The translations under genes and the position numbers were made by a program. The notes under the pieces were generated by a model. It worked only from the letters and a program-made list of their open reading frames with translations. It made no database searches and was not told the origin of the DNA. Positions 1 to 64,000 of a stretch of DNA of 64,000 bases are shown here, piece by piece. How positions within the stretch are numbered: the first letter of the stretch is position 1; each line of letters begins with the position of its first letter. The stretch comes from Minisyncoccota bacterium (GTDB taxonomy: Bacteria; Patescibacteriota; Minisyncoccia; Phycocordibacterales; JBAZVT01), in assembly GCA_041660745.1 (NCBI GenBank), contig JBAZVT010000003.1, forward strand, positions 1,880 through 65,879, read 5' to 3'.

Positions 1-117
1 TGAGTCCATACTGACACCTTCTTCGGTGACCATTCCAGTCTGGCGCATGAGGGCGTCGGTAAGGGTTGTCTTGCCGTGGTCAACGTGTGCGATGATTGCT
101 ATATTTCTGATTTCCAT
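1..117 (-). CDS. typA: Translational GTPase TypA/BipA, N-terminal 39 codons (the rest lies left of the window)
   Basis: Too short for the ORF track. Reverse translation from the ATG (CAT at 115-117) reads [48 protein letters not shown] is the G1 P-loop of EF-G-family GTPases, and [17 protein letters not shown] is the BipA-type N-terminus. Confidence 0.7.
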
Positions 118-182
118 TTTGATAAAAAATACTTAAATTACGGAACTAAAAAAACGCCTCTCGGCTGTTTATGTGTGTATAA

Positions 183-1559
<1,377 letters not shown>

Positions 1560-1577
1560 AATTTTTTAGCAAAAAAA

Positions 1578-1606
1578 TGACCGCATTGTAAGCGGTCATT
1601 TTTTTT
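1578..1606 (+). terminator. Rho-independent terminator after eno
   Basis: Stem TGACCGC (1578-1584) pairs with GCGGTCA (1592-1598) and is followed by a T8 run. Confidence 0.8.
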
Positions 1607-1640
1607 GCTCATTTTTCCTTTTTTTCGTATACTTAAATAC

Positions 1641-3161
1641 ATGAAATCAAATCATGGGAAACAAACAGCCTTAATTGTTTTAGACGGGTGGGGCTATCGA
1701 GAAGAAACAAAAGACAATGCCATTGCGGCTGCAAAAAAGCCGAATTTTGATAGGTTGTGGAACATGTATCCTCATACTACCTTAGAGGCGAGCGGGCTCG
1801 CTGTGGGGCTTCCAGAAGGTCAAATGGGTAACAGTGAAGTCGGGCATACTACTATTGGTGCGGGGGCGATTATGGATACTGACTTGGTGAGAATTTCAAA
1901 ATCCGCTAATACTGGTGAGTTTGAAAAAAATCCCGCTTTCAGTACTCTTTTTGAACATGTAAAGAAAAATAATAGCACGTTACATTTTTGCGGACTTATT
2001 GGTCCAGGTGGCGTGCACGCACACAGCGAACATCTCTTTGCATTACTTCGCAGCGCAAAGAACTCGGGTCTTTCTAGAGTAACCGTGCATGCATTTATGG
2101 ATGGTAGGGACACACCCCCACAAAGTGGATCTGGATATCTCAAAGAGCTCGAAGAAAAAATTGCGGAAATTGGCGTGGGACATATTGCAACAGTTTCTGG
2201 TAGGTACTACGCAATGGATCGTGATAGTAATTGGGATCGATTGGCGCAAGCAGAGGCGGCGATATTCTTTGCAAAGGGGAATGAATTTTCTGGCTCCGCA
2301 TCAGCCTATATGGAGCTGCAATATCAGAATGCGGTTGTAGATGAACATGTGATTCCTGCGGTGTGTACAGATATTGGGGCGGGATCATCTATTATCGAAA
2401 AAAATGACGGTGTTTGCTTCTTCAATTTTCGTGCTGATCGTGCTCGCATGTTTACACGTCACTTGTCGGAGAAAATTGTTACTGAAAATTTATTCATAGC
2501 AACGATGACTGTATATGATGAGGCTGTACCTGTATCTGCCGTCGCTTTTCCTCCGATTTCTATTACTGAGACTCTTGCAAAATCTATTTCAGAAGCTGGG
2601 TTATCACAAGTACATGTTGCGGAAACAGAGAAATTTGCGCATGCGACATACTTCCTTAATGGTGGGCATGAGCAACCATATCCAGGGGAAGAACACGTGT
2701 TAATTCCAAGTCACAAAGATGTTGCGACACACGATCTTGCTCCAGAGATGCGTGCTGCGGAAATTGCAGATAAGGTTGTTGAATATATAGAAAAGGGAAC
2801 TGATTTTATTTTTATCAATTTTGCAAACCCAGACATGGTGGGGCATACAGCAAACGTCCCTGCGATTATTACTGCGATTGAGGCAGTGGATACTGTCTTA
2901 GGGAAAGTTATTACTGTCCTAGAAAGGAAAGGTGGAGTTGCTTTTATTACGGCAGATCACGGAAACGCAGAAGTGAATATTGATCCAGAAACAGGGAAGA
3001 GACATACTGCTCACACCACAAATCCTGTCCCGGCAATTCTTACAGAGGTGGGGACTGTTCTCCGGGATGGTTGTGGACTTTCACATATCGCCGCAACAGT
3101 TTTGCAGGTTATGGGTGTTGATGTGCCACGAGAGATGACGGGGAAGAGTTTGATTGGGTAA
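1641..3161 (+). CDS. gpmI: 2,3-bisphosphoglycerate-independent phosphoglycerate mutase
   Basis: Lies in ORF 1605..3161, with the likely start at Met 1641 (MKSNHGKQTALIVLDGWG). Motifs NSEVGHTTIGAG, FMDGRDTPP and TADHGNAE are typical of iPGM. Confidence 0.95.
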   Translation: MKSNHGKQTALIVLDGWGYREETKDNAIAAAKKPNFDRLWNMYPHTTLEASGLAVGLPEGQMGNSEVGHTTIGAGAIMDTDLVRISKSANTGEFEKNPAFSTLFEHVKKNNSTLHFCGLIGPGGVHAHSEHLFALLRSAKNSGLSRVTVHAFMDGRDTPPQSGSGYLKELEEKIAEIGVGHIATVSGRYYAMDRDSNWDRLAQAEAAIFFAKGNEFSGSASAYMELQYQNAVVDEHVIPAVCTDIGAGSSIIEKNDGVCFFNFRADRARMFTRHLSEKIVTENLFIATMTVYDEAVPVSAVAFPPISITETLAKSISEAGLSQVHVAETEKFAHATYFLNGGHEQPYPGEEHVLIPSHKDVATHDLAPEMRAAEIADKVVEYIEKGTDFIFINFANPDMVGHTANVPAIITAIEAVDTVLGKVITVLERKGGVAFITADHGNAEVNIDPETGKRHTAHTTNPVPAILTEVGTVLRDGCGLSHIAATVLQVMGVDVPREMTGKSLIG

Positions 3162-3188
3162 TGTTGGACGTGTATAAAAAATCTAAAA

Positions 3189-3220
3189 ACCTCAAGATTG
3201 TTGGTCTTGGGGTTTTGTGT
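3189..3220 (+). terminator. Rho-independent terminator after gpmI
   Basis: ACCTCAAGA pairs with TCTTGGGGT (one G-U pair) and is followed by a T-rich tail. Confidence 0.6.
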
Positions 3221-3233
3221 TTAGCGGTTGATT

Positions 3234-3345
3234 ATGAAGAAAAAATAACAGGTGTCTTCATGATTCCTACATGATTAGTGGCTCAAAATATGATGTAATA
3301 GGGTGCCCCTTGTTTTTCATGAAGATTATTCATATAATCTTCATG
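3234..3345 (+). promoter_or_regulatory. Cluster of ATGAAG / CTTCAT inverted repeats and TTCAT direct repeats upstream of the response regulator gene
   Basis: ATGAAG at 3234 pairs with CTTCATG at 3255. CATGAAG at 3318 pairs with CTTCATG at 3339 as a perfect 12-bp palindrome, CATGAAGATTAT..ATAATCTTCATG. TTCAT occurs at 3316, 3329 and 3340, spaced 11-13 bp. All lie 45-160 bp upstream of the ATG at 3391. Confidence 0.4.
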
Positions 3346-3390
3346 TGATATTCCTACTGTAGAAGAGTAATAGTTTAATATACATTTTAT

Positions 3391-4059
3391 ATGCGAATAC
3401 TAATTGTTGATGATGATGAGAGTATGGGCAAGATGCTCCAAAAGGGTTTAGAAAAAATGGGTTACGCCGCAGATTATCTTTCAGATCCGGAATTGGCAGA
3501 ACGCCGTCTAAGTGTTTCTCATATGGATTATGACGCTGTTATTCTAGACCTCATGATGCCTAAGAAGACTGGTTTTGAAGTTGCAAAAAGTCTTCGTTCT
3601 CAGAAGATTGGTATTCCTATTCTTGTCCTCTCTGGCAAGTATGATATCAATGACAAGGTTGCTGCCCTTGATAGTGGGGCAGATGACTATATGGTTAAGC
3701 CATTTTCTCTTGATGAAGTTGTTGCTCGTATTAGAGCGTTGCTACGTCGTCCAAAAGAAGTGATTCCTGAAGTAATGCATACACGAAACATTACTCTTGA
3801 CCCAGCAACGCGCACTGTTACGGTGAACAACAAAGCAATTGAGCTGACTGTAAAGGAGTTCTCCCTCTTAGAATATTTAATGCGTCATCCTGGACAAGTA
3901 GTAAATCGTAATCAAATTCTTGACCATCTTTGGGGTTTTGATTTTGACTCATTTTCAAACGTTGTTGATGTGCATGTGAAAAACCTGCGTCGTAAGCTTG
4001 GTGGTGCAAAGTCGCCAATAGAAACCATTCGTGGTGTGGGGTATAGGATTAAGACTTAA
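3391..4059 (+). CDS. OmpR/PhoB-family response regulator (receiver plus winged-helix DNA-binding domain)
   Basis: Receiver motifs MRILIVDDD, ILDLMMP (phospho-Asp) and MVKPF. The C-terminal trans_reg_C region is LTVKEFSLLEYLM...IRGVGYRI. Confidence 0.93.
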   Translation: MRILIVDDDESMGKMLQKGLEKMGYAADYLSDPELAERRLSVSHMDYDAVILDLMMPKKTGFEVAKSLRSQKIGIPILVLSGKYDINDKVAALDSGADDYMVKPFSLDEVVARIRALLRRPKEVIPEVMHTRNITLDPATRTVTVNNKAIELTVKEFSLLEYLMRHPGQVVNRNQILDHLWGFDFDSFSNVVDVHVKNLRRKLGGAKSPIETIRGVGYRIKT

Positions 4060-4092
4060 TATAGAGTAATAGGATAAAGAGTAATTAAGCAG

Positions 4093-4140
4093 GCAAGACA
4101 AGCCGCGCCCCGCAAGGGCGCGGCTTGTCTTGCTATTTTC
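4093..4140 (+). terminator. Rho-independent terminator after the response regulator
   Basis: A 17-bp GC-rich stem, GCAAGACAAGCCGCGCC paired with GGCGCGGCTTGTCTTGC, followed by TATTTTC. Confidence 0.8.
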
Positions 4141-4186
4141 TCCTTACGTTGCATACTATTTTGAGATATTTGATTTGTCTGTATAA

Positions 4187-5326
4187 TTGCTTCAAATGGC
4201 TTCAGAGAATCTTCACGGAAGAAAAATTTTTAATCATGCAGGAAGTATCGCTGCGAGTAGTTTTTTTCTTTTTATAGCATTGGGCGCTCTCGCTGTTTGC
4301 GCTTTTTTTGCAGAAAGTGTGTTTGAGCAGATTAAGGCAAAAGCTGCTACTGCCTCGGCCAGCCCTTTGGTAAAATTTAAAACAGACTCTGGCAAAAAAC
4401 CTCAATTTATTCTTCTTGGTTTTGATGGATCACGTTCTCTGGATGCGTGGGAAAAGATTCTAGATTTTTCGCAAGAAATGAAGGGGATTGGTACACATGT
4501 TAATTTTACTTTTTTTATAAGCGGAGTGTATTTATTGGATGAACAGAATAAAGATATATACAAAGATCCACTTGGAAGCATTGGGCGGTCTCTTATTGGT
4601 TTTGGAAGATCAGATGACATTGCTCCGCGGGTATCTTTTATTAATAGGGCAATTACTGATGGGCATGAAATCGGTTCTCACGCCAATGGGCATTTTAGTG
4701 GGCATCGGTGGACGTTTGAACAATGGATGCAAGAATTTACATCTTTTAATTTTTTGATTGATGCCATTAAAACAAATAACAGTAATTTGGTTTTACGCGA
4801 ATCTTTGCGAGTTTCCTCGGGCGACATTATTGGTTTCCGTGCACCAGAACTCGCTACCAATGTAAACATGTATCACGCGCTAGCCTCATCAAGTTTTGTG
4901 TATGATGCAAGTGGTATCTCACAAAAAACAGATTGGCCAAAACGAGATAAATTCGGTATATGGCATATTCCATTGTCTACTATTTTCTTGAATCCGGGTC
5001 GTATTCCTACTATTACTATGGATTATAGTGTTTTTATGACTCAAACAGACGCTCAGGACACTGTCTTGAAAGATTCTCCTGAGTGGATGAGACTATATGA
5101 ACAGTTGTCTGGTGCGTACCGGGAATTGTTTGATGGTGTATATGACGGCGGAAGAGAGCCTATTGCTATTGGACATCATTTCTCGGAATGGAATAGTGGG
5201 GTGTACTGGGAAGTTATGAAAGATTTTATTCGTGAAGAATGCGGAAAACCAGAAGTTAATTGTGTGACATACAAGGAGTTGGTGGGGTATATGGAGGCAC
5301 AAGAAAAGAGTCTGGTGAGTTTATAA
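4187..5326 (+). CDS. Membrane-anchored polysaccharide deacetylase-like protein (NodB-type fold)
   Basis: N-terminal TM segment (SSFFLFIALGALAVCAFFA). LLGFDGS and GHEIGSHANGH resemble the Asp and His-His metal motifs of carbohydrate esterase 4 deacetylases. Confidence 0.6.
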   Translation: MLQMASENLHGRKIFNHAGSIAASSFFLFIALGALAVCAFFAESVFEQIKAKAATASASPLVKFKTDSGKKPQFILLGFDGSRSLDAWEKILDFSQEMKGIGTHVNFTFFISGVYLLDEQNKDIYKDPLGSIGRSLIGFGRSDDIAPRVSFINRAITDGHEIGSHANGHFSGHRWTFEQWMQEFTSFNFLIDAIKTNNSNLVLRESLRVSSGDIIGFRAPELATNVNMYHALASSSFVYDASGISQKTDWPKRDKFGIWHIPLSTIFLNPGRIPTITMDYSVFMTQTDAQDTVLKDSPEWMRLYEQLSGAYRELFDGVYDGGREPIAIGHHFSEWNSGVYWEVMKDFIREECGKPEVNCVTYKELVGYMEAQEKSLVSL

Positions 5327-5350
5327 AAAGAGTGGAAATATCCACTCTTT

Positions 5351-6475
5351 TTATTTTATTTTTTTTGCTGAGTCTTTAATGTTGGGAAGCAGAATAAAAA
5401 ATGTTGTTCCGGCGTGGACTTTTGAGGTAAACCATATTGTCCCGCCCATTTTATCAATAATCGTTTTTACAATATATAGACCCAAGCCCGTTCCTTCTAC
5501 CTTCATGTTTTTGATATTTTTTGCACGATATAGTTTGGTAAATATATTTTTTTGTTCGTGAACGGGGATACCGTAACCATTATCTTTTATGGTAACTAAG
5601 ATCCCATTTTTAATTGACATTTTTTTAGACTGAGTGCAGTGTTGTTGGACTTCAATGGTAACTTTTCCTTTGGTGGGGGTGTATTTTAAGGCGTTTGAAA
5701 TGATATTTTGGATGACAATTCTAGTCAATTTCTCATCAATATTTAACACAGAGTCTTTTAGGTGGGATATAAATTGGAAGTGTATGTTTTTTTCTTTCGC
5801 AATATGATACTGCTCATGCATAATATCTTCGATCATTTTTTCTATATCAGTTTCGTGTGCTTCAATAGAAAATGTTCCTCCTTCAATTTTTGAAATATCG
5901 AGGAGGTTGTTGACCAAATCTGTAAGTTTGTGATTGCTGTCGTGGATTTCTCGGATGTATTCTTTTTGTTCATCCGTCATATTCATGGTTGGGTCGAGAA
6001 GCATTTCTGCGCTCATATTGATAACGGAAAGTGGCCCTCTGAATTGATGTGAAAGGAATGAAATAAATTCGGTTTTTGCTTTATCAATTTCTTTTTCTCG
6101 CGTAATATCCCGTTCTATAGCGAGGAAAAATCTTACATTTCCTTTTGAATCTATAATGGGAGATAGGTGCATTTGTGCTATGTATGTAGAACCATTTTTT
6201 CTTCGGTTCGTGATTTCATATGAGAAATTCTTTTTTTCAATAAGAATTGTCTTCCACAATTCTTTATAAAAATTCTGTGGCATGACTCCGCCCCAAAGTG
6301 ATGGTTTGTGTCCAATGATTTCCTCTTTTGTATATCCCGTCATCTTTTCGCCGACGTGATTTACATAAATGATAGTCCCTTCTTTGTCCGTAATAAAAAT
6401 ATGGTCAAACGCTTGTTCAACAGCGTTCTTAAATAGTTCTGACGAAATTGTGTTGGTAGGTTCGTTCATAGACAA
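5351..6475 (-). CDS. PAS-domain sensor histidine kinase (cytoplasmic, no TM segment seen)
   Basis: PAS-like N-terminus, H-box SFLSHQFRGPL, N box NALKYTP, G boxes DNGYGIP and GTGLGLYIV. Confidence 0.92.
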   Translation of the reverse strand: MSMNEPTNTISSELFKNAVEQAFDHIFITDKEGTIIYVNHVGEKMTGYTKEEIIGHKPSLWGGVMPQNFYKELWKTILIEKKNFSYEITNRRKNGSTYIAQMHLSPIIDSKGNVRFFLAIERDITREKEIDKAKTEFISFLSHQFRGPLSVINMSAEMLLDPTMNMTDEQKEYIREIHDSNHKLTDLVNNLLDISKIEGGTFSIEAHETDIEKMIEDIMHEQYHIAKEKNIHFQFISHLKDSVLNIDEKLTRIVIQNIISNALKYTPTKGKVTIEVQQHCTQSKKMSIKNGILVTIKDNGYGIPVHEQKNIFTKLYRAKNIKNMKVEGTGLGLYIVKTIIDKMGGTIWFTSKVHAGTTFFILLPNIKDSAKKIK

Positions 6476-6600
6476 GTTCTTTTTTTATGCCAATAAGTCA
6501 TTATTAAGAAATTGTTTCAGAATTATGAAGATGTAGTATTGTATCTATGTGGCTAAATTAAGCCATATAACGTAATTTATTAATACAGTTTTACTATATA

Positions 6601-6640
6601 CATGAAGTATGTGATTTCTGTGTTTATTGTATACTTCATG
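6601..6640. promoter_or_regulatory. CATGAAG...CTTCATG inverted repeat in the kinase/truB divergent promoter region
   Basis: CATGAAGTAT (6601-6610) pairs with ATACTTCATG (6631-6640). The arm motif is the same as upstream of the response regulator gene. ATGTGATTTCT inside it resembles ATGTGATATTCCT at 3342-3354. Confidence 0.35.
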
Positions 6641-6683
6641 AGAATAAATTGCAACTTTGTCAATAGCACGTTAGTATAAACTC

Positions 6684-7322
6684 ATGAAAGATGGAGATAT
6701 TGTTTTGGTTGATAAGCCGAAGGGTATTACATCGTTTGATGTGATACGGAAGTTGTGGCGAACATATGGAAAGATGAAAATGGGGCATGCGGGGACACTT
6801 GATCCAAATGCAACTGGTCTCATGATACTTGCAGTTGGGTCTGCAACAAAGCGCTTAAATGAATTTTTGAAACTGCCCAAGTGTTATGAGGCAGAAATAC
6901 AGTTCGGTATACAGACTGACAGTGGCGATTGCACAGGGAAGATTATTGCAACTACAGATACTGAAGGTCTATCCACACAGCGAATTACAGATACTCTTGT
7001 GGGGATGAAAGGAACACTTGAACTTGCAGTGCCAATGTACTCGGCAATAAAAAAAGATGGGAAAGCGTTGTATGCGTATGCTCGTGCCGGAGAAGCTGTG
7101 GTGGTTCCTGTAAAACCGATGACTATTCGTAATGCGCATTGGGATGGGTATGATTCGGTGACAGCTCGAGCAAAAGTATTCTTTGATGTGGAAAGCGGGA
7201 CGTATATTCGTACCCTTGCAGAGGAATTAGGAAGACGAATGAATACTGTTGCGACATTGGTTGAGCTTCGTCGGCTTTCAATTGGAGAATATAAAGTTGA
7301 AGGTGCTTTAAAATTGGAATAA
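6684..7322 (+). CDS. truB: tRNA pseudouridine-55 synthase TruB (short form, no obvious PUA domain)
   Basis: LVDKPKGITSFDV and GHAGTLDPNATG (catalytic Asp motif). Confidence 0.92.
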   Translation: MKDGDIVLVDKPKGITSFDVIRKLWRTYGKMKMGHAGTLDPNATGLMILAVGSATKRLNEFLKLPKCYEAEIQFGIQTDSGDCTGKIIATTDTEGLSTQRITDTLVGMKGTLELAVPMYSAIKKDGKALYAYARAGEAVVVPVKPMTIRNAHWDGYDSVTARAKVFFDVESGTYIRTLAEELGRRMNTVATLVELRRLSIGEYKVEGALKLE

Positions 7323-7335
7323 TAAAGGGTATCCA

Positions 7336-7362
7336 CTCCAGGGCAGATCCCTGGACCATTTT
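7336..7362 (+). terminator. Terminator after truB
   Basis: TCCAGGG pairs with CCCTGGA (loop CAGAT), followed by CCATTTTTGG. Confidence 0.6.
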
Positions 7363-7402
7363 TGGAATTCGCAGACTCGCCCAAAACTATAGCAGAGCTA
7401 TA

Positions 7403-7482
7403 GGGTATTTACCCTTTGATGCCTTCCTCGGCTCGGAAGTGAGAAAGGGGACTTTCTCACTTCACTCACTCTACGTCAGCAA
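7403..7482 (+). repeat. Intergenic structured repeat, family A, copy 1
   Basis: GGGTATTTACCCTTTGATGCCTTCCTCGGCTC, then the 12-bp hairpin GAAGTGAGAAAG/CTTTCTCACTTC, then CTCTACGTCAGCAA. Homologous to 30238-30320 (reverse orientation) and 60875-60935. Confidence 0.85.
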
Positions 7483-7490
7483 TAAGAGTC

Positions 7491-8213
7491 TTAGAAGGTC
7501 TTTTTAATGTATACGAGGTACTCTATATTGCCAGTTCCGCCAATAATAGGAGATTGGATTGATTCCCATTCTGATAGGTGGTTTGCAGTCGTCCAGGCGT
7601 GAATTTTCTCAAGTGCAGAATTGCGGGCGTTTTTGTCAGTCACAACGCCCTGTCTGTTGAGATTGTCTTGTCCCACTTCAAATTGTGGTTTTACAAGGGC
7701 TATAATTTCGGCATCGTTTTTTAATAATGTCAGTACTGCAGGTAGGACTTGTGTCAGGGAAATAAAAGAAACGTCTATGACTGCGAGATCAACCAGCTCG
7801 GGTAGTTGTACTTTCCTCACATCCATCTGTTCTAGGGTGATGACGCGCGAATCATTTCGTAGTGAAGCATCAAGTTGGTTTGTGCCGACATCAATGGCAT
7901 ATACTTTTTGTGCCCCCGCTTGCAATAGGCAGTCTGTAAAACCTCCGGTTGATGATCCGATATCTGCCACTACATATCCTGATGGTTTTACAGAAAATAC
8001 TTCTAAAGCTTTCTGTAATTTTTCACCACCACGACTCACAAAAGGAAGAGGTTTTATGATATGTATATCTAACTCCTCTTCAATTTCCTCGCTTGGTTTT
8101 ATAATTGATTTGTTATTAATGGTTACCAGGCCGCGTTTAATAAGCTCGGCTGCGGCGGTGCGAGAACGACAAAGCCCTTTTTTAAACATGAGAACATCGA
8201 CTCTTTTTTTCAT
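7491..8213 (-). CDS. tlyA: TlyA-family rRNA 2'-O-methyltransferase (S4 domain plus FtsJ-like methyltransferase)
   Basis: S4-like N-terminus (RTAAAELIKRGLVTINNK), VSRGGEKL, and the SAM motif ADIGSSTGGFTDCLLQ. Confidence 0.9.
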   Translation of the reverse strand: MKKRVDVLMFKKGLCRSRTAAAELIKRGLVTINNKSIIKPSEEIEEELDIHIIKPLPFVSRGGEKLQKALEVFSVKPSGYVVADIGSSTGGFTDCLLQAGAQKVYAIDVGTNQLDASLRNDSRVITLEQMDVRKVQLPELVDLAVIDVSFISLTQVLPAVLTLLKNDAEIIALVKPQFEVGQDNLNRQGVVTDKNARNSALEKIHAWTTANHLSEWESIQSPIIGGTGNIEYLVYIKKTF

Positions 8214-8306
8214 CAGTAACCAGCATACCGTAAATTTTCTGTAAAATCTAATCCTGAGCTAAAATATAACTATTTTACTACTTTCATTTTTGTACTTGAA
8301 TTTGGG

Positions 8307-8315
8307 TGGTATAAT
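8307..8315 (+). promoter_or_regulatory. Extended -10 element TGgTATAAT immediately upstream of the sigma-factor ATG
   Basis: TGGTATAAT at 8307-8315. The ATG codons at 8320 and 8323 lie only 4-7 nt downstream, which implies a leaderless or near-leaderless mRNA. Confidence 0.4.
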
Positions 8316-8319
8316 CCAC

Positions 8320-8886
8320 ATGATGGAAAAAACCGATGAAGAACTTGTCAAAGAGTATAATGTCACCGGGGACACAGATGTATTTGAGGTGCTTGTGAGG
8401 CGGTATGGTAAGTCTATATATAATTTTATCTATCGATATGTTGGCGCTGATTCTTACTCGAATGATTTGGCTCAAGATACGTTTGTAAAAATGTGGAAGA
8501 ATATAAAAAAATTTGATGGTAATAAACGATTTAAAACATGGATATTCCAGATTGCAAAAAATACCGCTTTAGATTGGCTAAAGTCGAAACATTCAAAAAC
8601 TTTTTCTGAGATTGAGGCTCTTATGGGTCTCGACGAGGAGTATTTGTTTGAGGTTATTGATACCGAACCTCTTCCTGATGAGTTAGTGGGAAGAAAGGAA
8701 TTAAAAAAAGAAGTTGAGCAAGCTCTTGTAAATATTAATCCAGAATATCGTGCTGTTGTTTCTTTGCATATTTTTTCAGATCTTACGTTTCAAGAGATAT
8801 CAGATATTACAGGGGTGTCAGTGCATACAGTAAAAAGTCGTTATAGGAGGGCACTCATAATGCTTAAAAAACATCTTATGCCGTAG
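8320..8886 (+). CDS. ECF-type RNA polymerase sigma-70 family factor
   Basis: Lies in ORF 8290..8886, with the likely start at MMEKTDEEL (8320). Region 2 is DLAQDTFVKMW and region 4 HTH is FQEISDITGVSVHTVKSRYRRAL. Confidence 0.88.
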   Translation: MMEKTDEELVKEYNVTGDTDVFEVLVRRYGKSIYNFIYRYVGADSYSNDLAQDTFVKMWKNIKKFDGNKRFKTWIFQIAKNTALDWLKSKHSKTFSEIEALMGLDEEYLFEVIDTEPLPDELVGRKELKKEVEQALVNINPEYRAVVSLHIFSDLTFQEISDITGVSVHTVKSRYRRALIMLKKHLMP

Positions 8887-8921
8887 TGCACCAAAGCCTT
8901 CCTCTGTGTCGTACTATAAAC

Positions 8922-9329
8922 ATGAATGAATATGAGAAATTAATTCAATGTATACCAGATATACACCCCAGGGAAGATTTTGTGGAGGTGGTTATGTTAC
9001 GAGTTAAAAAAGAATTATACATGCGAGCATGGAGACGTTTTGTTACCGGTTCGTTTTTTGCGGTAGCTTCTTTTGTGGCTCTCGTTCCTGCGGTTGTACA
9101 GTTGTACTCCACATGGTTTCAGTCTGGTTCCGCAGAGATAATCTCCCTTGTTTTTTCAGATTTTACTATCGTGACTACCTACTGGAAAGAATTTCTGCTG
9201 TCGTTTGTAGAATCGGTGCCATTTATTCCTTTTGTGGCGGTGTTGGCTTCAGTGTGGGTATTTCTCGTTTCGGTGAGAAGTTTGTTTAAAATACCGACAA
9301 AATCTTTTGGCTTGTTATTCAATAAGTAA
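8922..9329 (+). CDS. Putative anti-sigma factor / multi-pass membrane protein
   Basis: Lies immediately downstream of the ECF sigma gene. Has a short cytoplasmic N-terminus followed by 3-4 hydrophobic segments. Assigned by position only. Confidence 0.45.
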   Translation: MNEYEKLIQCIPDIHPREDFVEVVMLRVKKELYMRAWRRFVTGSFFAVASFVALVPAVVQLYSTWFQSGSAEIISLVFSDFTIVTTYWKEFLLSFVESVPFIPFVAVLASVWVFLVSVRSLFKIPTKSFGLLFNK

Positions 9330-9339
9330 TTATTATCAT

Positions 9340-9852
9340 ATGGATTTAGATATAAAAAAGGGAGTTCAGTCAAAAACATTTAAATGGGTTTTGTATAGCA
9401 TAGGAATTTTTCTTATATTAGTTATTGTTTTTCGTGCAGGTATGTTCGTTGGCTTTTATCAGGCGAAATTCTTGGGTAATTGGAATAATAATTATTCTAA
9501 TAATTTTATTGGTCCACGAGAAGGCTTTGGAAGAATGGGACCTGGTGGCACAATGGATTTTAGAGATGACGCCTTTTTTAATTCTCACGGTGTTGTGGGA
9601 TCTGTCTTAAAGACGGCATCCTCATCTTTTATTATTGTGGGGAATGACGGTGTTGAGAAAAAGGTTATTGTTGGTAAAGAAACATCGATACGAAAATTTC
9701 GAGATGAGATTAAGGTTTCGGACATTATTGTTGATGATCAGGTTGTTGTTTTTGGGGCTCCCAATAGCGCTGGACAGATTGAAGCTCGACTTATAAGGAT
9801 TGCACCCATGCCAATGAATGGAAAAGCTTTGCCAAAATCATTTATTCAATAA
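9340..9852 (+). CDS. Hypothetical single-pass membrane protein
   Basis: Lies in ORF 9307..9852, with the likely start at MDLDIKKG. Has a TM segment (WVLYSIGIFLILVIVF) and then a beta-rich extracytoplasmic domain. No family recognised. Confidence 0.6.
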   Translation: MDLDIKKGVQSKTFKWVLYSIGIFLILVIVFRAGMFVGFYQAKFLGNWNNNYSNNFIGPREGFGRMGPGGTMDFRDDAFFNSHGVVGSVLKTASSSFIIVGNDGVEKKVIVGKETSIRKFRDEIKVSDIIVDDQVVVFGAPNSAGQIEARLIRIAPMPMNGKALPKSFIQ

Positions 9853-9854
9853 GT

Positions 9855-11522
9855 ATGAAAAAAACAAACTTCTTTTTACGAATCGGTCGTTTTATAAAGA
9901 GACATAAGATAATTTCTCTTGTAATTATTCTTATTATTATCGTGAGTGGATACTGGTTATATCATTCTAAAACAACAGCAACCGCAGAGACGAAGTATGT
10001 TATCGGCACTGTGCGTGTTGGCGATGTCTCGTCTGTAGTCACTGGTACAGGTCAGGTTTCTGCAGAAAGTAGTGTGGATATTAAATCAAAAGTCTCGGGT
10101 GATATCGTGGCACTATATGTAAAAAATGGTGATGAGGTGGGTGAGGGGAGTATCATTGCTCAGATTGACTCTGAGGATGCATTGAAAAATCTACGAGATG
10201 CGGAAATAAATTTAAAAAGCGCACAAATTTCTTTAGATAAAGTTCTTCAGCCGGCAAATACTTCTACGGTATATGACGATGCTTTTAATACAATTACAAA
10301 TGCATTTCTTGATTTGCCAGTTATTTCAGATGAATTGTATAGCATGTTATATGACCGGAAGCATTCTCTGTACTTGGCTGATGATCAACAGGTTAATTTT
10401 TACTCGGGGAAGACGGGGGTGAGTCTTAAAAGAGGTGCAGAGTTAGAATATAATACCGCCAAAAAACTCCTTAAGAGTTCCTTGGCCACATATAGAACAA
10501 CACCTCGTCTTTCGGAGCCGGCCGTTATAGAATCATTGCTCGGAGATACTTTGGTTACTGTGCGTGCGATGTCGGACGCATTAAAAAACATACAAACAAC
10601 AGTTAATTATATTAGTGATAAAATTGATACAGATAAACCCTCAGAACTTGGTGTTGACCAAAGTGCTCTTGTTTCGTATACATCAAAATTGAATGGCCAT
10701 GTGTCTAATGTACTGTCTTCACAGACATCTATTGAATCTGCAAAAACTTCGGAAGTTAATGATTCTTTAGATATCCAGTCACAGAAACTTTCTCTTGAAC
10801 AAAAGAAAAATGCTGTTTCGGATGCCCAAGACACGCTTTCTGATTATTATGTTCGTGCCCCGTTTGGTGGAGTTGTTGCAGATGTGCCGGTTAGTGTAGG
10901 TGATGGTGCTTCTTCTGCAATGGTACTTGCAACCATTATTACTAAAAAACAGATTGCTACAATACCCCTCAATGAAGTGGATGCTGCAAAAGTAAAAACT
11001 GGTCAAAAGGTAGTCTTAACATTTGATGCAGTGTCGGGTCTAGAAGTCGTTGGGGAAGTGTCTGATGTTCAAACATTAGGAACAGTGAGTCAGGGTGTTG
11101 TCTCTTATGATGTTCAAATATCTTTTGACACCCAAGACACTCGCGTGAAGCCATCTATGAGTGTGTCCGCAGCCATTACGACCGACATAAGGGAGAGTGT
11201 GTTGTCGGTGCCGACATCCGCCGTGAAAACAAGTAGAGGGGGTTTGTATGTTGAAGTCGTTGATAATGTTCCAAAAGGCTCAGGAACGACTACTGCTGTG
11301 GGGGGGATCATATTATCAACGCCACCACGACAGCAGATAGTAGAAGTGGGGCTTACGGGTGATTCACGAATAGAGATTATTTCTGGTCTCAACGAGGGAG
11401 ATCGTATCGTTACACGTACCATCACGGCATCAGGTGCGGCGACGACAGCTAGTGCTGGCAGTATTTTGACGGGTGGAAATCGTAGTACGACTGGGCAGGC
11501 TGCACGGGCGCTCGGACGATAA
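9855..11522 (+). CDS. HlyD/MacA-family periplasmic adaptor (membrane fusion protein)
   Basis: N-terminal TM segment, a long coiled-coil region, the barrel-sandwich motif YVRAPFGGVVADVPVSVGD, and a low-complexity Ala/Thr/Gly C-terminal tail. Confidence 0.85.
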   Translation: MKKTNFFLRIGRFIKRHKIISLVIILIIIVSGYWLYHSKTTATAETKYVIGTVRVGDVSSVVTGTGQVSAESSVDIKSKVSGDIVALYVKNGDEVGEGSIIAQIDSEDALKNLRDAEINLKSAQISLDKVLQPANTSTVYDDAFNTITNAFLDLPVISDELYSMLYDRKHSLYLADDQQVNFYSGKTGVSLKRGAELEYNTAKKLLKSSLATYRTTPRLSEPAVIESLLGDTLVTVRAMSDALKNIQTTVNYISDKIDTDKPSELGVDQSALVSYTSKLNGHVSNVLSSQTSIESAKTSEVNDSLDIQSQKLSLEQKKNAVSDAQDTLSDYYVRAPFGGVVADVPVSVGDGASSAMVLATIITKKQIATIPLNEVDAAKVKTGQKVVLTFDAVSGLEVVGEVSDVQTLGTVSQGVVSYDVQISFDTQDTRVKPSMSVSAAITTDIRESVLSVPTSAVKTSRGGLYVEVVDNVPKGSGTTTAVGGIILSTPPRQQIVEVGLTGDSRIEIISGLNEGDRIVTRTITASGAATTASAGSILTGGNRSTTGQAARALGR

Positions 11523-11538
11523 AAAAGACGATACTAGT

Positions 11539-12255
11539 ATGATTGAATGTAAAAATATAACAAAAATATATAAAAGTGGAGATACAGAAACATTCGCACT
11601 TAACAATGTTTCTTTTACGATTGCGGACGGTGAGTTTGTGGCAATTATGGGGCCGTCTGGTTCTGGTAAGTCAACACTTATGCATATTCTTGGCGCATTA
11701 GATACTCCCACGTCTGGAACATATGTTCTTGATGGAGAAGATGTTTCTACGCTTTCTGACGATGAACTCGCGGATATCCGAGCGCAAAAAATTGGTTTTG
11801 TATTCCAAGCATTCAATCTTCTACCTCGTGCAACGGTGCTTCGTAATGTTAGTCTTCCTCTCGTGTATTCAGGCGTTTCTGAACAGGAGCGAACAGTGCG
11901 AGCACAGGAGGCATTGCGGTCCGCGGGACTTTCCGAGGATAGGTGGGGTCATCTTTCAAATCAACTCTCGGGCGGTCAAATTCAACGTGTGGCAATTGCG
12001 CGTGCACTTGTGAATAATCCTTCTGTTATTATGGCGGATGAACCTACTGGCAATCTTGATTCAAAAACTGGAGAGATCGTCTTGGGGACGTTTCAACACT
12101 TTAATCGTGAATTAAAACGAACTATTATTTTAATTACGCATGAACTTGATGTCGCACAACATGCTGATCGTATTATCCATATCAAAGATGGAAAAATTGT
12201 TGAAGATAGAAAAAATCTGAATAAGAGAGTAATTGAGCATGTAAAATATTTATGA
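11539..12255 (+). CDS. MacB/LolD-type ABC transporter ATP-binding protein
   Basis: Likely start at MIECKNITKIY. Walker A GPSGSGKST, signature LSGGQIQRVAIARAL, Walker B VIMADEPTGNLD. Confidence 0.93.
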   Translation: MIECKNITKIYKSGDTETFALNNVSFTIADGEFVAIMGPSGSGKSTLMHILGALDTPTSGTYVLDGEDVSTLSDDELADIRAQKIGFVFQAFNLLPRATVLRNVSLPLVYSGVSEQERTVRAQEALRSAGLSEDRWGHLSNQLSGGQIQRVAIARALVNNPSVIMADEPTGNLDSKTGEIVLGTFQHFNRELKRTIILITHELDVAQHADRIIHIKDGKIVEDRKNLNKRVIEHVKYL

Positions 12256-13475
12256 CAATAAAAGATTTACTTCACGAAACGACATCGGCATTGCTTGGCA
12301 ACAAGGTTCGTACGGGACTAACAATGCTTGGAATTATTATTGGCATCGCTTCCGTGATTGCCATGCTTGCTGTTGGACAAGGTGCAAGTGGTTCTATTCA
12401 GTCTAGTATTCAGGCACTTGGTTCTAATTTGTTATTGGTGAGTCCTGGAGCTCAAAGAGGACCCGGAGTACAAGTGAGTGCTGGCCGTGGTTCATCGCAG
12501 ACGCTTACCCGGGCAGATGCAGATGCTATTGGAGTATCAGTTTCTTCTGTTGCTGCCGTTGCCGCCAATGTTTCTACTCGCCTACAAATAGTTGTATCTG
12601 GTGCAAATACAAATACGTCTATTATTGGTACGGTGCCAGAGTATGCAGTGGTTCGGAATGTAGAAATTGCAGAAGGCGACTTTATTACCGAAGAAGATGT
12701 AAGAGATTTGGGTCGTGTAGTGGTGCTTGGTCCCACGACACGAGATGATTTATTTGGGATTGACGGAGAGTCTGTCGGGAAAACAGTGCGTGTAAACGGT
12801 ATTAATTTTAAGGTTATTGGAGTTACAAAATCTAAGGGTGGTTCTGGTTTCGGTAATGCTGACGATCGAGCATACATACCACTGACATCTGCACAGAAGT
12901 TTCTAACTGGGAATATATATGTAAGTGAAATAAGTGTACAAGCCGAGAGTTCTGATGTTATGGCTGATGTGCAGAGTCAGATTACAGCGCTTCTTTTAGA
13001 TCGACATAATATTACCGATCCAACATCGGCTGATTTTAATGTATTAAACCAAGCAGATATTATTTCTAGTGCGTCATCTGTTACTAATATTCTCACTATC
13101 CTTTTGGCGTCTGTGGCGGGCATCTCTCTTGTTGTTGGAGGTATTGGAATTATGAATATGATGTTAACCACAGTGACGGAACGTACGAGGGAAATTGGTC
13201 TCAGAAAAGCTATCGGTGCAAAGAAAAAAGATATCAGTGCTCAGTTTTTAATTGAGTCAATTGTTCTTACGTTTACGGGCGGAATTCTTGGGGTAATATT
13301 AGGTTGGACAGTTGCGTTTATTATAACTGCAACAGGATTGTTGACTGCACAGGTCTCTCTTTTTGCAGTGCTGCTTGCATTTGGTGTGGCGGCAGCAATA
13401 GGTATTATTTTTGGTTATTATCCAGCTAAACGTGCTGCGGGTCTGAACCCGATTGAAGCATTGCGTTATGAGTAG
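12252..13475 (+). CDS. MacB-type ABC transporter permease (MacB periplasmic domain plus FtsX domain)
   Basis: A 4-nt overlap with the ATPase gene. N-terminal TM segment, a large extracytoplasmic domain, and a C-terminal FtsX-like 3-TM bundle (REIGLRKAIGAKKKDI). Confidence 0.9.
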   Translation: MTIKDLLHETTSALLGNKVRTGLTMLGIIIGIASVIAMLAVGQGASGSIQSSIQALGSNLLLVSPGAQRGPGVQVSAGRGSSQTLTRADADAIGVSVSSVAAVAANVSTRLQIVVSGANTNTSIIGTVPEYAVVRNVEIAEGDFITEEDVRDLGRVVVLGPTTRDDLFGIDGESVGKTVRVNGINFKVIGVTKSKGGSGFGNADDRAYIPLTSAQKFLTGNIYVSEISVQAESSDVMADVQSQITALLLDRHNITDPTSADFNVLNQADIISSASSVTNILTILLASVAGISLVVGGIGIMNMMLTTVTERTREIGLRKAIGAKKKDISAQFLIESIVLTFTGGILGVILGWTVAFIITATGLLTAQVSLFAVLLAFGVAAAIGIIFGYYPAKRAAGLNPIEALRYE

Positions 13476-13503
13476 AACAAAATACCAGCCCGAAGATGCT
13501 GTT

Positions 13504-13728
13504 TTAGTCGATGGGAATATCTAATATTTTTCCAGGGGAGTGATGTCCAGAAATAATACGTATTTTTTTTGGCGTAATGTTAAAATGCTCCGCGATTATT
13601 TCTATAACTCTTCTATTTGCGCGATTATTTTCTGCTGGTTCTCGTACGGATATATTAAAATGATCCGTGCTTTTTTGTGTAAGAGTATCTTTTTTTGAGT
13701 CGGGAGTGACGCGAACTTTTATATACAT
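13504..13728 (-). CDS. DUF167 (YggU-like) family protein
   Basis: MYIKVRVTPDSKKD...ENNRANRRVIEIIAEHF...IISGHHSPGK matches the UPF0235/DUF167 pattern. Confidence 0.75.
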   Translation of the reverse strand: MYIKVRVTPDSKKDTLTQKSTDHFNISVREPAENNRANRRVIEIIAEHFNITPKKIRIISGHHSPGKILDIPID

Positions 13729-13932
13729 ACAGGCTATCATATCAGAAAAAAATATTGTTTGTCATGGAATAATGCCCTTGCACATTTTTATATTTCGTTT
13801 TGATTTTTTAATTACAAAATTGCCGAAGTGGGCCATTTGTGATGACAATACTTTTTTAAATAAAATAAATTAACACATTCTTAATTAACCGTTCACCGCA
13901 TTCTCACTCTTTTGTTTTAATAATTACCCATG

Positions 13933-14009
13933 AATTATGAAATCCCATTCCTTGTTGCACCAGACTTTTTAAAAAAGTTTTGGCGTGCCGGGGCGCGGAT
14001 TTCATAATT
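13933..14009. repeat. Perfect 13-bp inverted repeat with a 51-nt spacer (MITE-like or long hairpin)
   Basis: AATTATGAAATCC (13933-13945) pairs with GGATTTCATAATT (13997-14009). Confidence 0.7.
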
Positions 14010-14073
14010 TAAAAAGGTCGGCGAAAATAATTTCTTTAGGTTTTGTATTACTACTTTATTTTAAAAATATATT

Positions 14074-14730
14074 ATGAAAAAAATTTTTGCTTTCACTTCA
14101 ATTATTGCTTTAGCTCTTGTTTTTGCTCCAGCGGCATCTCATGCAGCTTGGAGTAATGACGTAAATATCACGACAACGAATTCTGCAGACATTGTTAATT
14201 CCTTTAATGTATCCGCACACACGGGTGACAATGTCTCAAAAAGTGGTTCTGGAGGTGCGTCTGGGGGTGGTGGTTCAGTAACAAATTCTGGCAGTGCTAA
14301 CACAGGTGGGGCTGGAGGAGCTGGAGGTGCAGGCGGAGAGGGGGGTGTAATTGCAACTGGTGATGCTTCCGTATCAGTTCTGGTCACCAATATAGCAAAT
14401 GATACTGACATAGAGGTTGATTCAACTGCATTGGCGGAGGATGCTTCCGATAACGATGTAAATATTATTACATCAAATACAGCAGCGCTACGAAATGAAG
14501 GAGTTCTATCAGCGTTCACTGGCTCAAATAAGGTAAAAGCTGGTTCAGCATCTAGTGATTTGTCTGGCACTGGTGGCAGTGTTGATTCAAGTGGTAATGA
14601 AAATGTCGCCGGTGCTGGTGGCGCCTCTGGAGCAGGAGGTATGGGTGGATCTATTGTAACTGGTCATAGCACTGTATCTGCAGATGTTATGAGTATTGTT
14701 AATATGACGGTTAAGCGTGTTATGAGATAA
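14074..14730 (+). CDS. Secreted Gly-rich protein made of two tandem copies of a bipartite repeat (TGxN and TGDA motifs)
   Basis: Signal peptide MKKIFAFTSIIALALVFAPAASHA. Unit 1 runs NDVNITTTNSADIVNSFNVSAHTGDNVS..(poly-Gly)..VIATGDASVSVLVTNIAN. Unit 2 runs NDVNIITSNTAALRNEGVLSAFTGSNKV..(poly-Gly)..IVTGHSTVSADVMSIVN. Confidence 0.8.
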   Translation: MKKIFAFTSIIALALVFAPAASHAAWSNDVNITTTNSADIVNSFNVSAHTGDNVSKSGSGGASGGGGSVTNSGSANTGGAGGAGGAGGEGGVIATGDASVSVLVTNIANDTDIEVDSTALAEDASDNDVNIITSNTAALRNEGVLSAFTGSNKVKAGSASSDLSGTGGSVDSSGNENVAGAGGASGAGGMGGSIVTGHSTVSADVMSIVNMTVKRVMR

Positions 14731-14825
14731 CTACTTTTGTCGTCGGAGGAAAGGGATTTTTCCCTTCCTTCGGCAAGGTTTTGATGCGATGTCAAAACCT
14801 TGCCGAAGGAAAACCTTCCAATTCT

Positions 14826-15365
14826 ATGAAAAAAGCATCATATATTTTCTGTTGTGTGCTGGTGTATTCTGGCTTCTATACTGCACTGATAGTATCGGCA
14901 GCTTCTTCCTCTGTGGTTAATTCAATCACGATTACTTCAGAAACTGGGGGTAATACTGTATTGGGCGGTGAAGAAAGTCGGGGTACTTCTAATACACATA
15001 TCCAGGCAAAGACAATTATAGATGGTGTTGTAGTAGAGGATATTAATCAGAACTATTCTTCTACGAGTCCGGTTAATTTTAAAGAAACATACAATCAGAA
15101 TATTGGATCGGGAAATGAAACGGAGACAGTGAAAACAATTATAAAAGTTCAGGCGCAGACAGGTCAAAGTTCATTGGTGGAAGATTTTAATAAAAAGAAA
15201 GCGGCGACATCAACAGCCACAACGTCTCTCGCACGTCCTGTGAAGACAACGCAAGATGGTCACGTTGCGGCTTCGAGTTCAGTATTATTAGCCGAAGGGG
15301 GTTTGAAAGCGCGAGGCCTTCTTCAACAATTTATATCATATGTATTTTCAATCTTTCGTTTCTAA
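14826..15365 (+). CDS. Secreted hypothetical protein with one TGxN half-repeat
   Basis: Lies in ORF 14781..15365, with the likely start at MKKASYIF. Has a signal/anchor segment, and NSITITSETGGNTV matches the first repeat motif of the flanking genes. Confidence 0.65.
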   Translation: MKKASYIFCCVLVYSGFYTALIVSAASSSVVNSITITSETGGNTVLGGEESRGTSNTHIQAKTIIDGVVVEDINQNYSSTSPVNFKETYNQNIGSGNETETVKTIIKVQAQTGQSSLVEDFNKKKAATSTATTSLARPVKTTQDGHVAASSSVLLAEGGLKARGLLQQFISYVFSIFRF

Positions 15366-18090
15366 ACATATTGTTTCACAAGGCAGAGGGATTGTTTCCT
15401 TCTGTATAATTTTTTCTTTGCTCTTGGCCCAAGGTGGTGCGGTTATTGTTGCAGGGGCACAAACACCTGATTCTAGTTTAGGTACGACAACAGAGTCTAG
15501 CACCATAACAGAAGCTGCTATTGTGCCAGAGGAAAATGATTCTGTGACGTCTATTACGACTGGTGACGCATCTGCGGAGAGTAGTGTGGAAACTGGAACA
15601 AATACCAATCTTATTTCTGAGGGGCAGAGTACATCTTCCTCGGACACCCTAATGGCAACGAGTACACACGATTCTTTATTAGAAGTGGCTACGACTAGCG
15701 CAACTACTTCTTCCGATACCACTACCACAGGCACAAGCACGTCTCTAGTACCTGATGAGGGTACAGAGGTTATTGTGGACACAACAAGTACGTCCACTAT
15801 TGTAAATAATGCCACAACTACTGCAAATACAGGTGTAAATGAAATTCAAAACGCAACATCGACCACGGCAACAAGCACTGCCACAAGTACAGCGGTTATC
15901 GATACTGGTGATGCGGCGGCTAGTACAAATATAATTAATGTTGCCAATGTTAATGTGTTTGATTCTAATGGAATGATCATGCTTCTTAATAGTTTATCTG
16001 GTATGACGGGTAATGTTGATTTGCGAGATGCACTCTCGGGAATTACTTTTGAATCATTCTGTGGCGAGGGGTGTGATGGAACGAGTACACCTTTATCTGC
16101 TCTCATTTCAAATAATAGTACATCAACAATTGATAATAACATTGTTGTTGGTGCTCAAACGGGGAATAACGGTATTTCTGGACCAGGCACTGACGGAACT
16201 ATTATGACTGGGGATGCGTATGCGGCAGCCAATGTGGTAAATATGGCAAATACAAATATTGTTGATTCAAATTATCTCCTCTTTGTTTTTAATGGGCTGG
16301 GAAATATGATTAATGGTGATTTTATTTTGCCGAGCGCAGGATTCTTCTCTAACTTTTTTTCTGGAAGTTCAGGAAGTAGTATGTCGGGGCAGTCTACTCC
16401 CGCAGTCTTATCTTCCACAACTGATCTAGATATACAAAATGAGAATTCGTCGATAATCAATAATTCCGTTGATGTTCATGCGGGCACGGGGGATAATAGC
16501 GTGTCGTCTGAAATGGGATCTACAACAGCTTCTAGTAGTATTGTAACGGGAGACGCACAGTCTGGAACAAATATTTTTAACGAGACTAATAGTAATCTTG
16601 TCGGCGGCGGATCGTTCATGGTACTTTTTAGAGTTTTTGGAAAATGGAGTGGAAATGTACTAAATACTCCAGACGGAATTCAATGGAAAGAAACACCTCA
16701 TGGGGTTGAACTTGTTGGAGATGTTCCTTCTGTTCTTGATTCAAGCGAGACAGATTCATCTGATCAAAATATATCAATTTCTAACAACAATAGTTCAAGT
16801 GTCACAAACAATATAGAGGTGTATGCGTTGACCGGAGATAATAAAATTACGGACAAAACTGGAAACTCTGAGATTGAGACTGGAGATGCATATGCAACAG
16901 CGAACGTAGTCAATATTACTAATACCAATATTGTTGGACGTAACTGGATTCTCGCAATCATTAATATCTTTGGTGATTGGGGAGGGAATATTTCTTTTGG
17001 TCAACCTGATTTGTGGGTTGCGGGGGAAGTGGAATCCCCTGGAAAGATTACGCGTGGTTCAGAACTAAAATACACATTTACTATTACAAACAAAGGCGAT
17101 GCTCCCGCGCATGATGTTGTGTTAAAGAATGTTTTTGATAGTCCATACGTGTACTTTGGAGAGAGATCAACTGATGTTCCTAATAATATGTCTGACTGGA
17201 ATATTGGAACATTGGCACCACAACAAACTGTTACTGTAGAAAAAGTGGCAACTGTAGACACGGGCTTGCCACGAGGGTCAACTCCCGTCTCGTCTGAAAT
17301 TTCTGTGCAGGGGAATGAAACTGATGCAAATACAGTAGATAATAGTGACGTTATATCATTTGTAGCTTCCGGATCTACGTCTTCAAGGGGTGGGAGTAGA
17401 CCTCGAGAAACAAAAATGCCATTACCAATACTTCTTGTTTCTACGACAAATGATGCGCTGACGACGCCTCTTATGGCTACTGCAAGTAGTAGTGTAAATT
17501 ATACTATTACAATAGAAAACAATGGGGATACTTCGTATAATTCCATCCTTACAAACACACTCAAGGATAGTTCTGGGGGTATTGTTAGTCAGGAACAGTG
17601 GAATTTGGAAATGATTGCTCCGCGTGAAGAAGTTTCTGTTTCATATACAGCTATCTTTGGCACAAGTACACCCCCCGGAGTGTATACCAATTATGCTCAG
17701 GTGGTCGCGTCCTCTTCGGAACAACTTGGGCAGTCTGTTGTCTCAAATGTGGCGACGAGTGCTGTGGTTATTCTTAGCCCAGAGGTCTTTAATGCAGGAT
17801 TTTCCTTTGCCACAACCACCCCTGTTCTTTCTACAGAGAACATTGAGCCACTTGCAGGGGCTATTTCAGACTCAAACATAGTTGATTCGTCCCCAGACGC
17901 TACTGCTGTGGAAAAAATAGATACTATAGTAAACAATCAGGTTGCAAATGTGGGAAGCGCGTGGAATTTTGTAGTGAGTCCATATTGGCTCATTTTCCCA
18001 ATACTTGGACTGATATCACTGGCATTATTAAAAAAGAAGGGTAGTGTGAGACAGTTTGCGAGGATGAGAAATAAGTTTACGGTTTGGTAA
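15340..18090 (+). CDS. 916-aa surface protein: Thr/Ser-rich region, at least 5 TGDA repeats, two DUF11-like Ig-fold repeats, and a C-terminal hydrophobic anchor
   Basis: N-terminal signal segment. Repeats are ITTGDASAESSVETGTNTNL, IDTGDAAASTNIINVANVNV, IMTGDAYAAANVVNMANTNI, IVTGDAQSGTNIFNETNSNL and IETGDAYATANVVNITNTNI. The DUF11-like segments are LKYTFTITNKGDAPAHDVVLKNVF and VNYTITIENNGDTSYNSILTNTL. The C-terminus is WLIFPILGLISLALLKKKG. Confidence 0.85.
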   Translation: MYFQSFVSKHIVSQGRGIVSFCIIFSLLLAQGGAVIVAGAQTPDSSLGTTTESSTITEAAIVPEENDSVTSITTGDASAESSVETGTNTNLISEGQSTSSSDTLMATSTHDSLLEVATTSATTSSDTTTTGTSTSLVPDEGTEVIVDTTSTSTIVNNATTTANTGVNEIQNATSTTATSTATSTAVIDTGDAAASTNIINVANVNVFDSNGMIMLLNSLSGMTGNVDLRDALSGITFESFCGEGCDGTSTPLSALISNNSTSTIDNNIVVGAQTGNNGISGPGTDGTIMTGDAYAAANVVNMANTNIVDSNYLLFVFNGLGNMINGDFILPSAGFFSNFFSGSSGSSMSGQSTPAVLSSTTDLDIQNENSSIINNSVDVHAGTGDNSVSSEMGSTTASSSIVTGDAQSGTNIFNETNSNLVGGGSFMVLFRVFGKWSGNVLNTPDGIQWKETPHGVELVGDVPSVLDSSETDSSDQNISISNNNSSSVTNNIEVYALTGDNKITDKTGNSEIETGDAYATANVVNITNTNIVGRNWILAIINIFGDWGGNISFGQPDLWVAGEVESPGKITRGSELKYTFTITNKGDAPAHDVVLKNVFDSPYVYFGERSTDVPNNMSDWNIGTLAPQQTVTVEKVATVDTGLPRGSTPVSSEISVQGNETDANTVDNSDVISFVASGSTSSRGGSRPRETKMPLPILLVSTTNDALTTPLMATASSSVNYTITIENNGDTSYNSILTNTLKDSSGGIVSQEQWNLEMIAPREEVSVSYTAIFGTSTPPGVYTNYAQVVASSSEQLGQSVVSNVATSAVVILSPEVFNAGFSFATTTPVLSTENIEPLAGAISDSNIVDSSPDATAVEKIDTIVNNQVANVGSAWNFVVSPYWLIFPILGLISLALLKKKGSVRQFARMRNKFTVW

Positions 18091-18241
18091 ATATCGTTCA
18101 GAATTTCTAAAAAAGAGTACGTGTAAAATTCTACTGAATTTTCACTCGGTCTCGGCTACCCGCCTGCGAAGCCTCATTTTTAGAAAATCCTCACTCCAGT
18201 AGAATAAGGTGTCCTTCGGACTCTAGGATTAGGGTACATAG

Positions 18242-18274
18242 AAAAGCCGCCTGAGTACAGGCGGCTTTTCTTGT
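18242..18274 (+). terminator. Terminator after the 916-aa gene
   Basis: AAAAGCCGCCTG pairs with CAGGCGGCTTTT (loop AGTA), followed by CTTG. Confidence 0.75.
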
Positions 18275-18317
18275 ATGTAGAGGAGGAAATGCCTTATTTT
18301 AAGCAAAATAACACATA

Positions 18318-18346
18318 TTGACGGAAGTACTCAAAAGGTGTATAAT
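18318..18346 (+). promoter_or_regulatory. Near-consensus sigma-70 promoter (TTGACG, 17 nt, TATAAT)
   Basis: TTGACG at 18318-18323 and TATAAT at 18341-18346, 72 nt upstream of the ATG at 18418. That ATG is preceded by the SD AAAGGAGG. Confidence 0.6.
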
Positions 18347-18417
18347 AGTATGTAGAGTGACTGAAGTCACAAACCGACTTCCGCCGGGTTGCGGATTGAA
18401 ATAAAAAGGAGGTCGTT

Positions 18418-18945
18418 ATGACCAAGGTTCAGGGTAATTGCGTTATTTTCTTGCTTGTGTCATTGATCATTGTTGGTTTTTGTATGCTTCCGGTGAACAA
18501 GCGTGAAAAACTGCTTCAGAATCAGTCAACAATGGCGCCGGCGGCAATGTCTCAAAACACCAGAGTCTTTCTGGATTACGTCGCTGGCAAGACAATCTCC
18601 AAGACTGACGTGGACGAAGCCTTTTACATAAGGGGTTCGGCTGGTTGGCTCGACACGGAGAAGATTCTTCGTGTGGCGAATGATCTCAAGGTTCCATGGG
18701 CTCAAGTCCATGATACGCTGGTTGTTCTCAACGAGAACTCGACAGTCATGTACATCGGTTCACAGGACAAGATTCTCGCCAAGTTTCGGGCGACCACTCA
18801 GCCAACCACAGCGCCGACGGTTCAGGTGGAGGCGACAAGTCAGGGTTCGTTGCCACCGGCAAGTGTCGTCGTCTATGGATGCTGGGCTCGCAACTATGTG
18901 GAGTCGGCGTACCAGGCGACTCATGATATGGGTCGGTGGGAATAA
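18418..18945 (+). CDS. Hypothetical membrane-anchored protein in a high-G+C islet
   Basis: Strong SD (AAAGGAGGTCGTTATG), an N-terminal TM segment (CVIFLLVSLIIVGFCML), and a Thr/Pro linker. No family recognised. Composition differs clearly from the flanks. Confidence 0.65.
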   Translation: MTKVQGNCVIFLLVSLIIVGFCMLPVNKREKLLQNQSTMAPAAMSQNTRVFLDYVAGKTISKTDVDEAFYIRGSAGWLDTEKILRVANDLKVPWAQVHDTLVVLNENSTVMYIGSQDKILAKFRATTQPTTAPTVQVEATSQGSLPPASVVVYGCWARNYVESAYQATHDMGRWE

Positions 18946-19003
18946 GGAAGATTACGTTTGGTTCTAGTGCCCGTGAACAGCAGTTCGCGGGCATAGTTTT
19001 TAT

Positions 19004-19037
19004 AAAAAAACCGGCTGATGGCAGCCGGTTTTGTTTT
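19004..19037. terminator. Bidirectional terminator between convergent genes
   Basis: An A7 run, then CCGGCTG paired with CAGCCGG, then TTTTGTTTTT. A second hairpin, GCCCG..CGGGC, lies at 18968-18992. Confidence 0.75.
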
Positions 19038-19924
19038 TAATCAAAAAACTTTATGAGATAGGAGTCGATTTCTCGTTGATCCATATCGTAAAAATTCTTT
19101 TTATCTCGGTAGAGTTTTTTGGCGAGACTCTCTCCGACATATCTCCAATGCCAAGGTTCATATTGATAATAAGCATTGTTCTGCGGGTATGAAAGTATAA
19201 AACCATATTTATAGGCATTATCTTGAAGCCATTTGTATGCAATCGTTCCATCAAATTGAGAATAATCTGAACCTAATTTGGCGGTGGTGAGATCAACTGT
19301 TGTTCCGAGTTGGTGTTCAGAATATCCCTGGTCTGCAGAGAATTTATTCGCGCCCGCACCATAGATCACTTTGTAGCTCGAGTTTAGTGAAGTCTGTTCT
19401 CCAAAAGAGCGGTATGCAGAGATGATTCGTAAGTCAGTCCCTGTAGCTTGTACGTCCTCTAGCATTTCTTTTAGGTGGGGCCAAACACCAGATAGTATTT
19501 CAAGGGGGCGTTCTTTGTTGTTGAGATATTCGGTGGAGATTAGCCGCAGTCTTTTGGGTGTGTAATGTTCGTTAAGAAAAAATACTTTTGAATATTTTTG
19601 TAATAATTGTTCGTCTATTGCGTTAAGTTTTTCTAACTCACTAACAGAGCTAGAAATATCTTCAATCTGTTCATTAAAAAGATTGTTCTTCTCTTGTTCG
19701 GTAGCAAGGGCCTCGCTTAGATTAAACTTATCGGTTTCAACTTGGGTCAGTTTTTCGCTTAGGTCTCTATTGAGCTGAATTTCTGCTTGAAGCGCTTGGT
19801 GAGTGTTGCGTGCGATCAAATAGTAGCGGACTCCTCCCACAGCACATAACACAGTAATCCCAATAGTTATAGGGAACACAAAATGCTTATATTTTGAAAG
19901 GGATTCTGAAAAAGATGGGTTCAT
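19037..19924 (-). CDS. VanY/M15B-family D-alanyl-D-alanine carboxypeptidase with N-terminal TM segment and coiled coil
   Basis: Motifs ISAYRSFGEQ, SEHQLGTTVDL and EPWHWRYVG (zinc ligands of peptidase M15). Confidence 0.85.
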   Translation of the reverse strand: MNPSFSESLSKYKHFVFPITIGITVLCAVGGVRYYLIARNTHQALQAEIQLNRDLSEKLTQVETDKFNLSEALATEQEKNNLFNEQIEDISSSVSELEKLNAIDEQLLQKYSKVFFLNEHYTPKRLRLISTEYLNNKERPLEILSGVWPHLKEMLEDVQATGTDLRIISAYRSFGEQTSLNSSYKVIYGAGANKFSADQGYSEHQLGTTVDLTTAKLGSDYSQFDGTIAYKWLQDNAYKYGFILSYPQNNAYYQYEPWHWRYVGESLAKKLYRDKKNFYDMDQREIDSYLIKFFD

Positions 19925-19961
19925 GGGTAAGATTATACCATAAATACTGCTGCTTGTGGTT

Positions 19962-20129
19962 TTAGCCGTTACTGAGCTTAAACCCTAACCAAATGCCCCC
20001 AATCCCACCTACTGCGGAGAGCGTGATTGACCACATGGAGAGAAATCCCGCCCCCCAGAGATTTGGTACGTAGCTACCAATAGTAGAACCCACAATCATT
20101 CCGATCCAGATGAGAGATTTTGATTCCAT
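19962..20129 (-). CDS. 55-aa two-helix small membrane protein
   Basis: Below the ORF-track cutoff. Reads MESKSLIWIGMIVGSTIGSYVPNLWGAGFLSMWSITLSAVGGIGGIWLGFKLSNG, starting at the ATG at 20129 and ending at the TAA at 19962-19964. Confidence 0.5.
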   Translation of the reverse strand: MESKSLIWIGMIVGSTIGSYVPNLWGAGFLSMWSITLSAVGGIGGIWLGFKLSNG

Positions 20130-20165
20130 GCGGATAGTATATCAAAAAATTAGTTCTTGTGTTTT

Positions 20166-21134
20166 TTAACTTAATATAATATTAAATATATAGCCCGTCG
20201 CAATAATCCCTGTAGCGACTATGCCAGCAAAAATGAGAATAAGTTGGGTTTTCATAACCTTCTTTAATATGATAAATTCGGGTAATGATAGTGCGGTGAC
20301 TGACATCATGAACGCCAACGCTGTCCCTACACTGACTCCCTTTTCCAAAAGAACACTCACAAGAGGAATGATGCCTGCCGCATTTGAATATAGTGGTATC
20401 CCTATAATTACTGCAACAGGGACGCTGTACCAGTGAGATGAGCCAATAATAGCAGTCAGGGCACTCGCTGGAACATAGCCATGAATAAGTGCTCCCAATC
20501 CGATGCCGACCAAGAGATAGGGCCAGACTTTTTTGATAATACCCAGTGTGTATTCGGAAGCAAAGTAGGCTCGTTTGGAGACGCTTATTTTTGTTTCTTC
20601 AAAATGAGCTGAAATTTTTTGTTTAAACACAAAGTCTTCGATGAGGTTTTCTGGTTTTAGGCGTCCAATGATAATACCACTCAGTATCGCGATTATTAAT
20701 CCTGTGATGACATAGAGGAGTGCAATTTTCCAACCAAACATTCCCAATAGAAGCACAAGAGCGACTTCGTTAATCATTGGAGATGATATGAGAAAAGAAA
20801 ATGTTACTCCAAGTGGCACCCCTGCCTGTATAAAACCTAGGAAAAGGGGAATAGCACTACAAGTACAGAATGGAGTAATGATTCCAAATAAAGACGCCAA
20901 GATATTACCAACGAATTCATTTTTTCTTACGAGAATACTACGTATTTTTTCCGCGGGTATAAAAGTTCTTACAAAAGAAATGGTGAAAATGATAATGACG
21001 AGCAGGAGAAGTATTTTGATTGTGTCATATATGAAGAAGTTCACAACGTGTGCAATGTGTGTTTCTGTCTGGATGTTTAAAATAGTAAAAGTTAGAAAGT
21101 CTGCAACAATTTTAATAGGATAAAATATGTCCAT
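20166..21134 (-). CDS. Predicted permease (YraQ/ArsP-like, PF03773-type)
   Basis: 8-10 TM segments. The Cys motif PFCTCSAIPLF is typical of this permease family, and the gene is the last in an ArsR-regulated redox operon. Confidence 0.75.
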   Translation of the reverse strand: MDIFYPIKIVADFLTFTILNIQTETHIAHVVNFFIYDTIKILLLLVIIIFTISFVRTFIPAEKIRSILVRKNEFVGNILASLFGIITPFCTCSAIPLFLGFIQAGVPLGVTFSFLISSPMINEVALVLLLGMFGWKIALLYVITGLIIAILSGIIIGRLKPENLIEDFVFKQKISAHFEETKISVSKRAYFASEYTLGIIKKVWPYLLVGIGLGALIHGYVPASALTAIIGSSHWYSVPVAVIIGIPLYSNAAGIIPLVSVLLEKGVSVGTALAFMMSVTALSLPEFIILKKVMKTQLILIFAGIVATGIIATGYIFNIILS

Positions 21135-21146
21135 GTAAATAAATTA

Positions 21147-21389
21147 TTAAGCAGACTGTTGTAAAATTATATTTTTTATTTTCTCCATATCCGCCGTTGC
21201 TCCAACCAAGACAACCTTATCGTTAATGACAAGCACGGGGCTCTGTAAAAGTCCCATTGCCACTATTTTCTGAATATCGCTTATATATTCGATTTCTGCC
21301 GTAATACCCATATCTCTTACGGTAGTTTGTACCAACTCAAACATTTTTTTACATGTAGGACATCCTGAACCAAGCACTTGGATTTTCAC
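21147..21389 (-). CDS. Thioredoxin-fold redox-active disulfide protein (CxxC)
   Basis: MKIQVLGSGCPTCKKM is the N-terminal CPTC motif of the small 'redox-active disulfide protein 2' family. Confidence 0.8.
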   Translation of the reverse strand: MKIQVLGSGCPTCKKMFELVQTTVRDMGITAEIEYISDIQKIVAMGLLQSPVLVINDKVVLVGATADMEKIKNIILQQSA

Positions 21390-21401
21390 GAGATATAGAG
21401 A

Positions 21402-21641
21402 TTATTTAGCGAGTAATGATTTAAATACTTCTGGTTGAAAACCAACAATGATATTGTTATCTATTTGAATTACAGGCACGCCCATCTGACCGCTTTTTTC
21501 TACCATTTCTTCACCAGCCTTTCTATCTTTGCTAACGTCAATATCTTCAAAGGGGACATTATTTTCTTTAAAGAAATCTTTTGCGTAAACACAGTATGGA
21601 CATGTTGGCGTTGAATAGACTTTTACGGTGTGGTTTTTCAT
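21402..21641 (-). CDS. Glutaredoxin-like protein (NrdH/Grx family)
   Basis: VKVYSTPTCPYCVYAKDFF carries a CPYC active site, and GVPVIQID is also present. Confidence 0.85.
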   Translation of the reverse strand: MKNHTVKVYSTPTCPYCVYAKDFFKENNVPFEDIDVSKDRKAGEEMVEKSGQMGVPVIQIDNNIIVGFQPEVFKSLLAK

Positions 21642-21670
21642 ATTGTTTTTTAATTATTGTTAATTTGTAA

Positions 21671-21943
21671 TTATTTGTATTTACAGATCAATTTTTTAAG
21701 ATCTGATACAAAAGGTTTGTCGGGAAGTTGATAAAAAGTACATTTGCCTTCTTGTGTGGGGTTAAGTAAGCCGTCGCGTTCCATAATGTGTAAGTGATGG
21801 GATACAATTGCGACGCTCATGGCGAGTTCTTTTGCAATGTCTGATACGCAAATTTTTTTATTATTAAAAATAACGCATAGAATTTTTAGACGGTTTTCTT
21901 CACCAACAGTCTTTAGTGCTTGTGCTAGTTCGTTCAAATGCAT
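21671..21943 (-). CDS. ArsR/SmtB-family transcriptional regulator
   Basis: Winged-HTH region LKILCVIFNNKKICVSDIAKELAMSVAIVSHHLHIMERDGLL. Confidence 0.88.
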   Translation of the reverse strand: MHLNELAQALKTVGEENRLKILCVIFNNKKICVSDIAKELAMSVAIVSHHLHIMERDGLLNPTQEGKCTFYQLPDKPFVSDLKKLICKYK

Positions 21944-22022
21944 GTTTGAATGATATACCTAATAGAAAAAGATGTCAACAAAGTAAAAACTCACACAATC
22001 TACAAATTGTGTGAGTTTTTTA

Positions 22023-23066
22023 TTAATTTTTGTTTAAAGTTATTTCTGAAGTTTTTTCTGGGGTTATAGTATTCTTGATAATATCCCAGTAGGTTGAGTC
22101 TCCTTTTTTTGTTTTTTGCCAATACCACCATTCTGATCCCCACATATAGACTCGCGATGCTCCAACACGGCGAGCGTAATTAATATTTTTTTCTAATTGT
22201 CGCGGATTCATTGTTTGTTCTTGTGTAGAAATGTCTGTGGTGAGGGGGGATCCATTATGAAACCATGGTTCACCTTGCAGTTCTGAAATAAAGAAATTAT
22301 CAAAACTGTTACCAAATAAACGTGCTTTTATTCGGTAAAGTCCTGCGGGAAGATAGTCGTAGTGCCACACGAAGCCGTAGCGAGAAATGATAAGTCTGTA
22401 TAGCGTTGAGCCGAGGATGTCTCCTGTTTTTGATGCTGAATACCATATAGACATCTCACCACTGTCCGTCATAACAATTTTACGGGTGGGATCCAATTGT
22501 CGTACGAGTGCGACTTCACGTTCAACGAGTGTTTTGTCAAAGGCATCGCAATCGCCAAAATCAAATTTGATAAAAGGCTCGTTTTCAATTTGCCAGTATT
22601 CTATGGATGGATTATTTTTGTATCTTTCAATCGCGTGTTGTATATAAGAGAGTACTTCTGACTGTCTTTTTTCTTTACTAAGTTCTCTTGCCCACTGGGG
22701 AAAATAACATTCTGGCCACCGGGGTATTTTTTGTCCGACGACAAAAAGAATTTTTGTATTATGTTTTCCCGCCTCATTCACAAGATAATCTGTTTCGGAA
22801 AAATCAAATGTTCCTTGTTGGGGTTCGAGCTTATTCCAGGGAGCGGATAAGCGTATCATTGTGGGTTTGAGGTCAGCAAGTATTGCTTGATATGTTTCTT
22901 TCCAGTCAAGGCCGAGAGACTCAGCGTATTCTGGACTGAAACTTACGCCAAATCGGGTGTTGGAGATATTATAAGAAAGAGTCCATAGAATCCCATATAT
23001 AAGAATGAGTATACCTATCAGTATTACGAGTATTCTTTTAATATATTTTAAAATTTTTTTATACAT
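22023..23066 (-). CDS. Membrane-anchored clan GH-A (TIM-barrel) glycoside hydrolase-like protein
   Basis: N-terminal TM segment. WNKLEPQQGTFDF and YWQIENEPF (the NEP acid/base motif) are typical of GH5/GH42-like enzymes. Confidence 0.6.
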   Translation of the reverse strand: MYKKILKYIKRILVILIGILILIYGILWTLSYNISNTRFGVSFSPEYAESLGLDWKETYQAILADLKPTMIRLSAPWNKLEPQQGTFDFSETDYLVNEAGKHNTKILFVVGQKIPRWPECYFPQWARELSKEKRQSEVLSYIQHAIERYKNNPSIEYWQIENEPFIKFDFGDCDAFDKTLVEREVALVRQLDPTRKIVMTDSGEMSIWYSASKTGDILGSTLYRLIISRYGFVWHYDYLPAGLYRIKARLFGNSFDNFFISELQGEPWFHNGSPLTTDISTQEQTMNPRQLEKNINYARRVGASRVYMWGSEWWYWQKTKKGDSTYWDIIKNTITPEKTSEITLNKN

Positions 23067-23083
23067 ACTATGTTAAATCAGCT

Positions 23084-24004
23084 CTAAAGAAATAAAAGAC
23101 CCGTAACGATAAGTACTATTGCTAGCGTCTGCATGATAAATTCTTTTCGAGTAAAATCTTCGGAGAATATTTTAGGGCGCATTTTTGTAAGAAGAAATAT
23201 AAAAATAAATACAAGGACATATTGTAAGCCAGCAAGCGCATTGACGATTGCCACACTTCCTATTGCAATAGCGTATTGAATACAGAGGGTGGAAACAATC
23301 CCAAGAGTTTTTGTTGTTGCAAACTTTGTGATTGATCCTTTTTGTTTTTCTACAGGTTGTTGCTGTGACTGTTCTGGAATGGCAACTTTTTTGTTGAATA
23401 TTTGTTTTCTAAAGCGGGGAATTAAAATAATGGCAATACCAACAATTCCTATTGAGCTTTTTGTCCAGATGAGTCCATTAATGAAGGGGTAGAGGGTGTA
23501 GATGTGTTTTGCGGAGATGTGTGAAAATGCAAATAGTAATCCGGAAATTATCGCCCACAGGAAGCCAAGATAGAGACCTTTTTCTCTATTGCTTTTTTCA
23601 TAGGAAAGAAAAAAGCTTGCGCCAATGAGAAGGGTGAGTCCTATTTTTTCATGCGGACTAAATGATGTGTTGAGTACAAAATACGAAAGAATAGCAGTTG
23701 CGACTGCGACTACCGCACCGACAAGTGGTGTAAGGTGGCTCGCTTCTCCGTGTCTGAACGCTATGTACATGGCCCACACTCCAAGACCGAAAGATATACC
23801 TGAGCCGAGCGACCACAACAAGTCTATGTTGTGTGGAAATCCAAAAAACGGTAGAAGGACTACAGTTATTGCTGAGAAGATTGTTGTGTAAAAAGCATAT
23901 ACTGCCGGATGTTTGAAGTTTGTTGTCAGAATACTTTTGTCTAATATTGAGACAAAAGCTAGAGCTGCATATCCGACAGATGCAAAGATAAATGAAGTGA
24001 TCAT
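23084..24004 (-). CDS. EamA/DMT-superfamily membrane transporter
   Basis: About 10 TM segments in two similar halves. Assigned on topology, with weak sequence recognition. Confidence 0.55.
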   Translation of the reverse strand: MITSFIFASVGYAALAFVSILDKSILTTNFKHPAVYAFYTTIFSAITVVLLPFFGFPHNIDLLWSLGSGISFGLGVWAMYIAFRHGEASHLTPLVGAVVAVATAILSYFVLNTSFSPHEKIGLTLLIGASFFLSYEKSNREKGLYLGFLWAIISGLLFAFSHISAKHIYTLYPFINGLIWTKSSIGIVGIAIILIPRFRKQIFNKKVAIPEQSQQQPVEKQKGSITKFATTKTLGIVSTLCIQYAIAIGSVAIVNALAGLQYVLVFIFIFLLTKMRPKIFSEDFTRKEFIMQTLAIVLIVTGLLFL

Positions 24005-25356
24005 AAGAAGTGGATATCTTGTATCTCTGTTTTGGTGCCTTGAGTAACGACGTTTATAATATTTTTTGTGCCATGTTTCGGACCATTCAAATAACCGTCC
24101 AGCGCTCCTTCAGCGAGAAGTCCTGAATTAATCCAGTCAAAAAGCCATTGGTGGGTATATCGTGAATCATCCTGCTGGAATCCAGCACCAATCATTTGCA
24201 ACCAAGATTTGTTGAATGTTTCTTGGGATCCGACAGTTGGTGCCATGATGATTGGAAGTCCGAGTCCTGCGTAAAATGAAAGCTCGCTCGGTTTTGTCCA
24301 GAGTAGATCAGTTTCTTGTAGGATCATGTCGAACTCCTTGAAATATTCAAATTTGTTTTGGTTGTATATAATCTGTATTCCGTTGTTATAGAGATCTTTT
24401 AAATTATTTTTTTCAATTGCTTCTTCAAATTTTTCTTTAATTATTTTTGATGAGCCTGCTACGAGATTTATTTTGATGGCCCCTTTTTTAATAGCTTCTG
24501 ATAGGGATGAGAGAACTTGAATACCGATTTCACTCTGTGCTCCAGCACCACCAATAGCGAAAGTGATTGTGATAGGAGTGTTGTCATATATCGCTCGCTT
24601 GATTTTTCCACAGTGTGCAGAAATAGTTTTGTTGAATTTTTTTTCAAAAATACCACGTGGGTCAAGTTTAATTATTCTGCGAGAAAGAGCCTTGAGTAGA
24701 ACATTGTCAGTATCGTCTGTTCCAATAAGTTCTTCAGGAAGCGGAAAACCAGTCACAATTATTTTTTGAGAGTTTACGCCATACATCTGTAATCGTTCTT
24801 GCACTCGGCGAGTTGGGGCAAGATAGGTAATTCTGCTTGTCTCTGGATTTAAAGGTGCCCACGCACGAGAGATATCGGTATCCGTGCAAAGACAATAGAT
24901 GTCACCGGCATATCCATGTTCTTCGGCAAAAAAGGCTGCAGTAAAAAATGTCGCCACAAAAGGGAGGGGTTTTTTGTTGAGAGTATCTATCAGATCTTTT
25001 CCAAAACCTTTATGTATTGCTCGGTATGTTTTTTGTAGTTGGGCTGTTGGTTTTGAAAGGTCTCGTTTTGGGTAAAACTGTTCAATCGTCTGAAAGAAAT
25101 CTAAAATACCGAAGATTATTTTCCCAACAAGAGGAAAACTCGTCATTTTGGAAAACCAATTATATCTTTTTTCCATTGTGTCCCAGATAATTTTATCGCT
25201 TTGTGCAATGCCGGGATAATTGTTTGCTGCGATAATCATGGGTTCTTTTATATTCCACTGTGGTGGTGTGGTTGCAATTGAAAGGAGGGGAAAACCGGCT
25301 CGCTGGTGTCCATATCCCATATCAACAGCGACTACGTATACATGTTCATGTTTCAT
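24001..25356 (-). CDS. GT-B fold glycosyltransferase-like protein (MGDG-synthase/MurG-like)
   Basis: N-terminal VVAVDMGYGHQRAG resembles the GxGHxxA motif of GT28-type enzymes. There is a 4-nt overlap (ATGA) with the downstream transporter gene. Confidence 0.45.
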   Translation of the reverse strand: MKHEHVYVVAVDMGYGHQRAGFPLLSIATTPPQWNIKEPMIIAANNYPGIAQSDKIIWDTMEKRYNWFSKMTSFPLVGKIIFGILDFFQTIEQFYPKRDLSKPTAQLQKTYRAIHKGFGKDLIDTLNKKPLPFVATFFTAAFFAEEHGYAGDIYCLCTDTDISRAWAPLNPETSRITYLAPTRRVQERLQMYGVNSQKIIVTGFPLPEELIGTDDTDNVLLKALSRRIIKLDPRGIFEKKFNKTISAHCGKIKRAIYDNTPITITFAIGGAGAQSEIGIQVLSSLSEAIKKGAIKINLVAGSSKIIKEKFEEAIEKNNLKDLYNNGIQIIYNQNKFEYFKEFDMILQETDLLWTKPSELSFYAGLGLPIIMAPTVGSQETFNKSWLQMIGAGFQQDDSRYTHQWLFDWINSGLLAEGALDGYLNGPKHGTKNIINVVTQGTKTEIQDIHFL

Positions 25357-25497
25357 ATAGATAGATTATAGCAAGTAATCTATCTGTTGTGCCATGATAT
25401 AACTGTGAATAATAGAGCCTGTTTACAATCTAATGTTTGAAACAAAAAAGACGAGCGAGTTTTGGAAAACTCGCTCGTCTTTTTTGGTATGTAATAA

Positions 25498-25653
25498 TTA
25501 CAAGCTGAATGTGGTGCCGAGGAAATATGGCCAAAGGATAATGGCGAGTACTCCTTTCCAGAAGGCGAGGTGAAGAAAGCCTATGGTGAAAAGCCATGCT
25601 CCTACCCATAATAACCCCGCACAACCACCTTGATTGACGTTTATTTTTTGCAT
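25498..25653 (-). CDS. Possible 51-aa small membrane protein
   Basis: Internal Met of ORF 25498..25800: MQKINVNQGGCAGLLWVGAWLFTIGFLHLAFWKGVLAIILWPYFLGTTFSL. It is followed by a 16-bp-stem terminator at 25448-25481. Confidence 0.35.
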   Translation of the reverse strand: MQKINVNQGGCAGLLWVGAWLFTIGFLHLAFWKGVLAIILWPYFLGTTFSL

Positions 25654-25723
25654 GGTTTCAGTGTATAATTTTTTTATGTGAAATGAGGGAAGAGTTTTAT
25701 TGCTATGGTAGGATGAGATAAGT

Positions 25724-25763
25724 ATAAAAAATCCGTCGGGAACCACTTGGTGGTTCCCGACGG
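25724..25763 (-). terminator. GC-rich terminator after the purH-fragment gene
   Basis: CCGTCGGGAACCAC pairs with GTGGTTCCCGACGG, with a T6 tail on the minus strand. Confidence 0.8.
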
Positions 25764-25792
25764 GGTATTGGCTGTATGCCGAGATAGGGGGG

Positions 25793-26392
25793 TTACCCAT
25801 GCTTGACTTGCGGAGTGAGGAATCTTTGCCCGCTCGCTTTTTTCTGACGCATCCACTTCGTGATCATCCGGTCGTAGTCCGAGGTAGCTGCAAAGACCTT
25901 GATCACCAACCTCTCGCGCTGGTCTTCCGAGATAGCGCCGGTTACAGTCAGTGATGCAACCACCCACTCATAATCGGTAGGATCAATGACCGGGATTGTC
26001 GAGATCCCGTTCTTGGACGCTGCGCGGATGAGCGAGGGGCCGCCGATATCAATCTCCTCAATGTCAGGTTTGTTCTTGAAGTCGTACAGATTGACCACGA
26101 CGAGATCAATCAGGTCGATGTGGTGCTCGACGAGCGCCGCAAGGTGTGCGGGAATGGCTCGTGCGGCGAGTATGCCGCCGAAGATGTTTGGATGGAGTGT
26201 CTTGACACGGCCGTCCAGCATTTCGGGAAAGCCCGTGACCTGCTCAATCGGAGTTACCTCGATGCCGACTGCCCGCAGTGCTTTCGCCGTCCCGCCGGTA
26301 GAGATGAACTCCCAACCTAGGGTGGCGAGCGGAAGAAGTTTTTCCAACCCACTCTTGTCCGTAACCGACACCAGTGCTCTTGGCATTGCCAT
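25793..26392 (-). CDS. Stand-alone IMP cyclohydrolase (MGS-like N-terminal domain of PurH) in a high-G+C islet
   Basis: ALVSVTDKSGL...ISTGGTAKAL...GRVKTLHPNIFGGILA...VVVNLYDF...IDIGGPSLIRAASKN is the PurH IMPCH domain. The ORF stops after the inter-domain linker, and no AICAR transformylase domain follows. SD is AAGGAG. Confidence 0.85.
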   Translation of the reverse strand: MAMPRALVSVTDKSGLEKLLPLATLGWEFISTGGTAKALRAVGIEVTPIEQVTGFPEMLDGRVKTLHPNIFGGILAARAIPAHLAALVEHHIDLIDLVVVNLYDFKNKPDIEEIDIGGPSLIRAASKNGISTIPVIDPTDYEWVVASLTVTGAISEDQRERLVIKVFAATSDYDRMITKWMRQKKASGQRFLTPQVKHG

Positions 26393-26469
26393 GAGAACTC
26401 CTTTTTAGGATTTTCTGCCACTGAAAGCCGTGGCCGCTTAACCGTTCTGAATGTAAGACTACGTATTTA

Positions 26470-27575
26470 ATTTTTTATGTCAAGATTTTGTACTCGTCCA
26501 CCACATATGAGACTCTGACGCTGGTAATGTAGACACAATATACCTCAAAGGAGATACAAGACCAAGCGACCAATGAGGACGCCTAGTGTTGTACCAAAGT
26601 AACCAATTAATGAGAGCTTCATTAAAAGCATCAATGTCATGAGCTAAAAGTTTTCTGTTTCTGTTAACAAAAGCTTCCACAACAGTTCGGTTGAATCGTT
26701 CAACTTCAGCGTTCATTTTTGGCGATCTTGGATATGTGTGAAAATGAACGATGTTGTTCTTTTCAAGCAGAACGTCAAAGTGGTCAGCAAACTCACTACC
26801 ATTGTCTGTTTGCACATGCGTAACAGGAAGTGGTGCAACATGTTTAAACTTCATCATGAAGTCAGCAGATGCTTTTGATGAATGAGAAGTATACGCATAT
26901 GCAAAAGCAAATTTTGATTCGCAATCAATACCAGTGAGCAAATATCTTTTAATACCATCGGTGAAGCGGATGACCGAATCTGCTTTAACTAGTCCTCCTT
27001 CGTGACCTTTAGAACGCAGTTTCTTGCGTTTAACTCTGATTTTCTCTCGAAAGGTATCTGATTTTGCATAGTATGAAAGTTTCGTATATTTTGGAAGTTT
27101 TCCTTGTTTCTTGAGATCATTTAACATTCGACCGACAGTAGATGCGGAGAGATCGGCAACCTTGTCTTCTTTCATGAGTACCGCCAGTTTGTCTTTGGAA
27201 AGTCTTGGATCATTCTGGCGTTCCTTGAGAATGAAATCTTCTACAACTTTTGGGATGACACGTTTTCTTCTTTGTTTAGGAGCAGTACTTTTTTTGTTGA
27301 GAAACTCCAGTTTTCCCATACCATCTCGAAGTTCTTTTTGCCAGCGAAAAAGAGTTGGTCTTGAAATGCCAAAGGCTTCTTTAGTGGCAGTTGTTCCATA
27401 CTTCTCCCAAAACGCTAATATCCTGCACCTTTCTTTTGCGGTTTCGCTAATCATATACTTGAAGCGTATCACACGCTCCCAAGTACTAATGAAGCCCTTT
27501 GTTCCTCTAAATTTATTGAAAATGCGCATATGAAAACTCTAATTAAAGAGTCTCATATGTTTCTGAACTTATGCA
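26470..27575 (-). mobile_element. IS481-like insertion sequence (boundaries uncertain)
   Basis: A single DDE (rve) transposase ORF. The only terminal symmetry found is the 12-bp inverted repeat CATATGAGACTC (26506-26517) / GAGTCTCATATG (27549-27560). No target-site duplication was identified. Confidence 0.6.
26480..27529 (-). CDS. IS481-family transposase (HTH plus integrase-core DDE domain)
   Basis: N-terminal HTH region and an rve core (TGIDCESKF...VQTDNGSEF...NAEVERFNRT...YNTRRPHWSL). Confidence 0.88.
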   Translation of the reverse strand: MRIFNKFRGTKGFISTWERVIRFKYMISETAKERCRILAFWEKYGTTATKEAFGISRPTLFRWQKELRDGMGKLEFLNKKSTAPKQRRKRVIPKVVEDFILKERQNDPRLSKDKLAVLMKEDKVADLSASTVGRMLNDLKKQGKLPKYTKLSYYAKSDTFREKIRVKRKKLRSKGHEGGLVKADSVIRFTDGIKRYLLTGIDCESKFAFAYAYTSHSSKASADFMMKFKHVAPLPVTHVQTDNGSEFADHFDVLLEKNNIVHFHTYPRSPKMNAEVERFNRTVVEAFVNRNRKLLAHDIDAFNEALINWLLWYNTRRPHWSLGLVSPLRYIVSTLPASESHMWWTSTKS

Positions 27576-27670
27576 GGTTATGGCAAAAAACGCCTTAGCA
27601 GGAGAGCCCCAAGACTAACTGTTGAAAAAAGCCTCAAAAGTGCTAAGGTGTATACATACAAACTTATACC

Positions 27671-29047
27671 ATGAGAATTCTATTCATCTCAAACGACCTT
27701 ATAGCTGGAAATCTCGCCTATCGCCTCAAACAAGAAGGTCATGATGTTAAGTTGTTCGTTGAAGAACCCCTCAGTAAAGAATGCTTCTCTGGATTAGTAG
27801 AAAAAATCGAAGATTGGAAAAAGGAACTTGATTGGGTTGGAAAAGACGGGTTGATTGTTTTTGATGACGCAGGATACGGTGAAATGCAAGAAAAGCTTCG
27901 TAACGATGGCTATACTGTATTTGGCGGTTGCTATGTTGGCGACAAACTTGAAACAGAAAGAGAGTACGGCCAAGCAATCTTCAAAGAATACGGCCTCAAG
28001 ACAGCTCCCCTCAAAAACTTTTCTTCTGTCCAAGATGCAATTGCATATGTAAAGAAAAATGGTGGGTCCTGGGTTATCAAACAAAACAACCACAACTTCA
28101 AACATCTCAGCTACGTGGGTAAATTTGAGGACGGAAGAGATATTGTTAACGTTCTAGAAAACTACGAACTACGCAACGGAGAGATAGACAAAATTACTCT
28201 GCATAAAAAGATTGAAGGCGTGGAAATAGGAGTGGGTAGATATTTTAATGGAACAGACTGGGTAGGGCCAATAGAATATAATATAGAACATACGAAACTA
28301 TTCCCTGGCTGTATTGGACCGACAACGAGCGAAATGGGAACTCTTGCTTGGTATGACGATGATGAATCAGGCAAACTTTTTAAAGAAAATTTAAATCTTC
28401 TCAAGCCATTCCTGCAACATATAGGCTATCGAGGTGATTTTGAAGTCAATTTTATAGTTAACGAGACGGGTGCATATCCACTGGAAGCAACCGCGCGTCT
28501 CGGCACCCCCATCATTCATTTGCATGATGAGATACACGAGAGTCCATGGGGAGAATTTTTATATGCCATCGCCCGTGGTGAACAATATGATTTAAAATAC
28601 AAGAAAGGATTTGGTATTGTCGTTGTTATTGCCACTCCCCCATTCCCATACTCAGAACGTGCTTACAATAGACTTTCAAACAACAACTCATACCGCTACA
28701 ACATATATTTTGATCACGAGATGAGCGCAGAAGAAATGAGCCATATTCATTTTGAAGAGGTGGCTGTGCGTGCTACTGATCCAAAACAACTCTATGTTGC
28801 AGACAGCCGAGGTAATGTTCTCTATGTTACTGGTATGGGACAAACAATCCAGGAAGCACGGGATATCACCTACGAAAAAATAAAACCGATTGTTATTCCT
28901 AAAATGTTCTACAGAAACGATATCGGAGTCGAATTTGAAAAAAATAGTCTTGGAAAACTTAAGGAATGGGGCTACATAGCCGACGGAGAAAAAAGTGAGG
29001 TAGCAGAAATGAACACAATTAGTGAGAAAACGATCGTAGGAATATAA
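27671..29047 (+). CDS. PurD-like ATP-grasp enzyme (phosphoribosylamine-glycine ligase homologue)
   Basis: Collinear with PurD: MRILFISN, LETEREYGQAIFKEYGLKTAP, GGSWVIKQNN, EHTKLFPGCIGPTTSEMGT and FEVNFIVNETGAYPLEATARLGTP. It is divergent, so true GARS activity is uncertain. Confidence 0.6.
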   Translation: MRILFISNDLIAGNLAYRLKQEGHDVKLFVEEPLSKECFSGLVEKIEDWKKELDWVGKDGLIVFDDAGYGEMQEKLRNDGYTVFGGCYVGDKLETEREYGQAIFKEYGLKTAPLKNFSSVQDAIAYVKKNGGSWVIKQNNHNFKHLSYVGKFEDGRDIVNVLENYELRNGEIDKITLHKKIEGVEIGVGRYFNGTDWVGPIEYNIEHTKLFPGCIGPTTSEMGTLAWYDDDESGKLFKENLNLLKPFLQHIGYRGDFEVNFIVNETGAYPLEATARLGTPIIHLHDEIHESPWGEFLYAIARGEQYDLKYKKGFGIVVVIATPPFPYSERAYNRLSNNNSYRYNIYFDHEMSAEEMSHIHFEEVAVRATDPKQLYVADSRGNVLYVTGMGQTIQEARDITYEKIKPIVIPKMFYRNDIGVEFEKNSLGKLKEWGYIADGEKSEVAEMNTISEKTIVGI

Positions 29048-29063
29048 TTCGCATCCAAAAGAA

Positions 29064-29092
29064 CAAAAAACCGCCACACGGCGGTTTTTTGT
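29064..29092. terminator. Bidirectional terminator
   Basis: An A6 run, then ACCGCC paired with GGCGGT, then T6. Confidence 0.7.
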
Positions 29093-29104
29093 TACAGACT
29101 ATTT

Positions 29105-30094
29105 TTATGTTTCTAAAAGCTCTCGTATCCCATCTTCAATATTCACTGTTGGCTTCCAGTCGAGAAGTTTCTTAGCAAGCGCATTATCAGCAAGAGTGTG
29201 TTTCGGTTCTAAACGTCCAGAAATATGTTCAACGGGACCGCCAATAAGCTCGGCAATTTTATTAATTGAAACATTATTCCCCGCCCCAATATTTATCACC
29301 TCACCCTTCCCCACCTTATCACTTTCCATTGCCAAGATATTTGCTCGCACAACATCACGCACATGAGTAAAATCGCGAGTCTGTTTACCATCTCCAACAA
29401 TAGTCATTGGCTTCCCTACCTGTCGCTGTTTCAAAAAACTCGGGATTACAAGTGCATATGCACCCTCAGAACTCTGCCTCAAACCATATACATTAAAATA
29501 TCTGAGACTGACTGTAGGCACCCTGTACACCTCGCTCCATGTCTTGCAATATATTTCTCCAACATATTTTTGTAAGCCATAGGGACTCTTGGGCATTGCA
29601 GTCATAGACTCAACCAGTGGCATTGTTGGTTGGTCACCATATACAGAACTTGAAGCAGAATAAATAAGTTTTTTGACCCCTGCCCATCTACATGCCTCAA
29701 GCACATTTATTGTTCCGCCAATATTAACTTCGTTTGTTTCCTGAGGATGTTCTATAGAATACTGAACGCGAGGCAAAGCAGCACAATGGAAGACGTACTG
29801 AACATCTTTAAATACTTTCTTTATTGATTCCAGACTACACACATCGGCAATATGAAGTGTTGCTTTTTTGTTCACATTTTCTCTCCTCCCTTCAGATAAA
29901 TTATCTATAATATGCACATTGAAACCTCTTTCAACTAATGCATCAACTATATTAGAGCCAATAAAACCGGCACCGCCGGTTACAACAACTTTTATAGTTG
30001 ATGGCGGGATAGTGACTCGTTTTAGTCTACTTCGTTTTGTATTTTTATTTTTCATTATCATCATAGGAAGAGACATTATAACGTATCTAGACAA
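29105..30094 (-). CDS. NAD-dependent sugar-nucleotide epimerase/dehydratase (SDR), paralogue A
   Basis: VVTGGAGFIGSN Rossmann motif and the YGLQK catalytic Tyr-x3-Lys. The true start is probably an internal Met (MIMKNKN...). Confidence 0.9.
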   Translation of the reverse strand: MSRYVIMSLPMMIMKNKNTKRSRLKRVTIPPSTIKVVVTGGAGFIGSNIVDALVERGFNVHIIDNLSEGRRENVNKKATLHIADVCSLESIKKVFKDVQYVFHCAALPRVQYSIEHPQETNEVNIGGTINVLEACRWAGVKKLIYSASSSVYGDQPTMPLVESMTAMPKSPYGLQKYVGEIYCKTWSEVYRVPTVSLRYFNVYGLRQSSEGAYALVIPSFLKQRQVGKPMTIVGDGKQTRDFTHVRDVVRANILAMESDKVGKGEVINIGAGNNVSINKIAELIGGPVEHISGRLEPKHTLADNALAKKLLDWKPTVNIEDGIRELLET

Positions 30095-30237
30095 CCAGTC
30101 ACTGTGGATTACTCACAAAAACTACACTAGCCCACAGAATATTTTTTTACGCATGAAAAAATAATTTTTATCCACACACAAAGCCGTTCGCTGATAAGCG
30201 AACGGCTTTGTGATTTATTTTTCGTTTTCTTTTTCTA

Positions 30238-30320
30238 TTGCCGACGTAGAGCGAACGAACTGAAAAAGTGCTGACTTTTTCAGTTCTGAGCCGAGGAAGG
30301 CATCAAAGGGTAAATACCCT
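30238..30320 (-). repeat. Intergenic structured repeat, family A, copy 2 (reverse orientation)
   Basis: The reverse complement reads GGGTATTTACCCTTTGATGCCTTCCTCGGCTC, then the hairpin GAACTGAAAAAGT/ACTTTTTCAGTTC, then CTCTACGTCGGCAA. It starts directly after the stop codon of the gene at 30321. Confidence 0.85.
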
Positions 30321-31244
30321 TTATTTCTCCATCTCCAACAGCTCCCTTATCCCCTCCTCAATTTTCATTGATGGTTTCCAGCCAAGTAACTTACGGGCAC
30401 GTGAATTATCTGCAAGGGTGTGTTTCGGTTCAAGACGTGCGGGGATATGCTCTGCGGGACCGCCAATGAGTTTGGCGATTTCATTCACGGAAATATTCTG
30501 TCCGGATCCTATATTAATCACCTCGCCCTTCCCCACCTTATCGCTCCCCATCGCTAAAATATTTGCTTGTACAATATCTCGCACATGAGTGAAGTCGCGA
30601 GTCTGTGTACCATCTCCTGTAATAGTCATCTTCTTGCCCTCACGATGCTGTTTGAGAAACCGGGCAATAACAAGTGCATAAGCACCCTCTTCGCTCTGGC
30701 GAGGGCCGTAGGCATTAAAATAGCGCAAACTGACGGTAGACAAGCCATACACCTCACTCCACGTTTTACAATAGAGTTCCCCGACATATTTCTGTAAACC
30801 ATAGGGACTTTTTGGACTGGCAAGCATACCTTCCACAAGAGGCATTTTTGTCTGATCACCATATGCCGCAGATGAGGCGGAATAGATAAGTTTTTTCACC
30901 CCTGAAGCGCGACAGGCCTCAAGCACATTTATTGTTCCGCCAATATTAACCTCGTTTGTTTCTTGAGGATGTTCTATAGAATACTGAACTCGAGGCATCG
31001 CAGCAAGATGGAATACATAGTCAGCACCTTTGAATAATTTTTTCAGAGCTGTGAAATTACAAATATCTGCGACATGAAGATGTGCCTTTTTATGCACATT
31101 CTTTCTCTTCCCCTCCGAAAGATTATCTACAACATGAACATCGAAACCCTTCTCCACAAGTGCATCTGTTAGATTTGAACCTATAAATCCTGCTCCACCA
31201 GTGACGACAACTTTGATTTTTGAATCATTCTTCAATGCAGGCAT
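30321..31244 (-). CDS. NAD-dependent sugar-nucleotide epimerase/dehydratase (SDR), paralogue B
   Basis: Has the same motifs as paralogue A. The two proteins align along their whole length with most residues identical. Confidence 0.9.
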   Translation of the reverse strand: MPALKNDSKIKVVVTGGAGFIGSNLTDALVEKGFDVHVVDNLSEGKRKNVHKKAHLHVADICNFTALKKLFKGADYVFHLAAMPRVQYSIEHPQETNEVNIGGTINVLEACRASGVKKLIYSASSAAYGDQTKMPLVEGMLASPKSPYGLQKYVGELYCKTWSEVYGLSTVSLRYFNAYGPRQSEEGAYALVIARFLKQHREGKKMTITGDGTQTRDFTHVRDIVQANILAMGSDKVGKGEVINIGSGQNISVNEIAKLIGGPAEHIPARLEPKHTLADNSRARKLLGWKPSMKIEEGIRELLEMEK

Positions 31245-31249
31245 AAAAA

Positions 31250-31702
31250 TTAAATATGATTTTTAATGTATTCAAACGCCTCTTTAAACATGTCGCGAGC
31301 ATCGTCAAAAGAAATTGTGGCAAGTGCTTGCTCAAATGGGAACCACTGACAATCACGGATCTCGGAAGGTTGTGGAGTGACAGACTGCCCTGGTGCGATG
31401 CCCACAAAAAATGTGAGTGTCCTGTGATATTTCTTTCCTTCACGCTCAAAGGAATACTCATTTACATACTTAGGCGAGTCTTGTATAAGAACCCCCGTAA
31501 GCCCAGTCTCCTCTCGAAGCTCTCTTTCGGCAGCAGCAACATCGGTTTCATTACCCTCTCGGTGACCCTTTGGGAAAAACCAATTTCCTGTCTTAGAACT
31601 TCGGACAAGTAAAAAGAACAGCTCGTTATCTTTCTTAAACACAGGAATAACCCCGTAAGAACTGTCTTCTATTACAGTTTCGTTTGTAGTCATTTGTTCC
31701 AT
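31250..31702 (-). CDS. NUDIX hydrolase
   Basis: Likely start at MEQMTTNE. The Nudix box is GHREGNETDVAAAERELREETGL. Confidence 0.85.
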   Translation of the reverse strand: MEQMTTNETVIEDSSYGVIPVFKKDNELFFLLVRSSKTGNWFFPKGHREGNETDVAAAERELREETGLTGVLIQDSPKYVNEYSFEREGKKYHRTLTFFVGIAPGQSVTPQPSEIRDCQWFPFEQALATISFDDARDMFKEAFEYIKNHI

Positions 31703-31745
31703 GATAGCATAAAATCGGGGTGTTTTCCTAAACGCCCCGATTTTC

Positions 31746-33137
31746 TTAAACCCCAGTTCGTGAAATAAGAGCCTTGAGCGTTTTAAGTGCAATTTTAATG
31801 TCTAGCACAACAGAGCGATTTTTGATGTAATACAAGTCGTAGGAAAGCTTTGTTTTAGTCTCAGATGCTGCCGCGTCAAACTTGGGCGGAGCGACCTGGT
31901 ACAGCTGTGCCCACCCAGAAAGACCGGGCTTAATTAAGTGGCGGATATTGTAATATGGAATCTCTTTTTCATACACCTTCACAAGTTCCGGCATTTCAGG
32001 ACGAGGACCAATAAGTGACAAGTCCCCTTTCATCACATTCCACAACTGAGGCAACTCATCAATACGAGTCTTACGAAGAAAAGCGCCAACACGAGTAATG
32101 CGACGTGCATTATTACCCTCGCGAAGATCCACAGACATGCTGCGGAATTTAATCACTCGAACAGTTTTGTTGTTTACCCCCACACGCTCTTGAATAAAGA
32201 AAAATGGCTTGCCGTCTTCTATCAAAATCGCAAACATAACAAAAGGAGTAATAATAAGAGCAATGATTCCGAGAATAACAGCAATAATAATATCCATCAC
32301 ACGCTTTAGGGCATCATAGGTCACTTTTGGTGAAACAGAAATGTTTTCCAAAAACCAATTATATCTCACAAGTGAAAGAGGAATCCGATCGAAAATATCC
32401 TCATATATTTTATGCATATCAATAAAATGTACCTTTGAAAAAATGAGATTGTATAATGAGGGCAAAATAGGTTCCACTTTTTCATTACGCAAATCAATGG
32501 CGATCATATGAATATCCTCTCCGTACACCCGAGAGACAATCTCTTGTTGAAAATCAACACCCTGAACCTTGTCCAAGTCTAACGACGACACGAAGCGAAT
32601 ATTATAACGTGAATTATTATTAACCTCCTCCACCAGTTCTTTCATTTCTGAACCAGATGCTACAATAATTGCATTCTCTTTCTTCCCTGCTCCAAAAAAC
32701 TCCACCCCATAAATACGCCATAGAAGCATGAAGCCAAAAGATATAATGAGATATATAAAAAGATTTGTTTTTGGGGTTATTCCAAAGTACGGAATGAAGT
32801 AAAAGAAAAGAACAGCAATAATGCTATTTATTACCTGAGCCTGAAATATAATATGCGGCAATTTCTTTTTAAGAAAAACTGTGTGCTTTTCATAGAGGCC
32901 AGCAATATAGAAGACAGCAATCCACACCGCAAAAAGCATTGAAAACGGTACGGCATGACTCACGAAGAGTTCTTGGGATGGTAATCCACCATATCGGACG
33001 ACGAGCATTATCCATAGAGAAATAAAGAAAAAAATGATATCCCCAAGGAATAGCACGAGTGACTCTTTTTTACCGTTATAAACCATAATGAAGCATACTA
33101 CAACAGTTTTGGCATTTGATAAAGACCTCAAATTCAC
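31746..33137 (-). CDS. Polyprenyl-phosphate sugar-1-phosphate transferase (WbaP/bacterial sugar transferase family)
   Basis: N-terminal TM bundle and a C-terminal Bac_transf domain (VIKFRSM...RIDELPQLWNVMKGDLSLIGPRP). Confidence 0.9.
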   Translation of the reverse strand: MNLRSLSNAKTVVVCFIMVYNGKKESLVLFLGDIIFFFISLWIMLVVRYGGLPSQELFVSHAVPFSMLFAVWIAVFYIAGLYEKHTVFLKKKLPHIIFQAQVINSIIAVLFFYFIPYFGITPKTNLFIYLIISFGFMLLWRIYGVEFFGAGKKENAIIVASGSEMKELVEEVNNNSRYNIRFVSSLDLDKVQGVDFQQEIVSRVYGEDIHMIAIDLRNEKVEPILPSLYNLIFSKVHFIDMHKIYEDIFDRIPLSLVRYNWFLENISVSPKVTYDALKRVMDIIIAVILGIIALIITPFVMFAILIEDGKPFFFIQERVGVNNKTVRVIKFRSMSVDLREGNNARRITRVGAFLRKTRIDELPQLWNVMKGDLSLIGPRPEMPELVKVYEKEIPYYNIRHLIKPGLSGWAQLYQVAPPKFDAAASETKTKLSYDLYYIKNRSVVLDIKIALKTLKALISRTGV

Positions 33138-33235
33138 CGCCCCACCCTAAAAAGGTCGGACCTTTTTATGACAACTTTTGAAATACTTGTCTAGGAATTG
33201 CTGTTTTAAAGGGTTATTTTGTGTATAATACAACA

Positions 33236-34366
33236 ATGAAAAACAAGAAAAAGGTCCTTCATCTCATTACCAAATCCAACTTTGGTGGCGCACAACGGTA
33301 CGTCTTTGACCTAGCGACATCTCTACCGAAAGAAGCGTACGAAACAACTGTAGCATTTGGTGGACATGGAATTCTTGAAGAAAAGCTACACACTGCAGGC
33401 ATACGGACAATCACCATACAAAACCTAGAGCGCAATATTGGTATTTTGAAAGATATCTCACTTGTATTTTCATTACGAAAGTTATTCAAGAGCGAAAAAC
33501 CAGATATTGTACACGTAAATAGCTCAAAAATAGGCGGCGTAGGAGCCTTGGCAGCACGCTGGGCCGGTATTCCGAAAATCGTCTTCACAGCTCACGGCTG
33601 GGCATTCAACGAGCCACGTGGATATTTTTCACAAACAGCCATCAAGTTCCTCTCGTGGCTCACCGTGCTTTTTTCTACCGATGTAATCGTACTTTCACAA
33701 AAAGAATTTGACCAGGCGAGCGATTGGCTCTGCACACAAAAGAAGCTGCGGATCATTCCTACAAGCGTCACGGCGACAACCTTTGCAACCCAGACAGAAT
33801 CACGCAATGCAGTGGCGCCACACATAGAACCGGGGAAAGTATGGCTTGGAAGTATCGCGGAACTGCATCGCAACAAAGGACTCGATATTCTCGTGGATGT
33901 TTTTGCAGAGATTGCACACACATACCCCAACACAGTCTTGGTTTTGATTGGCGGCGGCGAGGAAGAAGAAAATCTCAAGAAAAAAATATCTGAGTATGGG
34001 TTGCAAGAGCGAGTGGTTCTGCCTGGATATATACTCGACGCAAAAAAATATCTTCCAGCGTTTGATATATTTGTACTCCCCTCCCGCAAAGAAGGCTTGC
34101 CGTATGTGATTTTAGAGGCTGGGCAAGCAGGTGTACCAATTATCTCAACAAGTGTTGGGGGAATACCAGAAATAATAGAAGATATGAAAAGTGGCATACT
34201 CGTGCGCCCACAGTCTGTATACGAACTCAAAAAAGGGCTAGAATATGCACTCACCCATTCCGAAGAAATGAAAAAGTATGCGCGAACACTTCAAGAAAAA
34301 ATCACTCAAAATTATTCACTGGAAAAACTTTTAGAAAAAACAGAAGAAGTATATAGAAAAAAATAA
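33236..34366 (+). CDS. Family 4 (GT-B) glycosyltransferase
   Basis: Likely start at MKNKKKVLHLI. The C-terminal EX7E-type region is SRKEGLPYVILEAGQAGVPII. Confidence 0.88.
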   Translation: MKNKKKVLHLITKSNFGGAQRYVFDLATSLPKEAYETTVAFGGHGILEEKLHTAGIRTITIQNLERNIGILKDISLVFSLRKLFKSEKPDIVHVNSSKIGGVGALAARWAGIPKIVFTAHGWAFNEPRGYFSQTAIKFLSWLTVLFSTDVIVLSQKEFDQASDWLCTQKKLRIIPTSVTATTFATQTESRNAVAPHIEPGKVWLGSIAELHRNKGLDILVDVFAEIAHTYPNTVLVLIGGGEEEENLKKKISEYGLQERVVLPGYILDAKKYLPAFDIFVLPSRKEGLPYVILEAGQAGVPIISTSVGGIPEIIEDMKSGILVRPQSVYELKKGLEYALTHSEEMKKYARTLQEKITQNYSLEKLLEKTEEVYRKK

Positions 34367-34410
34367 GGAGAAATAAACCGCGCCCCATGGGGCGCGGTTT
34401 ATTTCTCCTT
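34366..34410. terminator. Bidirectional terminator (20-bp palindrome)
   Basis: AAGGAGAAATAAACCGCGCCCC pairs with GGCGCGGTTTATTTCTCCTT. Confidence 0.75.
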
Positions 34411-34418
34411 ATACTTTA

Positions 34419-35576
34419 TTATGCCCCCACCCCCACAATCTCGTTTCGAGCACTGTCTTTATGTGCTGGGCGACTATATCGACGCATGCCCATCAACAAA
34501 CCAATTGCGCCAAATTCAGTGAGCAAATGTGATCCTCCATAACTCATAAAAGGCACAGTAACACCAGTTACAGGCAACAAACCAATATTCATACCGATAT
34601 GGACAAGAAAATGACTGATAAACAATATAGCAACCCCACACCCGAACAATATCTCAAAATTTGTGGCTCCCCTCACTGCATTTGCAAGAACACGCCAAAT
34701 AATCACTCCGTACAAAACAAACAAAAGCATCACTCCAACATACCCCCACTCTTCAGCAAACGCTGCAAAAATAAAGTCCGTTTCATATTCAGGCAAGAAT
34801 TTTAATCGTGACTGCGTGCCGTAGCCAACACCCTTACCGAGGATCTGTCCCGAACCAACCGCAACTGTTGACTGATACGCATTGTATCCTGTACCACGAA
34901 TATCCGCGAGAGGATGTATAAAATTCATAATACGATTTTTTTGATAATCCTTAAACACCCCTACCCATAACCCACCAAAGACAAGCGCACCAATCAGAAA
35001 CACCGCAAACAAATGCTTTTTATTAATTCCAGAAACGAGCACCATTCCAAGCCAAATACAAAACATAATAATTGCTGATCCAAAATCTGGCTGGAGAAAG
35101 ACGAGCCCGAAGATAATAAACGCGTACACACCCGAAACAAGGATGTGTCGGATGTTGGCAATCTCAATATGTCGTCGCGAAAAATATTTTGCCAATACTA
35201 AAATAAGTATAACCTTGATTGGATCAGAAGGTTGAAACGACACGCCGCCTAGTTTAAACCAACTCTCTGCACCCTTTGTCGCAGTAACAAAGCCCAGAAG
35301 CACAAGGAGCACCACACATGATGAAGCAAATAATGCAACAAGGACACCTGTGCGACGCAAGAAACGAAAATCAATAAAACTAATTCCTATAGAAAAAAAA
35401 GTCATAATAAACACCCACAAAAGTTGTTTTTCAAACTGAAAATTACTTCCAACAAAGGAATTCATTGTTACCATCCCTGCAGCAGCAACAAGAAAAACTG
35501 CACACATAAGAATCCAATCAACAGAAAAGAAACTAGCGAAACGATGTGTGATATTTCTGCGAAAATCTTCTATCAT
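34419..35576 (-). CDS. FtsW/RodA/SpoVE-family peptidoglycan glycosyltransferase
   Basis: 10-TM SEDS protein with motifs SFQPSDPIKV, QPDFGSAII and PFMSYGGSH. Confidence 0.9.
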   Translation of the reverse strand: MIEDFRRNITHRFASFFSVDWILMCAVFLVAAAGMVTMNSFVGSNFQFEKQLLWVFIMTFFSIGISFIDFRFLRRTGVLVALFASSCVVLLVLLGFVTATKGAESWFKLGGVSFQPSDPIKVILILVLAKYFSRRHIEIANIRHILVSGVYAFIIFGLVFLQPDFGSAIIMFCIWLGMVLVSGINKKHLFAVFLIGALVFGGLWVGVFKDYQKNRIMNFIHPLADIRGTGYNAYQSTVAVGSGQILGKGVGYGTQSRLKFLPEYETDFIFAAFAEEWGYVGVMLLFVLYGVIIWRVLANAVRGATNFEILFGCGVAILFISHFLVHIGMNIGLLPVTGVTVPFMSYGGSHLLTEFGAIGLLMGMRRYSRPAHKDSARNEIVGVGA

Positions 35577-35585
35577 AATGGGTTA

Positions 35586-36971
35586 CTATTTCAGACTGGA
35601 ATAAACCCGAGAAACTATTTCTATGGAAGTAGGGCCCTTCTTACAGATAGAAGTGGCAATATTATTATAAATACCTTTCAACTGATCGGTTGTTGCTGCA
35701 GTGTAGAAATGACCAGCCGAACTTGCTGCGTTTTTCAAGAAATCAGAACTCACCTTTGCACCGAGACCGATTGTATAAACTTCCACCCCACTCTCCTTTG
35801 CAGATGAGACGGCTGCCAACGCTTGTTGTTCAGGATATTTTACACTTTCACCAGCAGGATCCCGCGGTAACGTTGCGGCACCATCAGTGAGTAGTACGAG
35901 CACTTTACCCGCACGCTCATTATGTCGCGGCGATTCAAGCTCCTCCCGTGCTTTTGTAATCGCATCCGCGATATTTGTATTTTGCAAAACACCGGTCTTA
36001 ATTGAAATAGCGGTGATAGACTGCTTCAATACATCATACGCATTTGACAAGACGCTCGTTGTTGCGATCGTTGCTTCGTTAGCAAAAGAAACTACACCCG
36101 CCTGATCTTCTTTTCGAAGTTGCCCGAGAAAAGAAGCGGCAGCATTTTTTACATCAGTAAGTGGTTGGGGCGGATTCTTGTTGTCATCAGCCATACTGCC
36201 AGAACGATCCAGCGCAAGCACTATATCCACAGGAACATCACACATACCCTCACCTGCATCTATCGGCATTGGCCATGTAAACGTAACCCTCTTCTTCTCA
36301 CCGCCCAAGAGACCGTCTACAATTGTGCGAGATGAAGCTATGACATTTTCTTTACTATCAAAAATCAAAGCTATAAGTTCTATATTTTGATACGGATCAA
36401 CTCCAGGATTAGACACTGTTACATCCAAACGTGGTGTGGTATCTCTACCCGTGAGAACTGTATTTTCTGTTTTTATTTCAGGTTCTTGTCCTGAAAACTT
36501 TTTCCAAAGTATTTTACCGGGGAACTCAAGCGTCACACGATTAGGTTTTGCTTTGTCCAAGACTAAATTTTGTTCAAAAATAGCAGTACTTTTCCGTGCA
36601 GGAAGAAACGTAACCCCTTCTTTCGTCGCAAGAAGATTGTTCTGCCTATCAAATACTCTAAAAATATATGGGGCACTAACAGCACGAGCAGTAGCGTTTG
36701 GATTTTCTACATACGCAGCCAAACTGTATACATTCCCTTTTATATTAAAAGACCGAGCCCAATGGATAATAGGGTTAATCGTCTGCGCAGTACAAAGCAG
36801 TGAACATGTTCCCCCACAATCAATCCCTTCTTCAACACCATTCTGCTTGCCATCTGCACATGTTGGACGTTGATATATGAGAATCGCTAAAGGAATAGCA
36901 ATAATTAGAAAAACGGTTAAGAAAAAACCGCCGCCATATAACATTTTTCTACGCGTTGCCCATGCTGACAT
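35586..36971 (-). CDS. Membrane-anchored von Willebrand factor A (vWA) domain protein
   Basis: N-terminal TM segment. The MIDAS motif is LALDRSGSM, followed by LLTDGAATLP. Confidence 0.8.
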   Translation of the reverse strand: MSAWATRRKMLYGGGFFLTVFLIIAIPLAILIYQRPTCADGKQNGVEEGIDCGGTCSLLCTAQTINPIIHWARSFNIKGNVYSLAAYVENPNATARAVSAPYIFRVFDRQNNLLATKEGVTFLPARKSTAIFEQNLVLDKAKPNRVTLEFPGKILWKKFSGQEPEIKTENTVLTGRDTTPRLDVTVSNPGVDPYQNIELIALIFDSKENVIASSRTIVDGLLGGEKKRVTFTWPMPIDAGEGMCDVPVDIVLALDRSGSMADDNKNPPQPLTDVKNAAASFLGQLRKEDQAGVVSFANEATIATTSVLSNAYDVLKQSITAISIKTGVLQNTNIADAITKAREELESPRHNERAGKVLVLLTDGAATLPRDPAGESVKYPEQQALAAVSSAKESGVEVYTIGLGAKVSSDFLKNAASSAGHFYTAATTDQLKGIYNNIATSICKKGPTSIEIVSRVYSSLK

Positions 36972-37049
36972 GCGAATATTATATCATATATTAAAATAAC
37001 TATGCGCAACAAAAAACTGCACTCTGGCAGTTTTTAAATCTAAATGAGT

Positions 37050-37200
37050 ATCGAATACTAAGTTCTGGGTCATGCTTCTCCTTCTTACAGAAGCTGTACA
37101 CCTTTTGGATATAATTTCGCAAAACTCAATTCTATCTCAAAAGGTCTTGCGCTGGGGACCCAACCCCAGCTCACCCTCCAATGGAGGGGAAAGTAATAAA
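37050..37200 (-). repeat. 5S trailer duplication / possible decayed 5S fragment
   Basis: The 19-nt string ATCGAATACTAAGTTCTGG occurs at 37050-37068 and 37238-37256; the second copy covers the 5S 3' end plus its flank. ATGGAGGGGAAAGTA at 37181-37195 is the exact complement of 5S positions 37265-37279. Confidence 0.5.
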
Positions 37201-37250
37201 AAAACACTCGAGTGGAGTGCTTTTTTCATCTTCTGTAATCGAATACTAAG

Positions 37251-37360
37251 TTCTGGCGGCTAGCTACTTTCCCCTCCATAAGAGTATCATCACCGCAAGA
37301 GAGCTTAACTTCTGAGTTCGGAATGAGATCAGGTGTATCCCCTCCGCCATACCACCAGAA
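37251..37360 (-). rRNA. rrf: 5S ribosomal RNA
   Basis: The minus strand reads TTCTGGTGGTATGGCGGAGGGGATACACCTGATCTCATTCCGAACTCAGAAGTTAAGC...CCGCCAGAA. This gives helix I pairing and the conserved CCGAAC / AGAAGTTAAGC loop-B/C region. Confidence 0.9.
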
Positions 37361-37498
37361 CTTAAAATTCGATATATCAAAAAACAAACCTAATAATTAC
37401 ACGGAAATACACACATCTCGCCCATCGCGAGTAGTATATAATTCCATGTAACAGGGTAAAAAACAAAAAATCTTTCTGTGACGTATCACAGAAGTGGA

Positions 37499-40916
<3,418 letters not shown>

Positions 40917-41221
40917 ACCACAATATATTTTTTGTTTTTGTTTTACCCTGTTACATAGAATCATCTACATAACAAGTTACTTCTACATTTTACCTGCGTA
41001 TCTCCAGCTTCGAAAAGACCATATAAAATGGTTGCTGGGATACAATGAACAAATCTTATCCCGATGTGAATCGAGAATCAGCAAATGTTATTTTTCAAGG
41101 TATCGATCGTTCGGAAATAAAAAACCGCTTTTTGAGGCGGGGGTGGACTACACAAGAATACTTGGTCGTCTAACTCCGCTTTAAAATGTGGTTAGTGATC
41201 TGCATATCTGTAATGGGTATT

Positions 41222-41249
41222 AGTATACTCATAGAATAAATCCTGTCAA
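41222..41249 (-). promoter_or_regulatory. Putative rRNA promoter (TTGACA, 16 nt, TATACT)
   Basis: The minus strand has TTGACA (41249-41244) and TATACT (41227-41222), about 300 nt upstream of the 23S 5' end. Confidence 0.55.
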
Positions 41250-41369
41250 CACTTTTTCATTCCTTTTACATATTGCACATACAGACACCTCTTTTGTATA
41301 CATTTTAGCCCTAAGATCCTATTCAAAATCTAAACGCAAAATAGTAATATAAATATTTGCTTGTCTGTC

Positions 41370-41470
41370 TAAACTTCCAAATTTCGGCTACAAATCAATT
41401 ATTTCTCCTCAACAGGTCTCGACATGCTTCGTCGAAATAAATTATTTTTCGCTCGAAATTTGGAAGTTTA
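41370..41470. repeat. 101-bp element bounded by a perfect 17-bp inverted repeat
   Basis: TAAACTTCCAAATTTCG (41370-41386) pairs with CGAAATTTGGAAGTTTA (41454-41470). Flanking TGTCTG / CAGACA extends the stem, and there is an internal palindrome TCGAC..GTCGA. Confidence 0.7.
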
Positions 41471-41504
41471 TTTCAGACATTAGATATTGAACAGGCTCTT
41501 AAAC

Positions 41505-41540
41505 AAAAATCACTTTCTTTTTGAAGAAAGCGATTTTTGC
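41505..41540 (-). terminator. Terminator after the gene at 41568..42251
   Basis: ATCGCTTTCTT pairs with AAGAAAGTGAT on the minus strand, followed by a T run. Confidence 0.7.
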
Positions 41541-41567
41541 ACGGTATATGTAGAGAATTACTACGTA

Positions 41568-42251
41568 TTATCTATTTGAAATCTCCTCGCGAGTTTTTTC
41601 AATAAAACGCGCTGCGGCCTGTTGGCCACCAAGACCAAAGGAGAGACCAAAGGCGAGAGCAACAGCAACCACAACACCAGTGAAGAGTGTCTGGATAAGT
41701 GAAGTTGCAATACCAAGTTGAACGAGAGCCATAAGAATCGCAAAGATCCAAATTGTCCAACGAGAAACCGTACCGATAAATCTTGCAGACTTTACACCAG
41801 CAGCTGTTGCTGAACCGGTAATCAATCTACTAACAATATCAGCAAAGACTGCACCGGCCACAAGGATGATTGCAGCAATTATTACCTGTGGCAAAAAGCC
41901 GACAACAAGCTGAGTCAGGATTCCTTTTACTTGCGAGAGACCAAGCACATCCACAGCAGCAATAAGGAAAGCGATTATGATAAACCACTTTACTACCCCA
42001 CCAATAAATGCACTTGAGTTCAATCTGAACCCGCCACGTGCAAGAACTTTTTCTAAGTTTGCTCTGCGAAGAACATCATCAAGCTTAATAACTGCGACAA
42101 GGCGAGCGATTGCTGAACCCACAAAAATCGCAACTACCCAGCCAATAAGAATAATAAGAATCGCTACGACAACTACTGGGACAAATCCTGCAACTCCAAA
42201 CCAGAGATTTTGGAATGAACCGAGTAAAACTTCTTTCCACGTTATTAACAT
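41568..42251 (-). CDS. Membrane protein with conserved TM-helix repeats (MscS-N-terminal-like)
   Basis: Repeated pattern of a hydrophobic helix followed by a short charged loop (VVVAILIILIGWVVAIFVGSAIARLV ...). Recognition is weak. Confidence 0.55.
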   Translation of the reverse strand: MLITWKEVLLGSFQNLWFGVAGFVPVVVVAILIILIGWVVAIFVGSAIARLVAVIKLDDVLRRANLEKVLARGGFRLNSSAFIGGVVKWFIIIAFLIAAVDVLGLSQVKGILTQLVVGFLPQVIIAAIILVAGAVFADIVSRLITGSATAAGVKSARFIGTVSRWTIWIFAILMALVQLGIATSLIQTLFTGVVVAVALAFGLSFGLGGQQAAARFIEKTREEISNR

Positions 42252-42362
42252 TGTTCGTGATTAATTATTACTAGTAATGAACCCCTTTATTATAGCATTT
42301 ATGAAGATGGTGGGTAGTCCTTTCACCATGCTCCCACAAGGTGAAAGCCTCGTGAAGTAGCT

Positions 42363-42409
42363 GGGAATAAAAATAGGGCGTTCTCAAAGAACGCCCTATT
42401 TTTATTCCC
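42363..42409. terminator. 21-bp-stem palindrome / terminator
   Basis: GGGAATAAAAATAGGGCGTTC pairs with GAACGCCCTATTTTTATTCCC. Confidence 0.7.
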
Positions 42410-42434
42410 ACCTTCTACCTCCATTCTTCTTAAT

Positions 42435-43064
42435 TTATATAATGTTCAATTTATTGAAAACTTTCTCGTGTGGGTAATCAAGAATATCTCTCACAAGCTT
42501 GTCACAGACACCAAGACGGTACAGAAAATCGTCTGTCTCAAAAACAGAATATACAAGCTCCTTCCCCACTTCAGATTCCAATCCTTTCACCGCATTATCA
42601 AGAGCTGTTTTTTTAATGTTGTCGCCAACAATAAGAAGATCAACACGAGCATCCCAGTACTGATTGAACACTCCCGATGTTACTACCATTTTTATTTTTC
42701 CTGCCTTCATGAATCGCTCTGCGAGATCCCCTTTTGTAACTGGCATCATACTAATAAGAAATGTCTGAAGCGGTAAGAGATACTGACATTTATCATTAAG
42801 CTTCCAACCATGAAATTTCTTTGAAACAAAAACTTTCTTTTTTCCCTTTTTTACCTCGACAGATTTATGCACATCGCGCTTTATAAGCATACCGATACTT
42901 TCTAGGAGAGCGATTTCTTTCCGTGTTTCAGCTTTGCCAGTTTTAGAACGAGCCATGACATCATCGAGATCAAAAACCATCTTCTGATTAAACAAGAAGA
43001 GACGCATGATTTTTACTTTTGCGGCGCTTCCAAACAATTTCTGTAATGTGTCCATAGTATTCAT
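42435..43064 (-). CDS. Hypothetical protein with N-terminal winged-helix-like region
   Basis: KVKIMRLFLFNQKMVFDLDDVMARSK...EIALLESIGMLIKR looks like a wHTH. No family was recognised with confidence. The extended -10 TGGTATACT lies upstream on the minus strand at 43078-43086. Confidence 0.6.
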   Translation of the reverse strand: MNTMDTLQKLFGSAAKVKIMRLFLFNQKMVFDLDDVMARSKTGKAETRKEIALLESIGMLIKRDVHKSVEVKKGKKKVFVSKKFHGWKLNDKCQYLLPLQTFLISMMPVTKGDLAERFMKAGKIKMVVTSGVFNQYWDARVDLLIVGDNIKKTALDNAVKGLESEVGKELVYSVFETDDFLYRLGVCDKLVRDILDYPHEKVFNKLNII

Positions 43065-43116
43065 AATGGGTAATAGTATACCACACTCTTTTACAGTTTT
43101 TTAGTACCAATATTTC

Positions 43117-43178
43117 TGTCATTGCGAGCGACTTCAGCAGCTGGTACCCGAGAGCGGTATACTCGCGTGGCAATCCAG
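43117..43178 (-). repeat. CATTGCGAG / GCAATCCAG repeat unit (family C)
   Basis: CTGTCATTGCGAGCG....CGCGTGGCAATCCAG, which is the reverse orientation of the CTGGATTGCCACG..CTCGCAATGACAG units elsewhere. Confidence 0.75.
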
Positions 43179-43312
43179 TCTAATACCCACACCCCCAGTC
43201 GCATGCGAGGATGTACACAAAAAGCGGTATAGAAAAATTTTTAAACCAATTTCTTTTTCTAACAAAATTCGAGCTTTTGTACGCATGCAACGGGGTTCCG
43301 TTGAAATAAAAT

Positions 43313-43340
43313 AAAAACCCGCCTTTCGGCGGGTTTTTAT
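43313..43340 (-). terminator. Terminator after rplL
   Basis: AAAAACCCGCC pairs with GGCGGGTTTTT. Confidence 0.85.
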
Positions 43341-43341
43341 T

Positions 43342-43737
43342 TTATTTCAACTCCACTTTTGCACCTGCATCCTCAAGAGCTTTCTTGAGAGCCTCTGCAT
43401 CTTCTTTCTTCATACCTTCCTTGAGCATCTTTGGAGCTGCATCAACGAGGTCTTTTGCTTCCTTGAGACCAAGAGCAAGAGCTTCTTTTACAACCTTAAT
43501 AACTGCAATCTTCTGAGCACCTGCATCTGCGAGGTTAACACTGAAAATTGTTTTCTCTTCTGCCGCACCCGCTGCTGCTGGAGCTGCGACTGCTGTTGCT
43601 GCTGCAGAAACACCAAACTTAACTTCAAAGAATTTTACAAGCTCGTTGAGATCAAGTACTGACATGTTCTCAATTGCTGTTACGATATCCTTGAATTTTG
43701 CTGGAGTCTCAACAACTGTATTCTGTGCGTTGTCCAT
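43342..43737 (-). CDS. rplL: 50S ribosomal protein L7/L12
   Basis: Ala-rich hinge [17 protein letters not shown] and the C-terminal domain [24 protein letters not shown]. Confidence 0.97.
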
Positions 43738-43807
43738 AATAATTCGTAATAATTAATAAATATTAAGCCTGCTTTTTCCTAAACCCTTCGGGTCGGACGA
43801 ACCTCAT

Positions 43808-44299
43808 TTATGAGGTTTTAGTCTTTGCGATAGCATCGAGAGCGATAACAAGTCCCTGTATTGGAGAATTGATAACGTTGACGAACATACCATAAAGAGT
43901 TTTCTGAGAAGGAATGAGGGCGATAGCCATCATCTCTTCTTTGTTCATAAACTTACCTTCGAAGACACCTCCGAGGATTTGAATTTTCTTGTCGAGCTTC
44001 TTCTGGAAGTCATAGACTTCGCGAGCTGCATCGGTAAGATCTTTACTGAATGCCATTCCAAGTTCGCCTGGGAGTTCTGGCAACGTACCAGTGACACCAC
44101 CATCAACAAGAGCTTTCTTAGTGATAGTTTTCTTAGCAATCTTGTACCCTATTCCCAAGCCCTTGAGAGTCTTGCGAATAATAGTAGCGTCAGCAACTGT
44201 CAATCCATGGAAGTTGAAGAGAACGATAGAACCAGAGGTTTTTACCGCATCACTTACTTCTGCATAAATTTCCTTTTTCTTTTCTTTTGAGATAGCCAT
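43808..44299 (-). CDS. rplJ: 50S ribosomal protein L10
   Basis: MAISKEKKKEIYAEV...FNFHGLTVADATIIRKTLK, located immediately upstream of rplL. Confidence 0.95.
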   Translation of the reverse strand: MAISKEKKKEIYAEVSDAVKTSGSIVLFNFHGLTVADATIIRKTLKGLGIGYKIAKKTITKKALVDGGVTGTLPELPGELGMAFSKDLTDAAREVYDFQKKLDKKIQILGGVFEGKFMNKEEMMAIALIPSQKTLYGMFVNVINSPIQGLVIALDAIAKTKTS

Positions 44300-44336
44300 T
44301 TGGAATTTTTTACGAACGTAGTGAGTTTAAAATTCC

Positions 44337-44403
44337 CACCCTGTTAAATCCCCTGAGTACAGGGAATCATAGAAATCTGATTTCTATGACATTTAACAGG
44401 GTT
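44337..44403 (-). repeat. Three-way-junction palindromic element, family Z, copy 1 (rplJ leader)
   Basis: The outer stem is CCCTGTTAAAT paired with ATTTAACAGGG. It encloses two hairpins, CCCTG..CAGGG and CATAGAAATC..(G)ATTTCTATG. Confidence 0.8.
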
Positions 44404-44505
44404 GTGAAAATATATTCGCTAGGCTCGTTATTTTCTACAAAATAAATCGACCCGTAAGGGCCTGATAAAAGTGAGATCTCACATATCAATAGATATGTGA
44501 GTAAA

Positions 44506-44611
44506 CCTCGATAGGCTATTCCAGCAAAGCTGGACGCCCGTCCACCGAAGGTGGATTAGGGACCTGTATTAAAGCGGTTTTCCGCTGCCTATTGTCTTTG
44601 GCCTTACGAGG
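44506..44611 (-). ncRNA. Structured leader RNA upstream of rplJ (candidate L10-leader-type autoregulatory element)
   Basis: On the minus strand, the closing stem CCUCG-UA-AGGC / GCCU-AU-CGAGG encloses three hairpins: GCGG-aaaa-CCGC, CCACC-uucg-GGUGG and CCAGC-uuu-GCUGG. It lies between a putative promoter and rplJ. Confidence 0.3.
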
Positions 44612-44615
44612 TACA

Positions 44616-44643
44616 TATTTACATAAAATAGTTCACTTGTAAA
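44616..44643 (-). promoter_or_regulatory. Putative rplJL promoter (TTTACA, 16 nt, TAAATA)
   Basis: Minus-strand hexamers at 44643-44638 and 44621-44616. Confidence 0.3.
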
Positions 44644-44705
44644 GCAAGTACCCGCAGAACAATCTTTTTAAAAAATATATAATTTTCTACTAAAACCCTC
44701 CATTA

Positions 44706-44746
44706 TAAAAAGGGTGCGGTCCGCAGCGGACCGCACCCTTTGTTTT
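44706..44746. terminator. GC-rich palindromic terminator
   Basis: AGGGTGCGGTCCGC pairs with GCGGACCGCACCCT, flanked by A and T runs. Confidence 0.8.
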
Positions 44747-44770
44747 CCAACCGAGCGACACAGGTGGTCG

Positions 44771-45031
44771 CTACTCTTCTTGACCGTTTTCAGGGCAGTC
44801 CGGTTCCAACTCACAAGAGAAGTAGTACCCGAGACAGACTCCAAAGAGAATGAAACCAATCGGTCCCCCAACAACAGTAAGAGCCCTGCCCCAGAAGTCC
44901 GATTCCCTTGGCTCAAGATGACTCCGGAAAAGTCCGAAATCCTGCCAAAGAAATATCAAAACGCTCCAGACAGAACAGCAGGCCCAAAGACATGGAAGCC
45001 ACTGATAAGGATTGTGAAAAAAGGCACTCAT
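44771..45031 (-). CDS. 86-aa hypothetical two-TM protein (high-G+C islet)
   Basis: Internal start of ORF 44771..45271, with SD AAAGGAGA 6 nt upstream. Reads MSAFFHNPYQWLPCLWACCSVWSVLIFLW...GGPIGFILFGVCLGYYF. Confidence 0.5.
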   Translation of the reverse strand: MSAFFHNPYQWLPCLWACCSVWSVLIFLWQDFGLFRSHLEPRESDFWGRALTVVGGPIGFILFGVCLGYYFSCELEPDCPENGQEE

Positions 45032-45077
45032 ACAGCATCTCCTTTCCCGAAAGTTCCTACACAGAAGGCAAGTACGA

Positions 45078-45365
45078 TTACTCCTGCATTGGTTTGTGCA
45101 GTATTCTTTCACGCCTCGCAAGCGCCCCCGCAAAATCGTGAGCACATATTGAGATGGGTCCGAAGAGGACCCTGAATATGTACAGACGCCACGATGCCCA
45201 CGAGAATTTCCCCCGAGAAAGATCTGGGAAGAAAACGAACGCAGCGCCGATTGAGTAGCGCAGCCACGCAAGAACCGCGAGGCCTACAACAACAGCAACG
45301 ATCCCGACGGGTACAACCAGACATTCCCACATAAGAATCTCCTTCCAAAAAATAAACATCCACAT
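45078..45365 (-). CDS. 95-aa hypothetical membrane protein (high-G+C islet)
   Basis: Internal start of ORF 45078..45458, placed after the upstream terminator hairpin, with SD GAGGA. Reads MWMFIFWKEILMWECLVVPVGIVAVVVGLAVLAWL... Confidence 0.45.
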   Translation of the reverse strand: MWMFIFWKEILMWECLVVPVGIVAVVVGLAVLAWLRYSIGAAFVFFPDLSRGKFSWASWRLYIFRVLFGPISICAHDFAGALARRERILHKPMQE

Positions 45366-45405
45366 TCTTTCCTCATCCTTTATACCACACCTCATATCTA
45401 ATATC

Positions 45406-45440
45406 AAAAAGACCCGGGCATGTGTATGCCCGGGTCTTTG
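45406..45440 (-). terminator. GC-rich terminator after the 79-aa ORF
   Basis: AAAGACCCGGGCAT pairs with ATGCCCGGGTCTTT, with a T run on the minus strand. Confidence 0.8.
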
Positions 45441-45464
45441 TCCTAATGATTTGGACAAACTACT

Positions 45465-45704
45465 TCACCCCTGAAACATGTTCGCAAGAGCAATGCGCTG
45501 ACCGACACCGACGTATGGCTTCTGTTCAGAAGCAGGGAAACAACCTGCTAGCGGTGTTCCATACCCCTCGGGACCCCACAACGAACCAGGCTTGTGATAC
45601 CCACGTCCACACGATGCGACAGCCGCCAAGTCGCAAGGAGGCAGGCCACTCACATCTGCCCACGTCAGATCGCTCACCTCAGCAGTAACGTAACCGCCAC
45701 GCAT
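45465..45704 (-). CDS. 79-aa hypothetical soluble protein (high-G+C islet)
   Basis: SD GGAGG 5 nt upstream of the ATG, and its own terminator. Reads MRGGYVTAEVSDLTWADVSGLPPCDLAAV...; no family recognised. Confidence 0.5.
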   Translation of the reverse strand: MRGGYVTAEVSDLTWADVSGLPPCDLAAVASCGRGYHKPGSLWGPEGYGTPLAGCFPASEQKPYVGVGQRIALANMFQG

Positions 45705-45783
45705 AGTGCCTCCATAGGTAAAAGAAAAGTTTATTCCGCGAACGCTCTATCACCAGAGTACCATATTGGAAGCATCGTGGGTA

Positions 45784-48700
45784 TTATTCTTCTTTTACCT
45801 CGTGTCCACCTTCAACAAAAATAATTTCCGGCACAACAACTTCTTCCGTTTGTAATTCTAATACCTCTAAAGGTTTATTTAGGGCATCATTTTTTTCCTC
45901 AACAACACCCTCCCCGCTTTCTAAATTATCGGGTTCTTTGTATTCATCGGCAATAGGTGTGGGAGTCTCTCCTTCTGTTTTTTCTTCAGAACTCACAGGG
46001 ACCTCCTCTTCCGTTTTTTCTAAAGTAGTGCTTGCTATTGATGCAGATTCCGTTTCTTCTAACATGGCCATTTGCATAGCACCGAAGACACCATCTTCGT
46101 GTATTTCAATAGCCTCAGAAAGAAGTGCAACAGTCACTGGATCTTCTGCATATGCGAGCTTAGGATTTCCTGACGGCACAGCATCAAACCATGGTGAAAA
46201 ATCGACAAGACCAAAGACTGAATCCCCCACTGCAAGATTATTTTTTATCTCTTCAAATGGCCCCGTCGCGTCACCCCACCAATTTTCTTGTGCGAGGATA
46301 GTATTTTCACCCGTAGAAAGAATGCCGTTTGAACGATTTCCAAATATTTGACTGCGAGCAACCGAAGCACTGTCCCCAAAGAAAAGAATCCCATATTCAT
46401 TACGGGCAAGTGTACTTGAAGCAATCACAACTTTCCCATCATCAAATATCCCAACACCCTCAGCTTCATTATCTGAAATATTTGAATTTGTAATCGTCAT
46501 TAAACCCGATGCCAAACTATTTCCAAATATTTCTACACCTGCACCACAATAAGAAATATCTGCATCAGAAATTTCTGCGGAAGAATTGTCGTATACATAC
46601 ACCCCTACCCCGTCCACACGGGAAATATTTGGACGTGTGACTTGGGCGGTGCTATTGGCATATATAGACAAAGCATCTCCAGAAATATTTGAAAGAGCGA
46701 GGTCAGAAAAAATCCCATGAGAATCCATGTACAGATTAATTCCGCCCGTAGTATTTTCAGCGCGCACGTCAGAAAGAGTGACCTCGGCCCCGTCGTATGC
46801 ATTCACAATGGAATCACCGCCAGAAATACTAGTATCCTGTATCGCAAGCGTACACTGTCTACAGGTGACGGTATCAGTATATGGAGAGCCTGTGATTGTG
46901 CTGTTTGAAATAACCACTGAAGAACTTGCCTGTGCACTTATTCCATCCTCAAGTTTTTTTATTTTTGTATATCCAAATACATTTCCTACAGACCCTGAAT
47001 AAAACTCCGTTGCACCAGTGCCATATTCAGAGAGTTCCCCATTATCAGAAGACCTCAAATCTCCCCCGACAGAATCATCTGTAAATTCAGTAAAAATAAC
47101 TGGATTGTCTGATGTGCCAAGCGACTTGATAGTACCCTCCACAGAAAGTCCTGTTGCATAACTCCCCCAACTTCCATTATCGTAAAATTTTACAATCGTC
47201 CCAGGCAAGAGTGTCAGCGTTGTTCCTGAAGCGACGTGTATATTACCTTCAAACACATACGGACTTTCTTCTGGAGTGAGTATCATATCTTCTGTAAAAG
47301 TTTCCCCTCTATACCACACAGTCGAAACACTGTTACGTGACTTTGGCGTGCCTAGGATATATCCATCTTTTGAATCTTTTCCATTTGCAATTTCTCCGGT
47401 GTTCGCATTCCAGTTTTCATAATCAAATCCCCCAACATACGGCGAGACCCGTTCCATGGTTCTTTTGTCACCAGTATCATTACTCCCCCCTGGCCAACTT
47501 CCTTCAACCAACACTGTCGTGTCTATGGTTGTAGATCCGTAATTTAGATTCAATATAACACCACTATTGTTGAGAGCTCCGACATATACAAGGTCTGCTT
47601 GGATATCTGAAACAGAAGTATTGTCTGTTCTCTCCAAGAGAAAGTAGCCATGGGCAGGAATTGTTTTTGATAATGAAATACGCGGTGTTCCAGTAGCTTT
47701 ACTATTAACAAGAGCCCAGCCCGAAAGATCTATATCATACGGAGTCGTGTTATACAGCTCCAACCATTCATCATTAGCATCAGCCTCTGTGCCCATCCAA
47801 GCAACTTCATTAATAACTACAGGCATCGTCGCAACAGACACACTCACTGCAACAGGCTCAGAATCACCACCTGCATTGTGTGCTGAGACAGTAAATTGTA
47901 AGTCACTTCTATCATCAACAACCACGCTGAGCCCAGAGTATGTGGTTGTAGAAACAAGACCGTTTAAATTAAATGTAAAATATTCAGCAATACCAAGAGA
48001 TTCATCTGCTTGCCAGGTCAACGTCAGGGTTGTTGTTGCAACTAGACAGCCAGTCGAGACGAGAGACTGCGAACACTCAGCGACTGAAAAATTTGTAACT
48101 CCAGGAAGCTCAGGAAGAAACGGTGACGGGATTACAGGAACCTCCGGTTCTCCGGGAGATGCTGTGTGGCGGGATCTATTTGACCCAGAATAAATAACCT
48201 GTGTTGGGTTATAAAAAGGCGCAAACACCCCAGTTGGGAAATTTGCGTCAGCTACTTTTGATTGATCTATAAAGCTCGGTGTAGAATTAAGTTCCAATCC
48301 CTCACCCTCATCAAGGACTGTGGTGATACTATTAGTAGTCTTTGACTGTAAAAAAGTAATTGATTTTATTGCAGACTGTGCAAAAGTCTGAGCACTTTCA
48401 CCTGTCTTTTTCGCAACAACCGTTGCTGTTGTCTTTCCGGTATATCCAAGAACGGAAGCGATATTCCCACCCGTTTGCACTGTCCACAACGTTCCATAAT
48501 TAGCACCCCTCCAGGCGCTTGTCGCAACTTTTGCCACAGGTGCACCTATGTAATCTGAGAAAAGATACGCAAAGCCAATTGGTATAAGTTGAAAAATATT
48601 TTTCTTCGCAAGACCCTCAGCAAGCTCTTTATCCTTCAGCGCCTCTTCTACTTGCTCCTGCTTTTGCTCTGCAAGATATTCCTCGCGCGCCGCTTTCGCC

Positions 48701-55939: not shown

Positions 55940-58297
55940 ATGGCACGAGAAAAATTAGAAAAAGAAACACGAACAGAGCGCGAGGAACGTGGCGAGAAAT
56001 TTGAACGTTCCCAAAGAAAACAGAAAAAACAACGTGGTGTTTTTCGAGACCTCCAAGACGAGACCCGTCAGCATGTCTGGGGGATCGTATTTTTTGTTAT
56101 TGGAATTTTTCTCATTTTGGCAGCATTCGGCGGCAGCGATAGTAACCTCGCAGGACGAGCTGGTGGATTCTTCTATGGGACATTTCACACCCTACTCGGT
56201 ATCGGTTATTACATGATTCCCCTTCTCATGTTCATGCTCGGCATATCTTTTATGAAAGCTATGGAGAGAAGTTTTGCACTTACAAAAACTATTGGTGCGG
56301 TAATCTTCTTCCTCTCTTCTCTCGGAACAATTGGCACTATCGGTATCATTGTTGATGATCGCATCGGTGGCATCCTCGGATATTATGTTGCCCTACCCCT
56401 TGTCGGACTTTTTGATATTTATGCGACGCTCATCTTCCTCCTCGCACTCGTCGGTATTTCTTGTCTCATCATATTTGATACACACATCAACTTCAGCACC
56501 TTTGCTTTCGTAAAAAGAATGTTTGCACGGAAAGAAAAAGTACTCTCTGCAGAATTGGATACCGAGGAGGAGAAAAAGGCAGATGCAGCTATTGCTGTTG
56601 AGATGAAAAAAGTAGAAGAAAAGCCAGAACAAGCAGCCCAGAAAAAAGCACCTCTCGGAAAGATAGATGATAAAGATTTTTCTGTCTCTCAGAGGCACTT
56701 TGCCCTTGGGGTAAAGTTCATCCCTCCCCCGCTCTCCCTGCTGGAACGAGATAAAGGGAAACCAGAAGTTGGTGATATCAAAGCACAAGCAAACATCATC
56801 AAGCGTTGTTTACAGAATTTCGGCATCACTGTGGAAATGGACGAAATCTCTATCGGACCAACTGTCACACGATACGCACTCAAACCCGCAGAAGGTGTGA
56901 AACTTTCAAAGATAGTCTCACTCCAAAACGACCTATCTCTAGCTCTCGCTGCCCACCCCATCCGTATTGAAGCACCTATCCCCGGCAAGTCGCTCGTAGG
57001 TGTTGAAATACCAAACGTTACCAAAACCATGGTTGGTCTTGGATCCATGTTTGCTATGCCAGAATTCTTGGAATCACCAAAACCAATGCTTGTATCTATC
57101 GGTCGCGGTATTTCTGGAGCATCGCATTTCTCCGACTTGGCAAAAATGCCCCACCTCCTTGTTGCTGGTGCTACCGGTTCCGGTAAGTCTGTGACCATCC
57201 ACACACTCATCACTTCGCTTCTCTACCGCAACTCACCAGAAGACATGAAATTCATTATGATTGACCCGAAGCGTGTGGAACTTACTCTCTACAACAAAAT
57301 CCCCCACCTCCTTACCCCCGTTATTACTGATGCGAAGAAAACTATTCTATCTCTGAAGTGGGCAGCTAAAGAAATGGACCGACGCTATGATGTGTTGCAG
57401 ATTGAAAAGTGTAGAGATATAAACTCGTACCACAAGAACATCCTCGGTCCCGCCATGAAGAAATATGAGGAAAAGCTAGCAAAAGGAACCGTAAGCGAGG
57501 AGGACCAGAAAAAGATGCCTGAGACGATGCCTTACATCGTGATTATTATAGACGAGCTCGCAGACCTCATGCAGGCATACCCACGAGAACTGGAATCAGC
57601 GATCGTCCGCCTCGCACAAATGAGTCGTGCTGTTGGTATTCATCTCATTATTTCCACACAACGTCCATCTGTAAACGTTATCACCGGTCTTATCAAAGCA
57701 AACATTCCGACTCGTATTGCTCTTCAGGTGGCTAGTCAGATAGATTCACGCACAATTTTAGATATGGGAGGTGCCGAAGAATTGCTCGGCGCCGGAGATA
57801 TGTTGTATCTCTCCCCTGATATTTCCAAACCAATCCGCGTACAGTGTCCGTTCATATCTGAAAGCGAGGTTAAAAAGGTAGTGGATCATGTTGCGGAACA
57901 ATACGCAGGATCAATTCCAAGCGAAATTAACTTTAGTGAAGAACAACAAAAAAATGCCCTCTTTGACGCACAGCTCGACGAAGTAGCTGATATGGAAGAC
58001 GAGGACGAACTCTATGAAGAGGCTCGAGAGATTGTTATTGCATCACATAAAGCATCTACTTCATTTCTTCAGCGAAAGCTGGGGGTTGGATATGCTCGCG
58101 CGGCAAAACTTATTGATTCACTGGAAGCACGCGGTGTCGTGGGTCCTGGAAACGGATCTAAGGCTCGTGATGTCCTGGAAAGTGCCCCTCAAGGCATTGG
58201 GGAGGACTTTGCAGCAGCAAGTGCAGAAGCAGCACGAGAAGATGCTAGATCTGGTGGTAATACAGATACAGAAGAAGAAGAGGCTAAAACGTTTTGA
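55940..58297 (+). CDS. ftsK: DNA translocase FtsK/SpoIIIE
   Basis: N-terminal TM segments, Walker A GATGSGKS, IIIDELADLM, and the C-terminal gamma (wHTH) domain SFLQRKLGVGYARAAKLIDSLE. Confidence 0.95.
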   Translation: MAREKLEKETRTEREERGEKFERSQRKQKKQRGVFRDLQDETRQHVWGIVFFVIGIFLILAAFGGSDSNLAGRAGGFFYGTFHTLLGIGYYMIPLLMFMLGISFMKAMERSFALTKTIGAVIFFLSSLGTIGTIGIIVDDRIGGILGYYVALPLVGLFDIYATLIFLLALVGISCLIIFDTHINFSTFAFVKRMFARKEKVLSAELDTEEEKKADAAIAVEMKKVEEKPEQAAQKKAPLGKIDDKDFSVSQRHFALGVKFIPPPLSLLERDKGKPEVGDIKAQANIIKRCLQNFGITVEMDEISIGPTVTRYALKPAEGVKLSKIVSLQNDLSLALAAHPIRIEAPIPGKSLVGVEIPNVTKTMVGLGSMFAMPEFLESPKPMLVSIGRGISGASHFSDLAKMPHLLVAGATGSGKSVTIHTLITSLLYRNSPEDMKFIMIDPKRVELTLYNKIPHLLTPVITDAKKTILSLKWAAKEMDRRYDVLQIEKCRDINSYHKNILGPAMKKYEEKLAKGTVSEEDQKKMPETMPYIVIIIDELADLMQAYPRELESAIVRLAQMSRAVGIHLIISTQRPSVNVITGLIKANIPTRIALQVASQIDSRTILDMGGAEELLGAGDMLYLSPDISKPIRVQCPFISESEVKKVVDHVAEQYAGSIPSEINFSEEQQKNALFDAQLDEVADMEDEDELYEEAREIVIASHKASTSFLQRKLGVGYARAAKLIDSLEARGVVGPGNGSKARDVLESAPQGIGEDFAAASAEAAREDARSGGNTDTEEEEAKTF

Positions 58298-58358
58298 TTA
58301 CAAAACATTCGCCCAGGGAAAAAGATTATTAATCGGTCGGAGATTAACCAACACATCT

Positions 58359-58716
58359 ATGAGGATAGAAAACAACAGAGGAAAAATTATTTTGAAAATG
58401 AGCGTTGTTATTGTTGTTATCCTGGGCGTTGCTGGATATTGCTACCATCAATCCTCAAGACTCATAGATGGGCCTCAGGTCACCATCATCTCCCCTCTCA
58501 ACGGCTCAAGCTCTTCATCACCTCTTACAGAAATTGTTGGTATCGCCAAAAAATATTTCAAAAATCACACTCAACGATCGCCAAATTTTTATTGATGATA
58601 ATGGGAACTTTAGTGAACGGCTTTTATTATCAGATGGGTATAATATTTTAAAGATTGACGCTCAAGATAAGTTTGGAAAGAAAACGGAAAAAAAGATAGA
58701 AATCGTTAGAATTTAA
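58359..58716 (+). pseudogene. Frameshifted gene for a small membrane-anchored Ig-like (bacterial Ig / Gmad2-like) protein
   Basis: Frame 0 reads MRIENNRGKIILKMSVVIVVILGVAGY...GPQVTIISPLNG...TEIVGIAKK and then stops at 58595. The +1 frame continues NISKITLNDRQIFIDDNGNFSERLLLSDGYNILKIDAQD...IEIVRI. The switch lies in the A6 run at 58548-58553. Confidence 0.6.
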
Positions 58717-58743
58717 TACAATTAATAATAAAAGGAAATTTTT

Positions 58744-59820
58744 ATGGTGAAGAAAGAAAAAAAGGAAGCTAATTCAGGAGTGCGAGAAATCGAAGCGGCT
58801 ATTGCAGAAATCAAAACGAAATTTGGCGATGAATCAATCATGCGTCTCGGCGAAAGACCTCATGTGGATGTAGATGTAATCCCCACAGGCTCTATTGGTC
58901 TCGATGCGGCGCTTGGTGTCGGAGGTCTTCCGCGCGGAAGAATTGTTGAAATATTTGGTCCAGAATCATCTGGTAAGACTACCCTCGCCCTTCATGTCGT
59001 GGCAGAGGCTCAAAAGAAAGGCGGTGTCTGTGCATATATTGATGCAGAACACGCAATGGATCCAGAATACGCAACTAAACTTGGTGTTAATATCGACAAC
59101 CTCCTCCTCTCTCAACCAGATACGGGCGAACAGGGTCTTGATATTGTGGACAGTCTAGTCAGAACAGGAAAAATCGATGTTATTGTCATAGACTCAGTCG
59201 CAGCACTCACACCAAAAGACGAAATTGAGGGAGAAATGGGCGCATACCATGTCGGCAAACAAGCTCGCCTTATGTCACAAGCTCTCCGCAAGCTCACTGG
59301 TATCGTTGCAAAAAGCAAAACCATTGTCATTTTCATTAACCAGATCCGCATGCAAATCGGTGTGATGTTTGGCAACCCAGAAACAACACCGGGAGGAAAG
59401 GCCTTAAAATTCTACACCTCCATACGTATTGATATCAGAAAAATAGCTCAGATCAAGAAAGGAGAAGAAATCATGGGAAGCCGTGTCCGCGTAAAAGTGG
59501 TCAAAAACAAGGTGGCTGCCCCATTCAGGCAGACCGAGTTCGATCTTATGTACAACGAAGGTATCTCTATTGAAGGTGAGATCCTCGCTCTCGGAGAAAA
59601 AATGGGCATGATTTCAAAGAGTGGTGGTGCTTCCTATACCTATGGTGAAATGAAACTTGGACGTGGCTATGACGCAACACGAACATTCCTCCGCACCAAT
59701 CCAAAAATAAAAGACGAAATCCTCGGCAAGATTCGCAACGAGCTCAAAGAAGGTAAAATTATGACCGTTGGAAAAACAAAAGAAGAAGTGGAGGATGAGA
59801 AGGAAGAAGAGCCAAGCTAA
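58744..59820 (+). CDS. recA: Recombinase RecA
   Basis: GPESSGKTT Walker [18 protein letters not shown] and [22 protein letters not shown]. Confidence 0.98.
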
Positions 59821-59900
59821 GATACCGCACACTACTTAAAAATAGACAAAAACGGCCAATTAGCATAGAATTGCGAGGTTACTATAATATAAAAGGCACA

Positions 59901-60485
59901 ATGTCACTTCTTGAATATAATGAAGTCGTAGAACGAAAATATATCATATTGGACGGACAACCATACGAAGTTCTCACTTCACATGTTTTTCGTAAACAAC
60001 AGAGAAAGCCTGTTAATGCAGCAAAACTCAAGAACCTTATCACAGGTAAAGTCACGGAACATTCATTCCACGTATCCGAGAAAACTGAAGAAGCAGAAAT
60101 TGAAACACGAGAGGTAAAGTATCTGTATACAAGCAAGGGTGAATACTGGTTCTGTGAAGCTGAAGACCCTGCAAAACGTTTCCAGCTCTCTGCAGAAATT
60201 GTCGGGACAGCAATACAATTTATAAGAACAAATACAGTGATGGACTCGTATGTTTTTGATGACAAAATCATGGGCGTCCGCCTCCCTATCAAAGCCGACC
60301 TCAAAGTTGTAGATGCTCCTCCTGCAGTCAAAGGCGACACCGCAAAGGGTGGCAACAAGCAACTCAAACTTGAAACAGGTGCTGTTATCAACGGCCCCCT
60401 CTTCATTGAAGAAGGAGAGACCATCCGTGTTAATACAGAAACTGGAGAATACGTGGAGCGAGTAAACGAAGGAAAGAAGTTCTAA
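59901..60485 (+). CDS. efp: Elongation factor P
   Basis: The ATG at 59901 is used because the ORF-track start at 59871 is TTG. KYIILDGQPYEVLTSHVF...AKLKNLITGK, with three-domain EF-P collinearity. Confidence 0.88.
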   Translation: MSLLEYNEVVERKYIILDGQPYEVLTSHVFRKQQRKPVNAAKLKNLITGKVTEHSFHVSEKTEEAEIETREVKYLYTSKGEYWFCEAEDPAKRFQLSAEIVGTAIQFIRTNTVMDSYVFDDKIMGVRLPIKADLKVVDAPPAVKGDTAKGGNKQLKLETGAVINGPLFIEEGETIRVNTETGEYVERVNEGKKF

Positions 60486-60524
60486 GACAAGGCACTAGCT
60501 ATTAGCCTCTAGAATCTAGCCATA

Positions 60525-60556
60525 AAAAATATCAAGGTTCGACCTTGATATTTTTT
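60525..60556 (+). terminator. Terminator after efp
   Basis: AAAAAATATCAAGGT pairs with ACCTTGATATTTTTT. Confidence 0.85.
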
Positions 60557-60574
60557 GTATCCAACACCAAATAC

Positions 60575-60610
60575 AAAAGCCGCGCCCAGAGGGCGCGGCT
60601 TTTGTTTTTC
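60575..60610. terminator. Bidirectional GC-rich terminator (serves rpsR on the minus strand)
   Basis: AAAAGCCGCGCCC pairs with GGGCGCGGCTTTT. Confidence 0.8.
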
Positions 60611-60623
60611 TTATGTAACTAAT

Positions 60624-60827
60624 TTAATTAGCTACGAATGGGAGAAGGCCCATGAAACGAGCACGCTTTACAGCTTCTGAAAGCTTGCGCTGATTCTTGG
60701 AGCTAACACCACTGCGCTTGTGTGATGTGATACGGCCATGAGGATTGAGGAACTTTTTGAGGACCTCTATATCCTTATAGTCTATATGCTTTATGTTGTT
60801 TTGCGCAAAATAGCACTGTTTTTTCAT
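60624..60827 (-). CDS. rpsR: 30S ribosomal protein S18
   Basis: IDYKDIEVLKKFLNPHGRITSHKRSGVSSKNQRKLSEAVKRARFMGLLPF. Confidence 0.96.
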   Translation of the reverse strand: MKKQCYFAQNNIKHIDYKDIEVLKKFLNPHGRITSHKRSGVSSKNQRKLSEAVKRARFMGLLPFVAN

Positions 60828-60874
60828 GTCTGATTTTTTAAGAGCGAAGCGATATAAAAGATGCCAAACTTTTG

Positions 60875-60935
60875 TTGCCTTCCTCGGCTCGGAAATGAGA
60901 AAATTTTTCTCATTTCTCTCACCCTACGTCGGCAA
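60875..60935 (+). repeat. Intergenic structured repeat, family A, copy 3 (lacks the GGGTATTTACCC module)
   Basis: TTGCCTTCCTCGGCTCG, then the hairpin GAAATGAGAAAA/TTTTCTCATTTC, then CCCTACGTCGGCAA. Confidence 0.8.
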
Positions 60936-60945
60936 GAAAAATCGG

Positions 60946-61002
60946 CACCCTGTTAAATCCGCTTCGCGGTATCTGCTTTCCAAGCAGATATTTAACAGGG
61001 TT
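60946..61002 (-). repeat. Three-way-junction palindromic element, family Z, copy 2 (ssb-rpsR spacer)
   Basis: The outer stem CCCTGTTAAAT / ATTTAACAGGG and the flanks CAC...TT are the same as in copy 1. The inner hairpins differ: CCGC-TTC-GCGG and ATCTGCTT-TCC-AAGCAGAT. Confidence 0.8.
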
Positions 61003-61054
61003 AAGATTTTGTAACCGCACAATGTCGCTTTCGCTTCATTCTACGGACAAAATC

Positions 61055-61507
61055 TTAAAATGGAATGTCTTCAGGGTTAATCTCTTCTTCTGGATATTCT
61101 ATCGCTGGAGCATCTGCCGTCGGAGCCGGTGCGCCTTTCGTATCCTTTTCAGGATATGCGGCACCTGGTGTTCCTCCCTCTTTACGAGGACCAAACTGAA
61201 TTCGGTCTGCAATAACTTCTGTGCGATATTTTTTCTCTCCATCTTTACCATCCCAACTGCGTGTCTGCATTCTTCCCTCCACGAGGATAGAAGAGCCTTT
61301 TTTCATGTATTGAGCTGTTGTTGCAGCTTGATTTCCAAACACTACCACGTTGTGATAATCTGTCGCATCCTGGCGAACACCGCTCTTGTCCTTCCACGTT
61401 CTATTAGTTGCAACTGAGAAGGTGCATACTTTTATACCAGAAGGTAAAGATTTCAATTCTGGATCACGAACCAAATTACCTATGATAATTGCTTTGTTGA
61501 GATACAT
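61055..61507 (-). CDS. ssb: Single-stranded DNA-binding protein
   Basis: OB-fold N-terminus MYLNKAIIIGNLVRDPELK...TDYHNVVVFG and the acidic tail EEEINPEDIPF. Confidence 0.95.
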   Translation of the reverse strand: MYLNKAIIIGNLVRDPELKSLPSGIKVCTFSVATNRTWKDKSGVRQDATDYHNVVVFGNQAATTAQYMKKGSSILVEGRMQTRSWDGKDGEKKYRTEVIADRIQFGPRKEGGTPGAAYPEKDTKGAPAPTADAPAIEYPEEEINPEDIPF

Positions 61508-61591
61508 CCTGAGAATTAGTTAATTGATAATCTATCCTCATTATACTCCAAATGGAGTCTTTTTGCTTTGAGTTACAGTATCTCTTCTTAC

Positions 61592-61689
61592 GGTCATTGC
61601 GAGTGCGTCCGAAGCAATCCAGTTTTTCTTGAATCTTGAATCAAATTCCTGGATTGCCACGTCGGAAGACCTCCTCGCAAAGACAGAGG
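61592..61689. repeat. Family C repeat units in inverted arrangement (rpsF-ssb spacer)
   Basis: GGTCATTGCGAGTGCGTCCGAAGCAATCCAG (61592-61622) and CCTGGATTGCCACGTCGGAAGACCTCCTCGCAAAGACAGAGG (61648-61689). Confidence 0.8.
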
Positions 61690-61713
61690 AGAAATATTTG
61701 TAATTAAAGGTAC

Positions 61714-62220
61714 CTATTTAATTTCAGTAACAAGACTATCGATTTGCTTGTCAATTTCAGCCTCGTTAACAGGAAGAGCTTCTGCTGTCTCTATCTTCTT
61801 GTCTGCTGCAATTTCTGCAGACTTTTCTCTGATTTTCAGCATGTTGCTGATAAGAGTATTTTCTCTGACGGTTTTGATGATGAGGTAACGTAGAACCATT
61901 GGACTTGCACCCAACGCTTCCTTAACGTTCTTAATCATTGCTGGGTCAAGATCAAACTTAATCCAACCAAAATACGCCTTGTTATACTTGTCATGACGAG
62001 CTTCTGCAATCTTCGTCATTTCATACGCGAGAGGGATAAGCTTAGGAAAATCGTCGGAGATAAACATACCGCCATTCTTCTCAATCATGTCTTTGATTGT
62101 GGCGAATTCTCCGGCAAGCTTTTCCTCTGGAAGAGACGGTATCAAGTGAAAACCGATTTCATACACTTGAGTTCGCTCTGCTTGCCCTACTTGCGCAGTA
62201 ACTGTCTTTTTTATAGCCAT
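61714..62220 (-). CDS. rpsF: 30S ribosomal protein S6 (with C-terminal extension)
   Basis: Start at the ATG at 62220 (MAIKKTVTAQ...). YEIGFHLIPSLPEE...AYFGWIKFD...VLRYLIIK follows the S6 pattern, and the gene sits in the rpsF-ssb-rpsR order. Confidence 0.8.
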   Translation of the reverse strand: MAIKKTVTAQVGQAERTQVYEIGFHLIPSLPEEKLAGEFATIKDMIEKNGGMFISDDFPKLIPLAYEMTKIAEARHDKYNKAYFGWIKFDLDPAMIKNVKEALGASPMVLRYLIIKTVRENTLISNMLKIREKSAEIAADKKIETAEALPVNEAEIDKQIDSLVTEIK

Positions 62221-62327
62221 TGTACTGCGTTTTAAACTTAATAATGAAGAGATATCGAAATCTCCCAAACCTCCGCTTGAGCAGTGATTCAGGAGGTACA
62301 TTAACACAAAAGCGGTTAGAAGTAAAT

Positions 62328-62678
62328 CTAACCCTGGATATAAAATAGAAGGAAAGGAATCGCCAAAGGTAATATCAGGAACCAAAAAAAGACACAGTAC
62401 ATCCGTCGTTTTTCCAACTTTTTATCCGCAGTTAAATTGTATTTTCGAATATTATAGAAATAAAATTCCAAGCCAACATGTTCTGCAAAATTAACCAGTG
62501 CAATTGGTATACCAAATATCAAAAGCGCAAACGCGCCGAGACTCTCATTAAAACTAGTTGACGGAGCTGGAAAAGAGGCTCGAAATTTAAATAAAATAAA
62601 TAACAAGGCTATTCCACTAAGAAATAAACTGATTGTTATTACATTTTTTTGTAGTTTTAATTTTTTATCTATATCCAT
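62328..62678 (-). CDS. Hypothetical 116-aa three/four-TM membrane protein
   Basis: Hydrophobic segments ITISLFLSGIALLFILF, AFALLIFGIPIALVNF and VFFWFLILPLAIPFLLF. No family recognised. Confidence 0.5.
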   Translation of the reverse strand: MDIDKKLKLQKNVITISLFLSGIALLFILFKFRASFPAPSTSFNESLGAFALLIFGIPIALVNFAEHVGLEFYFYNIRKYNLTADKKLEKRRMYCVFFWFLILPLAIPFLLFYIQG

Positions 62679-62685
62679 GTAAAAA

Positions 62686-63498
62686 TTATATCATGTTTAT
62701 AATAAACACTCTTTTCACATTCTTTAATAACTGCACCCTGACAGTTTCTACATCCCCTCCTCTAATTTCTGCCATGGTTTTTACAACTTCGGACACAAAT
62801 GTCGGTTCGTTACGCTTGCCGCGATACGGTACAGGTGCAACGTAGGGCGAGTCTGTTTCAGCCATAATCATGCCTGATGGTGCAAATCGAATCACTTCGT
62901 CATATTGGCGAGCAAATGTAATTACACCAGTAAAGGAAAGTGTAAAACCAATCTCAATAGCATCTTTTGCTATACCCATATCCCCAGCAAAGAAATGAAA
63001 ATTTGCCCGTACCGGAGCTTTTTCCCGTGCAGTCTTTAACATTTCCAAAACATCTCTATACGCATCCATACTCCCCTTAGTGGGTCGAGCATGAATCATA
63101 AGAGGAAGATTGTGCTTCTGAGCAAAAGCAATATGCTGGGCAAAAAGTTCTTTCTGTCTGTTTTTTTCTACCTCGATGTCACCAGTGAGATTAAAATATT
63201 CTAAGCCACACTCCCCCACAGCAACCACTTTCTCTGATTCTGCAAGCTTTTCAAAAACTGCTTCGTCAAAAATCGCACCAGCATCATCTGCAGGATGAAC
63301 ACCAATTGATGCGTAAATATTTTCATTCTCTTCTGCAAGAGCGACCGCTTTTTTTGAATCTTCGACATCAGTTCCAATTGTAATAGTCCCCACCCCAACA
63401 TCTCTCATACGTGCCAAAACAGCATCCCTATCTGAATCAAATTCAGATCCGTGGAGATGTGAGTGGATGTCGAAGTATTTAATAGACTCGGGAGTCAT
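62686..63498 (-). CDS. tatD: TatD-family metal-dependent hydrolase/DNase
   Basis: FDIHSHLH, GECGLEY, LMIHAR, HFFAG and ETDSPY metal-ligand motifs. Confidence 0.92.
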   Translation of the reverse strand: MTPESIKYFDIHSHLHGSEFDSDRDAVLARMRDVGVGTITIGTDVEDSKKAVALAEENENIYASIGVHPADDAGAIFDEAVFEKLAESEKVVAVGECGLEYFNLTGDIEVEKNRQKELFAQHIAFAQKHNLPLMIHARPTKGSMDAYRDVLEMLKTAREKAPVRANFHFFAGDMGIAKDAIEIGFTLSFTGVITFARQYDEVIRFAPSGMIMAETDSPYVAPVPYRGKRNEPTFVSEVVKTMAEIRGGDVETVRVQLLKNVKRVFIINMI

Positions 63499-63515
63499 AA
63501 TTTTAAATTTGGAAA

Positions 63516-63563
63516 CTACAGAGGCTAAGCCTTGGCGTCGAACGCCAAGGCTTAGCCTCTGTA
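63516..63563 (-). terminator. Hairpin family H, copy 3, terminator after metG
   Basis: CTACAGAGGCTAAGCCTTGGCGT pairs with ACGCCAAGGCTTAGCCTCTGTAG. Confidence 0.8.
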
Positions 63564-63572
63564 GTAAAATTC

Positions 63573-64000
63573 CTAATCTTTTCTCATAAAGAGAGGCTTT
63601 GCTGGCATTTCTCGATTCAAAATTGCATGTTGAATTTTTCCTGCTGTTTCAGGAAGGATTGGTACAAGCAAGAGTGAGATAAGATAAAGATTTTCTAGCA
63701 CAAACTCAACGTCTTTAATTGCTGCAGCGGGATCACTCTTATGTTTCTTAAAAGGCTCGTTTTTCTGTATATAACCATCCGTATCTTTTATGAGGCTCCA
63801 CACAGCATCGCAAGCTATGGTCGTATTATATGCATCTAACGCATTTTTGTACGTTCGCACCACATCTATCGTAGCCTTAGTCACAGAGTCCTCTATGGCC
63901 TCTTTGCGGGCTTCTGCAAGCATCGCGCCATACGTAACAGCCATCTTTAATGATCGATTAACAAGATTTCCTAGACCATTTGCAAGGTTTGCATTGTATA
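63573..64000 (-). CDS. metG: Methionyl-tRNA synthetase, C-terminal (anticodon-binding) part; the gene continues beyond the window
   Basis: The reading frame extends to the window edge (..YNANLANGLGNLVNRSLKMAVTYG...). The NxLxNxxGNLxxR pattern and the following helical domain are MetRS-like. Confidence 0.8.
   Translation of the reverse strand, partial: YNANLANGLGNLVNRSLKMAVTYGAMLAEARKEAIEDSVTKATIDVVRTYKNALDAYNTTIACDAVWSLIKDTDGYIQKNEPFKKHKSDPAAAIKDVEFVLENLYLISLLLVPILPETAGKIQHAILNREMPAKPLFMRKD

Follow-up and report, generated by a model that had tools for sequence, protein, structure and literature searches.

Family A, a folded intergenic repeat of about 85 nucleotides dispersed among Patescibacteria

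Three copies of a short non-coding repeat, termed family A, are found between genes of the window, the 64,000-nucleotide stretch of DNA that was analysed. Copy 1 (7402-7486, plus strand) lies between the convergent genes truB and tlyA. Copy 2 (30235-30320, minus strand) begins at the base after the TAA of an epimerase ORF (30321-31244, minus strand), and copy 3 (60856-60939, plus strand) sits between ssb (61055-61507, minus strand) and rpsR (60624-60827, minus strand), antisense to the rpsF-ssb-rpsR operon. An earlier note on this DNA had described three copies with shared flanks and matched changes in the arms of a hairpin, all of them intergenic, the second starting at the first base after a stop codon and the third placed in the ssb-rpsR spacer; each of these statements about the sequence holds, and the positions of the ORFs confirm the intergenic placement. 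Exact flanks of 15 and 14 nt are common to the three copies and enclose a hairpin of 12-13 bp. The sequence TGCCTTCCTCGGCTC has three exact matches in the window (7420, 30288 on the minus strand, and 60876); when up to three mismatches are allowed, shuffled sequence yields 0.97 matches on average. Matches to the 3' box CYCTACGTCRGCAA lie at 7469, 30238 (minus strand) and 60922, and copies 1 and 2 also share GGGTATTTACCCTTTGA (7403, and 30303 on the minus strand). The central stems pair perfectly over 12-13 bp (GAAGTGAGAAAG/CTTTCTCACTTC, GAACTGAAAAAGT/ACTTTTTCAGTTC and GAAATGAGAAAA/TTTTCTCATTTC), the pair at position 4 of the stem being G:C, C:G and A:U across the three copies. Fold z-scores range from -3.2 to -4.4 on the given strand, with similar values on the opposite strand. 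A covariance model run over the whole window with filters off recovers just these copies, at 84-86 bits (86.1, 83.7 and 84.4 bits for copies 1, 2 and 3, respectively). The next full-length match in the window scores about 11 bits, and matches of up to 22 bits are hairpin-only partials, the best three of which fall on the copies' own opposite strand.

Family A is about 85 nt long and follows one plan common to all copies. At the 5' end stands the mini-hairpin P0, whose base is AAG...CTT and whose top varies (GGGT/ACCC, AT/AT or AGCT/AGCT; L084 has a 10-bp version); a T-rich linker joins it to a long interrupted hairpin. The outer stem of the latter, P1 (YGCC/GGCR), can extend into the linker and into the A-rich 3' tail. 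Within P1, the unpaired 5' strand UUCCUC is succeeded by a short helix (GGC/GCU), by a pair that is G:C or A:U and has a one-base bulge beside it, and by the distal stem P3 of 12-13 bp, whose sequence varies while its pairing is kept. On the 3' side the strand CUCGCUCUACGUC leads to a terminal WTAA, the element ending in ATAA or ATAG. The pyrimidine-rich unpaired strands UUCCUCGGCUC and CUCGCUCUACGUC are almost invariant. In copy 1, P0 (AGGGT/ACCCT) occupies 7402-7415, and the TGCC of P1 (7420-7423) faces AGCA (7478-7481); the conserved 5' loop TTCCTCGGCTC (7424-7434), P3 (7436-7447 with 7452-7463) and the conserved 3' strand CTCACTCTACGTC (7465-7477) lie within, and the terminal ATAA follows at 7482-7485. 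Copy 2, read on the minus strand, has P0 at 30320-30307, P1 formed by TGCC (30302-30299) with GGCA (30242-30239), P3 at 30286-30274 with 30269-30257, and ATAG (30238-30235) as its 3' end. In copy 3, P0 is formed by AAAAG (60856-60860) with CTTTT (60869-60873), P1 by TGCC (60876-60879) with GGCA (60931-60934), and P3 by 60892-60903 with 60905-60916. The element had thus been located correctly but drawn too short, since each copy carries the additional upstream mini-hairpin (60856-60873 in copy 3). The proposed outer stem that closes the element pairs in copies 2 and 3, but contains a C.A mismatch in copy 1 (TGCC/AGCA). P0 was judged by MFE z-scores, the unconstrained best-stem test being uninformative in AT-rich sequence; for the P0 regions of 16 copies the mean MFE z is -1.64 relative to shuffles.

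When 15 distinct copies from the window and other genomes are aligned, 93% of the cells are paired, and 11 of the 21 base pairs show changes on both sides with pairing kept. None of 500 shuffles reaches the observed covariation, and slid controls give at most 3 pairs. The covariation is found in P1 (UGCC/GGCA to CGCC/GGCG), in the bulged pair (G:C to A:U) and in P3. The view that matched changes point to selection on structure therefore gains its support from the copies in other genomes, not from the three window copies alone. The near-invariance of the loops is partly a matter of ascertainment by the exact-match pattern, the invariance of GCCTTCCTCGGCTC, GAANTG and CTACGTC having been imposed by the search; the one copy found by the model alone (L090b) differs at two positions in the 5' loop, and its 3' strand is unchanged.

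At least 13 further copies of family A were recovered by exact-pattern scans and then by the model in other Patescibacteria contigs, labelled Paceibacterota, Saccharibacteria (one contig, L084) or unclassified, the other genomes being represented by pieces of 8-21 kb. They comprise copies in the pilC-pilin spacer of five related contigs (L006, L079, L090, L116 and L118), two sites in MAG ELA554 (L074/L115 and L107/L117), further single loci in L096, L113, L114, L119 and L120, the L084 copy, and the model-only second copy of L090 (L090b, L090:2645-2716). The contig scan used the pattern GCCTTCCTCGGCTCN{20,50}CTACGTC, whose matches are mostly chance occurrences in high-GC genomes; among the matches listed from it, seven loci are real (L006, L074, L079, L084, L090, L096 and L107) and the window's own genome does not appear. 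A further 24 pattern matches in viral contigs were rejected as family A, all being coincidences within coding sequence, and a blastn search of phages and plasmids gave no family A match. Copies within one genome share a genome-specific P0, as seen for copies 1 and 2 of the window and for the two ELA554 copies. Direct tandems also occur: two diverged copies lie about 40 nt apart at L090:2645-2828, with a GIY-YIG nuclease gene some 800 nt away, and at L114:891-1038 a good copy is preceded by a degenerate one (23 bits). In three contigs (L115:7512-8267, L096:5381-6247 and L120:860-2605) family A adjoins thiol-disulfide genes, encoding a DsbA-like thioredoxin, DsbD_TM and a DsbD_TM-thioredoxin fusion; three such neighbours among about 12 sites are more than we expect by chance, although the sites are possibly not independent.

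Comparison with relatives reveals where the element has been gained. The ssb-rpsR spacer measures 227 nt in the window versus 22 nt in L121 (a 922-nt contig with identical S18) and in L146-L149 of the sister lineage, whose RecA is 96% identical to that of the window. The window's own RecA is identical to a protein annotated in a Candidatus Paceibacterota MAG, and the same strain is present in SRR18595301. In the two outgroups (RecA 82-83%; L154-L156) the spacer is only 0-2 nt, so the long spacer is the derived state. The distance between the stop codons of truB and tlyA is 168 nt in the window and 7 nt in the sister lineage. The epimerase gene ends in GAGAAATAA, after which copy 2 begins, and the corresponding empty site in sister-lineage contig L157 reads GAGAAATAA|AAAATTAAAAAAG. 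The cleanest case of a filled and an empty site is provided by the second L090 copy, which is 77% identical to the first, has a different P0, and is missing from four relatives (L079, L118, L116 and L006). The empty site in these relatives is CATTAAT|AAATTTGC, while the filled site is CACTAAT[AAAAGC...GGCGAT]AAATTGC. ATAA is thus single in the empty sites and present at both junctions when the site is filled (L090 compared with L079, and copy 2 with L157), and it can be regarded equally as a target-site duplication or as the result of an element with a terminal ATAA of its own inserting 3' of an ATAA. Clean comparisons of this kind number two, the sites of copies 1 and 3 being composite. WTAA stands on both sides of nearly all copies, and in four of the six sense-oriented copies (copies 1 and 2, L074 and L084) the preceding gene terminates with the upstream TAA. 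Insertion takes place immediately 3' of ATAA, a sequence that in these compact genomes is often supplied by the TAA stop of the upstream gene. A model search of 22 other loci from the sister lineage, the two outgroups and three control contigs (about 360 kb, with many stretches overlapping) found no family A. The MITE-like mobility that the earlier note suggested, to be judged by polymorphism of insertion sites, is supported by empty sites in relatives.

Two of the window sites show additional features. At copy 1, the heptamer AGGGTAT is found at 7326-7332, directly after the TAATAA stop of truB, and again at 7402-7408; this 7-nt direct repeat bounds a 69-nt insert (7333-7401) that is nested in P0 and bears a terminator-like hairpin with a T-run (7337-7355). 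The heptamer at 7326-7332 is a relic left end of copy 1 (plus strand), and its position after the truB stop, together with the repeat that flanks the insert, indicates that copy 1, too, inserted at a stop codon and was interrupted afterwards. Copy 2 lies among tandem epimerase paralogues (29105-31244). In the sister lineage (L157:10450-12998) a gene of 169 aa on the opposite strand stands between the paralogues; it is absent from the window, where the gap contains an A-rich stretch and a 16-bp hairpin (30177-30212) in addition to copy 2.

Other small folded repeats are present in the same DNA. Family B (44339-44401 and 60948-61000) has an identical 11-bp outer stem, CCCTGTTAAAT/ATTTAACAGGG, around two inner hairpins whose sequences are wholly different between the copies, so that a three-way junction results; family A copy 3 is the immediate neighbour of the second copy, and both family B spacers are short in the sister lineage. 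A third family, C (53810-53860, 54457-54477, 55887-55911 and 61644-61694), has CTCGCAAAGACAG in common, preceded by a small hairpin closed by TTGC...GCAA (e.g., GGATG-ATTA-CATCC); the spacers that contain it are likewise longer than in the sister lineage. The filled and empty sites of families B and C are too diverged for their ends to be defined. The motif ACAGAGGCTAAGCCTT recurs at 54241, 54549 and 63505. Between 41566 and 64000, the window exceeds syntenic L146 in the length of most intergenic spacers, by +147, +120, +52, +96, +75, +61, +205, +153, +358 and +75 nt, in addition to a segment of 6.5 kb. The pattern suggests that small structured modules have lengthened spacers throughout the lineage, in a genome that is compact in other respects.

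The 6.5-kb segment (44647-51202), which is missing at that locus in the sister lineage, contains a RAYT-like Y1 transposase ORF (50387-51082, minus strand) with the HUH motif PNHFHILL and the sequence YIHLNPVK. It matches Pfam Y1_Tnp at 4.7e-11 and NCBIfam REP_Tyr_transpos at 2e-11, the latter below cut-off. Perfect palindrome doublets, CATAGGACCGCCCTATG-TTTTYA-CATAGGGCGGTCCTATG, flank the ORF at 50340-50382 and 51102-51144, and a half-site of the palindrome is found at 51397-51430. Because this Y1 gene, the only one in the window, is flanked by its own, different palindromes, these surroundings do not identify it as the partner of family A.

The orientation of family A relative to genes is mixed, with about six sense copies (among them copy 2, L074, L084, L113 and L114) and about five antisense (copy 3, L107 between rplB and rpsS, L096, L119 and the pilC-pilin group). 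Beside the three window copies, in either orientation, no recurring promoter or terminator was found, the few matches differing by site, and no consistent -35/-10 of their own. Since GC skew in the window tracks gene orientation, replication-strand bias cannot be deduced from it. Several simple identities were rejected: a coding sequence, because hairpin indels break the frame between copies; an intrinsic terminator, as the main hairpin has no U-run after it on either strand, and reverse-strand P0 with its T-rich sequence is too weak to serve as one; and an rRNA mimic, there being no similarity to the 23S/5S region of the window.

The observations describe a folded element with a conserved core and no terminal inverted repeats, gained at ATAA sites and polymorphic between close lineages. 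On balance, family A is probably a non-autonomous mobile element of about 85 nt, carried by Patescibacteria (CPR) and mobilised as a single strand in folded form. The enzyme that recognises this form, and cuts or joins it, would be provided in trans; folding would bring the two ends of the element together, and the conserved loop strands would provide protein contacts or a guide surface. Were pairing of the stems needed for mobilisation, lineages of the element would accumulate compensatory changes, and compensatory evolution could proceed in the absence of selection at each resting copy. The best guess as to the class of enzyme is an HUH/Y1 single-strand DNA transposase (IS200/IS605- or RAYT-like), which is favoured by the lack of inverted repeats, the insertion beside a fixed tetranucleotide and the presence of the same tetranucleotide at the end of the element. 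A search near the other family A copies found no RAYT homologue.

Conservation across very divergent CPR lineages could, as an equal alternative to a mobile element, reflect a host function. A rival explanation is a structured RNA (a UTR module, or a small RNA gene in several copies), whose dispersal would be secondary; the targets of its pyrimidine-rich loops, CCUUCCUC and CUCGCUCUAC, would be purine tracts of Shine-Dalgarno type, Rho or another protein. Three covarying helices around strongly conserved unpaired strands are the usual signature of a functional RNA, conserved here from Paceibacterota to a Saccharibacteria-labelled MAG. Moreover, CCUUCCUC is exactly complementary to GAGGAAGG, a start codon is found at a distance of 6-50 nt from many copies, and a G.U pair in P2 varies to A-U and G-C, which fits pairing of the forward strand. 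However, the forward strand of P1 and P3 shows 4 G.U against 11 A.C mismatches, so that neither strand is clearly the selected one. Relative to the genes around them, about half of the copies are antisense, some of these lying within ribosomal-protein operons, and the window copies lack the recurring promoter or terminator noted above. The element is also dispensable, since it is missing from each sister-lineage locus examined, and no Rfam family matches it. A structured RNA is accordingly a doubtful explanation, though one to be taken seriously.

It is rather unlikely, but conceivable, that family A (together with B and C) represents an undescribed, Patescibacteria-specific class of structured mobile elements in which the loop is a catalytic core or a guide surface. 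In the first version the loop would belong to an RNA or DNA that cleaves or ligates itself, as retrozyme-like elements do; in the second, the asymmetric internal loop would guide a novel enzyme of single-strand transposition. Such elements would dock on TAA stop codons and so re-expand the spacers of a streamlined genome.

An unlikely relationship is that of a REP-type element moved by the RAYT of the same genome, with family A as one of the hairpin families A, B and C, in the manner of E. coli BIMEs. The RAYT-like ORF and all three families occur together here and are all absent from 14 loci (some 230 kb, in which many stretches overlap) that represent the sister lineage and the two outgroups, but this co-occurrence is based on one genome pair. 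On the reverse strand a conserved GTAG is found 5' of the hairpin, but 6-7 nt from the stem rather than at its foot. The spacers are mosaics of hairpin modules (A next to B at 60856-61000), yet inverted doublets of family A are absent, unrelated palindrome doublets of its own border the RAYT on either side, and no RAYT homologue was found at the other loci that bear family A.

Finally, P3 could be a quasi-palindrome perfected by template switching or hairpin-directed repair, in copies that are otherwise decaying selfish DNA under no selection. Template-switch perfection of inverted repeats is an established mutation mechanism in bacteria, and without selection it could be the source of matched changes in a perfect palindrome within one genome, such as the transversions at one position that distinguish the perfectly paired arms of the window copies; copies in other genomes bear unrepaired transition mismatches on both strands. 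This origin is nevertheless quite improbable for the element as a whole, for template switching cannot explain covariation in P1 and the bulged pair across asymmetric loops that were never "perfected" into pairs, nor does it fit loop sequences and a one-base bulge that are kept across distant lineages.

Patescibacterial genomes are considered to be streamlined to an extreme degree, having few repeats and tiny spacers, and here nearly every spacer in 22 kb is enlarged by small folded modules, of which family A is the clearest. In family A three properties coincide that normally do not: it is gained and lost between close strains as MITEs are, it has no terminal inverted repeats, and, in a pattern reminiscent of RNA that distant CPR lineages share, its stems covary around unpaired strands that hardly vary. 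The CPR makes up a large share of bacterial diversity, and identification of whatever recognises the core could reveal a new mechanism of mobilisation or a host function. Family A would also be useful as a marker of strain-level variation. If it is just another selfish hairpin repeat, it makes a modest addition to the catalogue.

Family A is filed here with the small dispersed hairpin repeats. The Rfam search proposed in the earlier note was run: at the gathering threshold, Rfam 15 reports 23S and 5S only in the whole window. The 23S rRNA gene itself (37251-40906) matches over 3400 nt against a 2925-nt model and contains an insertion of about 475 nt, possibly an intron or intervening sequence; the 5S gene adjoins it, and the 64 kb has no 16S gene or tRNA gene. 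At E<=10, copy 1 and seven other loci gave nothing over the element save one chance match to Clostridiales-2, at 14 bits against a gathering score of 58.6. Full-text searches of the literature, by topic as well as by sequence strings, gave no description of such repeats in Patescibacteria. The earlier note had also considered that the element might be the terminal part of a known IS or MITE family with target-site duplications; ATAA does stand at both junctions, but the 5' A(A)GNNN.. and ..GTCGGCR 3' ends, as delimited by the filled and empty sites, are non-complementary in every copy, so that terminal inverted repeats are lacking, and no known family matches. In testable features family A departs from REP/RAYT systems, classical MITEs, attC sites and every Rfam family, while resembling several of them in part.

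Integron attC sites likewise have conserved short pairing ends and a variable central hairpin with extrahelical bases, act as a folded single strand (as proposed for family A) and sit right after a stop codon. The R''/R' boxes RYYYAAC...GTTRRRY of attC are absent from family A, which ends in YGCC...GGCR and then WTAA with no AAC/GTT boxes; there are no cassette arrays and no integrase context, and the indel is the element alone rather than a gene plus its site. Bacterial MITEs (Correia/NEMIS, RUP and ERIC) are similar in size, intergenic dispersal, folding, presence/absence polymorphism between strains and a short A/T-rich direct repeat at the junctions. Family A differs from them in having neither terminal inverted repeats nor a related full-length IS, and in being conserved in its unpaired internal strands, not at its termini.

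REPs and REPINs (E. coli REP/BIME, Pseudomonas REPINs and Stenotrophomonas SMAG) are also short intergenic hairpins, mostly located 3' of genes or in operons, and share with family A a GTAG 5' of the stem (reverse strand), mosaic spacers and a RAYT-like gene in the genome. A REP has GT[AG]G at the foot of a palindrome of 20-40 nt and a RAYT flanked by the same REP, whereas the GTAG of family A stands at the distance given above and the RAYT flanks are CATAGGACCGCCCTATG doublets. Family A occurs as singletons or direct tandems (L090 and L114) instead of inverted doublets, and its core is conserved across distant lineages while REPs are species-specific. The palindromic elements derived from IS200/IS605 (PATEs) resemble family A in having no terminal inverted repeats, hairpins near both ends and a bulge near the foot of a hairpin; they insert beside a fixed tetranucleotide with a similar one at their own 3' end and no obligatory duplication, and occur in either orientation relative to genes. 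Unlike the left and right hairpins of IS200/IS605, which resemble each other, P0 and P3 of family A are dissimilar; the spacing from cleavage site to hairpin differs from that of IS608, no cognate TnpA was found for family A, and its large, conserved, asymmetric internal loop has no counterpart in PATEs. Among the systems compared, it is nonetheless the palindromic elements derived from IS200/IS605, or the REPs, that family A works most like.

What the first reader, a model, noticed from the sequence alone, without database searches (positions are those of the whole stretch)
14074..18090. Three-gene cluster of secreted proteins sharing an unrecognised bipartite Asn/Thr/Gly repeat: candidate surface-fibre system
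All three adjacent genes have N-terminal signal/anchor segments and reuse the same two short motifs.

- Motif 1, N-x-x-x-[VIT]-x-[AS]-x-T-G-x-N-x-[VI], occurs as NSFNVSAHTGDNVS, NEGVLSAFTGSNKV, NSITITSETGGNTV, NNATTTANTGVNEI, NNIVVGAQTGNNGI, NNSVDVHAGTGDNSV and NNIEVYALTGDNKI.
- Motif 2, [IV]-x-T-G-D-A-x-[AS]-x-x-N-[IV]-x-N-x-x-N-x-N, occurs as IATGDASVSVLVTNIAN, IDTGDAAASTNIINVANVNV, IMTGDAYAAANVVNMANTNI, IVTGDAQSGTNIFNETNSNL, IETGDAYATANVVNITNTNI and ITTGDASAESSVETGTNTNL.

The 218-aa protein is just two units joined by poly-Gly linkers. The 916-aa protein has at least five units, then two DUF11-like Ig repeats, then a C-terminal hydrophobic helix plus KKKG.

I do not recognise the repeat as a named family. 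A small secreted subunit next to a large anchored protein built from the same ladder-like Asn/Thr/Gly repeat resembles subunit-plus-anchor arrangements in beta-solenoid or functional-amyloid fibres. Curli CsgA/CsgB is only an analogy here, not a homology claim. The cluster lies directly downstream of an ECF sigma/anti-sigma and MacAB export cluster.
Basis: partly seen in the sequence, partly recalled or inferred. Interest (0 to 1): 0.68.

Follow-up and report, generated by a model that had tools for sequence, protein, structure and literature searches.

The report
Conserved three-gene surface module in Paceibacteria
Three neighbouring genes of an uncultured ultra-small (Paceibacteria/CPR) bacterium encode an envelope-anchored protein, a small adaptor and a probably abundant small secreted protein, all built from one undescribed Asn/Thr/Gly-rich beta unit; the trio is conserved in many related genomes and most likely forms a self-assembling surface structure.

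Summary
Genes A (14074-14730), B (14826-15365) and C (15340-18090) share one roughly 55-aa unit. Profile comparison gives A vs C E=8.7e-15 and B vs A E=1.6e-9. Pfam, NCBIfam and PDB sequence searches find nothing for the unit.

The A-B-C order is conserved in Paceibacteria. C relatives occur in 133 species-representative genomes, and an A gene lies directly upstream in 71 of 73 informative loci. The A profile finds 1,816 cluster representatives.

C is envelope-anchored. It has four units plus one half-unit, two DUF11/CLIPPER Ig domains, then a TM helix; 26 of 50 orthologs carry a peptidoglycan-binding domain. A is only a signal peptide plus two units. B has one unit plus a C-terminal amphipathic tail.

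A stable RNA hairpin follows A in most loci, whereas B overlaps C. This suggests much A and equimolar B and C.

Best reading: a Sec-exported, self-assembling surface fibre or stack. This is unproven. The ECF/MacAB neighbourhood is not conserved. The family is new, and the logic is chaplin- or curli-like.

The parts
14074..14730 (+). Gene A: 218-aa secreted two-unit protein, the proposed major subunit. It has a signal peptide (aa 1-24, AXA site ASHA|AW), unit 1 (aa 28-116) and unit 2 (aa 127-218), and ends ...VNMTVKRVMR.
   Evidence: ORF and motifs. It is 100% identical to NCBI 'hypothetical protein WC757_01020, Candidatus Paceibacterota bacterium'. Family alignment is A4. The A profile finds 1,816 cluster representatives. 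There is no Pfam or NCBIfam hit. The AlphaFold model has pLDDT 62.5.
14155..14421 (+). A unit 1. Strand 1 plus the T-G-x-N turn is NDVNITTTNSADIVNSFNVSAHTGDN. A Gly-rich loop follows. Then come the T-G-D-A turn and strand 2, VIATGDASVSVLVTNIANDTDIEV.
   Evidence: Covariation pairs strand 1 with strand 2 in antiparallel register: I40-A108, N42-N106, F44-V104, V46-V102, A48-V100.
14452..14727 (+). A unit 2, with the same layout as unit 1. Its motif 2 is degenerate (IVTGHSTVSADVMSIVNMTV).
14745..14819 (+). Stable RNA stem-loop(s) between A and B, proposed as an attenuator or a 3' mRNA stabiliser.
   Evidence: MFE is -48.1 kcal/mol with z -6.97. An equivalent hairpin of -25 kcal/mol or stronger follows the last A gene in 86% of 73 loci, against 7% of in-gene controls; the structure is conserved but the sequence is not. 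A T-run follows in only 11 of 73 loci. There is no Rfam match.
14826..15365 (+). Gene B: 179-aa protein counted from ATG 14826. It has a signal peptide or anchor (aa 1-25), one unit (aa 27-73, SSSVVNSITITSETGGNT...HIQAKTIIDGVVVEDI), a variable region, and a conserved amphipathic or hydrophobic C-terminal tail (aa 160-179, LKARGLLQQFISYVFSIFRF).
   Evidence: and alignment A6. hhalign against the A family gives probability 96.3%, E=1.6e-9. The public gene call is 169 aa.
15340..18090 (+). Gene C: 916-aa envelope-anchored protein. Its start overlaps the end of B by 26 nt.
   Evidence: 56 homologs; 133 genomes; AlphaFold mean pLDDT 76.8; B-C overlap in 36 of 48 loci, mode 26 nt.
15535..15633 (+). 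C N-terminal orphan half-unit (motif 2 only, aa 66-98), followed by a Ser/Thr-rich stretch of low model confidence.
   Evidence: pLDDT is 91-94 for aa 70-90. The half-unit is present in the ortholog consensus.
15766..17010 (+). C units 1-4 (aa 143-220, 253-331, 362-462, 477-557). Each has motif 1, a short loop, motif 2 and an extra hydrophobic strand or hairpin that A lacks (for example SNYLLFVFNGLGN, RNWILAIINIFGDWGGNISFGQPD).
   Evidence: The modal counts in orthologs are 4 motif 1 and 5 motif 2. hhalign maps the two A units onto C units 3 and 4.
17011..17775 (+). Two Ig-like DUF11/CLIPPER stalk domains (aa 558-680 and 698-812).
17791..18042 (+). Low-confidence linker (aa 818-878), then the C-terminal transmembrane helix plus basic stop-transfer (aa 882-901, YWLIFPILGLISLALLKKKG).
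   Evidence: Among orthologs, 23 of 83 have a C-terminal hydrophobic segment, and 26 of 50 have a PG_binding_1 domain.
18246..18272 (+). Intrinsic-terminator-like hairpin plus T-run after C (GCCGCCTGAGTACAGGCGGCTTTTCTT), marking the end of the operon.
   Evidence: Read directly from the sequence. The consensus scan did not list it.

Best explanation
A-B-C is a self-contained, Sec-exported cell-surface assembly module specific to Paceibacteria (Parcubacteria, CPR).

**C: the base.** It is fixed in the envelope by a C-terminal TM helix, or in many orthologs by a peptidoglycan-binding domain. Two CLIPPER/DUF11 Ig domains and a flexible linker lift it through the wall. At its distal end it carries a stack of four and a half copies of a new roughly 55-aa unit.

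**The unit.** Each unit is a long strand / T-G-x-N turn / loop / T-G-D-A turn / long strand. It folds back on itself so that small hydrophobic residues and one invariant Asn from each strand face each other. Successive units are predicted to stack in register, like a flattened beta-solenoid with one rung per unit.

**A: the extending subunit.** It is nothing but a signal peptide plus two such units, with no capping element. It is proposed to be made in excess, because a conserved stable RNA hairpin lies directly after its gene. It is proposed to add onto the open distal end of C's stack and then onto itself, extending a fibre or stack.

**B: the adaptor.** It has one unit plus a C-terminal amphipathic helix and is translationally coupled to C. 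It is proposed to be a 1:1 adaptor, nucleator or cap at the base.

**Shown here:** homology of the units, conserved synteny, anchoring domains, the hairpin, the B-C overlap, and the intra-unit fold-back.

**Inferred:** in-register stacking, polymerisation of A on C, the role of B, and the biological purpose. The purpose is probably attachment or matrix formation on the surface of these episymbiotic cells.
For: **Units are homologous and belong to no known family**
- hhalign A vs C gives E=8.7e-15, and B vs A gives E=1.6e-9.
- There are no Pfam, NCBIfam or PDB sequence hits.

**Conserved three-gene order**
- C relatives occur in 133 GTDB species-representative genomes, all labelled Patescibacteria or CPR groups.
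- An A-type gene lies directly upstream on the same strand in 71 of 73 loci.
- A B-type gene sits between A and C in at least 48 loci.
- No other neighbour is conserved, and no sortase, usher, SipW or Csg-type gene is present.

**C is an anchored surface protein**
- DUF11/CLIPPER is found in 44 of 50 orthologs and PG_binding_1 in 26 of 50.
- A C-terminal TM segment is present in 23 of 83 orthologs, including the window copy.
- CLIPPER is a stalk domain of fibrillar adhesins (PMC12617251).

**Expression architecture**
- A hairpin follows A in the window at -48 kcal/mol, z -7.
- The hairpin is structurally conserved in 86% of loci against 7% of controls.
- B overlaps C in 36 of 48 loci, with a mode of 26 nt.

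**Structure**
- The C model has pLDDT above 90 over most of the repeat region and is all-beta.
- The A model shows the same strand pattern.
- Mean-field DCA on 216 A-family proteins gives a continuous i+j=150 ladder (V41-V109, N43/V45-V105, V47-A103, A49-A101, N35-N112/T114) at about 8-9 sd above background. This places the invariant Asn of the two strands opposite each other.

**Fixed unit numbers and no caps**
- A has exactly two motif 2 in 68 of 84 proteins, C has a mode of 4+1, and B has one.
- Mature A begins and ends at the strand edges.
Against: - No multimer prediction, experiment, expression data or proteomics supports polymerisation or high abundance of A.
- I could not inspect model coordinates, so in-register stacking is inferred and not observed.
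- The dominant i / i+98 covariation is confounded by concerted evolution of the two units. Within-protein unit identity is 56%, against 43% between orthologs, and the loops behave the same way.
- The i+j=const ladder fits an H-bonded beta-hairpin ribbon as well as a beta-arch.
- C's units carry extra hydrophobic strands that A lacks, so A may not be able to continue C's stack.
- The hairpin after A rarely has a T-run (11 of 73), so its effect on stoichiometry is assumed.
- C has only two stalk domains, which is short for a fibrillar adhesin.
Confidence: 0.4

Rival explanations
1. Finite tip complex of a host-attachment adhesin. C is the functional adhesin, with its N-terminal repeat domain as the binding module. 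A and B are accessory paralogs that dock onto it in fixed stoichiometry, or act as soluble or decoy binders. No polymer is formed.
For: - C has the tip-stalk-anchor layout of fibrillar adhesins (PMC12617251).
- The C N-domain is predicted as a compact, confident monomeric domain with extra hydrophobic strands.
- Unit numbers are fixed.
- B and C are translationally coupled.
- Paceibacteria are attached episymbionts or parasites (PMC10936435).
Against: - A has no elements other than two uncapped units.
- A is often duplicated, with 2-4 copies in 8 loci.
- The conserved hairpin decoupling A from B and C suggests non-equimolar production.
- No ligand-binding fold was recognised.
Confidence: 0.28
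2. Two-component S-layer-like coat. C is the envelope-anchored stalk, comparable to SlaB of Sulfolobus, and A tiles into a 2-D lattice held on C. B helps attachment.
For: - There is an anchored stalk protein plus a small, probably abundant secreted partner in one operon.
- Stalk-plus-canopy S-layers are established (PMC6911244, listed; details from my own knowledge).
Against: - A is only about 20 kDa when mature, much smaller than typical S-layer proteins.
- The module was found in 133 species genomes, so it is not universal in the class.
- No SLH or other known S-layer domain is present.
Confidence: 0.15
3. Non-assembly function of the Asn/Thr ladder surface. Examples are binding of ice, mineral, Ca2+ or polysaccharide by flat Thr/Asn-rich beta faces, as in beta-solenoid ice-binding or RTX-like proteins.
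For: - Strand faces are rich in Thr, Asn and Ser.
- T-G-x-N turns recall Ca2+-binding turns of RTX and MpIBP repeats (from my own knowledge).
Against: - There is no sequence match to RTX or ice-binding families.
- The module occurs across many habitats and lineages.
- This reading does not explain the three-gene architecture.
Confidence: 0.07
4. Compositional artefact. The shared motifs would be chance similarity of low-complexity Gly/Asn/Thr-rich secreted proteins.
For: - The proteins are compositionally biased: G 16.5% in A, and S+T 26% in C.
- The only Pfam hit of A is a sub-threshold glycine-rich family.
Against: - Profile-profile E-values of 1e-9 to 1e-15 come from the non-Gly strands.
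- There are invariant columns across 26-50 orthologs.
- The covariation ladder is strong.
- Synteny holds in 71 of 73 loci.
Confidence: 0.01

Closest known systems
Streptomyces chaplins (long ChpA-C with two chaplin domains plus a sortase anchor; short secreted ChpD-H)
   Same: A wall-anchored protein with several copies of a small beta domain is found together with small secreted proteins made only of that same domain. The organisms are monoderm, export is by Sec, assembly is spontaneous, and there is no dedicated assembly machine. This comparison rests on my own knowledge.
   Different: - There is no sequence relation; no DUF320/chaplin Pfam hit was found.
- There is no LPXTG motif or sortase.
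- Anchoring here is by a TM helix or PG_binding_1 plus an Ig stalk.
- The genes here form a fixed A-B-C operon.
Curli CsgA/CsgB (Curlin_rpt, PF07012)
   Same: A major subunit and a surface-associated minor paralog are encoded side by side. Repeats have a strand-turn-strand form with Gly turns and Asn/Gln ladders, predicted to stack as a flattened beta-solenoid.
   Different: - There is no Pfam Curlin_rpt hit.
- No CsgG/E/F-type export genes are present.
- The host is monoderm.
- The unit is about 55 aa plus a variable Gly loop, compared with about 22 aa in curlin.
Fibrillar adhesins with CLIPPER (DUF11) stalks (PMC12617251; PMC9210967)
   Same: C has a signal peptide, a distal non-stalk domain, CLIPPER Ig domains and an envelope anchor.
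   Different: - C has only two stalk domains.
- The distal domain is a new repeat shared with two co-operonic small proteins, which is not a feature of described fibrillar adhesins.
- The window copy lacks the Lys and Asp of the isopeptide triad in Ig domain 2.
SufB/SufD-type right-handed parallel beta-helix (for example 1vh4, 4dn7, 5awf)
   Different: - The Suf proteins are cytoplasmic Fe-S assembly proteins.
- This is similarity of architecture class only.
HET-s prion-forming domain: two pseudo-repeats per molecule joined by a flexible loop, each forming one solenoid rung
   Same: A has two homologous units per chain. The two units co-evolve (56% identity within a protein against 43% between orthologs). 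This would give two rungs per subunit.
   Different: - HET-s is cytoplasmic and fungal, with 21-aa rungs and no homology.
- The analogy is from my own knowledge.
WxL / Csc cell-surface complexes of Firmicutes (TM-anchored WxLIP plus small secreted WxL proteins)
   Same: A gene cluster encodes a C-terminally TM-anchored Ig-domain protein plus small secreted partners. There is a Foldseek hit of C's Ig pair to WxLIP 9i1y, E=2.6e-7.
   Different: - The hit covers only the generic Ig tandem.
- No WxL, DUF916 or DUF3324 domains are present.

Membership tests
Curli (CsgA/CsgB) | Curlin repeat (Pfam PF07012) detectable in the subunits | tested here: not met
   There is no Curlin_rpt hit for A, B or C at E<=1, nor in 26 A-family members at E<=0.1. 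hhalign of the A family against E. coli CsgA gives probability 2%.
Curli (CsgA/CsgB) | Dedicated export and assembly genes (csgG/E/F) in the locus | tested here: not met
   Clustering the neighbours of 83 loci shows no conserved gene other than A, B and C. The remaining neighbours are housekeeping genes.
Curli (CsgA/CsgB) | Amyloid fibre formation nucleated by the minor paralog | not testable with these tools
   This needs ThT, CD or EM on purified proteins, or multimer modelling.
Fibrillar adhesin with CLIPPER/DUF11 stalk | CLIPPER (PF01345) Ig domains | tested here: met
   [not shown]
Fibrillar adhesin with CLIPPER/DUF11 stalk | Cell-envelope anchor | tested here: met
   The window copy has a TM helix plus KKKG. 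PG_binding_1 is present in 26 of 50 orthologs.
Fibrillar adhesin with CLIPPER/DUF11 stalk | Long stalk of many tandem repeats | tested here: not met
   Only two Ig domains are present, at aa 558-680 and 698-812.
Fibrillar adhesin with CLIPPER/DUF11 stalk | Recognised adhesive tip domain | tested here: inconclusive
   [not shown]
Fibrillar adhesin with CLIPPER/DUF11 stalk | Intramolecular isopeptide triad (Lys / Asp or Glu / Asn) in the stalk domain | tested here: not met
   In Ig domain 2 the orthologs have near-invariant K, D and N. The window protein has T702, N739 and N784.
Chaplins | Chaplin domain (DUF320) and LPXTG anchor on the long forms | tested here: not met
   There is no such Pfam hit. 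No LPXTG is seen in the C termini.
TasA/TapA/SipW fibres | TasA/camelysin (Peptidase_M73) fold and a dedicated SipW signal peptidase in the operon | tested here: not met
   There is no Pfam hit. No signal peptidase is found among the conserved neighbours.
Beta-solenoid / parallel beta-helix architecture (structural class, not a homologous family) | Repeated units stacked in register into parallel sheets | tested here: inconclusive
   - The strong i / i+98 covariation is confounded by concerted evolution.
- Model coordinates could not be inspected.
Beta-solenoid / parallel beta-helix architecture (structural class, not a homologous family) | Each rung folds back so that inward-facing residues of the two strands pack together, forming an Asn ladder | tested here: met
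   There is a DCA ladder at i+j=150 involving alternate conserved positions V41, N43, V45, V47 and A49 with V109, V105, A103 and A101, plus N35 with N112/T114. Scores are 1.5-2.6 against a background sd of 0.28. On that register, invariant N42 and N106 of A fall opposite each other. A hairpin ribbon would give the same pattern.
RTX / Ca2+ beta-roll | GGxGxDxUx nonapeptide repeats | tested here: not met
   There are no RTX/HemolysinCabind Pfam hits. The Gly loops have 3-residue periodicity, not 9-residue.

The most novel reading that the evidence does not exclude
A previously unrecognised class of self-templating cross-beta, functional-amyloid-like surface fibre in monoderm CPR bacteria. An envelope-anchored protein displays a built-in 4.5-rung template. 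A two-rung secreted subunit polymerises on that template. A one-rung adaptor controls nucleation or capping. No dedicated secretion or assembly machinery is involved. The module is widespread in Paceibacteria and is possibly the structure that tethers these ultra-small cells to their hosts.
Probability: 0.3. Interest if true: 0.78.

Novelty: new variant of a known kind. Interest (0 to 1): 0.58.

Why it matters
Paceibacteria (Parcubacteria) are among the most abundant and least understood bacteria. They are tiny, mostly uncultured, and thought to live attached to other cells. Almost nothing is known about the proteins on their surface.

This work defines a conserved, self-contained three-gene surface module. 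It was found in at least 133 species-level genomes, and the small-subunit profile finds about 1,800 cluster representatives. The module is built from a domain absent from Pfam, NCBIfam and the PDB.

The module gives concrete, testable targets for three kinds of experiment:
- recombinant assembly assays
- antibodies or tags for cryo-ET
- markers for metaproteomics

If A does polymerise on C, this would be a new and very economical route to a surface fibre. It would also add a new family of beta-solenoid building blocks of interest for protein materials.

Tried and rejected
- **The search for related loci with the 33-sequence alignment** failed because no stretch was conserved enough. It worked with 8 closer sequences.
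- **Word-indexed homolog searches with A** returned only 4 and then 35 proteins, because Gly-rich words saturated the candidate list. The exhaustive HMMER search was needed to see the family size.
- **My iterative HMM classification of A- and B-type neighbours** drifted: the B model absorbed A. I replaced it with motif counts and position.
- **PDB sequence search with the C profile** gave only spurious designed-armadillo hits.
- **Curli homology** is rejected.
- **Linkage to ECF sigma or MacAB** is rejected.
- **The hairpin as a canonical terminator** is not supported, since few loci have a T-run. **The hairpin as a known RNA family** is rejected.
- **i / i+98 covariation as proof of stacking** is rejected because of concerted evolution.
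- **Five literature searches** (a sixth, concerned CLIPPER/DUF11) and one paper check found no description of this family. Cluster look-ups gave only 'hypothetical protein'.

Full report
**1. What is in the window**

Three same-strand ORFs occupy 14074-18090:
- A: 14074-14730, 218 aa.
- B: longest ORF from 14781; the likely start is ATG 14826, giving 179 aa.
- C: 15340-18090, 916 aa.

A carries two motif-1/motif-2 pairs, and its second motif 2 is degenerate (IVTGHSTV). B carries one motif 1 and a degenerate motif 2. C carries an N-terminal orphan motif 2 (aa 72) and four complete pairs, with motif 1 at 156, 266, 375 and 490 and motif 2 at 187, 288, 401 and 512.

Pfam finds only DUF11 in C (558-671, E=1.7e-12), plus a sub-threshold glycine-rich match in A. 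NCBIfam finds nothing. An A-family HMM hits only these three ORFs in the 64-kb window.

A is 100% identical to a 'hypothetical protein' of a Candidatus Paceibacterota MAG.

**2. The units are homologous**

Profile-profile comparison gives probability 98.4%, E=8.7e-15 for the A family against the C family. It aligns A's two units to C's units 3 and 4. The B family against the A family gives probability 96.3%, E=1.6e-9.

The consensus unit from 26 A-family proteins has three parts:
- D-I-x-V-x-N-x-N-x-A-x-V-x-N-x-V-x-x-x-A-x-T-G-x-N-x-A.
- A Gly-rich loop of 0 to about 40 residues.
- G-G-x-I-x-T-G-x-A-x-A-x-x-x-V-x-N-x-V-N-x-N-x-T-x-V.

The Gly-rich stretch therefore lies inside each unit, not between units. 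Most A proteins have a C-G-C motif between the two units (67 of 84 contain CxC), but the window copy lacks it. Most end in ...T-R-[IV]-x-R.

**3. Distribution and synteny**

- The C repeat region finds 56 proteins in the word-indexed search. All are unnamed or 'hypothetical', and those with a taxon label are nearly all from Parcubacteria-type MAGs.
- A pattern scan of one genome per GTDB species finds 133 genomes with a C relative. The 80 loci kept are all labelled Patescibacteria or CPR groups: Zambryski-, Kaiser-, Giovannoni-, Taylor-, Yonath-, Nomura-, Wildermuthbacteria and Paceibacterota. Many TPA records carry the label 'uncultured Candidatus Saccharibacteria'.
- In 71 of 73 loci with at least 1.5 kb upstream, an A-type gene lies upstream on the same strand. 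A-type means at least two motif 1, at least one motif 2, and a signal peptide. Eight loci have 2-4 A paralogs.
- In at least 48 loci a B-type gene fills the slot between A and C.
- B proteins share a signal peptide, one unit (T-x-V-x-N-x-V-S-V-S-A-x-T-G-G-N ... S-V-x-V-x-T-x-V-N-G-x-V-V-E-D), a variable and often acidic region, and a conserved amphipathic or hydrophobic C-terminal tail (...F-x-K-I-F-K-Y-V-F-S-I-F or L-x-x-L-I-x-L-Y-V-S-L-L).
- No other neighbour is conserved. MacAB-type genes occur in 6-7 of 83 loci. The remaining neighbours are housekeeping genes: ValRS, TsaD, FtsZ, TrxB, Hsp20, a CAP-domain protein and an S8 peptidase.
- In the window, the ECF sigma, HlyD and ABC genes are real. 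However, a minus-strand DUF167 gene (13504-13728) separates them from A.
- An exhaustive HMMER search with the A profile finds 1,816 cluster representatives at E<=1e-3, of which 270 reach E<=1e-30. The ten looked up carry no functional name.
- None of the 26 A-family members matches any Pfam family at a meaningful level.

**4. C is envelope-anchored**

- The AlphaFold model of C used a 49-sequence MSA and has mean pLDDT 76.8 and pTM 0.65.
- It gives an N-terminal helix at 17-30, an all-beta repeat region with pLDDT mostly above 90, and two Ig domains at 558-680 and 698-812.
- It then shows a low-confidence linker at 818-884 and a C-terminal helix at 885-898 followed by KKKG.
- DUF11 has been renamed CLIPPER and shown to be a CnaA-like stalk domain of fibrillar adhesins that often contains an isopeptide bond (PMC12617251).
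- Of 50 orthologs, 44 hit DUF11 and 26 carry a C-terminal PG_binding_1 domain.
- 23 of 83 orthologs have a C-terminal hydrophobic segment like the window copy.

The family is therefore fixed to the membrane or wall at its C-terminal end, with the repeat domain distal.

**5. Expression architecture**

A 75-nt region between A and B (14745-14819) folds at -48.1 kcal/mol, z -6.97. Across 73 loci, the best 60-nt hairpin just after the last A gene is -25 kcal/mol or stronger in 86%. The figure is 7% for control segments inside C. The median energies are -29.4 and -16.0 kcal/mol. The sequences differ between loci, so it is the structure that is conserved.

Only 11 of 73 hairpins are followed by a T-run, and there is no Rfam match. 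I therefore read it as an attenuator or 3' stabiliser rather than a canonical terminator.

In contrast, B's stop overlaps C's start in 36 of 48 loci (mode 26 nt), and lies within 30 nt in nine more. This implies translational coupling. A terminator-like hairpin plus T-run follows C at 18246-18272.

My inference is that A is produced independently and probably in excess, while B and C are produced in equimolar amounts.

**6. Structure of the unit**

- The A model has pLDDT 62.5 and pTM 0.39. It has the same strand pattern as C's units: a strand of about 20 residues, the T-G-x-N turn, the loop, the T-G-D turn, an 11-residue strand, a turn, and a 5-residue strand.
- No solved structure therefore resembles the repeat domain closely.

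I then ran mean-field DCA on 216 two-unit A-family proteins (Meff 200).
- The strongest couplings are all i / i+98, meaning the same position in unit 1 and unit 2.
- These include loop positions, and within-protein unit identity (56% in the core, 63% in the loop) exceeds between-ortholog identity (43% and 41%). This signal is therefore largely concerted evolution and cannot prove stacking.
- After removing it, almost every top coupling obeys i+j of about 150 in unit coordinates: V41-V109, N43/V45-V105, V47-A103, V47/A49-A101 and N35-N112/T114. Scores are 1.5-2.6 against a background sd of 0.28.
- Each unit therefore folds back on itself about the centre of its loop. One face of strand 1 carries alternate conserved V, N, V, V, A, and it packs against one face of strand 2.
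- On that register, the invariant Asn residues (N42 and N106 in the window's A) face each other.
- This fits a beta-arch rung of a flattened solenoid, and equally fits a long hairpin ribbon.

**7. Mechanistic reading**

Shown here:
- A new unit is shared by three co-operonic secreted proteins.
- Unit numbers are fixed at 2, 1 and 4+½.
- C is anchored to the envelope.
- A is uncoupled from B and C at the RNA level, and B is coupled to C.
- There is no dedicated assembly gene.

Inferred:
- Units stack in register.
- C's distal stack is a built-in template.
- Mature A is two uncapped units and nothing else, so it adds end-on to C and to itself.
- B acts at the base as a 1:1 adaptor, nucleator or cap.

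I give about 0.4 to this fibre-or-stack model and about 0.85 to the weaker statement that A-B-C is a dedicated cell-surface complex. The rivals are a finite adhesin tip complex (0.28), an S-layer-like coat on a C stalk (0.15), and a ligand-, ice- or Ca2+-binding surface (0.07). Chance is excluded.

**8. Comparison with known systems**

The logic is closest to Streptomyces chaplins and to curli CsgA/CsgB. In chaplins, anchored multi-domain proteins act with secreted single-domain proteins of the same fold. In curli, a major subunit acts with a surface nucleator paralog, and strand-turn-strand repeats carry Asn/Gln ladders.

Membership of either family fails:
- There are no Pfam hits.
- hhalign against CsgA gives probability 2%.
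- There are no Csg export genes, no LPXTG motif and no sortase.

C alone resembles a short fibrillar adhesin with a CLIPPER stalk. The two-units-per-chain design with co-evolving units recalls HET-s. These comparisons come from my own knowledge except where a call is cited.

**9. Verdict**

This is a real, conserved and undescribed protein family and operon of Paceibacteria. Its assembly behaviour remains to be shown. I rate novelty as a new variant of a known kind and interest at 0.58.

Noticed in passing
window 14230-14350 and 14530-14650 (the Gly-rich loops inside A's two units); A-family loops in loci L001-L082: The Gly-rich loops are 40% Gly with a median length of 39 aa. They show a clear 3-residue periodicity of Gly: autocorrelation is 0.255, 0.233 and 0.204 at lags 3, 6 and 9, against 0.12-0.16 at other lags. 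They also have the highest pLDDT (74-80) in the A model. GGx triplets are what polyglycine-II helix bundles use, so the loops may be a small structured element rather than a floppy linker. Some orthologs (L001, L041) lack them entirely.
   Followed up: partly
window 17431-17775 (C Ig domain 2); alignment A7: Orthologs have a near-invariant Lys / Asp / Asn set (T-K-T ... L-x-D-x-L ... Y-T-N) at the positions expected for a CnaA/CLIPPER-type intramolecular isopeptide bond. The window protein has T702 and N739 in place of the Lys and Asp. This copy probably lacks the cross-link.
   Followed up: partly
A-family proteins (216 sequences; loci L001-L082 and P0057-P0229): The two units of each A protein are more alike than the same unit in different species: 56% against 43% identity in the core, and 63% against 41% in the loops. 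This is concerted evolution by gene conversion, or selection for self-similar rungs.
   Followed up: yes
window 13504-13728 (-): A small minus-strand gene encodes a 74-aa DUF167/YggU-like protein (PF02594 in the public gene call). It lies in the gap between MacB and A, so A-B-C has its own promoter region (13729-14073, AT-rich).
   Followed up: partly
It is a real cluster, but it is not conserved next to A-B-C in relatives.
   Followed up: partly
window about 26000-30000: GC skew changes sign from positive to negative, and cumulative skew peaks near 28 kb. This may be a replication origin or terminus, or a strand-bias switch.
   Followed up: no
window 20166-21943 (-): A small cluster lies on the minus strand. 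It holds an ArsR-like HTH regulator (21671-21943), an 80-aa thioredoxin-like protein with a CPTC motif (21147-21389) and a 322-aa multi-pass permease (20166-21134). The names are from reading the translations and were not checked against a library.
   Followed up: no
loci L004, L006, L007 and many others: Many TPA metagenome bins that carry the module are titled 'uncultured Candidatus Saccharibacteria bacterium'. Their A-B-C loci group with Paceibacteria-type loci, so the NCBI label may be a generic placeholder rather than evidence that Saccharimonadia carry the module.
   Followed up: no
loci L025, L018 and others, position +1 after C: A secreted subtilisin-like S8 peptidase (about 578 aa) follows C in 5 loci, and a CAP/SCP-domain protein (about 184 aa) follows it in 8 loci. 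The names are from reading the sequences and were not scanned. These may be occasional accessory partners.
   Followed up: no

What the first reader, a model, noticed from the sequence alone, without database searches (positions are those of the whole stretch)
18318..19037. High-G+C single-gene expression cassette with textbook promoter, SD and double terminator
The cassette is TTGACG-17 nt-TATAAT (18318-18346), then a 72-nt leader containing the hairpin GTGACTGAAGTCAC, then the SD AAAGGAGG, then a 175-aa ORF with one N-terminal TM segment and a Thr/Pro-rich linker, then two terminators (18968-18992 and 19004-19037).

I counted 30/60 G+C in line 18541 and 37/60 in line 18781. The adjacent gene body gave 13/60 in line 19561. 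The protein has no family I recognise.

Together with the islets at 25.8 kb and 45 kb, this gives three foreign-looking high-G+C insertions in 64 kb.
Basis: seen in the sequence. Interest (0 to 1): 0.5.

Follow-up and report, generated by a model that had tools for sequence, protein, structure and literature searches.

The report
Orphan membrane-protein gene inserted between genes
A self-contained, GC-rich gene for an unknown small membrane-anchored protein lies in about 0.9 kb of extra DNA between two conserved cell-envelope genes of an uncultured Paceibacteria (CPR) bacterium; this is an ordinary lineage-specific accessory gene, but it and four other GC-rich genes are the only genes in the window with a classical ribosome-binding site.

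Summary
The window comes from a Candidatus Paceibacterota genome bin (41% GC).

ORF 18418-18945 (175 aa) has GC3 of 0.585, against 0.339 +/- 0.042 for 47 host genes. No real homologue turned up in any library searched.

One syntenic relative was found (L086; neighbouring proteins 70-95% identical). There the convergent DUF11/CLIPPER and VanY genes are 40 bp apart and share one bidirectional hairpin. The extra DNA in the window is 18091-19003:
- a structured spacer ending in a new terminator for the DUF11 gene
- the promoter, leader and SD
- ORF175 and its own terminator

Best reading: a lineage-specific, probably horizontally acquired, autonomous "moron-like" transcription unit encoding an orphan membrane-tethered protein.

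Two caveats. Only one relative is available, so a loss in L086 is not excluded. The 25.8-kb islet (stand-alone IMP cyclohydrolase) is orthologous in both genomes and has kept its high GC3 although its synonymous sites are nearly saturated, so high GC3 is not proof of recent transfer.

About 53 host genes lack an SD and many look leaderless. Only the five GC-rich genes have one.

Verdict: a real feature, a new member of a known kind, of modest interest.

The parts
15340..18090 (+). Left flank (not part of the insertion). A 916-aa DUF11/CLIPPER surface protein gene with a C-terminal hydrophobic anchor, orthologous to the 862-aa gene in L086.
   Evidence: Pfam PF01345. 69-70% aa identity to the L086 CLIPPER gene.
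18091..19003 (+). The 913 bp of DNA present in the window but absent from the syntenic DUF11/VanY junction of relative L086. This is the inferred insertion.
   Evidence: In the junction alignment, window 18033-18083 aligns to L086 16728-16678 and window 19004-19100 aligns to L086 16661-16567. In L086 the two stop codons are 40 bp apart.
18104..18272 (+). Structured spacer of host-like G+C. It ends in a perfect 14-bp-stem hairpin (18240-18271, AGAAAAGCCGCCTG/CAGGCGGCTTTTCT) that now serves as terminator of the DUF11 gene. Its origin is unknown.
   Evidence: Folding z=-4.99 against shuffles. Inverted repeat I4. No Rfam family reaches threshold. No other copy in the window or in the loci held at that point, L001-L081.
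18318..18346 (+). Sigma-70-type promoter TTGACG-17-TATAAT.
   Evidence: 11 of 12 matches. One of four such matches in 64 kb, three of them placed before transcription units.
18357..18370 (+). Small hairpin GTGAC-TGAA-GTCAC at about +4 to +17 of the predicted transcript. It may be a 5'-end stabiliser, which is inference only.
   Evidence: Present in the sequence and in the minimum-free-energy fold. The leader as a whole is not more stable than shuffles.
18405..18412 (+). Shine-Dalgarno AAAGGAGG, 5 nt before the start codon.
   Evidence: Sequence. A strong SD occurs only at the five GC-rich genes and at none of 53 host genes (Fisher p=2e-7).
18418..18945 (+). ORF175, an orphan 175-aa protein (19.4 kDa). 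It has an N-terminal hydrophobic helix (about residues 8-26), a domain of about 90 aa, a Thr/Pro-rich linker and a 30-aa tail.
   Evidence: GC3 0.585. Only a self-match in 5.8 billion and 1.84 billion protein libraries. AlphaFold2 pLDDT of 44 and 40.
18967..19000 (+). The cassette's own intrinsic terminator: a 12-bp stem, 4-nt loop and a T-run.
19004..19037 (.). Ancestral bidirectional terminator shared by the convergent VanY and DUF11 genes. An A-run precedes it and a T-run follows it. It is not part of the insertion.
   Evidence: 24 of 28 positions identical with the single hairpin at the L086 junction, 16634-16661. Detected as a terminator.
19037..19924 (-). Right flank (not part of the insertion). 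VanY/M15 D-Ala-D-Ala carboxypeptidase gene with a leaderless-type start (ggTATAATcttacccATG).
   Evidence: Pfam PF02557, E=3e-32. 75% aa identity to L086 VanY. Upstream sequence.

Best explanation
ORF175 and its signals form an autonomous single-gene transcription unit. It was added to the chromosome of a low-GC Paceibacteria (CPR) bacterium whose own genes largely lack an SD. The insertion site lies between the stop codon of a DUF11/CLIPPER surface-protein gene and the bidirectional terminator that this gene used to share with the convergent VanY gene.

Shown by sequence and comparison:
- The 913 bp at 18091-19003 are extra relative to the one syntenic relative.
- The unit has a near-consensus sigma-70 promoter, a leader of about 64-71 nt, a strong SD and its own terminator.
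- Its synonymous-site composition and its SD-led start both differ from every host gene in the window.

Inferred:
- The DNA came by horizontal transfer from an unsampled, more GC-rich, SD-using source, either a phage or mobile element or another bacterium. The mechanism was illegitimate (non-site-specific) recombination, because no integrase, terminal inverted repeats or target duplication are present.
- The gene is transcribed independently of its neighbours and insulated from the convergent VanY gene by two terminators.
- The product is a 19-kDa protein held in the cytoplasmic membrane by its N-terminal helix.
- It acts as an accessory cell-envelope protein. By analogy with phage morons, and given the envelope-gene neighbourhood, surface interaction or exclusion of phages or foreign DNA are the likeliest roles. 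This functional assignment is weak, about 0.2-0.3.
For: - Synteny: L086 carries MGS, DUF6938, EamA, GH, ArsR, Grx, tm55 and VanY, then the convergent CLIPPER, h198 and h218 genes, at 61-95% aa identity. Only 40 bp and one hairpin lie between VanY and CLIPPER. Twelve further contigs from other runs are listed as similar in gene content to L086, but were not inspected.
- Composition: GC3 z=5.9 against 47 host genes. The codon log-likelihood favours the 'other islets' model by +0.18 bit per codon, while host genes score -0.26 +/- 0.08 with a maximum of -0.02.
- Start type: a strong SD is found at 5 of 5 GC-rich genes and 0 of 53 host genes. The same pattern holds in L086, at 3 of 3 against 1 of 20.
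- Promoter and terminators.
- Orphan status.
- Not an obvious assembly artefact: a Logan contig of 14.9 kb spans both junctions identically.
- Chromosomal context: 23S and 5S rRNA and rplJ/rplL are in the window.
Against: - Only one relative has the conserved junction, so gain here and loss in L086 cannot be polarised with an outgroup.
- The MGS islet shows that high GC3 can persist in this lineage despite saturated synonymous divergence. Composition is therefore not proof of recent foreign origin.
- No mobility signature is present. No terminal inverted repeats bracket the 18091/19003 boundaries, no recombinase gene is adjacent, and there is no tRNA in the 64 kb.
- With no homologues there is no conservation evidence that the ORF is translated. 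AlphaFold2 confidence is low.
- Membrane topology is ambiguous: flank charge is +1 on the N side and +2 on the C side.
- The first 230 nt of the extra DNA have host-like G+C.
Confidence: 0.62

Rival explanations
1. ORF175 is an older member of a GC-rich, SD-led gene class that this lineage maintains. It was present in the common ancestor at this junction and was cleanly deleted in the L086 lineage.
For: - The MGS gene shows that GC-rich, SD-led genes can be inherited vertically and keep GC4 of about 0.75 while 4-fold sites diverge as much as in host genes (identity 0.44 against 0.41-0.47).
- The MGS promoter and leader are conserved between the two genomes.
- Only two genomes are available, so polarity is open.
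Against: - No homologue exists anywhere, including the other Patescibacteria contigs fetched and 1.84 billion cluster representatives.
- A deletion would have had to run exactly from the DUF11 stop codon to the foot of the shared hairpin and restore a compact bidirectional terminator arrangement.
- In the window the DUF11 gene uses a different, downstream terminator (18240-18271). That looks like a secondary arrangement.
Confidence: 0.18
2. The ORF is not a functional gene. It is a piece of foreign or decaying DNA with a chance open frame, or the remnant of a larger element.
For: - There are no homologues, so no evidence of purifying selection.
- AlphaFold2 gives pLDDT of 40-44.
- GC-rich DNA yields long shadow ORFs. 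Ones of 98 aa and 82 aa overlap ORF175.
Against: - The frame fills the space between a near-consensus promoter with an SD at optimal spacing and a strong terminator.
- A stop-free run of 175 codons or more arose in only 0.5% of shuffles.
- The GC1/GC2/GC3 values of 0.54/0.41/0.585 have the ordering expected for coding sequence.
- An N-terminal membrane helix is present.
- The alternative frames have no Pfam match.
Confidence: 0.1
3. Assembly chimera: reads from a more GC-rich organism were joined into the Paceibacteria contig.
For: There is a compositional step inside a metagenome-assembled contig, and the sequence is known from one sample only.
Against: - Two assemblies of the sample, the NCBI genome bin and the Logan contig, agree base for base across both junctions.
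- The segment is only 0.9 kb and is flanked on both sides by collinear orthologous genes.
- The boundaries coincide with functional signals rather than with repeats.
Confidence: 0.04
4. Native core gene whose G+C is dictated by its amino-acid composition.
For: The Thr/Pro/Ala-rich linker raises G+C locally (37/60 in line 18781).
Against: - GC1 and GC2 are within the host range, and the excess is at third positions (0.585 against 0.339 +/- 0.042).
- The gene is absent from the relative.
- It has no homologues.
Confidence: 0.02

Closest known systems
Phage 'morons' (independent transcription units added between conserved genes of related phages; Cumby et al. 2012, PMC3594210)
   Same: It is extra DNA at a syntenic position relative to a related genome. 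Its G+C differs from that of its neighbours, and it has its own promoter and terminator. Its product is a small membrane-associated protein, as with many moron products (the last point from my own knowledge).
   Different: It is not in a phage or prophage. Both flanks are conserved chromosomal cell-envelope genes, no phage protein family was found among the window proteins scanned (ORF175 and four other GC-rich islet genes), and rRNA and ribosomal-protein genes lie nearby.
Individually transferred genes and small genomic islands in Patescibacteria (PMC12455944)
   Same: It is a single accessory gene in a streamlined CPR genome with signs of horizontal origin. That study reports hundreds of such events, most of them between Patescibacteria.
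   Different: No donor or homologue can be identified here. The gene also carries an SD-led start that host genes lack, and that the high-GC Patescibacteria locus I inspected (L089) mostly lacks as well.
Species-specific orphan genes (ORFans) of prokaryotes (e.g. bioRxiv 10.1101/2023.07.17.549306)
   Same: No detectable homologue was found in very large databases. It is short, of unknown function, and plausibly of viral or mobile-element origin.
   Different: The insertion site, its boundaries and the full set of expression signals can be defined precisely here by comparison with a relative.
Integron gene cassettes
   Same: It is a single-ORF unit added to a genome.
   Different: Integron cassettes are normally promoterless, end in an attC site and lie next to an intI integrase. 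This unit has its own promoter, ends in intrinsic terminators and has no adjacent recombinase gene.

Membership tests
Phage moron | Extra DNA relative to related genomes at a conserved position | tested here: met
   913 bp are present in the window and absent at the L086 VanY/CLIPPER junction.
Phage moron | Own promoter and terminator (an independent transcription unit) | tested here: met
   An 11/12 sigma-70 match at 18318-18346 and a terminator at 18967-18994. This is sequence evidence only; transcription was not measured.
Phage moron | Nucleotide composition differs from surrounding genes | tested here: met
   GC3 of 0.585 against 0.339 +/- 0.042.
Phage moron | Located within a phage or prophage genome | tested here: not met
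   The flanks are chromosomal VanY and DUF11 genes, collinear with the relative. ORF175 has no PHROG match. So it works like a moron but is not one in the strict sense.
Genomic islet acquired by horizontal transfer | Atypical codon usage or composition | tested here: met
   Caveat: the MGS gene shows such composition can be maintained long-term.
Genomic islet acquired by horizontal transfer | Patchy presence among close relatives | tested here: met
   It is absent from L086, but only one relative with this junction was found.
Genomic islet acquired by horizontal transfer | Identifiable donor or homologues elsewhere | tested here: not met
   Only a self-match. Nothing in metagenome or viral contigs, phages or plasmids.
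Genomic islet acquired by horizontal transfer | Mobility hallmarks (integrase or transposase, tRNA target, direct repeats) | tested here: not met
   No tRNA in 64 kb. No repeats bracket the boundaries. No ORF with a recombinase match lies next to the unit. The nearest transposase, an IS481-family gene at 26480-27529, is 7.5 kb away.
IS element or MITE | Terminal inverted repeats and target-site duplication at the boundaries | tested here: not met
   The repeat finder on 17900-19300 gives no inverted-repeat pair at about 18091 and 19003. No second copy exists in the window or in the loci held at that point, L001-L081.
Integron cassette | Promoterless ORF followed by an attC site, next to an intI gene | tested here: not met
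   The unit has its own promoter and ends in intrinsic terminators. No attC-like GTTRRRY core was seen by eye in 18946-19036. intI was not searched for systematically.
Any curated protein family (Pfam, NCBIfam, PHROGs, PADLOC, PDB sequences) | Significant profile or sequence match | tested here: not met
   The best hits are E=0.27 (Pfam), 0.13 (PHROG) and 0.85 (PDB), and none for NCBIfam or PADLOC.
Bacterial lipoprotein or cleaved secretory protein | Lipobox [LVI][ASTVI][GAS]C, or an AXA-type signal peptidase site after the hydrophobic region | tested here: not met
   By eye on the sequence, the residues before Cys22 are V-G-F and there is no AXA motif. An uncleaved signal anchor is more likely. 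No dedicated predictor was available.

The most novel reading that the evidence does not exclude
The GC-rich genes of this Paceibacteria lineage are ORF175, the stand-alone IMP cyclohydrolase, the three small ORFs at 45 kb, and h186 and AAA_28 in the relative. They may not be merely un-ameliorated foreign DNA. They could form a distinct class that is actively maintained: each is an autonomous unit with a long leader and a Shine-Dalgarno site, in a genome whose own genes lack an SD and are often leaderless. Their GC-rich synonymous codons would be preserved by selection, or by recurrent replacement from an external pool. ORF175 would be a young member of that class.
Probability: 0.15. Interest if true: 0.6.

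Novelty: new member of a known kind. Interest (0 to 1): 0.3.

Why it matters
By itself this is one more lineage-specific orphan gene in a CPR genome. Such genes are common, and horizontal transfer into Patescibacteria is documented.

Its value is as a cleanly delimited example. The insertion point, the ancestral terminator and the full imported set of expression signals can all be read off. It also shows that a streamlined episymbiont chromosome gains small envelope-associated genes at a junction between convergent genes, without recognisable mobile-element machinery.

The wider context could matter more. In this window SD-led translation starts are confined to the GC-rich genes. One of those genes has kept its GC-rich codons through near-saturating synonymous divergence. 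If that pattern is general, it bears on three questions: how organisms with mostly leaderless genes express foreign genes, how reliable composition-based detection of transfer is in CPR genomes, and whether synonymous composition is under selection there.

Tried and rejected
- Homology for ORF175. The word-indexed search of 5.8 billion proteins returned only the protein itself. The exhaustive phmmer search of 1.84 billion representatives gave four extra hits, all long tandem-repeat proteins where weak local similarity is summed over 5-14 repeats. One is a low-complexity repeat protein and three are Bacteroidota-type Ig/HYR-repeat surface proteins. I rejected all four as spurious.\n- Other libraries. 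Pfam, PHROGs, NCBIfam, PADLOC and PDB sequences gave nothing. Protein and DNA searches of phage and plasmid collections gave nothing. Metagenome and viral contig scans gave nothing.\n- Structure. AlphaFold2 on the full protein and on residues 44-175 gave pLDDT of 44 and 40. That is too low for a fold search, so none was run.\n- Rfam on 17900-19200 gave only sub-threshold matches to terminator-like sRNA and leader families. I rejected them.\n- Synteny through VanY homologues. The 160 loci from GTDB genomes and JGI metagenomes were at most 59% identical, and none had DUF11 next to VanY. The best VanY hits P0007 and P0008 were not syntenic either. The syntenic relative was found only indirectly, through the IMP cyclohydrolase of the 25.8-kb islet.\n- Dinucleotide signatures of the three islets fall within the noise of host fragments of equal length, so they are uninformative.\n- Alternative reading frames in the GC-rich segment have no family match.\n- The islet proteins and the relative's GC-rich genes show no mutual similarity.\n- High-GC Patescibacteria as the donor pool for SD-led genes: genes in L089 (60.6% GC) mostly lack an SD as well, so this is not supported.
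Full report
**Source and setting**

ORF175 is 100% identical to an NCBI protein annotated [quoted passage not shown], on an 80.8-kb contig. A separate Logan assembly of run SRR18595301 gives a 14.9-kb contig (L001) that is identical to the window across the cassette and both flanks.

The window is 41.1% GC. It carries 23S and 5S rRNA, rplJ and rplL and no tRNA. It is therefore chromosomal DNA of a CPR bacterium.

**The observation**

- The promoter TTGACG-17-TATAAT at 18318-18346 scores 11 of 12.
- The number of weaker promoter-like matches in the surrounding 10 kb is no higher than in shuffles.
- Only four matches of 11/12 or better exist in the whole 64 kb. Three are intergenic and correctly placed: before ORF175, before the ArsR operon and 316 nt before 23S rRNA (p=0.01).
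- The SD AAAGGAGG lies 5 nt before the ATG at 18418.
- The ORF is 175 aa, with one hydrophobic segment at about residues 8-26.
- Both terminator hairpins are detected and fold far better than shuffles (z=-6.5).
- The small leader hairpin exists, but the leader is not unusually structured (z=-0.38).
- The three hand counts of G+C reproduce exactly.

**Composition**

The ORF is 51.1% GC. GC1, GC2 and GC3 are 0.54, 0.41 and 0.585. Forty-seven host genes have GC3 of 0.339 +/- 0.042 with a maximum of 0.415, so ORF175 lies 5.9 sd out.

GC1 and GC2 are ordinary. The excess is therefore synonymous, which rules out an explanation from amino-acid content. The best-fitting GC-rich segment is 18535-18994. 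The promoter, the leader and the membrane-helix codons are less GC-rich.

Conditional on amino acids, ORF175's codons fit a model built from the other islets better than the host model, by +0.18 bit per codon. Host genes score -0.26 +/- 0.08 and never exceed -0.02. Shared preferences include TCG, GCG, CTG, CAG, AAG and GTC. Dinucleotide signatures are uninformative at this length.

**Orphan status**

Nothing significant was found in Pfam, PHROGs, NCBIfam, PADLOC or PDB sequences. The 5.8-billion-protein search returned only the protein itself.

The exhaustive search of 1.84 billion representatives added four hits. All are long tandem-repeat proteins whose scores are sums over 5-14 weak stretches, and I regard them as spurious.

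Phage, plasmid, viral-contig and metagenome-contig searches were empty. AlphaFold2 without an alignment gave pLDDT of 44 for the full protein and 40 for the soluble part, so no fold search was justified.

**The relative and the insertion**

VanY-based searches of GTDB genomes and JGI metagenomes gave only relatives at 59% identity or less, without conserved neighbours. The informative relative came from the IMP cyclohydrolase of the 25.8-kb islet.

Its best non-self hit, P0127, lies on a 69-kb Logan contig (L086, 42% GC). That contig carries, in order: MGS, DUF6938 (80% aa identity), EamA (79%), GH (81%), ArsR (86%), Grx (95%), tm55 (81%), VanY (75%), and then on the opposite strand CLIPPER/DUF11 (69-70%), h198 (61%) and h218 (70%). 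Twelve further contigs from other runs are listed as similar in gene content, but were not inspected.

In L086 the VanY and CLIPPER stop codons are 40 bp apart. Between them sits a single hairpin, AAAAACCGGCTG-TAAC-CAGCCGGTTTTT, flanked by an A-run and a T-run.

The junction alignment gives three blocks:
- Window 18033-18083 matches the CLIPPER 3' end.
- Window 19004-19031 matches that hairpin at 24 of 28 positions.
- Window 19034-19100 matches the VanY 3' end.

Two conclusions follow. Window 18091-19003 (913 bp) is extra DNA.

The extra DNA contains four parts:
- A strongly folding spacer of about 170 nt (z=-5), which ends in a perfect 14-bp hairpin at 18240-18271. This hairpin now terminates the DUF11 gene.
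- The promoter, leader and SD.
- ORF175.
- ORF175's own terminator.

No inverted repeats or duplications bracket the boundaries. There is no second copy in the window or in the loci held at that point. No ORF with a recombinase match lies next to the unit.

**A third, independent mark of difference: the type of translation start**

None of about 53 low-GC genes in the window has a GGAG-level SD within 20 nt of its start. That includes rplJ and rplL.

Thirteen of the 53 have a -10 box matching at 5/6 or better that ends 3-15 nt before the start codon, against 7.5% at random positions (p=1e-4). Examples are VanY (ggTATAATcttacccATG) and DUF6938 (gcTATAATctatctatATG). This is the pattern expected for leaderless mRNAs.

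The only genes with a strong SD are the five GC-rich ones: ORF175, the IMP cyclohydrolase and the three small ORFs at 44771-45704 (Fisher p=2e-7). The relative repeats the pattern. Its three GC-rich genes (MGS, h186, AAA_28) have purine-rich SD-like motifs, while host genes have -10 boxes abutting the ATG (p=0.002).

I found no paper in the searchable library that addresses leaderless starts in Patescibacteria.

**Why composition alone is not proof of a recent transfer**

The IMP cyclohydrolase islet is orthologous in the two genomes. This includes a promoter and leader of about 95 nt that is clearly more conserved than the 73% mean column identity of the whole upstream alignment.

At 4-fold sites of conserved residues its identity is 0.44, the same as for the flanking host genes (0.41-0.47). 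It has therefore diverged for as long as they have. Yet its GC4 is 0.74 and 0.76 in the two lineages, against 0.28-0.39 for host genes.

Neutral amelioration should have removed most of that excess. The GC-rich codons are therefore being maintained, or the gene is being replaced repeatedly.

The same gene is also richer in GC3 than its neighbours in high-GC Patescibacteria: 0.893 against 0.772 +/- 0.03 in L089, and 0.741 against 0.576 +/- 0.07 in L091.

At least one islet is old. For ORF175, the independent evidence for lineage-specific gain is the synteny gap plus the complete lack of homologues, not G+C.

**Mechanism (inferred)**

The unit resembles a phage moron. A moron is extra DNA relative to related genomes, with deviating G+C and its own promoter and terminator (PMC3594210). 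This one, however, sits in a chromosome between conserved envelope genes rather than in a prophage.

Individually transferred genes are documented in Patescibacteria (PMC12455944). I infer the following:
- Transcription starts near 18353 from a promoter as good as the rRNA promoter.
- Translation is SD-led.
- Transcription ends at 18967-19000, with the ancestral hairpin as a back-stop against collision with the convergent VanY gene.
- The N-terminal helix inserts the protein into the membrane.

Topology is uncertain, with flank charges of +1 on the N side and +2 on the C side. There is no lipobox or obvious signal peptidase site. The function is unknown. An accessory envelope role, in surface interaction or exclusion, is the best guess and is weakly held.

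**Rivals**

- Loss in L086 of an older gene of the GC-rich class (0.18).
- A non-functional ORF in foreign DNA (0.10). A stop-free run of this length arises in 0.5% of shuffles, and the signals are well placed.
- An assembly chimera (0.04). Two assemblies agree, but read depth was not checked.
- Constraint from amino-acid composition (0.02), contradicted by the GC3 analysis.

**Verdict**

The finding is a new member of a known kind: a lineage-specific, probably acquired orphan gene in a moron-like unit. Its interest is modest. The association of SD-led starts with GC-rich genes in a genome that otherwise lacks SDs, and the non-ameliorating IMP cyclohydrolase, are the parts most worth following up.

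Noticed in passing
whole window; examples 19925-19950 (VanY start), 25357-25380 (DUF6938 start), 21944-21978 (ArsR start): None of about 53 low-GC genes, including rplJ and rplL, has a Shine-Dalgarno site. 13 of the 53 have a good -10 box ending 3-15 nt before the start codon, which is the leaderless-type pattern. A strong SD is found only at the five GC-rich genes. The same pattern holds in relative L086.
   Followed up: partly
window 25793-26392 (-) and its leader up to about 26485; L086 9900-10609: This GC-rich islet is a stand-alone IMP cyclohydrolase (MGS domain plus the N-terminal part of PurH). It is orthologous in the relative, with a conserved promoter and leader of about 95 nt. It keeps GC4 of about 0.75 in both lineages even though its 4-fold sites are as diverged as those of host genes. 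It is also richer in GC3 than its neighbours in high-GC Patescibacteria. The maintained G+C and the conserved leader are unexplained.
   Followed up: partly
window 26480-27529 (-): An IS481-family transposase gene with host-like GC3 (0.334) lies directly upstream of the IMP cyclohydrolase islet. It is absent from that position in L086.
   Followed up: no
window 44771-45704 (-): The third GC-rich islet holds three small orphan ORFs of 79, 84 and 86 aa. By eye, two of them have hydrophobic stretches suggesting membrane proteins. Each has an SD, and two strong terminators are present. The islet lies between a 1263-aa beta-helix/LTD surface-protein gene and the rplJ leader. No family matches were found.
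   Followed up: partly
window 44431-44619 (-): A sub-threshold match to the ribosomal protein L10 leader (RF00557; 31.6 bits against a gathering score of 44; E=0.003) lies upstream of rplJ-rplL. It is probably a divergent CPR version of the leader.
   Followed up: no
window 37507-40906 (-) and 37251-37359 (-): The 23S rRNA match spans 3400 nt against a 2925-position model, so about 475 nt of insertions, possibly introns, are present. 5S follows it. There is no 16S rRNA and no tRNA anywhere in the 64 kb.
   Followed up: no
window 18104-18272 (+): A strongly folding element of about 170 nt (z=-5) lies at the left end of the extra DNA and ends in a perfect bidirectional terminator. It has no Rfam family and no other copy. 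It could be a 3'-UTR structure, a small RNA or a remnant of the donor locus.
   Followed up: partly
L086 7122-9022 (-): The relative has its own GC-rich units with SD-like motifs that are absent from the window: h186 (GC3 0.72, orphan-looking) and an AAA_28 ATPase (GC3 0.58). They lie near the IMP cyclohydrolase gene. The region is a variable hotspot in both genomes.
   Followed up: partly
window 20166-21389 (-) compared with L086 4613-6098: In the window a Trx3-ArsP gene pair sits inside the ArsR-Grx-tm55-VanY gene string. In L086 that string lacks the pair, and a divergent ArsR-Trx3-ArsP set (32-47% identity) lies elsewhere. This is another rearrangement or acquisition in the same neighbourhood.
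   Followed up: no
L035, L049, L056, L063, L107, L126: In several more distant Patescibacteria the IMP cyclohydrolase gene lies immediately downstream of VanY. This points to an older linkage of the two genes.
   Followed up: no

Follow-up and report, generated by a model that had tools for sequence, protein, structure and literature searches.

A stand-alone PurH2-type IMP cyclohydrolase gene, probably native to Candidatus Paceibacterota, beside an IS481-like element

Genes at the locus

IMP cyclohydrolase (IMPCH) is the last enzyme of purine synthesis. In the window, by which we mean the whole 64-kb stretch of DNA analysed here, a 199-aa gene of this type lies between a small hydrophobic ORF and an insertion sequence (IS), beyond which stands a PurD-like gene on the opposite strand.

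25498..25653, minus strand: conserved hydrophobic 51-aa ORF, with a terminator-like hairpin of its own at 25485-25444
25793..26392, minus strand: stand-alone PurH2-type IMPCH CDS, 199 aa, assigned by domain matches
26480..27529, minus strand: transposase CDS, 349 aa, HTH and rve integrase core; IS481 is the best NCBIfam match
26489..27575, minus strand: IS481-like insertion sequence of about 1.09 kb; right end well supported, left end approximate
26503..26516 (right arm; partner 27547-27560), no strand: perfect 14-bp inverted repeat ACATATGAGACTCT, from repeat comparison
27671..29047, plus strand: PurD-like ATP-grasp ligase paralogue, 458 aa (NCBI MFA6094467.1), assigned by domain matches

The IMPCH CDS (NCBI MFA6094465.1, locus tag WC757_01080) matches the Pfam MGS domain (PF02142, 5e-17) and the first 62 positions of AICARFT_IMPCHas, and it aligns to positions 5-198 of the NCBIfam PurH model (510 positions), scoring 218 bits against the curated cut-off of 402 for full-length PurH. 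A PDB search returned PurH N-domains at 7e-43 to 6e-33 over residues 4-186, ForH (PDB 6NKO) being a weaker match (E 4e-25) than these ordinary N-domains. The catalytic residues K64, Y103, D115 and K127, which correspond to K66, Y104, D125 and K137 of the human enzyme as listed in PMC3261824, are invariant in 78 of 78 family members. The phosphate-binding motifs SVTDK, STGGT and GRVKTLHP are invariant too, and 39 of the 55 near-invariant PurH N-domain columns are retained in at least 90% of members. Domain and catalytic-residue evidence agree with the sequence-only reading, which had taken the ORF for the N-terminal, MGS-like cyclohydrolase half of PurH, here called PurH2. The items that it described were all found where it had placed them.

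With the PurH N-domain, the protein shares the four catalytic residues and the motifs SV(S/T)DK, STGGT, GRVKTLHP, NLYxF and IDIGGxxxxRAAxKN. It differs from PurH in having no AICAR formyltransferase domain, in a 9-residue deletion between NLYxF and IDIGG, in the replacements His71 to Phe, Pro104 to Asp and Ser11 to Thr, and in a short conserved C-terminal tail (RFLxP) at the position of the linker.

A patescibacterial family of unfused enzymes

Among the matches listed, about 80 homologues of 180-225 aa make up one Patescibacterial family; the best 120 matches listed are mostly of this length, and several carry the name 'IMP cyclohydrolase [Patescibacteria group bacterium]'. The 9-residue deletion, which lies beside the catalytic Tyr, and the three replacements are signatures of the family as a whole. 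The short loop occurs in 72 of 76 stand-alone proteins versus 1 of 17 full-length ones, and in a wider set in none of 150 full-length genes, where the loop has 17 residues in 149 and 16 in one. A neighbor-joining tree recovers the stand-alone Patescibacterial proteins as a clade (bootstrap 65%). The window gene belongs to this large clade, which is spread across the ultrasmall Patescibacteria. In every context examined the gene is monocistronic, and its neighbors in eight contexts are housekeeping genes.

Other bacterial stand-alone IMPCH proteins, such as that of a Desulfarculaceae bacterium (196 aa), are likewise unfused and of about 196-198 aa, but their loop has the long form of 17 residues and they group with full-length PurH, not with the Patescibacterial clade, which points to an independent origin; the Desulfarculaceae gene is also followed by a genuine purD, unlike that of the window. 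By description, the window protein can be likened to AF1811 of the archaeon Archaeoglobus fulgidus, a naturally stand-alone PurH2-type IMPCH that converts FAICAR to IMP (Km 7.8 µM), complements E. coli and sets a precedent for activity of unfused PurH2 (PMC6797443). AF1811, however, works in an archaeal purine pathway with PurP for the preceding step (PMC3261824), whereas the host here is a Patescibacterium and the window holds no partner enzyme. By homology, the window protein would close the FAICAR ring to give IMP, as characterized unfused archaeal PurH2 does. Taken together, we regard the 199-aa ORF, with good though not full confidence, as a native, vertically inherited, monocistronic stand-alone PurH2-type IMPCH gene of Candidatus Paceibacterota (Patescibacteria/CPR).

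Expression signals and the insertion sequence

Four signals frame the gene, for which the IS-free orthologue of a sister lineage (L002-L004) serves as the main comparison.

25733..25763, minus strand: intrinsic terminator of IMPCH, a 14-bp stem with 10 G-C pairs, then a T-run
26398..26403, minus strand: Shine-Dalgarno AAGGAG, with 5 nt between it and the ATG at 26392; kept in L002
26417..26442, minus strand: conserved 5' leader element, AAGCGG and then a 4-5 bp hairpin GCCAC / GTGGC with loop GGCUUUCA
26456..26483, minus strand: sigma-70-like native promoter, -35 TTGACA at 26483-26478, 16-nt spacer, -10 TAGTCT at 26461-26456

The layout TTGAC(A/T)-16/17-TAnnnT recurs upstream of the IS-free orthologues L002, L170, L165, L167, L168 and L169; a generic promoter scan did not call the IMPCH promoter, so its function is read from this conservation. 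From promoter to hairpin, 58 of 66 nt are identical to L002, versus 71% in the CDS, and the hairpin recurs in L170, L165 and L167, where it shows a compensatory change from A-U to G-C. An Rfam search of the leader gave no match at E<=10. Judged by conservation, transcription would start at the gene's own TTGACA-16-TAGTCT promoter, give a transcript with a leader of about 60 nt bearing the small hairpin, and stop at the strong intrinsic terminator. The earlier description of the ORF as a complete stand-alone cassette with its own Shine-Dalgarno and a GC-rich terminator holds, backed by the 180-225 aa family and by a syntenic IS-free orthologue of equal length.

The element upstream resembles the IS481 family in its single transposase ORF with N-terminal HTH and rve DDE core, its length of about 1.1 kb, its inverted repeats and its TG termini, both proposed ends beginning with TG. 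As had been proposed, the transposase is IS481-like, this being its best NCBIfam match, yet at 176 bits it stays under the cut-off of 224, and the outer ends of the element pair imperfectly. Homology to the IS-free L002 ends at 26488, just outside the IS, and contig L001, assembled independently, stops at 26517, 29 nt into it; no target-site duplication was seen at the ends and no second copy in the 64-kb window. The last two codons of the transposase and its TGA stop lie in flanking DNA, the stop falling inside the -35 hexamer. The IS came in later, landing 5 nt upstream of the -35 box and sparing the promoter, and it marks a synteny breakpoint that placed the unrelated PurD-like gene alongside IMPCH. 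A TTGACA hexamer had been noted as facing outward from the IS end; it is present, although at 26483-26478 rather than one base off at 26482-26477, but it sits outside the IS in native DNA and is the conserved -35 of IS-free orthologues.

Composition and inheritance

The G+C content of IMPCH is 0.560, versus 0.410 +/- 0.032 in the 47 other ORFs of the window (z = 4.6), and its GC3 is 0.675 versus 0.349 +/- 0.059 (z = 5.5), an excess far beyond chance; the G+C-rich stretch is bounded by the start codon and the terminator at 25763-25733. The base counts given earlier, 37/60 G+C at line 26101 and 13/60 at 19561, are exact. It does not follow from the "foreign" composition that the gene was imported recently or mis-assembled: the orthologue of the sister lineage, 70% identical in amino acids, occupies the same locus without the IS and is equally G+C-rich. 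There the order is IMPCH, a 188-aa ORF, the 51-aa ORF, a DUF6938 glycosyltransferase, EamA and a glycoside hydrolase, with flanking genes 75-82% identical to those of the window and a four-fold-site identity of 0.46 for IMPCH versus 0.38-0.46 for the flanks. Same locus, same excess and flank-like synonymous divergence thus argue against recent arrival.

GC4 of the gene is 0.73 and 0.77 in the two lineages, versus 0.28-0.42 for flanking genes, and IMPCH exceeds its own locus in G+C by 5 to 15 points in 7 of 9 Patescibacterial lineages, the exceptions being L166 and L169. The excess is probably an old trait of the gene lineage. Most likely a G+C-richer Patescibacterium passed the gene to the ancestor shared by this lineage and its sister, and the composition has since been only partly ameliorated; a donor-type member of the family, L167, has a GC3 of about 0.9. 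Simple incomplete amelioration is not secure, because under a crude neutral model a GC4 of about 0.75 exceeds the expectation even from such a donor, given the synonymous turnover, by some 1.5-2.5 standard errors at n = 52 four-fold sites (our own estimate from counts).

A possible, though on balance unlikely, reading is that the high G+C is actively maintained, by codon or mRNA selection or through repeated replacement by alleles of G+C-richer relatives, rather than being a fading relic of one old transfer. It would fit the persistence of GC4 in both lineages, the recurrence of the excess among the nine, and a four-fold identity of 0.46 against 0.31 expected from composition, an excess only about one-fifth of the maximum. 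Yet it depends on those 52 sites and a crude model, a suitable donor exists in the family, two lineages have no excess, and expression-linked codon selection is opposed by the S6, EF-P, enolase and RecA genes of the window, which reach a GC3 of only 0.31-0.41.

Substrate supply and the PurD-like gene

A search of the 64-kb window confirmed that no other pur genes are in view. The absence from the window of a FAICAR-making enzyme (AICARFT/PurH1 or PurP) counts against the IMPCH role, and the genes within 10 kb of IMPCH in the seven other Patescibacterial lineages with DNA or gene tables include neither such an enzyme nor another pur gene; no source of the physiological substrate is thus in view. 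It also counts against the role that Patescibacteria are generally reported to be without nucleotide biosynthesis (PMC11809585), although one KEGG-module survey scores the de novo purine pathway as complete in 32% of CPR MAGs (PMC11608272).

A further point against the role is that the family-specific changes flanking the catalytic Tyr could alter specificity. The fold might then serve another substrate, through ForH-like cyclization of a different carboxamide nucleotide or through IMP ring opening. ForH of Streptomyces kaniharaensis, a bacterial stand-alone homologue of about 216 aa, serves formycin biosynthesis (PMC7118188), and the deletion, P104D and H71F beside the active-site Tyr, together with the missing FAICAR-forming enzyme, lean the same way. 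We nonetheless hold this improbable: the four catalytic residues and the three phosphate-binding motifs are all invariant, and, whereas ForH lies within a secondary-metabolite cluster (PMC7118188), none surrounds IMPCH in any of the eight contexts, where the gene is monocistronic among housekeeping neighbors.

Still somewhat less probable is a partnership with the adjoining ligase in a two-step, folate-independent salvage of AICAR to IMP, in which the ligase would, like archaeal PurP, turn AICAR into FAICAR with formate and ATP, and IMPCH would close the ring. The Archaeoglobi do pair the ATP-grasp PurP with unfused PurH2 (PMC3261824), and PRA and AICAR are, by our reasoning from their chemistry, both ribose-5-phosphate amines. 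The PurD-like protein shares with PurD (GAR synthetase, TIGR00877) the ATP-grasp fold and the ATP/Mg core of K, E and R-x-G-x-P, while GGREHA, APGN, NTGGMG, GDPE and GYP are swapped for other, strictly conserved residues; a core kept while substrate-side motifs are replaced in this way suggests a changed substrate. It was rightly called a divergent homologue: its GARS_A and GARS_C matches are weak, TIGR00877 gives 90.6 bits where the cut-off is 288, and only 27 of 77 PurD-invariant columns are kept. From its sequence, the protein, one of an ATP-grasp family widespread in Paceibacterota, is probably not a GAR synthetase.

Against such a module, the ligase resembles PurD in sequence (best PDB matches, E 6e-17) and not PurP. 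The adjacency is confined to this window, where the two genes diverge across an IS and a synteny breakpoint. In the seven other lineages IMPCH has no PurD-like gene within 10 kb, and in another lineage with a PurD-like gene (L171) neither IMPCH nor pur genes are nearby; a search for PurD-like proteins gave none above 62% identity, though other proteins of the sister lineage reach 70-82%. The pairing drawn in the sequence-only reading is accordingly not a conserved one. The finding is mostly an ordinary one, because IMPCH is a normal inherited member of its family, and the IS and the PurD-like gene are incidental neighbors.

Integrity of the segment

A recent foreign origin of the G+C-rich segment, or a chimeric MAG assembly with its join at the IS, is very improbable and, for the IMPCH gene itself, already refuted. 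The two compositional outliers, the IS adjoining the gene and the end of L002 synteny at the IS speak for it, but the sister orthologue described above opposes it, as does the A+T-rich promoter and leader kept in that lineage. Moreover, L001, from an independent run and assembly, matches the window at 99.97% identity along 10,725 nt (15793-26517) before ending inside the IS, so that the junction on the glycosyltransferase side is reproduced, and tetranucleotide signatures agree across the IS with a correlation of 0.95, the value found within one side. The junction between IS and PurD-like gene comes from one assembly only, across a repeat.

The notion that the ORF is a remnant of a bifunctional purH cut by the IS or a deletion, prompted by its end at the inter-domain linker, has next to no likelihood and is already refuted, given an IS upstream of the promoter rather than at the 3' end, a terminator directly 3' of the ORF, no AICARFT-like sequence after the stop or elsewhere in the 64-kb window, 78 family members alike in length and C-terminal tail, and the IS-free syntenic orthologue of the same length. 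Beyond the terminator, the 51-aa ORF is 82% identical in amino acids in L002-L004, and gene calling picked it up in L001, L003 and L004.

IMP cyclohydrolase locus

The main value of this analysis for the window is corrective: the G+C-rich island next to an IS481-like insertion sequence (IS) appears to be a long-resident gene that has a conserved promoter of its own, and is neither a fresh transfer, a truncation nor an assembly artefact. The gene encodes a stand-alone homologue of the IMP cyclohydrolase half of PurH, here called IMPCH. The observation made by the sequence-only reading stands, including its gene layout, which the ORF listing reproduces, while its interpretation is only partly supported.

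Features around IMPCH (all from the ORF listing; further evidence in brackets)
24001-25356, minus strand: DUF6938 glycosyltransferase
25498-25653, minus strand: small ORF, conserved core of 51 aa
25793-26392, minus strand: IMPCH, 199-aa ORF (domain matches)
26480-27529, minus strand: transposase, 349 aa (HTH and rve domains)
27671-29047, plus strand: PurD-like, 458-aa ORF (weak GARS_A and GARS_C matches)

The IMPCH and PurD-like proteins are identical to NCBI MFA6094465.1 (locus tag WC757_01080) and MFA6094467.1, respectively, both located on one 80.8-kb contig of a Candidatus Paceibacterota bacterium MAG. Elsewhere, the window has typical Patescibacterial housekeeping content, with genes for enolase, iPGM, a two-component system, TruB, a sigma factor, MacB/FtsX, FtsW, glycosyltransferases, epimerases, 23S and 5S rRNA, FtsK, RecA, EF-P and the S6 ribosomal protein. 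The earlier remark that no other pur genes were in view holds for all 64 kb, where IMPCH is the sole pur gene. Likewise, tblastn with five full-length PurH proteins and one stand-alone protein found no AICARFT-like sequence, AICARFT being the second half of bifunctional PurH, and the only match was the IMPCH ORF itself.

An independent contig (L001; Logan assembly of run SRR18595301) is 99.97% identical to window positions 15793-26517, which validates the join between the G+C-rich IMPCH and the low-G+C glycosyltransferase block. This contig stops 29 nt into the IS, as expected of a repeat.

IMPCH is a putative unfused PurH2-type enzyme

IMPCH matches the Pfam MGS domain (PF02142) at 5e-17 and the AICARFT_IMPCHas model over its first 62 positions only, aligns with the 510-position NCBIfam PurH model PRK00881 from position 5 to 198 (218 bits), and is matched by PurH N-domains in the PDB at up to 7e-43. 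These matches show homology with the N-terminal MGS-like domain of PurH over the full length of the protein. Bifunctional PurH itself is ruled out, as IMPCH misses the cut-offs of both equivalog models, TIGR00355 and PRK00881 (218 vs 402 and 192 vs 528 bits), its ORF ends past the inter-domain linker, and the window has no AICARFT-like sequence.

Residues important in the human enzyme are Lys66, Tyr104, Asp125 and Lys137 (PMC3261824), and their equivalents in the window protein, K64, Y103, D115 and K127, are each present in 78/78 members of the stand-alone family. Among 135 full-length PurH N-domains, 55 columns reach an invariance of at least 97%; of these, 39 are kept in at least 90% of the stand-alone family, the majority of which also keeps most of the others. 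AF1811, the unfused PurH2 of Archaeoglobus fulgidus, acts on FAICAR and also complements E. coli (PMC6797443). From this homology and the retained catalytic residues, we infer that the window protein converts FAICAR into IMP. ForH of formycin biosynthesis (PDB 6NKO), in contrast, is a bacterial stand-alone IMPCH homologue with another physiological role (PMC7118188).

A Patescibacterial clade of stand-alone proteins

A database search with IMPCH returned thousands of relatives, of which the 120 best among those listed mostly have lengths of 180-225 aa and identities of 48-70%. This large family of similar-length proteins bears out the earlier view of the ORF as a complete stand-alone cassette rather than a gene truncated by the IS. 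Several of the listed relatives, from Patescibacteria, Paceibacterota or Parcubacteria MAGs, are named "IMP cyclohydrolase", so that the assignment of IMPCH as a probable unfused PurH2-type IMP cyclohydrolase is already made in some database records.

In a neighbour-joining tree, the stand-alone proteins form one clade apart from the N-domains of full-length PurH, with 65% bootstrap. Its signature is a spacing of 8 rather than 17 residues between the NLYxF and IDIGG motifs, found in 72/76 stand-alone proteins vs 1/17 full-length proteins of the same set; in a wider set, 150 full-length genes lack the short spacing, 149 of them having the 17-residue loop and one a loop of 16. Further signatures of the clade are the replacements of His71 by Phe, Pro104 by Asp or Asn, and Ser11 by Thr. 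Unlike the Patescibacterial clade, a few other bacterial stand-alone IMPCH genes, among them one from Desulfarculaceae with a true purD after it, retain the long loop and group with full-length PurH, which indicates that unfused IMPCH arose more than once.

The search for a donor lineage of the supposedly foreign protein ended without an identifiable candidate outside the Patescibacteria. Gemmatimonadota supply the closest full-length matches, yet these fall outside the Patescibacterial clade. Full-length PurH of Acidimicrobiia (Microthrixaceae; L009, L048, L075, L079, L080) carries the same 9-residue loop deletion beside the catalytic Tyr. Acidimicrobiia were nevertheless rejected as donor, since their grouping with the CPR proteins has a bootstrap of 0.7%; with this value, the shared deletion is treated as convergent, as the tree suggests. 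A scan of genome and metagenome contigs with the IMPCH protein recovered almost only full-length PurH (Gemmatimonadota, Armatimonadota and others) at 47-57% identity and no close relatives of IMPCH, and tblastn against a phage collection gave only purH-type matches of at most 50% identity.

Age of the gene and its G+C excess

The hand counts of bases by which the gene had been called foreign were exact on recount, and IMPCH is indeed a compositional outlier, with a GC of 0.560 and a GC3 of 0.675 vs 0.410 +/- 0.032 and 0.349 +/- 0.059 in 47 other ORFs (z = 4.6 and 5.5, respectively). The G+C-rich stretch consists of exactly the coding sequence and its terminator, a 14-bp stem at 25763-25733.

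Its closest non-identical relative among the matches listed (P0002, 70% identity) lies on three contigs of a sister lineage (L002-L004). Gene order there is as in the window, running from IMPCH through the 51-aa ORF, the DUF6938 glycosyltransferase, EamA and a glycoside hydrolase onward, with a 188-aa ORF between IMPCH and the 51-aa ORF, and the proteins flanking IMPCH are 75-82% identical between the two lineages. Neither the IS nor the PurD-like gene is present at this sister locus. The sister IMPCH also has 56% G+C (GC3 0.72), with flanks of about 42%. Identity at four-fold sites between window and sister is 46% for IMPCH and 38-46% for five flanking genes, compared with 27-32% expected from composition, so that IMPCH has diverged for as long as its neighbours. 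Judged from this comparison, IMPCH is an old gene, vertically inherited at this locus. GC4 is still 0.73 and 0.77 in the two IMPCH genes vs 0.28-0.42 in the flanks, and an excess shared by orthologues makes the "foreign" composition a long-standing property, not a marker of a recent event.

Across nine Patescibacterial lineages, the G+C of IMPCH exceeds that of its locus in seven, by 5-15 points, and is equal or lower in two; one family member (L167) reaches a GC3 of 0.89. The excess is most simply read as the mark of an ancient transfer out of a G+C-richer Patescibacterium, after which amelioration of the G+C of IMPCH would have remained incomplete. With only 52 four-fold sites to judge from, active maintenance of its G+C is a less likely possibility. 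Import of a foreign cassette or genomic island in recent times, to which the atypical composition might have pointed, was rejected given the syntenic, G+C-rich orthologue in the sister lineage and its flank-like synonymous divergence.

Two further compositional features were observed. On L002, just upstream of IMPCH (7000-9100), a 186-aa ORF and an AAA_28 protein gene likewise reach 53-60% G+C, against about 42% for the genome, indicating that G+C-rich islands recur round the IMPCH locus. The second compositional outlier of the window is a 175-aa ORF at 18418-18945 (plus strand; GC 0.51, GC3 0.585), which is present in the near-identical contig L001 and has no Pfam match and no tblastn match in L002.

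A probable native promoter and a conserved leader hairpin

When the upstream region is aligned with that of L002, which has no IS, homology extends as far as window position 26488, so that the hexamer TTGACA at 26483-26478 is native DNA. Together with TAGTCT (26461-26456) it forms a promoter-like pair with a 16-nt spacer, and the layout TTGAC(A/T)-16/17-TAnnnT is also found upstream of the orthologues on L002, L170, L165, L167, L168 and L169. The proposal that this hexamer is an outward-facing promoter of the IS is thus unsupported.

From the promoter through the end of a leader hairpin, 58/66 nt are identical to L002, vs 71% in the coding region. The hairpin, GCCAC / GGCUUUCA / GUGGC at 26434-26417 (minus strand), is preceded by AAGCGG (whole element 26417-26442), and is found upstream of IMPCH in the sister lineage and in three other Patescibacterial loci, L170, L165 and L167, which belong to different sub-clades of the family tree.

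Copies of the leader hairpin upstream of IMPCH (approximate positions in each contig)
L002: ~9944-9968
L170: ~700-725
L165: ~9960-9985
L167: ~9948-9975

The consensus has a CCRC/GYGG stem and a GGCUnnCA loop, with one compensatory change from A-U to G-C. No copy lies upstream of IMPCH in L166, L168, L169 or L005, and a relaxed pattern search turned up only chance matches in G+C-rich genomes and no further copy in the window or the CPR loci. Judged by its minimum free energy fold, the leader has no unusual stability (z = -0.86), and Rfam 15 gave two weak matches on 26370-26500 at E<=10 (E 0.84 and 3.3), both far under their gathering scores. The hairpin may be a cis-regulatory RNA or, just as well, a palindromic operator in the DNA.

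The insertion sequence and local rearrangement

The IS most likely spans 26489-27575, its right end being fixed by the limit of homology to L002 and the break of L001. Its transposase carries rve, rve_3 and HTH_32 domains and scores best against the IS481 family in NCBIfam (176 bits vs a cut-off of 224). A perfect 14-bp inverted repeat is subterminal (26503-26516 and 27547-27560), the outer ends are imperfect and both start with TG, and no direct repeat flanks the proposed ends as a target-site duplication. The transposase ORF overruns the IS end by two codons, such that its TGA stop falls within the -35 hexamer of the putative IMPCH promoter. The element is present once within the window, and blastn against a plasmid collection gave one weak, irrelevant match only.

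Synteny with L002 ends at the IS, a position consistent with an IS-associated rearrangement. A mis-join at this point is less likely. The join from the IS to the PurD-like gene is seen in the window's own assembly alone; the tetranucleotide signatures on either side of the IS correlate at 0.95, equal to the correlation within one side. Separately, a cluster of HTH, thioredoxin and ArsP genes sits on one side of the IMPCH block in L001 (4575-6352) and on the other in L002 (4613-6098), the two ArsP proteins being only 45% identical; the region round the block has been rearranged between the two lineages.

The PurD-like neighbour

The PurD-like protein has weak matches to GARS_A (PF01071) and GARS_C, and PurD proteins are its best relatives in the PDB, placing it by homology in the ATP-grasp ligase superfamily. 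Its own family is very large, widespread and tightly conserved in Paceibacterota; the top matches listed, the protein itself aside, share 53-62% identity with it and have lengths of about 430-500 aa, and NCBI names them [quoted passage not shown].

Compared with 12 genuine PurD proteins from purH-purD loci, the family keeps 27/77 PurD-invariant columns, those of the ATP-grasp core, whose Lys, Glu and Arg columns are retained at 97-100%. The PurD motifs GGREHA, APGN, NTGGMG, GDPE and GYP, in contrast, are swapped for other residues, many of them 90-100% conserved within the family; in place of the substrate-side motifs of PurD, the family has invariant residues of its own (e.g. W55, R97, E206, E221, W227, T274 and P324-F325; relatives P0122-P0240). 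Such a combination would be expected of a paralogue acting on a different substrate rather than of a fast-evolving PurD. A GAR synthetase is improbable given the loss of most PurD-invariant columns and a TIGR00877 score of 90.6 bits against a cut-off of 288, figures that also confirm the divergence seen in the sequence-only reading. Although annotation pipelines label them PurD, the proteins of this family are uncharacterised ATP-grasp ligases.

The adjacency of the two genes in the window is most plausibly incidental. Seven other Patescibacterial lineages have no PurD-like gene within 10 kb of IMPCH, and on L171, a contig with a PurD-like gene, neither IMPCH nor other pur genes are near it. 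The only contig shared by the two match lists is the window's own, a comparison that sampling makes uninformative.

Implications for purine metabolism

As a rule, nucleotide biosynthesis is described as missing from Patescibacteria (PMC11809585). A KEGG-module survey scored de novo purine synthesis as complete in 32% of CPR MAGs (PMC11608272). Calls such as those on IMPCH and the PurD-like gene could inflate these completeness counts, and KEGG-style "purH present" or "purD present" entries may overstate pathway completeness in Patescibacterial genomes. We found no discussion of stand-alone IMPCH in Patescibacteria in the searchable literature.

IMPCH is monocistronic in every context examined, and its neighbours differ by lineage (histidyl-tRNA synthetase, GatCA, SAM synthetase, NUDIX/HAD, glycoside hydrolases), so that guilt by association yields nothing on its role. 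A clade-specific stand-alone enzyme, catalytically intact by its residues, is nevertheless conserved across many Patescibacteria, and if it is active, the cells must obtain or make FAICAR. This is a concrete gap in models of purine metabolism in CPR, and it can be tested. It is conceivable, though we consider it very improbable, that Paceibacteria possess a minimal, folate-independent salvage of AICAR to IMP, in which the PurD-like protein would be a neofunctionalised ligase that uses formate and ATP to formylate AICAR, much as archaeal PurP does, IMPCH would close the ring, and the leader hairpin would serve as the sensor or regulatory site. If true, supposed purine auxotrophs could turn scavenged AICA-riboside or ZMP into IMP. 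The persistent G+C excess of IMPCH, the conserved leader hairpin and the metabolic role of the enzyme in a reduced genome are points of modest interest.

Other features of the window

The 23S rRNA gene (37507-40906, minus strand) measures 3,400 nt vs 2,925 nt for the model, a difference of about 475 nt that implies insertions or an intron, with no ORF of at least 110 aa inside it. A 5S rRNA gene follows at 37251-37359, and the window has no tRNA or 16S genes. Two tandem paralogous NAD-dependent epimerase/dehydratase genes (29105-30094 and 30321-31244, both minus strand) lie beside NUDIX, sugar-transferase and GT4 genes, in what looks like a cell-envelope glycan cluster. Finally, a 231-aa ORF with an IS200-like Y1 transposase domain (50387-51082, minus strand) is the second mobile-element gene of the window.

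Follow-up and report, generated by a model that had tools for sequence, protein, structure and literature searches.

The described systems that come closest to the repeat reported here are the REP/REPIN/BIME palindromes, the bacterial MITEs (Correia/NEMIS, ERIC and RUP), the attC sites of integrons and the ITR of AAV. The conserved part of a REP is the hairpin itself, and REPs are lineage-specific. The AAV ITR has an A-B-B'-C-C'-A' topology with C-TTT-G and C-AAA-G triloops, and it occurs in flip and flop forms. In the element described below, by contrast with a REP, two variable hairpins are enclosed by a closing stem; it is this stem that is conserved, and its sequence recurs across phyla. 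Two copies lie in the window, which is the whole 64,000-nucleotide stretch of DNA, from a bacterium of the Paceibacterota (Patescibacteria), that was analysed. Patescibacteria genomes are tiny and gene-dense, and their non-coding DNA has been little studied.

Two structured copies beside rplJ and rpsR

Copy 1 spans 44339-44401 and copy 2 spans 60948-61000. Both are closed by exact 11-bp arms, CCCTGTTAAAT on the left (44339-44349 and 60948-60958) and ATTTAACAGGG on the right (44391-44401 and 60990-61000). The interiors, 41 and 31 nt long, have unrelated sequences; both are made of one short and one long hairpin, set flush. These are CCCTG-AGTA-CAGGG (44351-44364) and TCATAGAAAT-CTG-ATTTCTATGA (44367-44389) in copy 1, and CCGC-TTC-GCGG (60959-60969) and ATCTGCTT-TCC-AAGCAGAT (60971-60989) in copy 2; no strand is assigned to any of the arms or hairpins. 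An earlier, sequence-only reading of this DNA had described two copies with identical arms and two differing interior hairpins, and they are present as it stated. It had given the common flanks as CAC...TT. Shared flanks do exist, but they read CA...TT, and their A:T pair extends the stem of the window copies to 12 bp.

The relaxed arm pattern CCTGTTA-N20-50-TAACAGG matches twice in the window and in none of 100 shuffles, which rules out chance as the source of the two copies. Both can form a three-way junction on either strand (-30 to -35 kcal/mol; z-scores -6.2 to -7.1). When a covariance model made from sequences of other genomes is run over the window, precisely these two copies are its only significant matches, at 54.2 and 38.9 bits; the next match scores 17.5 bits. 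Folding and covariation bear out the three-way junction that had been proposed, in which the outer stem is fixed and the hairpins covary.

The gene assignments made earlier also hold. Copy 1 precedes rplJ (43808-44299) and rplL (43342-43737), and copy 2 lies in the rpsF-ssb-rpsR operon between ssb (61055-61507) and rpsR (60624-60827), with an S6-like ORF upstream of them; all four named genes are on the minus strand. Measured to the ATG, copy 1 is 37 nt from rplJ (38 had been claimed) and copy 2 is 118 nt from rpsR (about 120 claimed). A match to the Rfam L10_leader (RF00557) adjoins copy 1 at 44431-44619 on the minus strand without covering it, and scores 31.6 bits against a threshold of 44 (E = 0.007). 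This L10_leader-like region, which a terminator-like hairpin closes just upstream of copy 1, is kept at 93-94% in the relative L122. Like the element, the L10_leader is found upstream of rplJ, but its sub-threshold match lies upstream of the element, and the element itself matches no Rfam family.

Comparison with relatives shows both window copies to be recent arrivals, within structured mosaics of ~120 nt and ~190 nt. The genome L129 is the same organism as the window (100% identity). L122 has the same gene order, an L10 protein that is 94% identical and a nucleotide identity of ~78-96%. The ssb-rpsR spacer is 22 nt long and without an element in L122 and L128, the latter with an S18 identical to that of the window, versus 227 nt in the window (60828-61054, no strand), where a hairpin, the element and a second repeat that we call 'W' make up a mosaic. 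In L122 only ~10 nt separate the L10-leader terminator from the ATG of rplJ; in the window a segment of ~130 nt with copy 1 (44303-44432, no strand) stands there. The covariance model finds no element upstream of rplJ in L122, L126, L127, L134, L135 or L137. The same model does find copies elsewhere, in a gap beside recA in L137 and in the rplW-rplB gap in L140 and L141.

The 'W' repeat that adjoins copy 2 (60871-60935, no strand) has other copies at 7415-7490 and 30236-30310 (reverse). Its family is built like the element, with a conserved outer part TTGMTGCCTTCCTCGGCTCGGAA ... CTCACYCTACGTCRGCAA around a variable, covarying hairpin. One copy lies between two paralogous NAD-dependent epimerase/dehydratase genes (29105-30094 and 30321-31244), which contain a 300-nt direct repeat of 76% identity (29100-29399/30322-30621).

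Distribution and architecture of the family

A search for exact arms separated by a 20-50-nt gap over species-representative genomes finds at least 120 loci. They fall in many classes of Patescibacteria, in Desulfobacterales, WOR-3/Stahlbacteria and Omnitrophota, and in a few Bacteroidota and Cloacimonadota, by the taxonomy labels of the MAGs as deposited, some of which may belong to mis-binned contigs. Requiring exact arms biases this sample of the family, and gene calls around the loci are crude longest ORFs. Several genomes each give 3-7 loci among the matches listed, and 2.9 million viral contigs give only one match. Collecting further copies with the outer-stem pattern was a check proposed in the sequence-only reading, and the internal architecture is indeed kept in most of them.

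Scoring covered 132 exact-arm elements, 130 from the listed loci and the two window copies. Two hairpins are present in 102, and 96 of these 102 have no unpaired base at the junction. Loops of 3 nt predominate (149/204), closure by 5'-C...G-3' is the rule (146/196), and many loops read GCGAAGC/GCTTCGC or C-AAA-G/C-TTT-G. The outer stem mostly reaches ~15 bp, in the form TTYA-CCCTGTTAAAT ... ATTTAACAGGG-TRAA. In a 31-sequence alignment all 14 hairpin pairs have changed on both sides. Two-sided changes fill 108 cells versus 39 expected; none of 500 shuffles reaches 108, and slid controls collapse. The arms themselves occur in compensated variants (CCCCGTGAAAT/ATTTCACGGGG, CCCCGTTAGAT/ATCTAACGGGG and CCCTGTTAAGT/ACTTAACAGGG). 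A structure-only scanner run over ~1 Mb returns 71 canonical elements and only 1 other, whose arm is diverged but recognisable; T-shaped folds closed by an unrelated stem do not turn up there, and shuffled sequence yields none. Judged by these substitutions, both the sequence and the pairing of the outer stem are under constraint, and of the hairpins the pairing only.

No Rfam family covers the element, either in the window and 18 further loci at gathering thresholds or in 44250-45850 down to E = 1. The full-text literature searched gave no description of such a repeat: none of the papers with any of the four 11-mer forms deals with one, and the matches listed are mostly mammalian primers, with one paper on an archaeal plasmid. 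This family of T-shaped palindromic repeats is apparently undescribed.

Its members behave as DNA and not as strand-specific RNA. Which hairpin comes first, the short or the long one, does not depend on the direction of the flanking gene (11/11 and 9/9), and the gene contexts are co-directional in 52 cases, divergent in 12 and convergent in 10. When stem pairs are oriented by transcription, G-T occurs 12 times versus 7 for A-C among 872 pairs (p = 0.36), and a G-U strand bias was rejected on this count. A preferred position inside intergenic regions was also rejected: the mean relative position of ~0.4-0.5 is unconvincing given the crude start calls.

Elements are nested in each other in L093, L044 and L031 and stand in tandem in L011. 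Some have a single hairpin (L022, L049), others have arms of 100-124 nt (L060, L047, L053), and two metagenomes hold 'empty' perfect palindromes in which the arms abut (CCCTGTTAAATATTTAACAGGG; L131 8606-8627 and L133 4389-4410) inside the family flanks TTTA/TGAA or TTCA/TAAA. L100 and L108 have near-identical composite flanks, and the interiors between these flanks are reverse complements of each other. In L101 the interior is likewise flipped relative to L009, L048 and L070, and L110 and L093 appear by eye to add further cases. Such reverse-complemented interiors between near-identical flanks are, on their sequences, flip and flop.

The core is also found within larger units. In Desulfobacterales it lies inside a ~190-nt unit that has a terminal inverted repeat of its own, and in WOR-3 inside a ~115-nt unit whose interior is conserved and unstructured. 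In Patescibacteria a hairpin-core-hairpin unit of ~130-190 nt is the sole similarity among the otherwise unrelated L009, L048 and L070. These three loci were considered as orthologous sites with vertical covariation and rejected as such, their flanking genes being unrelated and only the repeat unit common to them. A composite leader ends exactly at the ATG of rplC and rplX in L103 and of nusA in L100, and L108 holds a fourth copy of it. The 39-41-nt unstructured interiors of the WOR-3 copies invited a CRISPR-like reading, which fails because there are no tandem arrays (L016 and L118 have none) and the arms are inverted, not direct. What looked like a composite transposon in L005 is a perfect fold-back: L005 is the whole contig JAHJJO010000063.1, with arms 1-3467/3468-6934 that are 100% complementary, and this assembly artefact doubles one element.

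A probable DNA-level repeat and its competitors

These comparisons establish that both copies belong to the family, how it is built, that its hairpins covary, that it favours neither strand, and that its copies can be gained, lost, nested and flipped. We consider it fairly probable that the element is a DNA-level structured repeat of the REP/BIME/MITE kind, prone to gain and loss, and not a gene-specific RNA. Of the two roles offered in the sequence-only reading, a structured mobile repeat fits the evidence best. The other, a dedicated regulatory or processing RNA for ribosomal-protein mRNAs, is not supported, given arbitrary housekeeping and metabolic neighbours in several phyla, both orientations, few G-U pairs and absence from the corresponding sites of relatives. 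Copies 1 and 2 would belong to a widespread set of dispersed 50-70-bp palindromic repeats with a sequence-invariant outer stem of 11-15 bp. This stem would close a 'perfect' three-way junction, in which the two hairpins vary in sequence and not in pairing. A trans-acting factor present in several phyla would recognise the conserved stem, either as a folded T-shaped single strand or as a cruciform, and an HUH/Y1 (RAYT-like) enzyme or a structure-specific recombinase would be the most plausible class. Inside operons the transcribed stem (-31 to -35 kcal/mol) may incidentally act as a barrier to RNA decay, or it may serve as a double-strand RNase site, as REPs do.

No mobilising enzyme and no recurrent transposase family, nor any other recurrent protein family, accompanies the elements among the 120 loci listed. 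Among these loci there is also no autonomous element with the same ends and no target-site duplication; the flanks prolong the stem as imperfect inverted repeats and are not directly repeated. Arms that are identical across phyla, around hairpins diverged to saturation, are better accounted for by a conserved host factor than by the co-evolution of an ordinary transposase with its ends.

Y1/HUH transposases are a plausible enzyme class for the element. The only candidate ssDNA-hairpin enzyme in the window is a RAYT-like Y1 (IS200-type, HUH) transposase of 231 aa (50387-51082, minus strand; Pfam Y1_Tnp E = 4.7e-11). Its best NCBIfam match is the model for REP-associated tyrosine transposases (43.9 bits against a cutoff of 80), and its family numbers more than 7800 proteins. 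The gene is bordered on both sides by a palindrome with a 19-bp stem, CCATAGGACCGCCCTATGT/ACATAGGGCGGTCCTATGG, that differs from the element (50340-50383 and 51104-51145, with a diverged form at 51411-51480). Its synteny near rplJ is kept in the Paceibacterota L134, L135 and L137, at 54-55% identity, and the flanking palindrome differs from ortholog to ortholog. A second Y1 sub-family sits on either strand inside the S10 operon, between rplB and rpsS (L140 10001-10678, L142 122-799, L143 10001-10693 and L145 10001-10675), and L141 has a Y1 gene at the same place (2239-2916) with no rplB gene called. No RAYT-like gene is flanked by the element in the readable flanks of the window, L001, L134-L139 and L143-L145, where other palindromes stand instead; the upstream flank is partly masked in L140 and L141. 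Only 1 of the 120 element loci listed has a Y1 homolog. L140 has the shortest distance between an element and its nearest RAYT-like gene (0.9 kb), versus 6 kb in L001 and 6 and 10 kb in the window. The arms resemble the RAYT palindrome of L001 in CCCTGT/ACAGGG, a likeness that we treat as chance because it is missing in the 89%-identical ortholog L143.

The Y1 gene of the window is part of an ~8.3-kb stretch (44647-53005) without counterpart in L122, which has 1.8 kb there. This stretch also encodes a 1263-aa surface-type protein and a 202-aa protein, and its segment 44650-45780 is ORF-poor and G+C-richer (GC ~0.48) and gives no Rfam or Pfam signal. Two DnaA-box-like CTGTGGATAAC motifs (50311-50321 and 51386-51396) flank the region of the Y1 gene. 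Elsewhere in the window, an IS481-like DDE transposase gene (26480-27529, minus strand) encodes rve domains and scores 176 bits with the NCBIfam IS481 model, below its cutoff of 224. The cumulative GC skew peaks near 29 kb, and its sign flips there (about 28000-30000), which suggests a putative replication origin or terminus.

The strongest competitor to a DNA-level repeat is a host-beneficial RNA module that acts in either orientation in the leaders and intercistronic spacers of highly expressed operons. Its 12-15-bp stem and a coaxial hairpin, ~20-24 bp together, could form an RNase III-type site or a stabiliser or insulator of mRNA ends, and the helix could be shared with the 23S processing stem. 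We regard this as possible but rather unlikely. It is supported by the gene context in Patescibacteria, where 31 genes have a start that faces an element within 150 nt. Nine of them encode ribosomal proteins (L3 twice, L10 twice, L9 twice, L24, S11 and S18), and the same set holds NusA, RnpA, YbeY, PheS, SerS, BipA, Sua5, RecA (twice), SecD, MraZ, FtsX and HrcA. Against a background of 6-10%, the share of ribosomal-protein genes is significant (p = 6e-5 to 0.003), and collapsing recurrent genes moves it to p = 0.006 to 0.055. The bias is real but modest, and the enrichment upstream of translation genes, a test of which had been proposed earlier, does appear in Patescibacteria but is not exclusive. 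It could reflect insertion into highly transcribed DNA, a cis-preference of an enzyme encoded nearby or a selected RNA effect, and as a sign of the last it counts against the DNA-repeat reading. An element occurs independently upstream of rplJ in the window and in the Doudnabacteria genome L011, the conserved composite leader stops at the ATG of three genes, and the symmetry of the stem makes the RNA equivalent on both strands.

Against an RNA module stand the copies outside Patescibacteria, which adjoin metabolic genes. G-U makes up only ~1.4% of stem pairs, without sense-strand bias, a share that looks far below expectation for structured RNAs. Triloops dominate, whereas tetraloops are expected in stable RNA hairpins. 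The sites are not kept in close relatives, and no RNase III substrates are known to keep one sequence across phyla.

The near-identical helix in the 23S processing stem supports the RNA module and counts against the DNA repeat. A one-mismatch arm, CCCTGTTACAT (40946-40956), and its compensating partner ATGTAACAGGG (37446-37456, plus strand) form the outer 12 bp of a ~60-bp 23S processing stem, and the match is kept in L122. The duplex is the same as that of the element, but it is closed from the opposite end, and the likeness may be accidental, with a chance estimated at ~0.001-0.005 (1 in 1000 to 1 in 200). It may also derive from co-opted arms of two former elements, which is conceivable because any two copies are complementary, or it may be the sign of a shared double-strand RNase. 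The 23S rRNA match (37507-40906, minus strand) is 3400 nt long versus a 2925-position model, which implies ~475 nt of insertions, and the window has a 23S-5S pair without a 16S rRNA gene. The arm was considered as a boxA mimic (UUUAACA) and rejected: pairing with its partner would make it inaccessible, and the 23S gene is preceded by a boxA-like GTTCATTGTA that is more canonical. A promoter in the arms, with TGTTAAAT as an extended -10, was discarded for want of a properly spaced -35. As for an intrinsic terminator, the element has no consistent T run, and it lies between the leader and the start codon of essential genes.

A site for site-specific recombination or inversion is improbable, even though several features point that way. 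The 11-15-bp arms would bind a tyrosine, serine or Xer-like recombinase, extrusion of the hairpins would place the arms side by side, and the interior would flip. Interiors flipped relative to their flanks, the empty 22-bp palindromes and one sequence conserved across phyla would all be expected of such a site. The arm has TGTTAAAT in common with the XerD arm of dif, and the 11-bp arm presumably resembles TTATGTTAAAT, which serves as a lead only. Set against these points, no recombinase gene is associated with the elements among the 120 loci listed, and there is no central region of 6-8 bp and no second type of arm, unlike dif. The compensated changes in the arms point to pairing and not to protein contacts as the constraint, and no copy is flipped in the Desulfobacterales (15/15) or WOR-3 (11/11) sub-families. 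The geometry fits neither a dif/Xer half-site nor attC.

The main idea of the sequence-only reading, an autoregulatory leader whose three-way junction mimics an rRNA binding site for a ribosomal protein, is already largely refuted and extremely improbable: it has in its favour the position of both window copies upstream of ribosomal-protein genes, the junction topology and the weak L10_leader match beside copy 1, but the same element stands beside RecA, SecD, MraZ, HrcA, thiolases, transketolase and other genes and in either orientation, its junction has no unpaired nucleotides to carry specificity, the corresponding leaders of relatives lack it, no Rfam ribosomal-protein leader model matches over 44337-44403 or 60946-61002, and it holds no orthologous site in a fixed orientation.

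As a DNA-level repeat, the element explains structured 'leaders' that precede essential genes and are not regulators, and it is a warning for annotation that two copies alone do not justify calling riboswitch-like leaders. Its stem, unchanged between Patescibacteria and Desulfobacterales, offers a defined bait in the search for the presumed trans factor. The element may also mark horizontal exchange between episymbionts and their neighbours.

Comparison with known systems

Three traits of the element have not been seen described together, namely a stem shared across phyla, perfect hairpins that change freely, and mobile or recombining behaviour. It resembles the REP/REPIN/BIME repeats as a short, dispersed intergenic palindrome that is present several times per genome, forms mosaics with other repeat modules, occupies 3' and 5' untranslated and intercistronic DNA, and is subject to gain and loss among relatives. 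The lineages that carry it are rich in RAYT-like genes, one of which is in the window. Unlike REPs, it has TTYA/TRAA flanks instead of a GTAG/CGTC tag, and no RAYT-like gene with readable flanks is bordered by the element.

With the MITEs the element has in common its small size, the lack of coding sequence, terminal inverted repeats (11-15 bp), presence/absence polymorphism and co-transcription with neighbours. The WOR-3 and Desulfobacterales sub-families, with their conserved interiors, look like recently amplified MITEs. The differences are that there is no target-site duplication and no parent IS was found among the loci listed, and that most interiors are unrelated yet perfectly paired, which ordinary MITE decay would not give.

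Integron attC sites, which recombine as folded single strands, are similar in having conserved outer boxes around an interior that varies and is branched in some cases, and the arms of the element happen to contain GTTRRRY and RYYYAAC. These boxes come in the opposite order, GTTAAAT first and ATTTAAC last, and not as R''-R'. The element also has neither extrahelical bases nor an unpaired spacer, and no cassettes or integrase are nearby.

The AAV ITR is identical in topology, with a T-shaped single-strand fold, almost no unpaired bases at the junction, the same triloops, and flip and flop of the cross arms. The element differs in being internal to a bacterial chromosome, in its length (~60 nt versus 145 nt) and in having no Rep-binding GAGC repeats and no genome termini. 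The likeness is only an analogy of form, or possibly of working mode, and not membership. If the analogy extends to the parvovirus ITR/Rep logic, the invariant stem could be the recognition site of a cross-phylum trans enzyme that moves, nests and flips T-shaped ssDNA hairpins. The elements would preferentially colonise the leaders of highly transcribed translation operons in Patescibacteria, and their complementarity would then have been co-opted, for example at the base of the 23S rRNA processing stem; taken as a whole, we judge this scenario unlikely.
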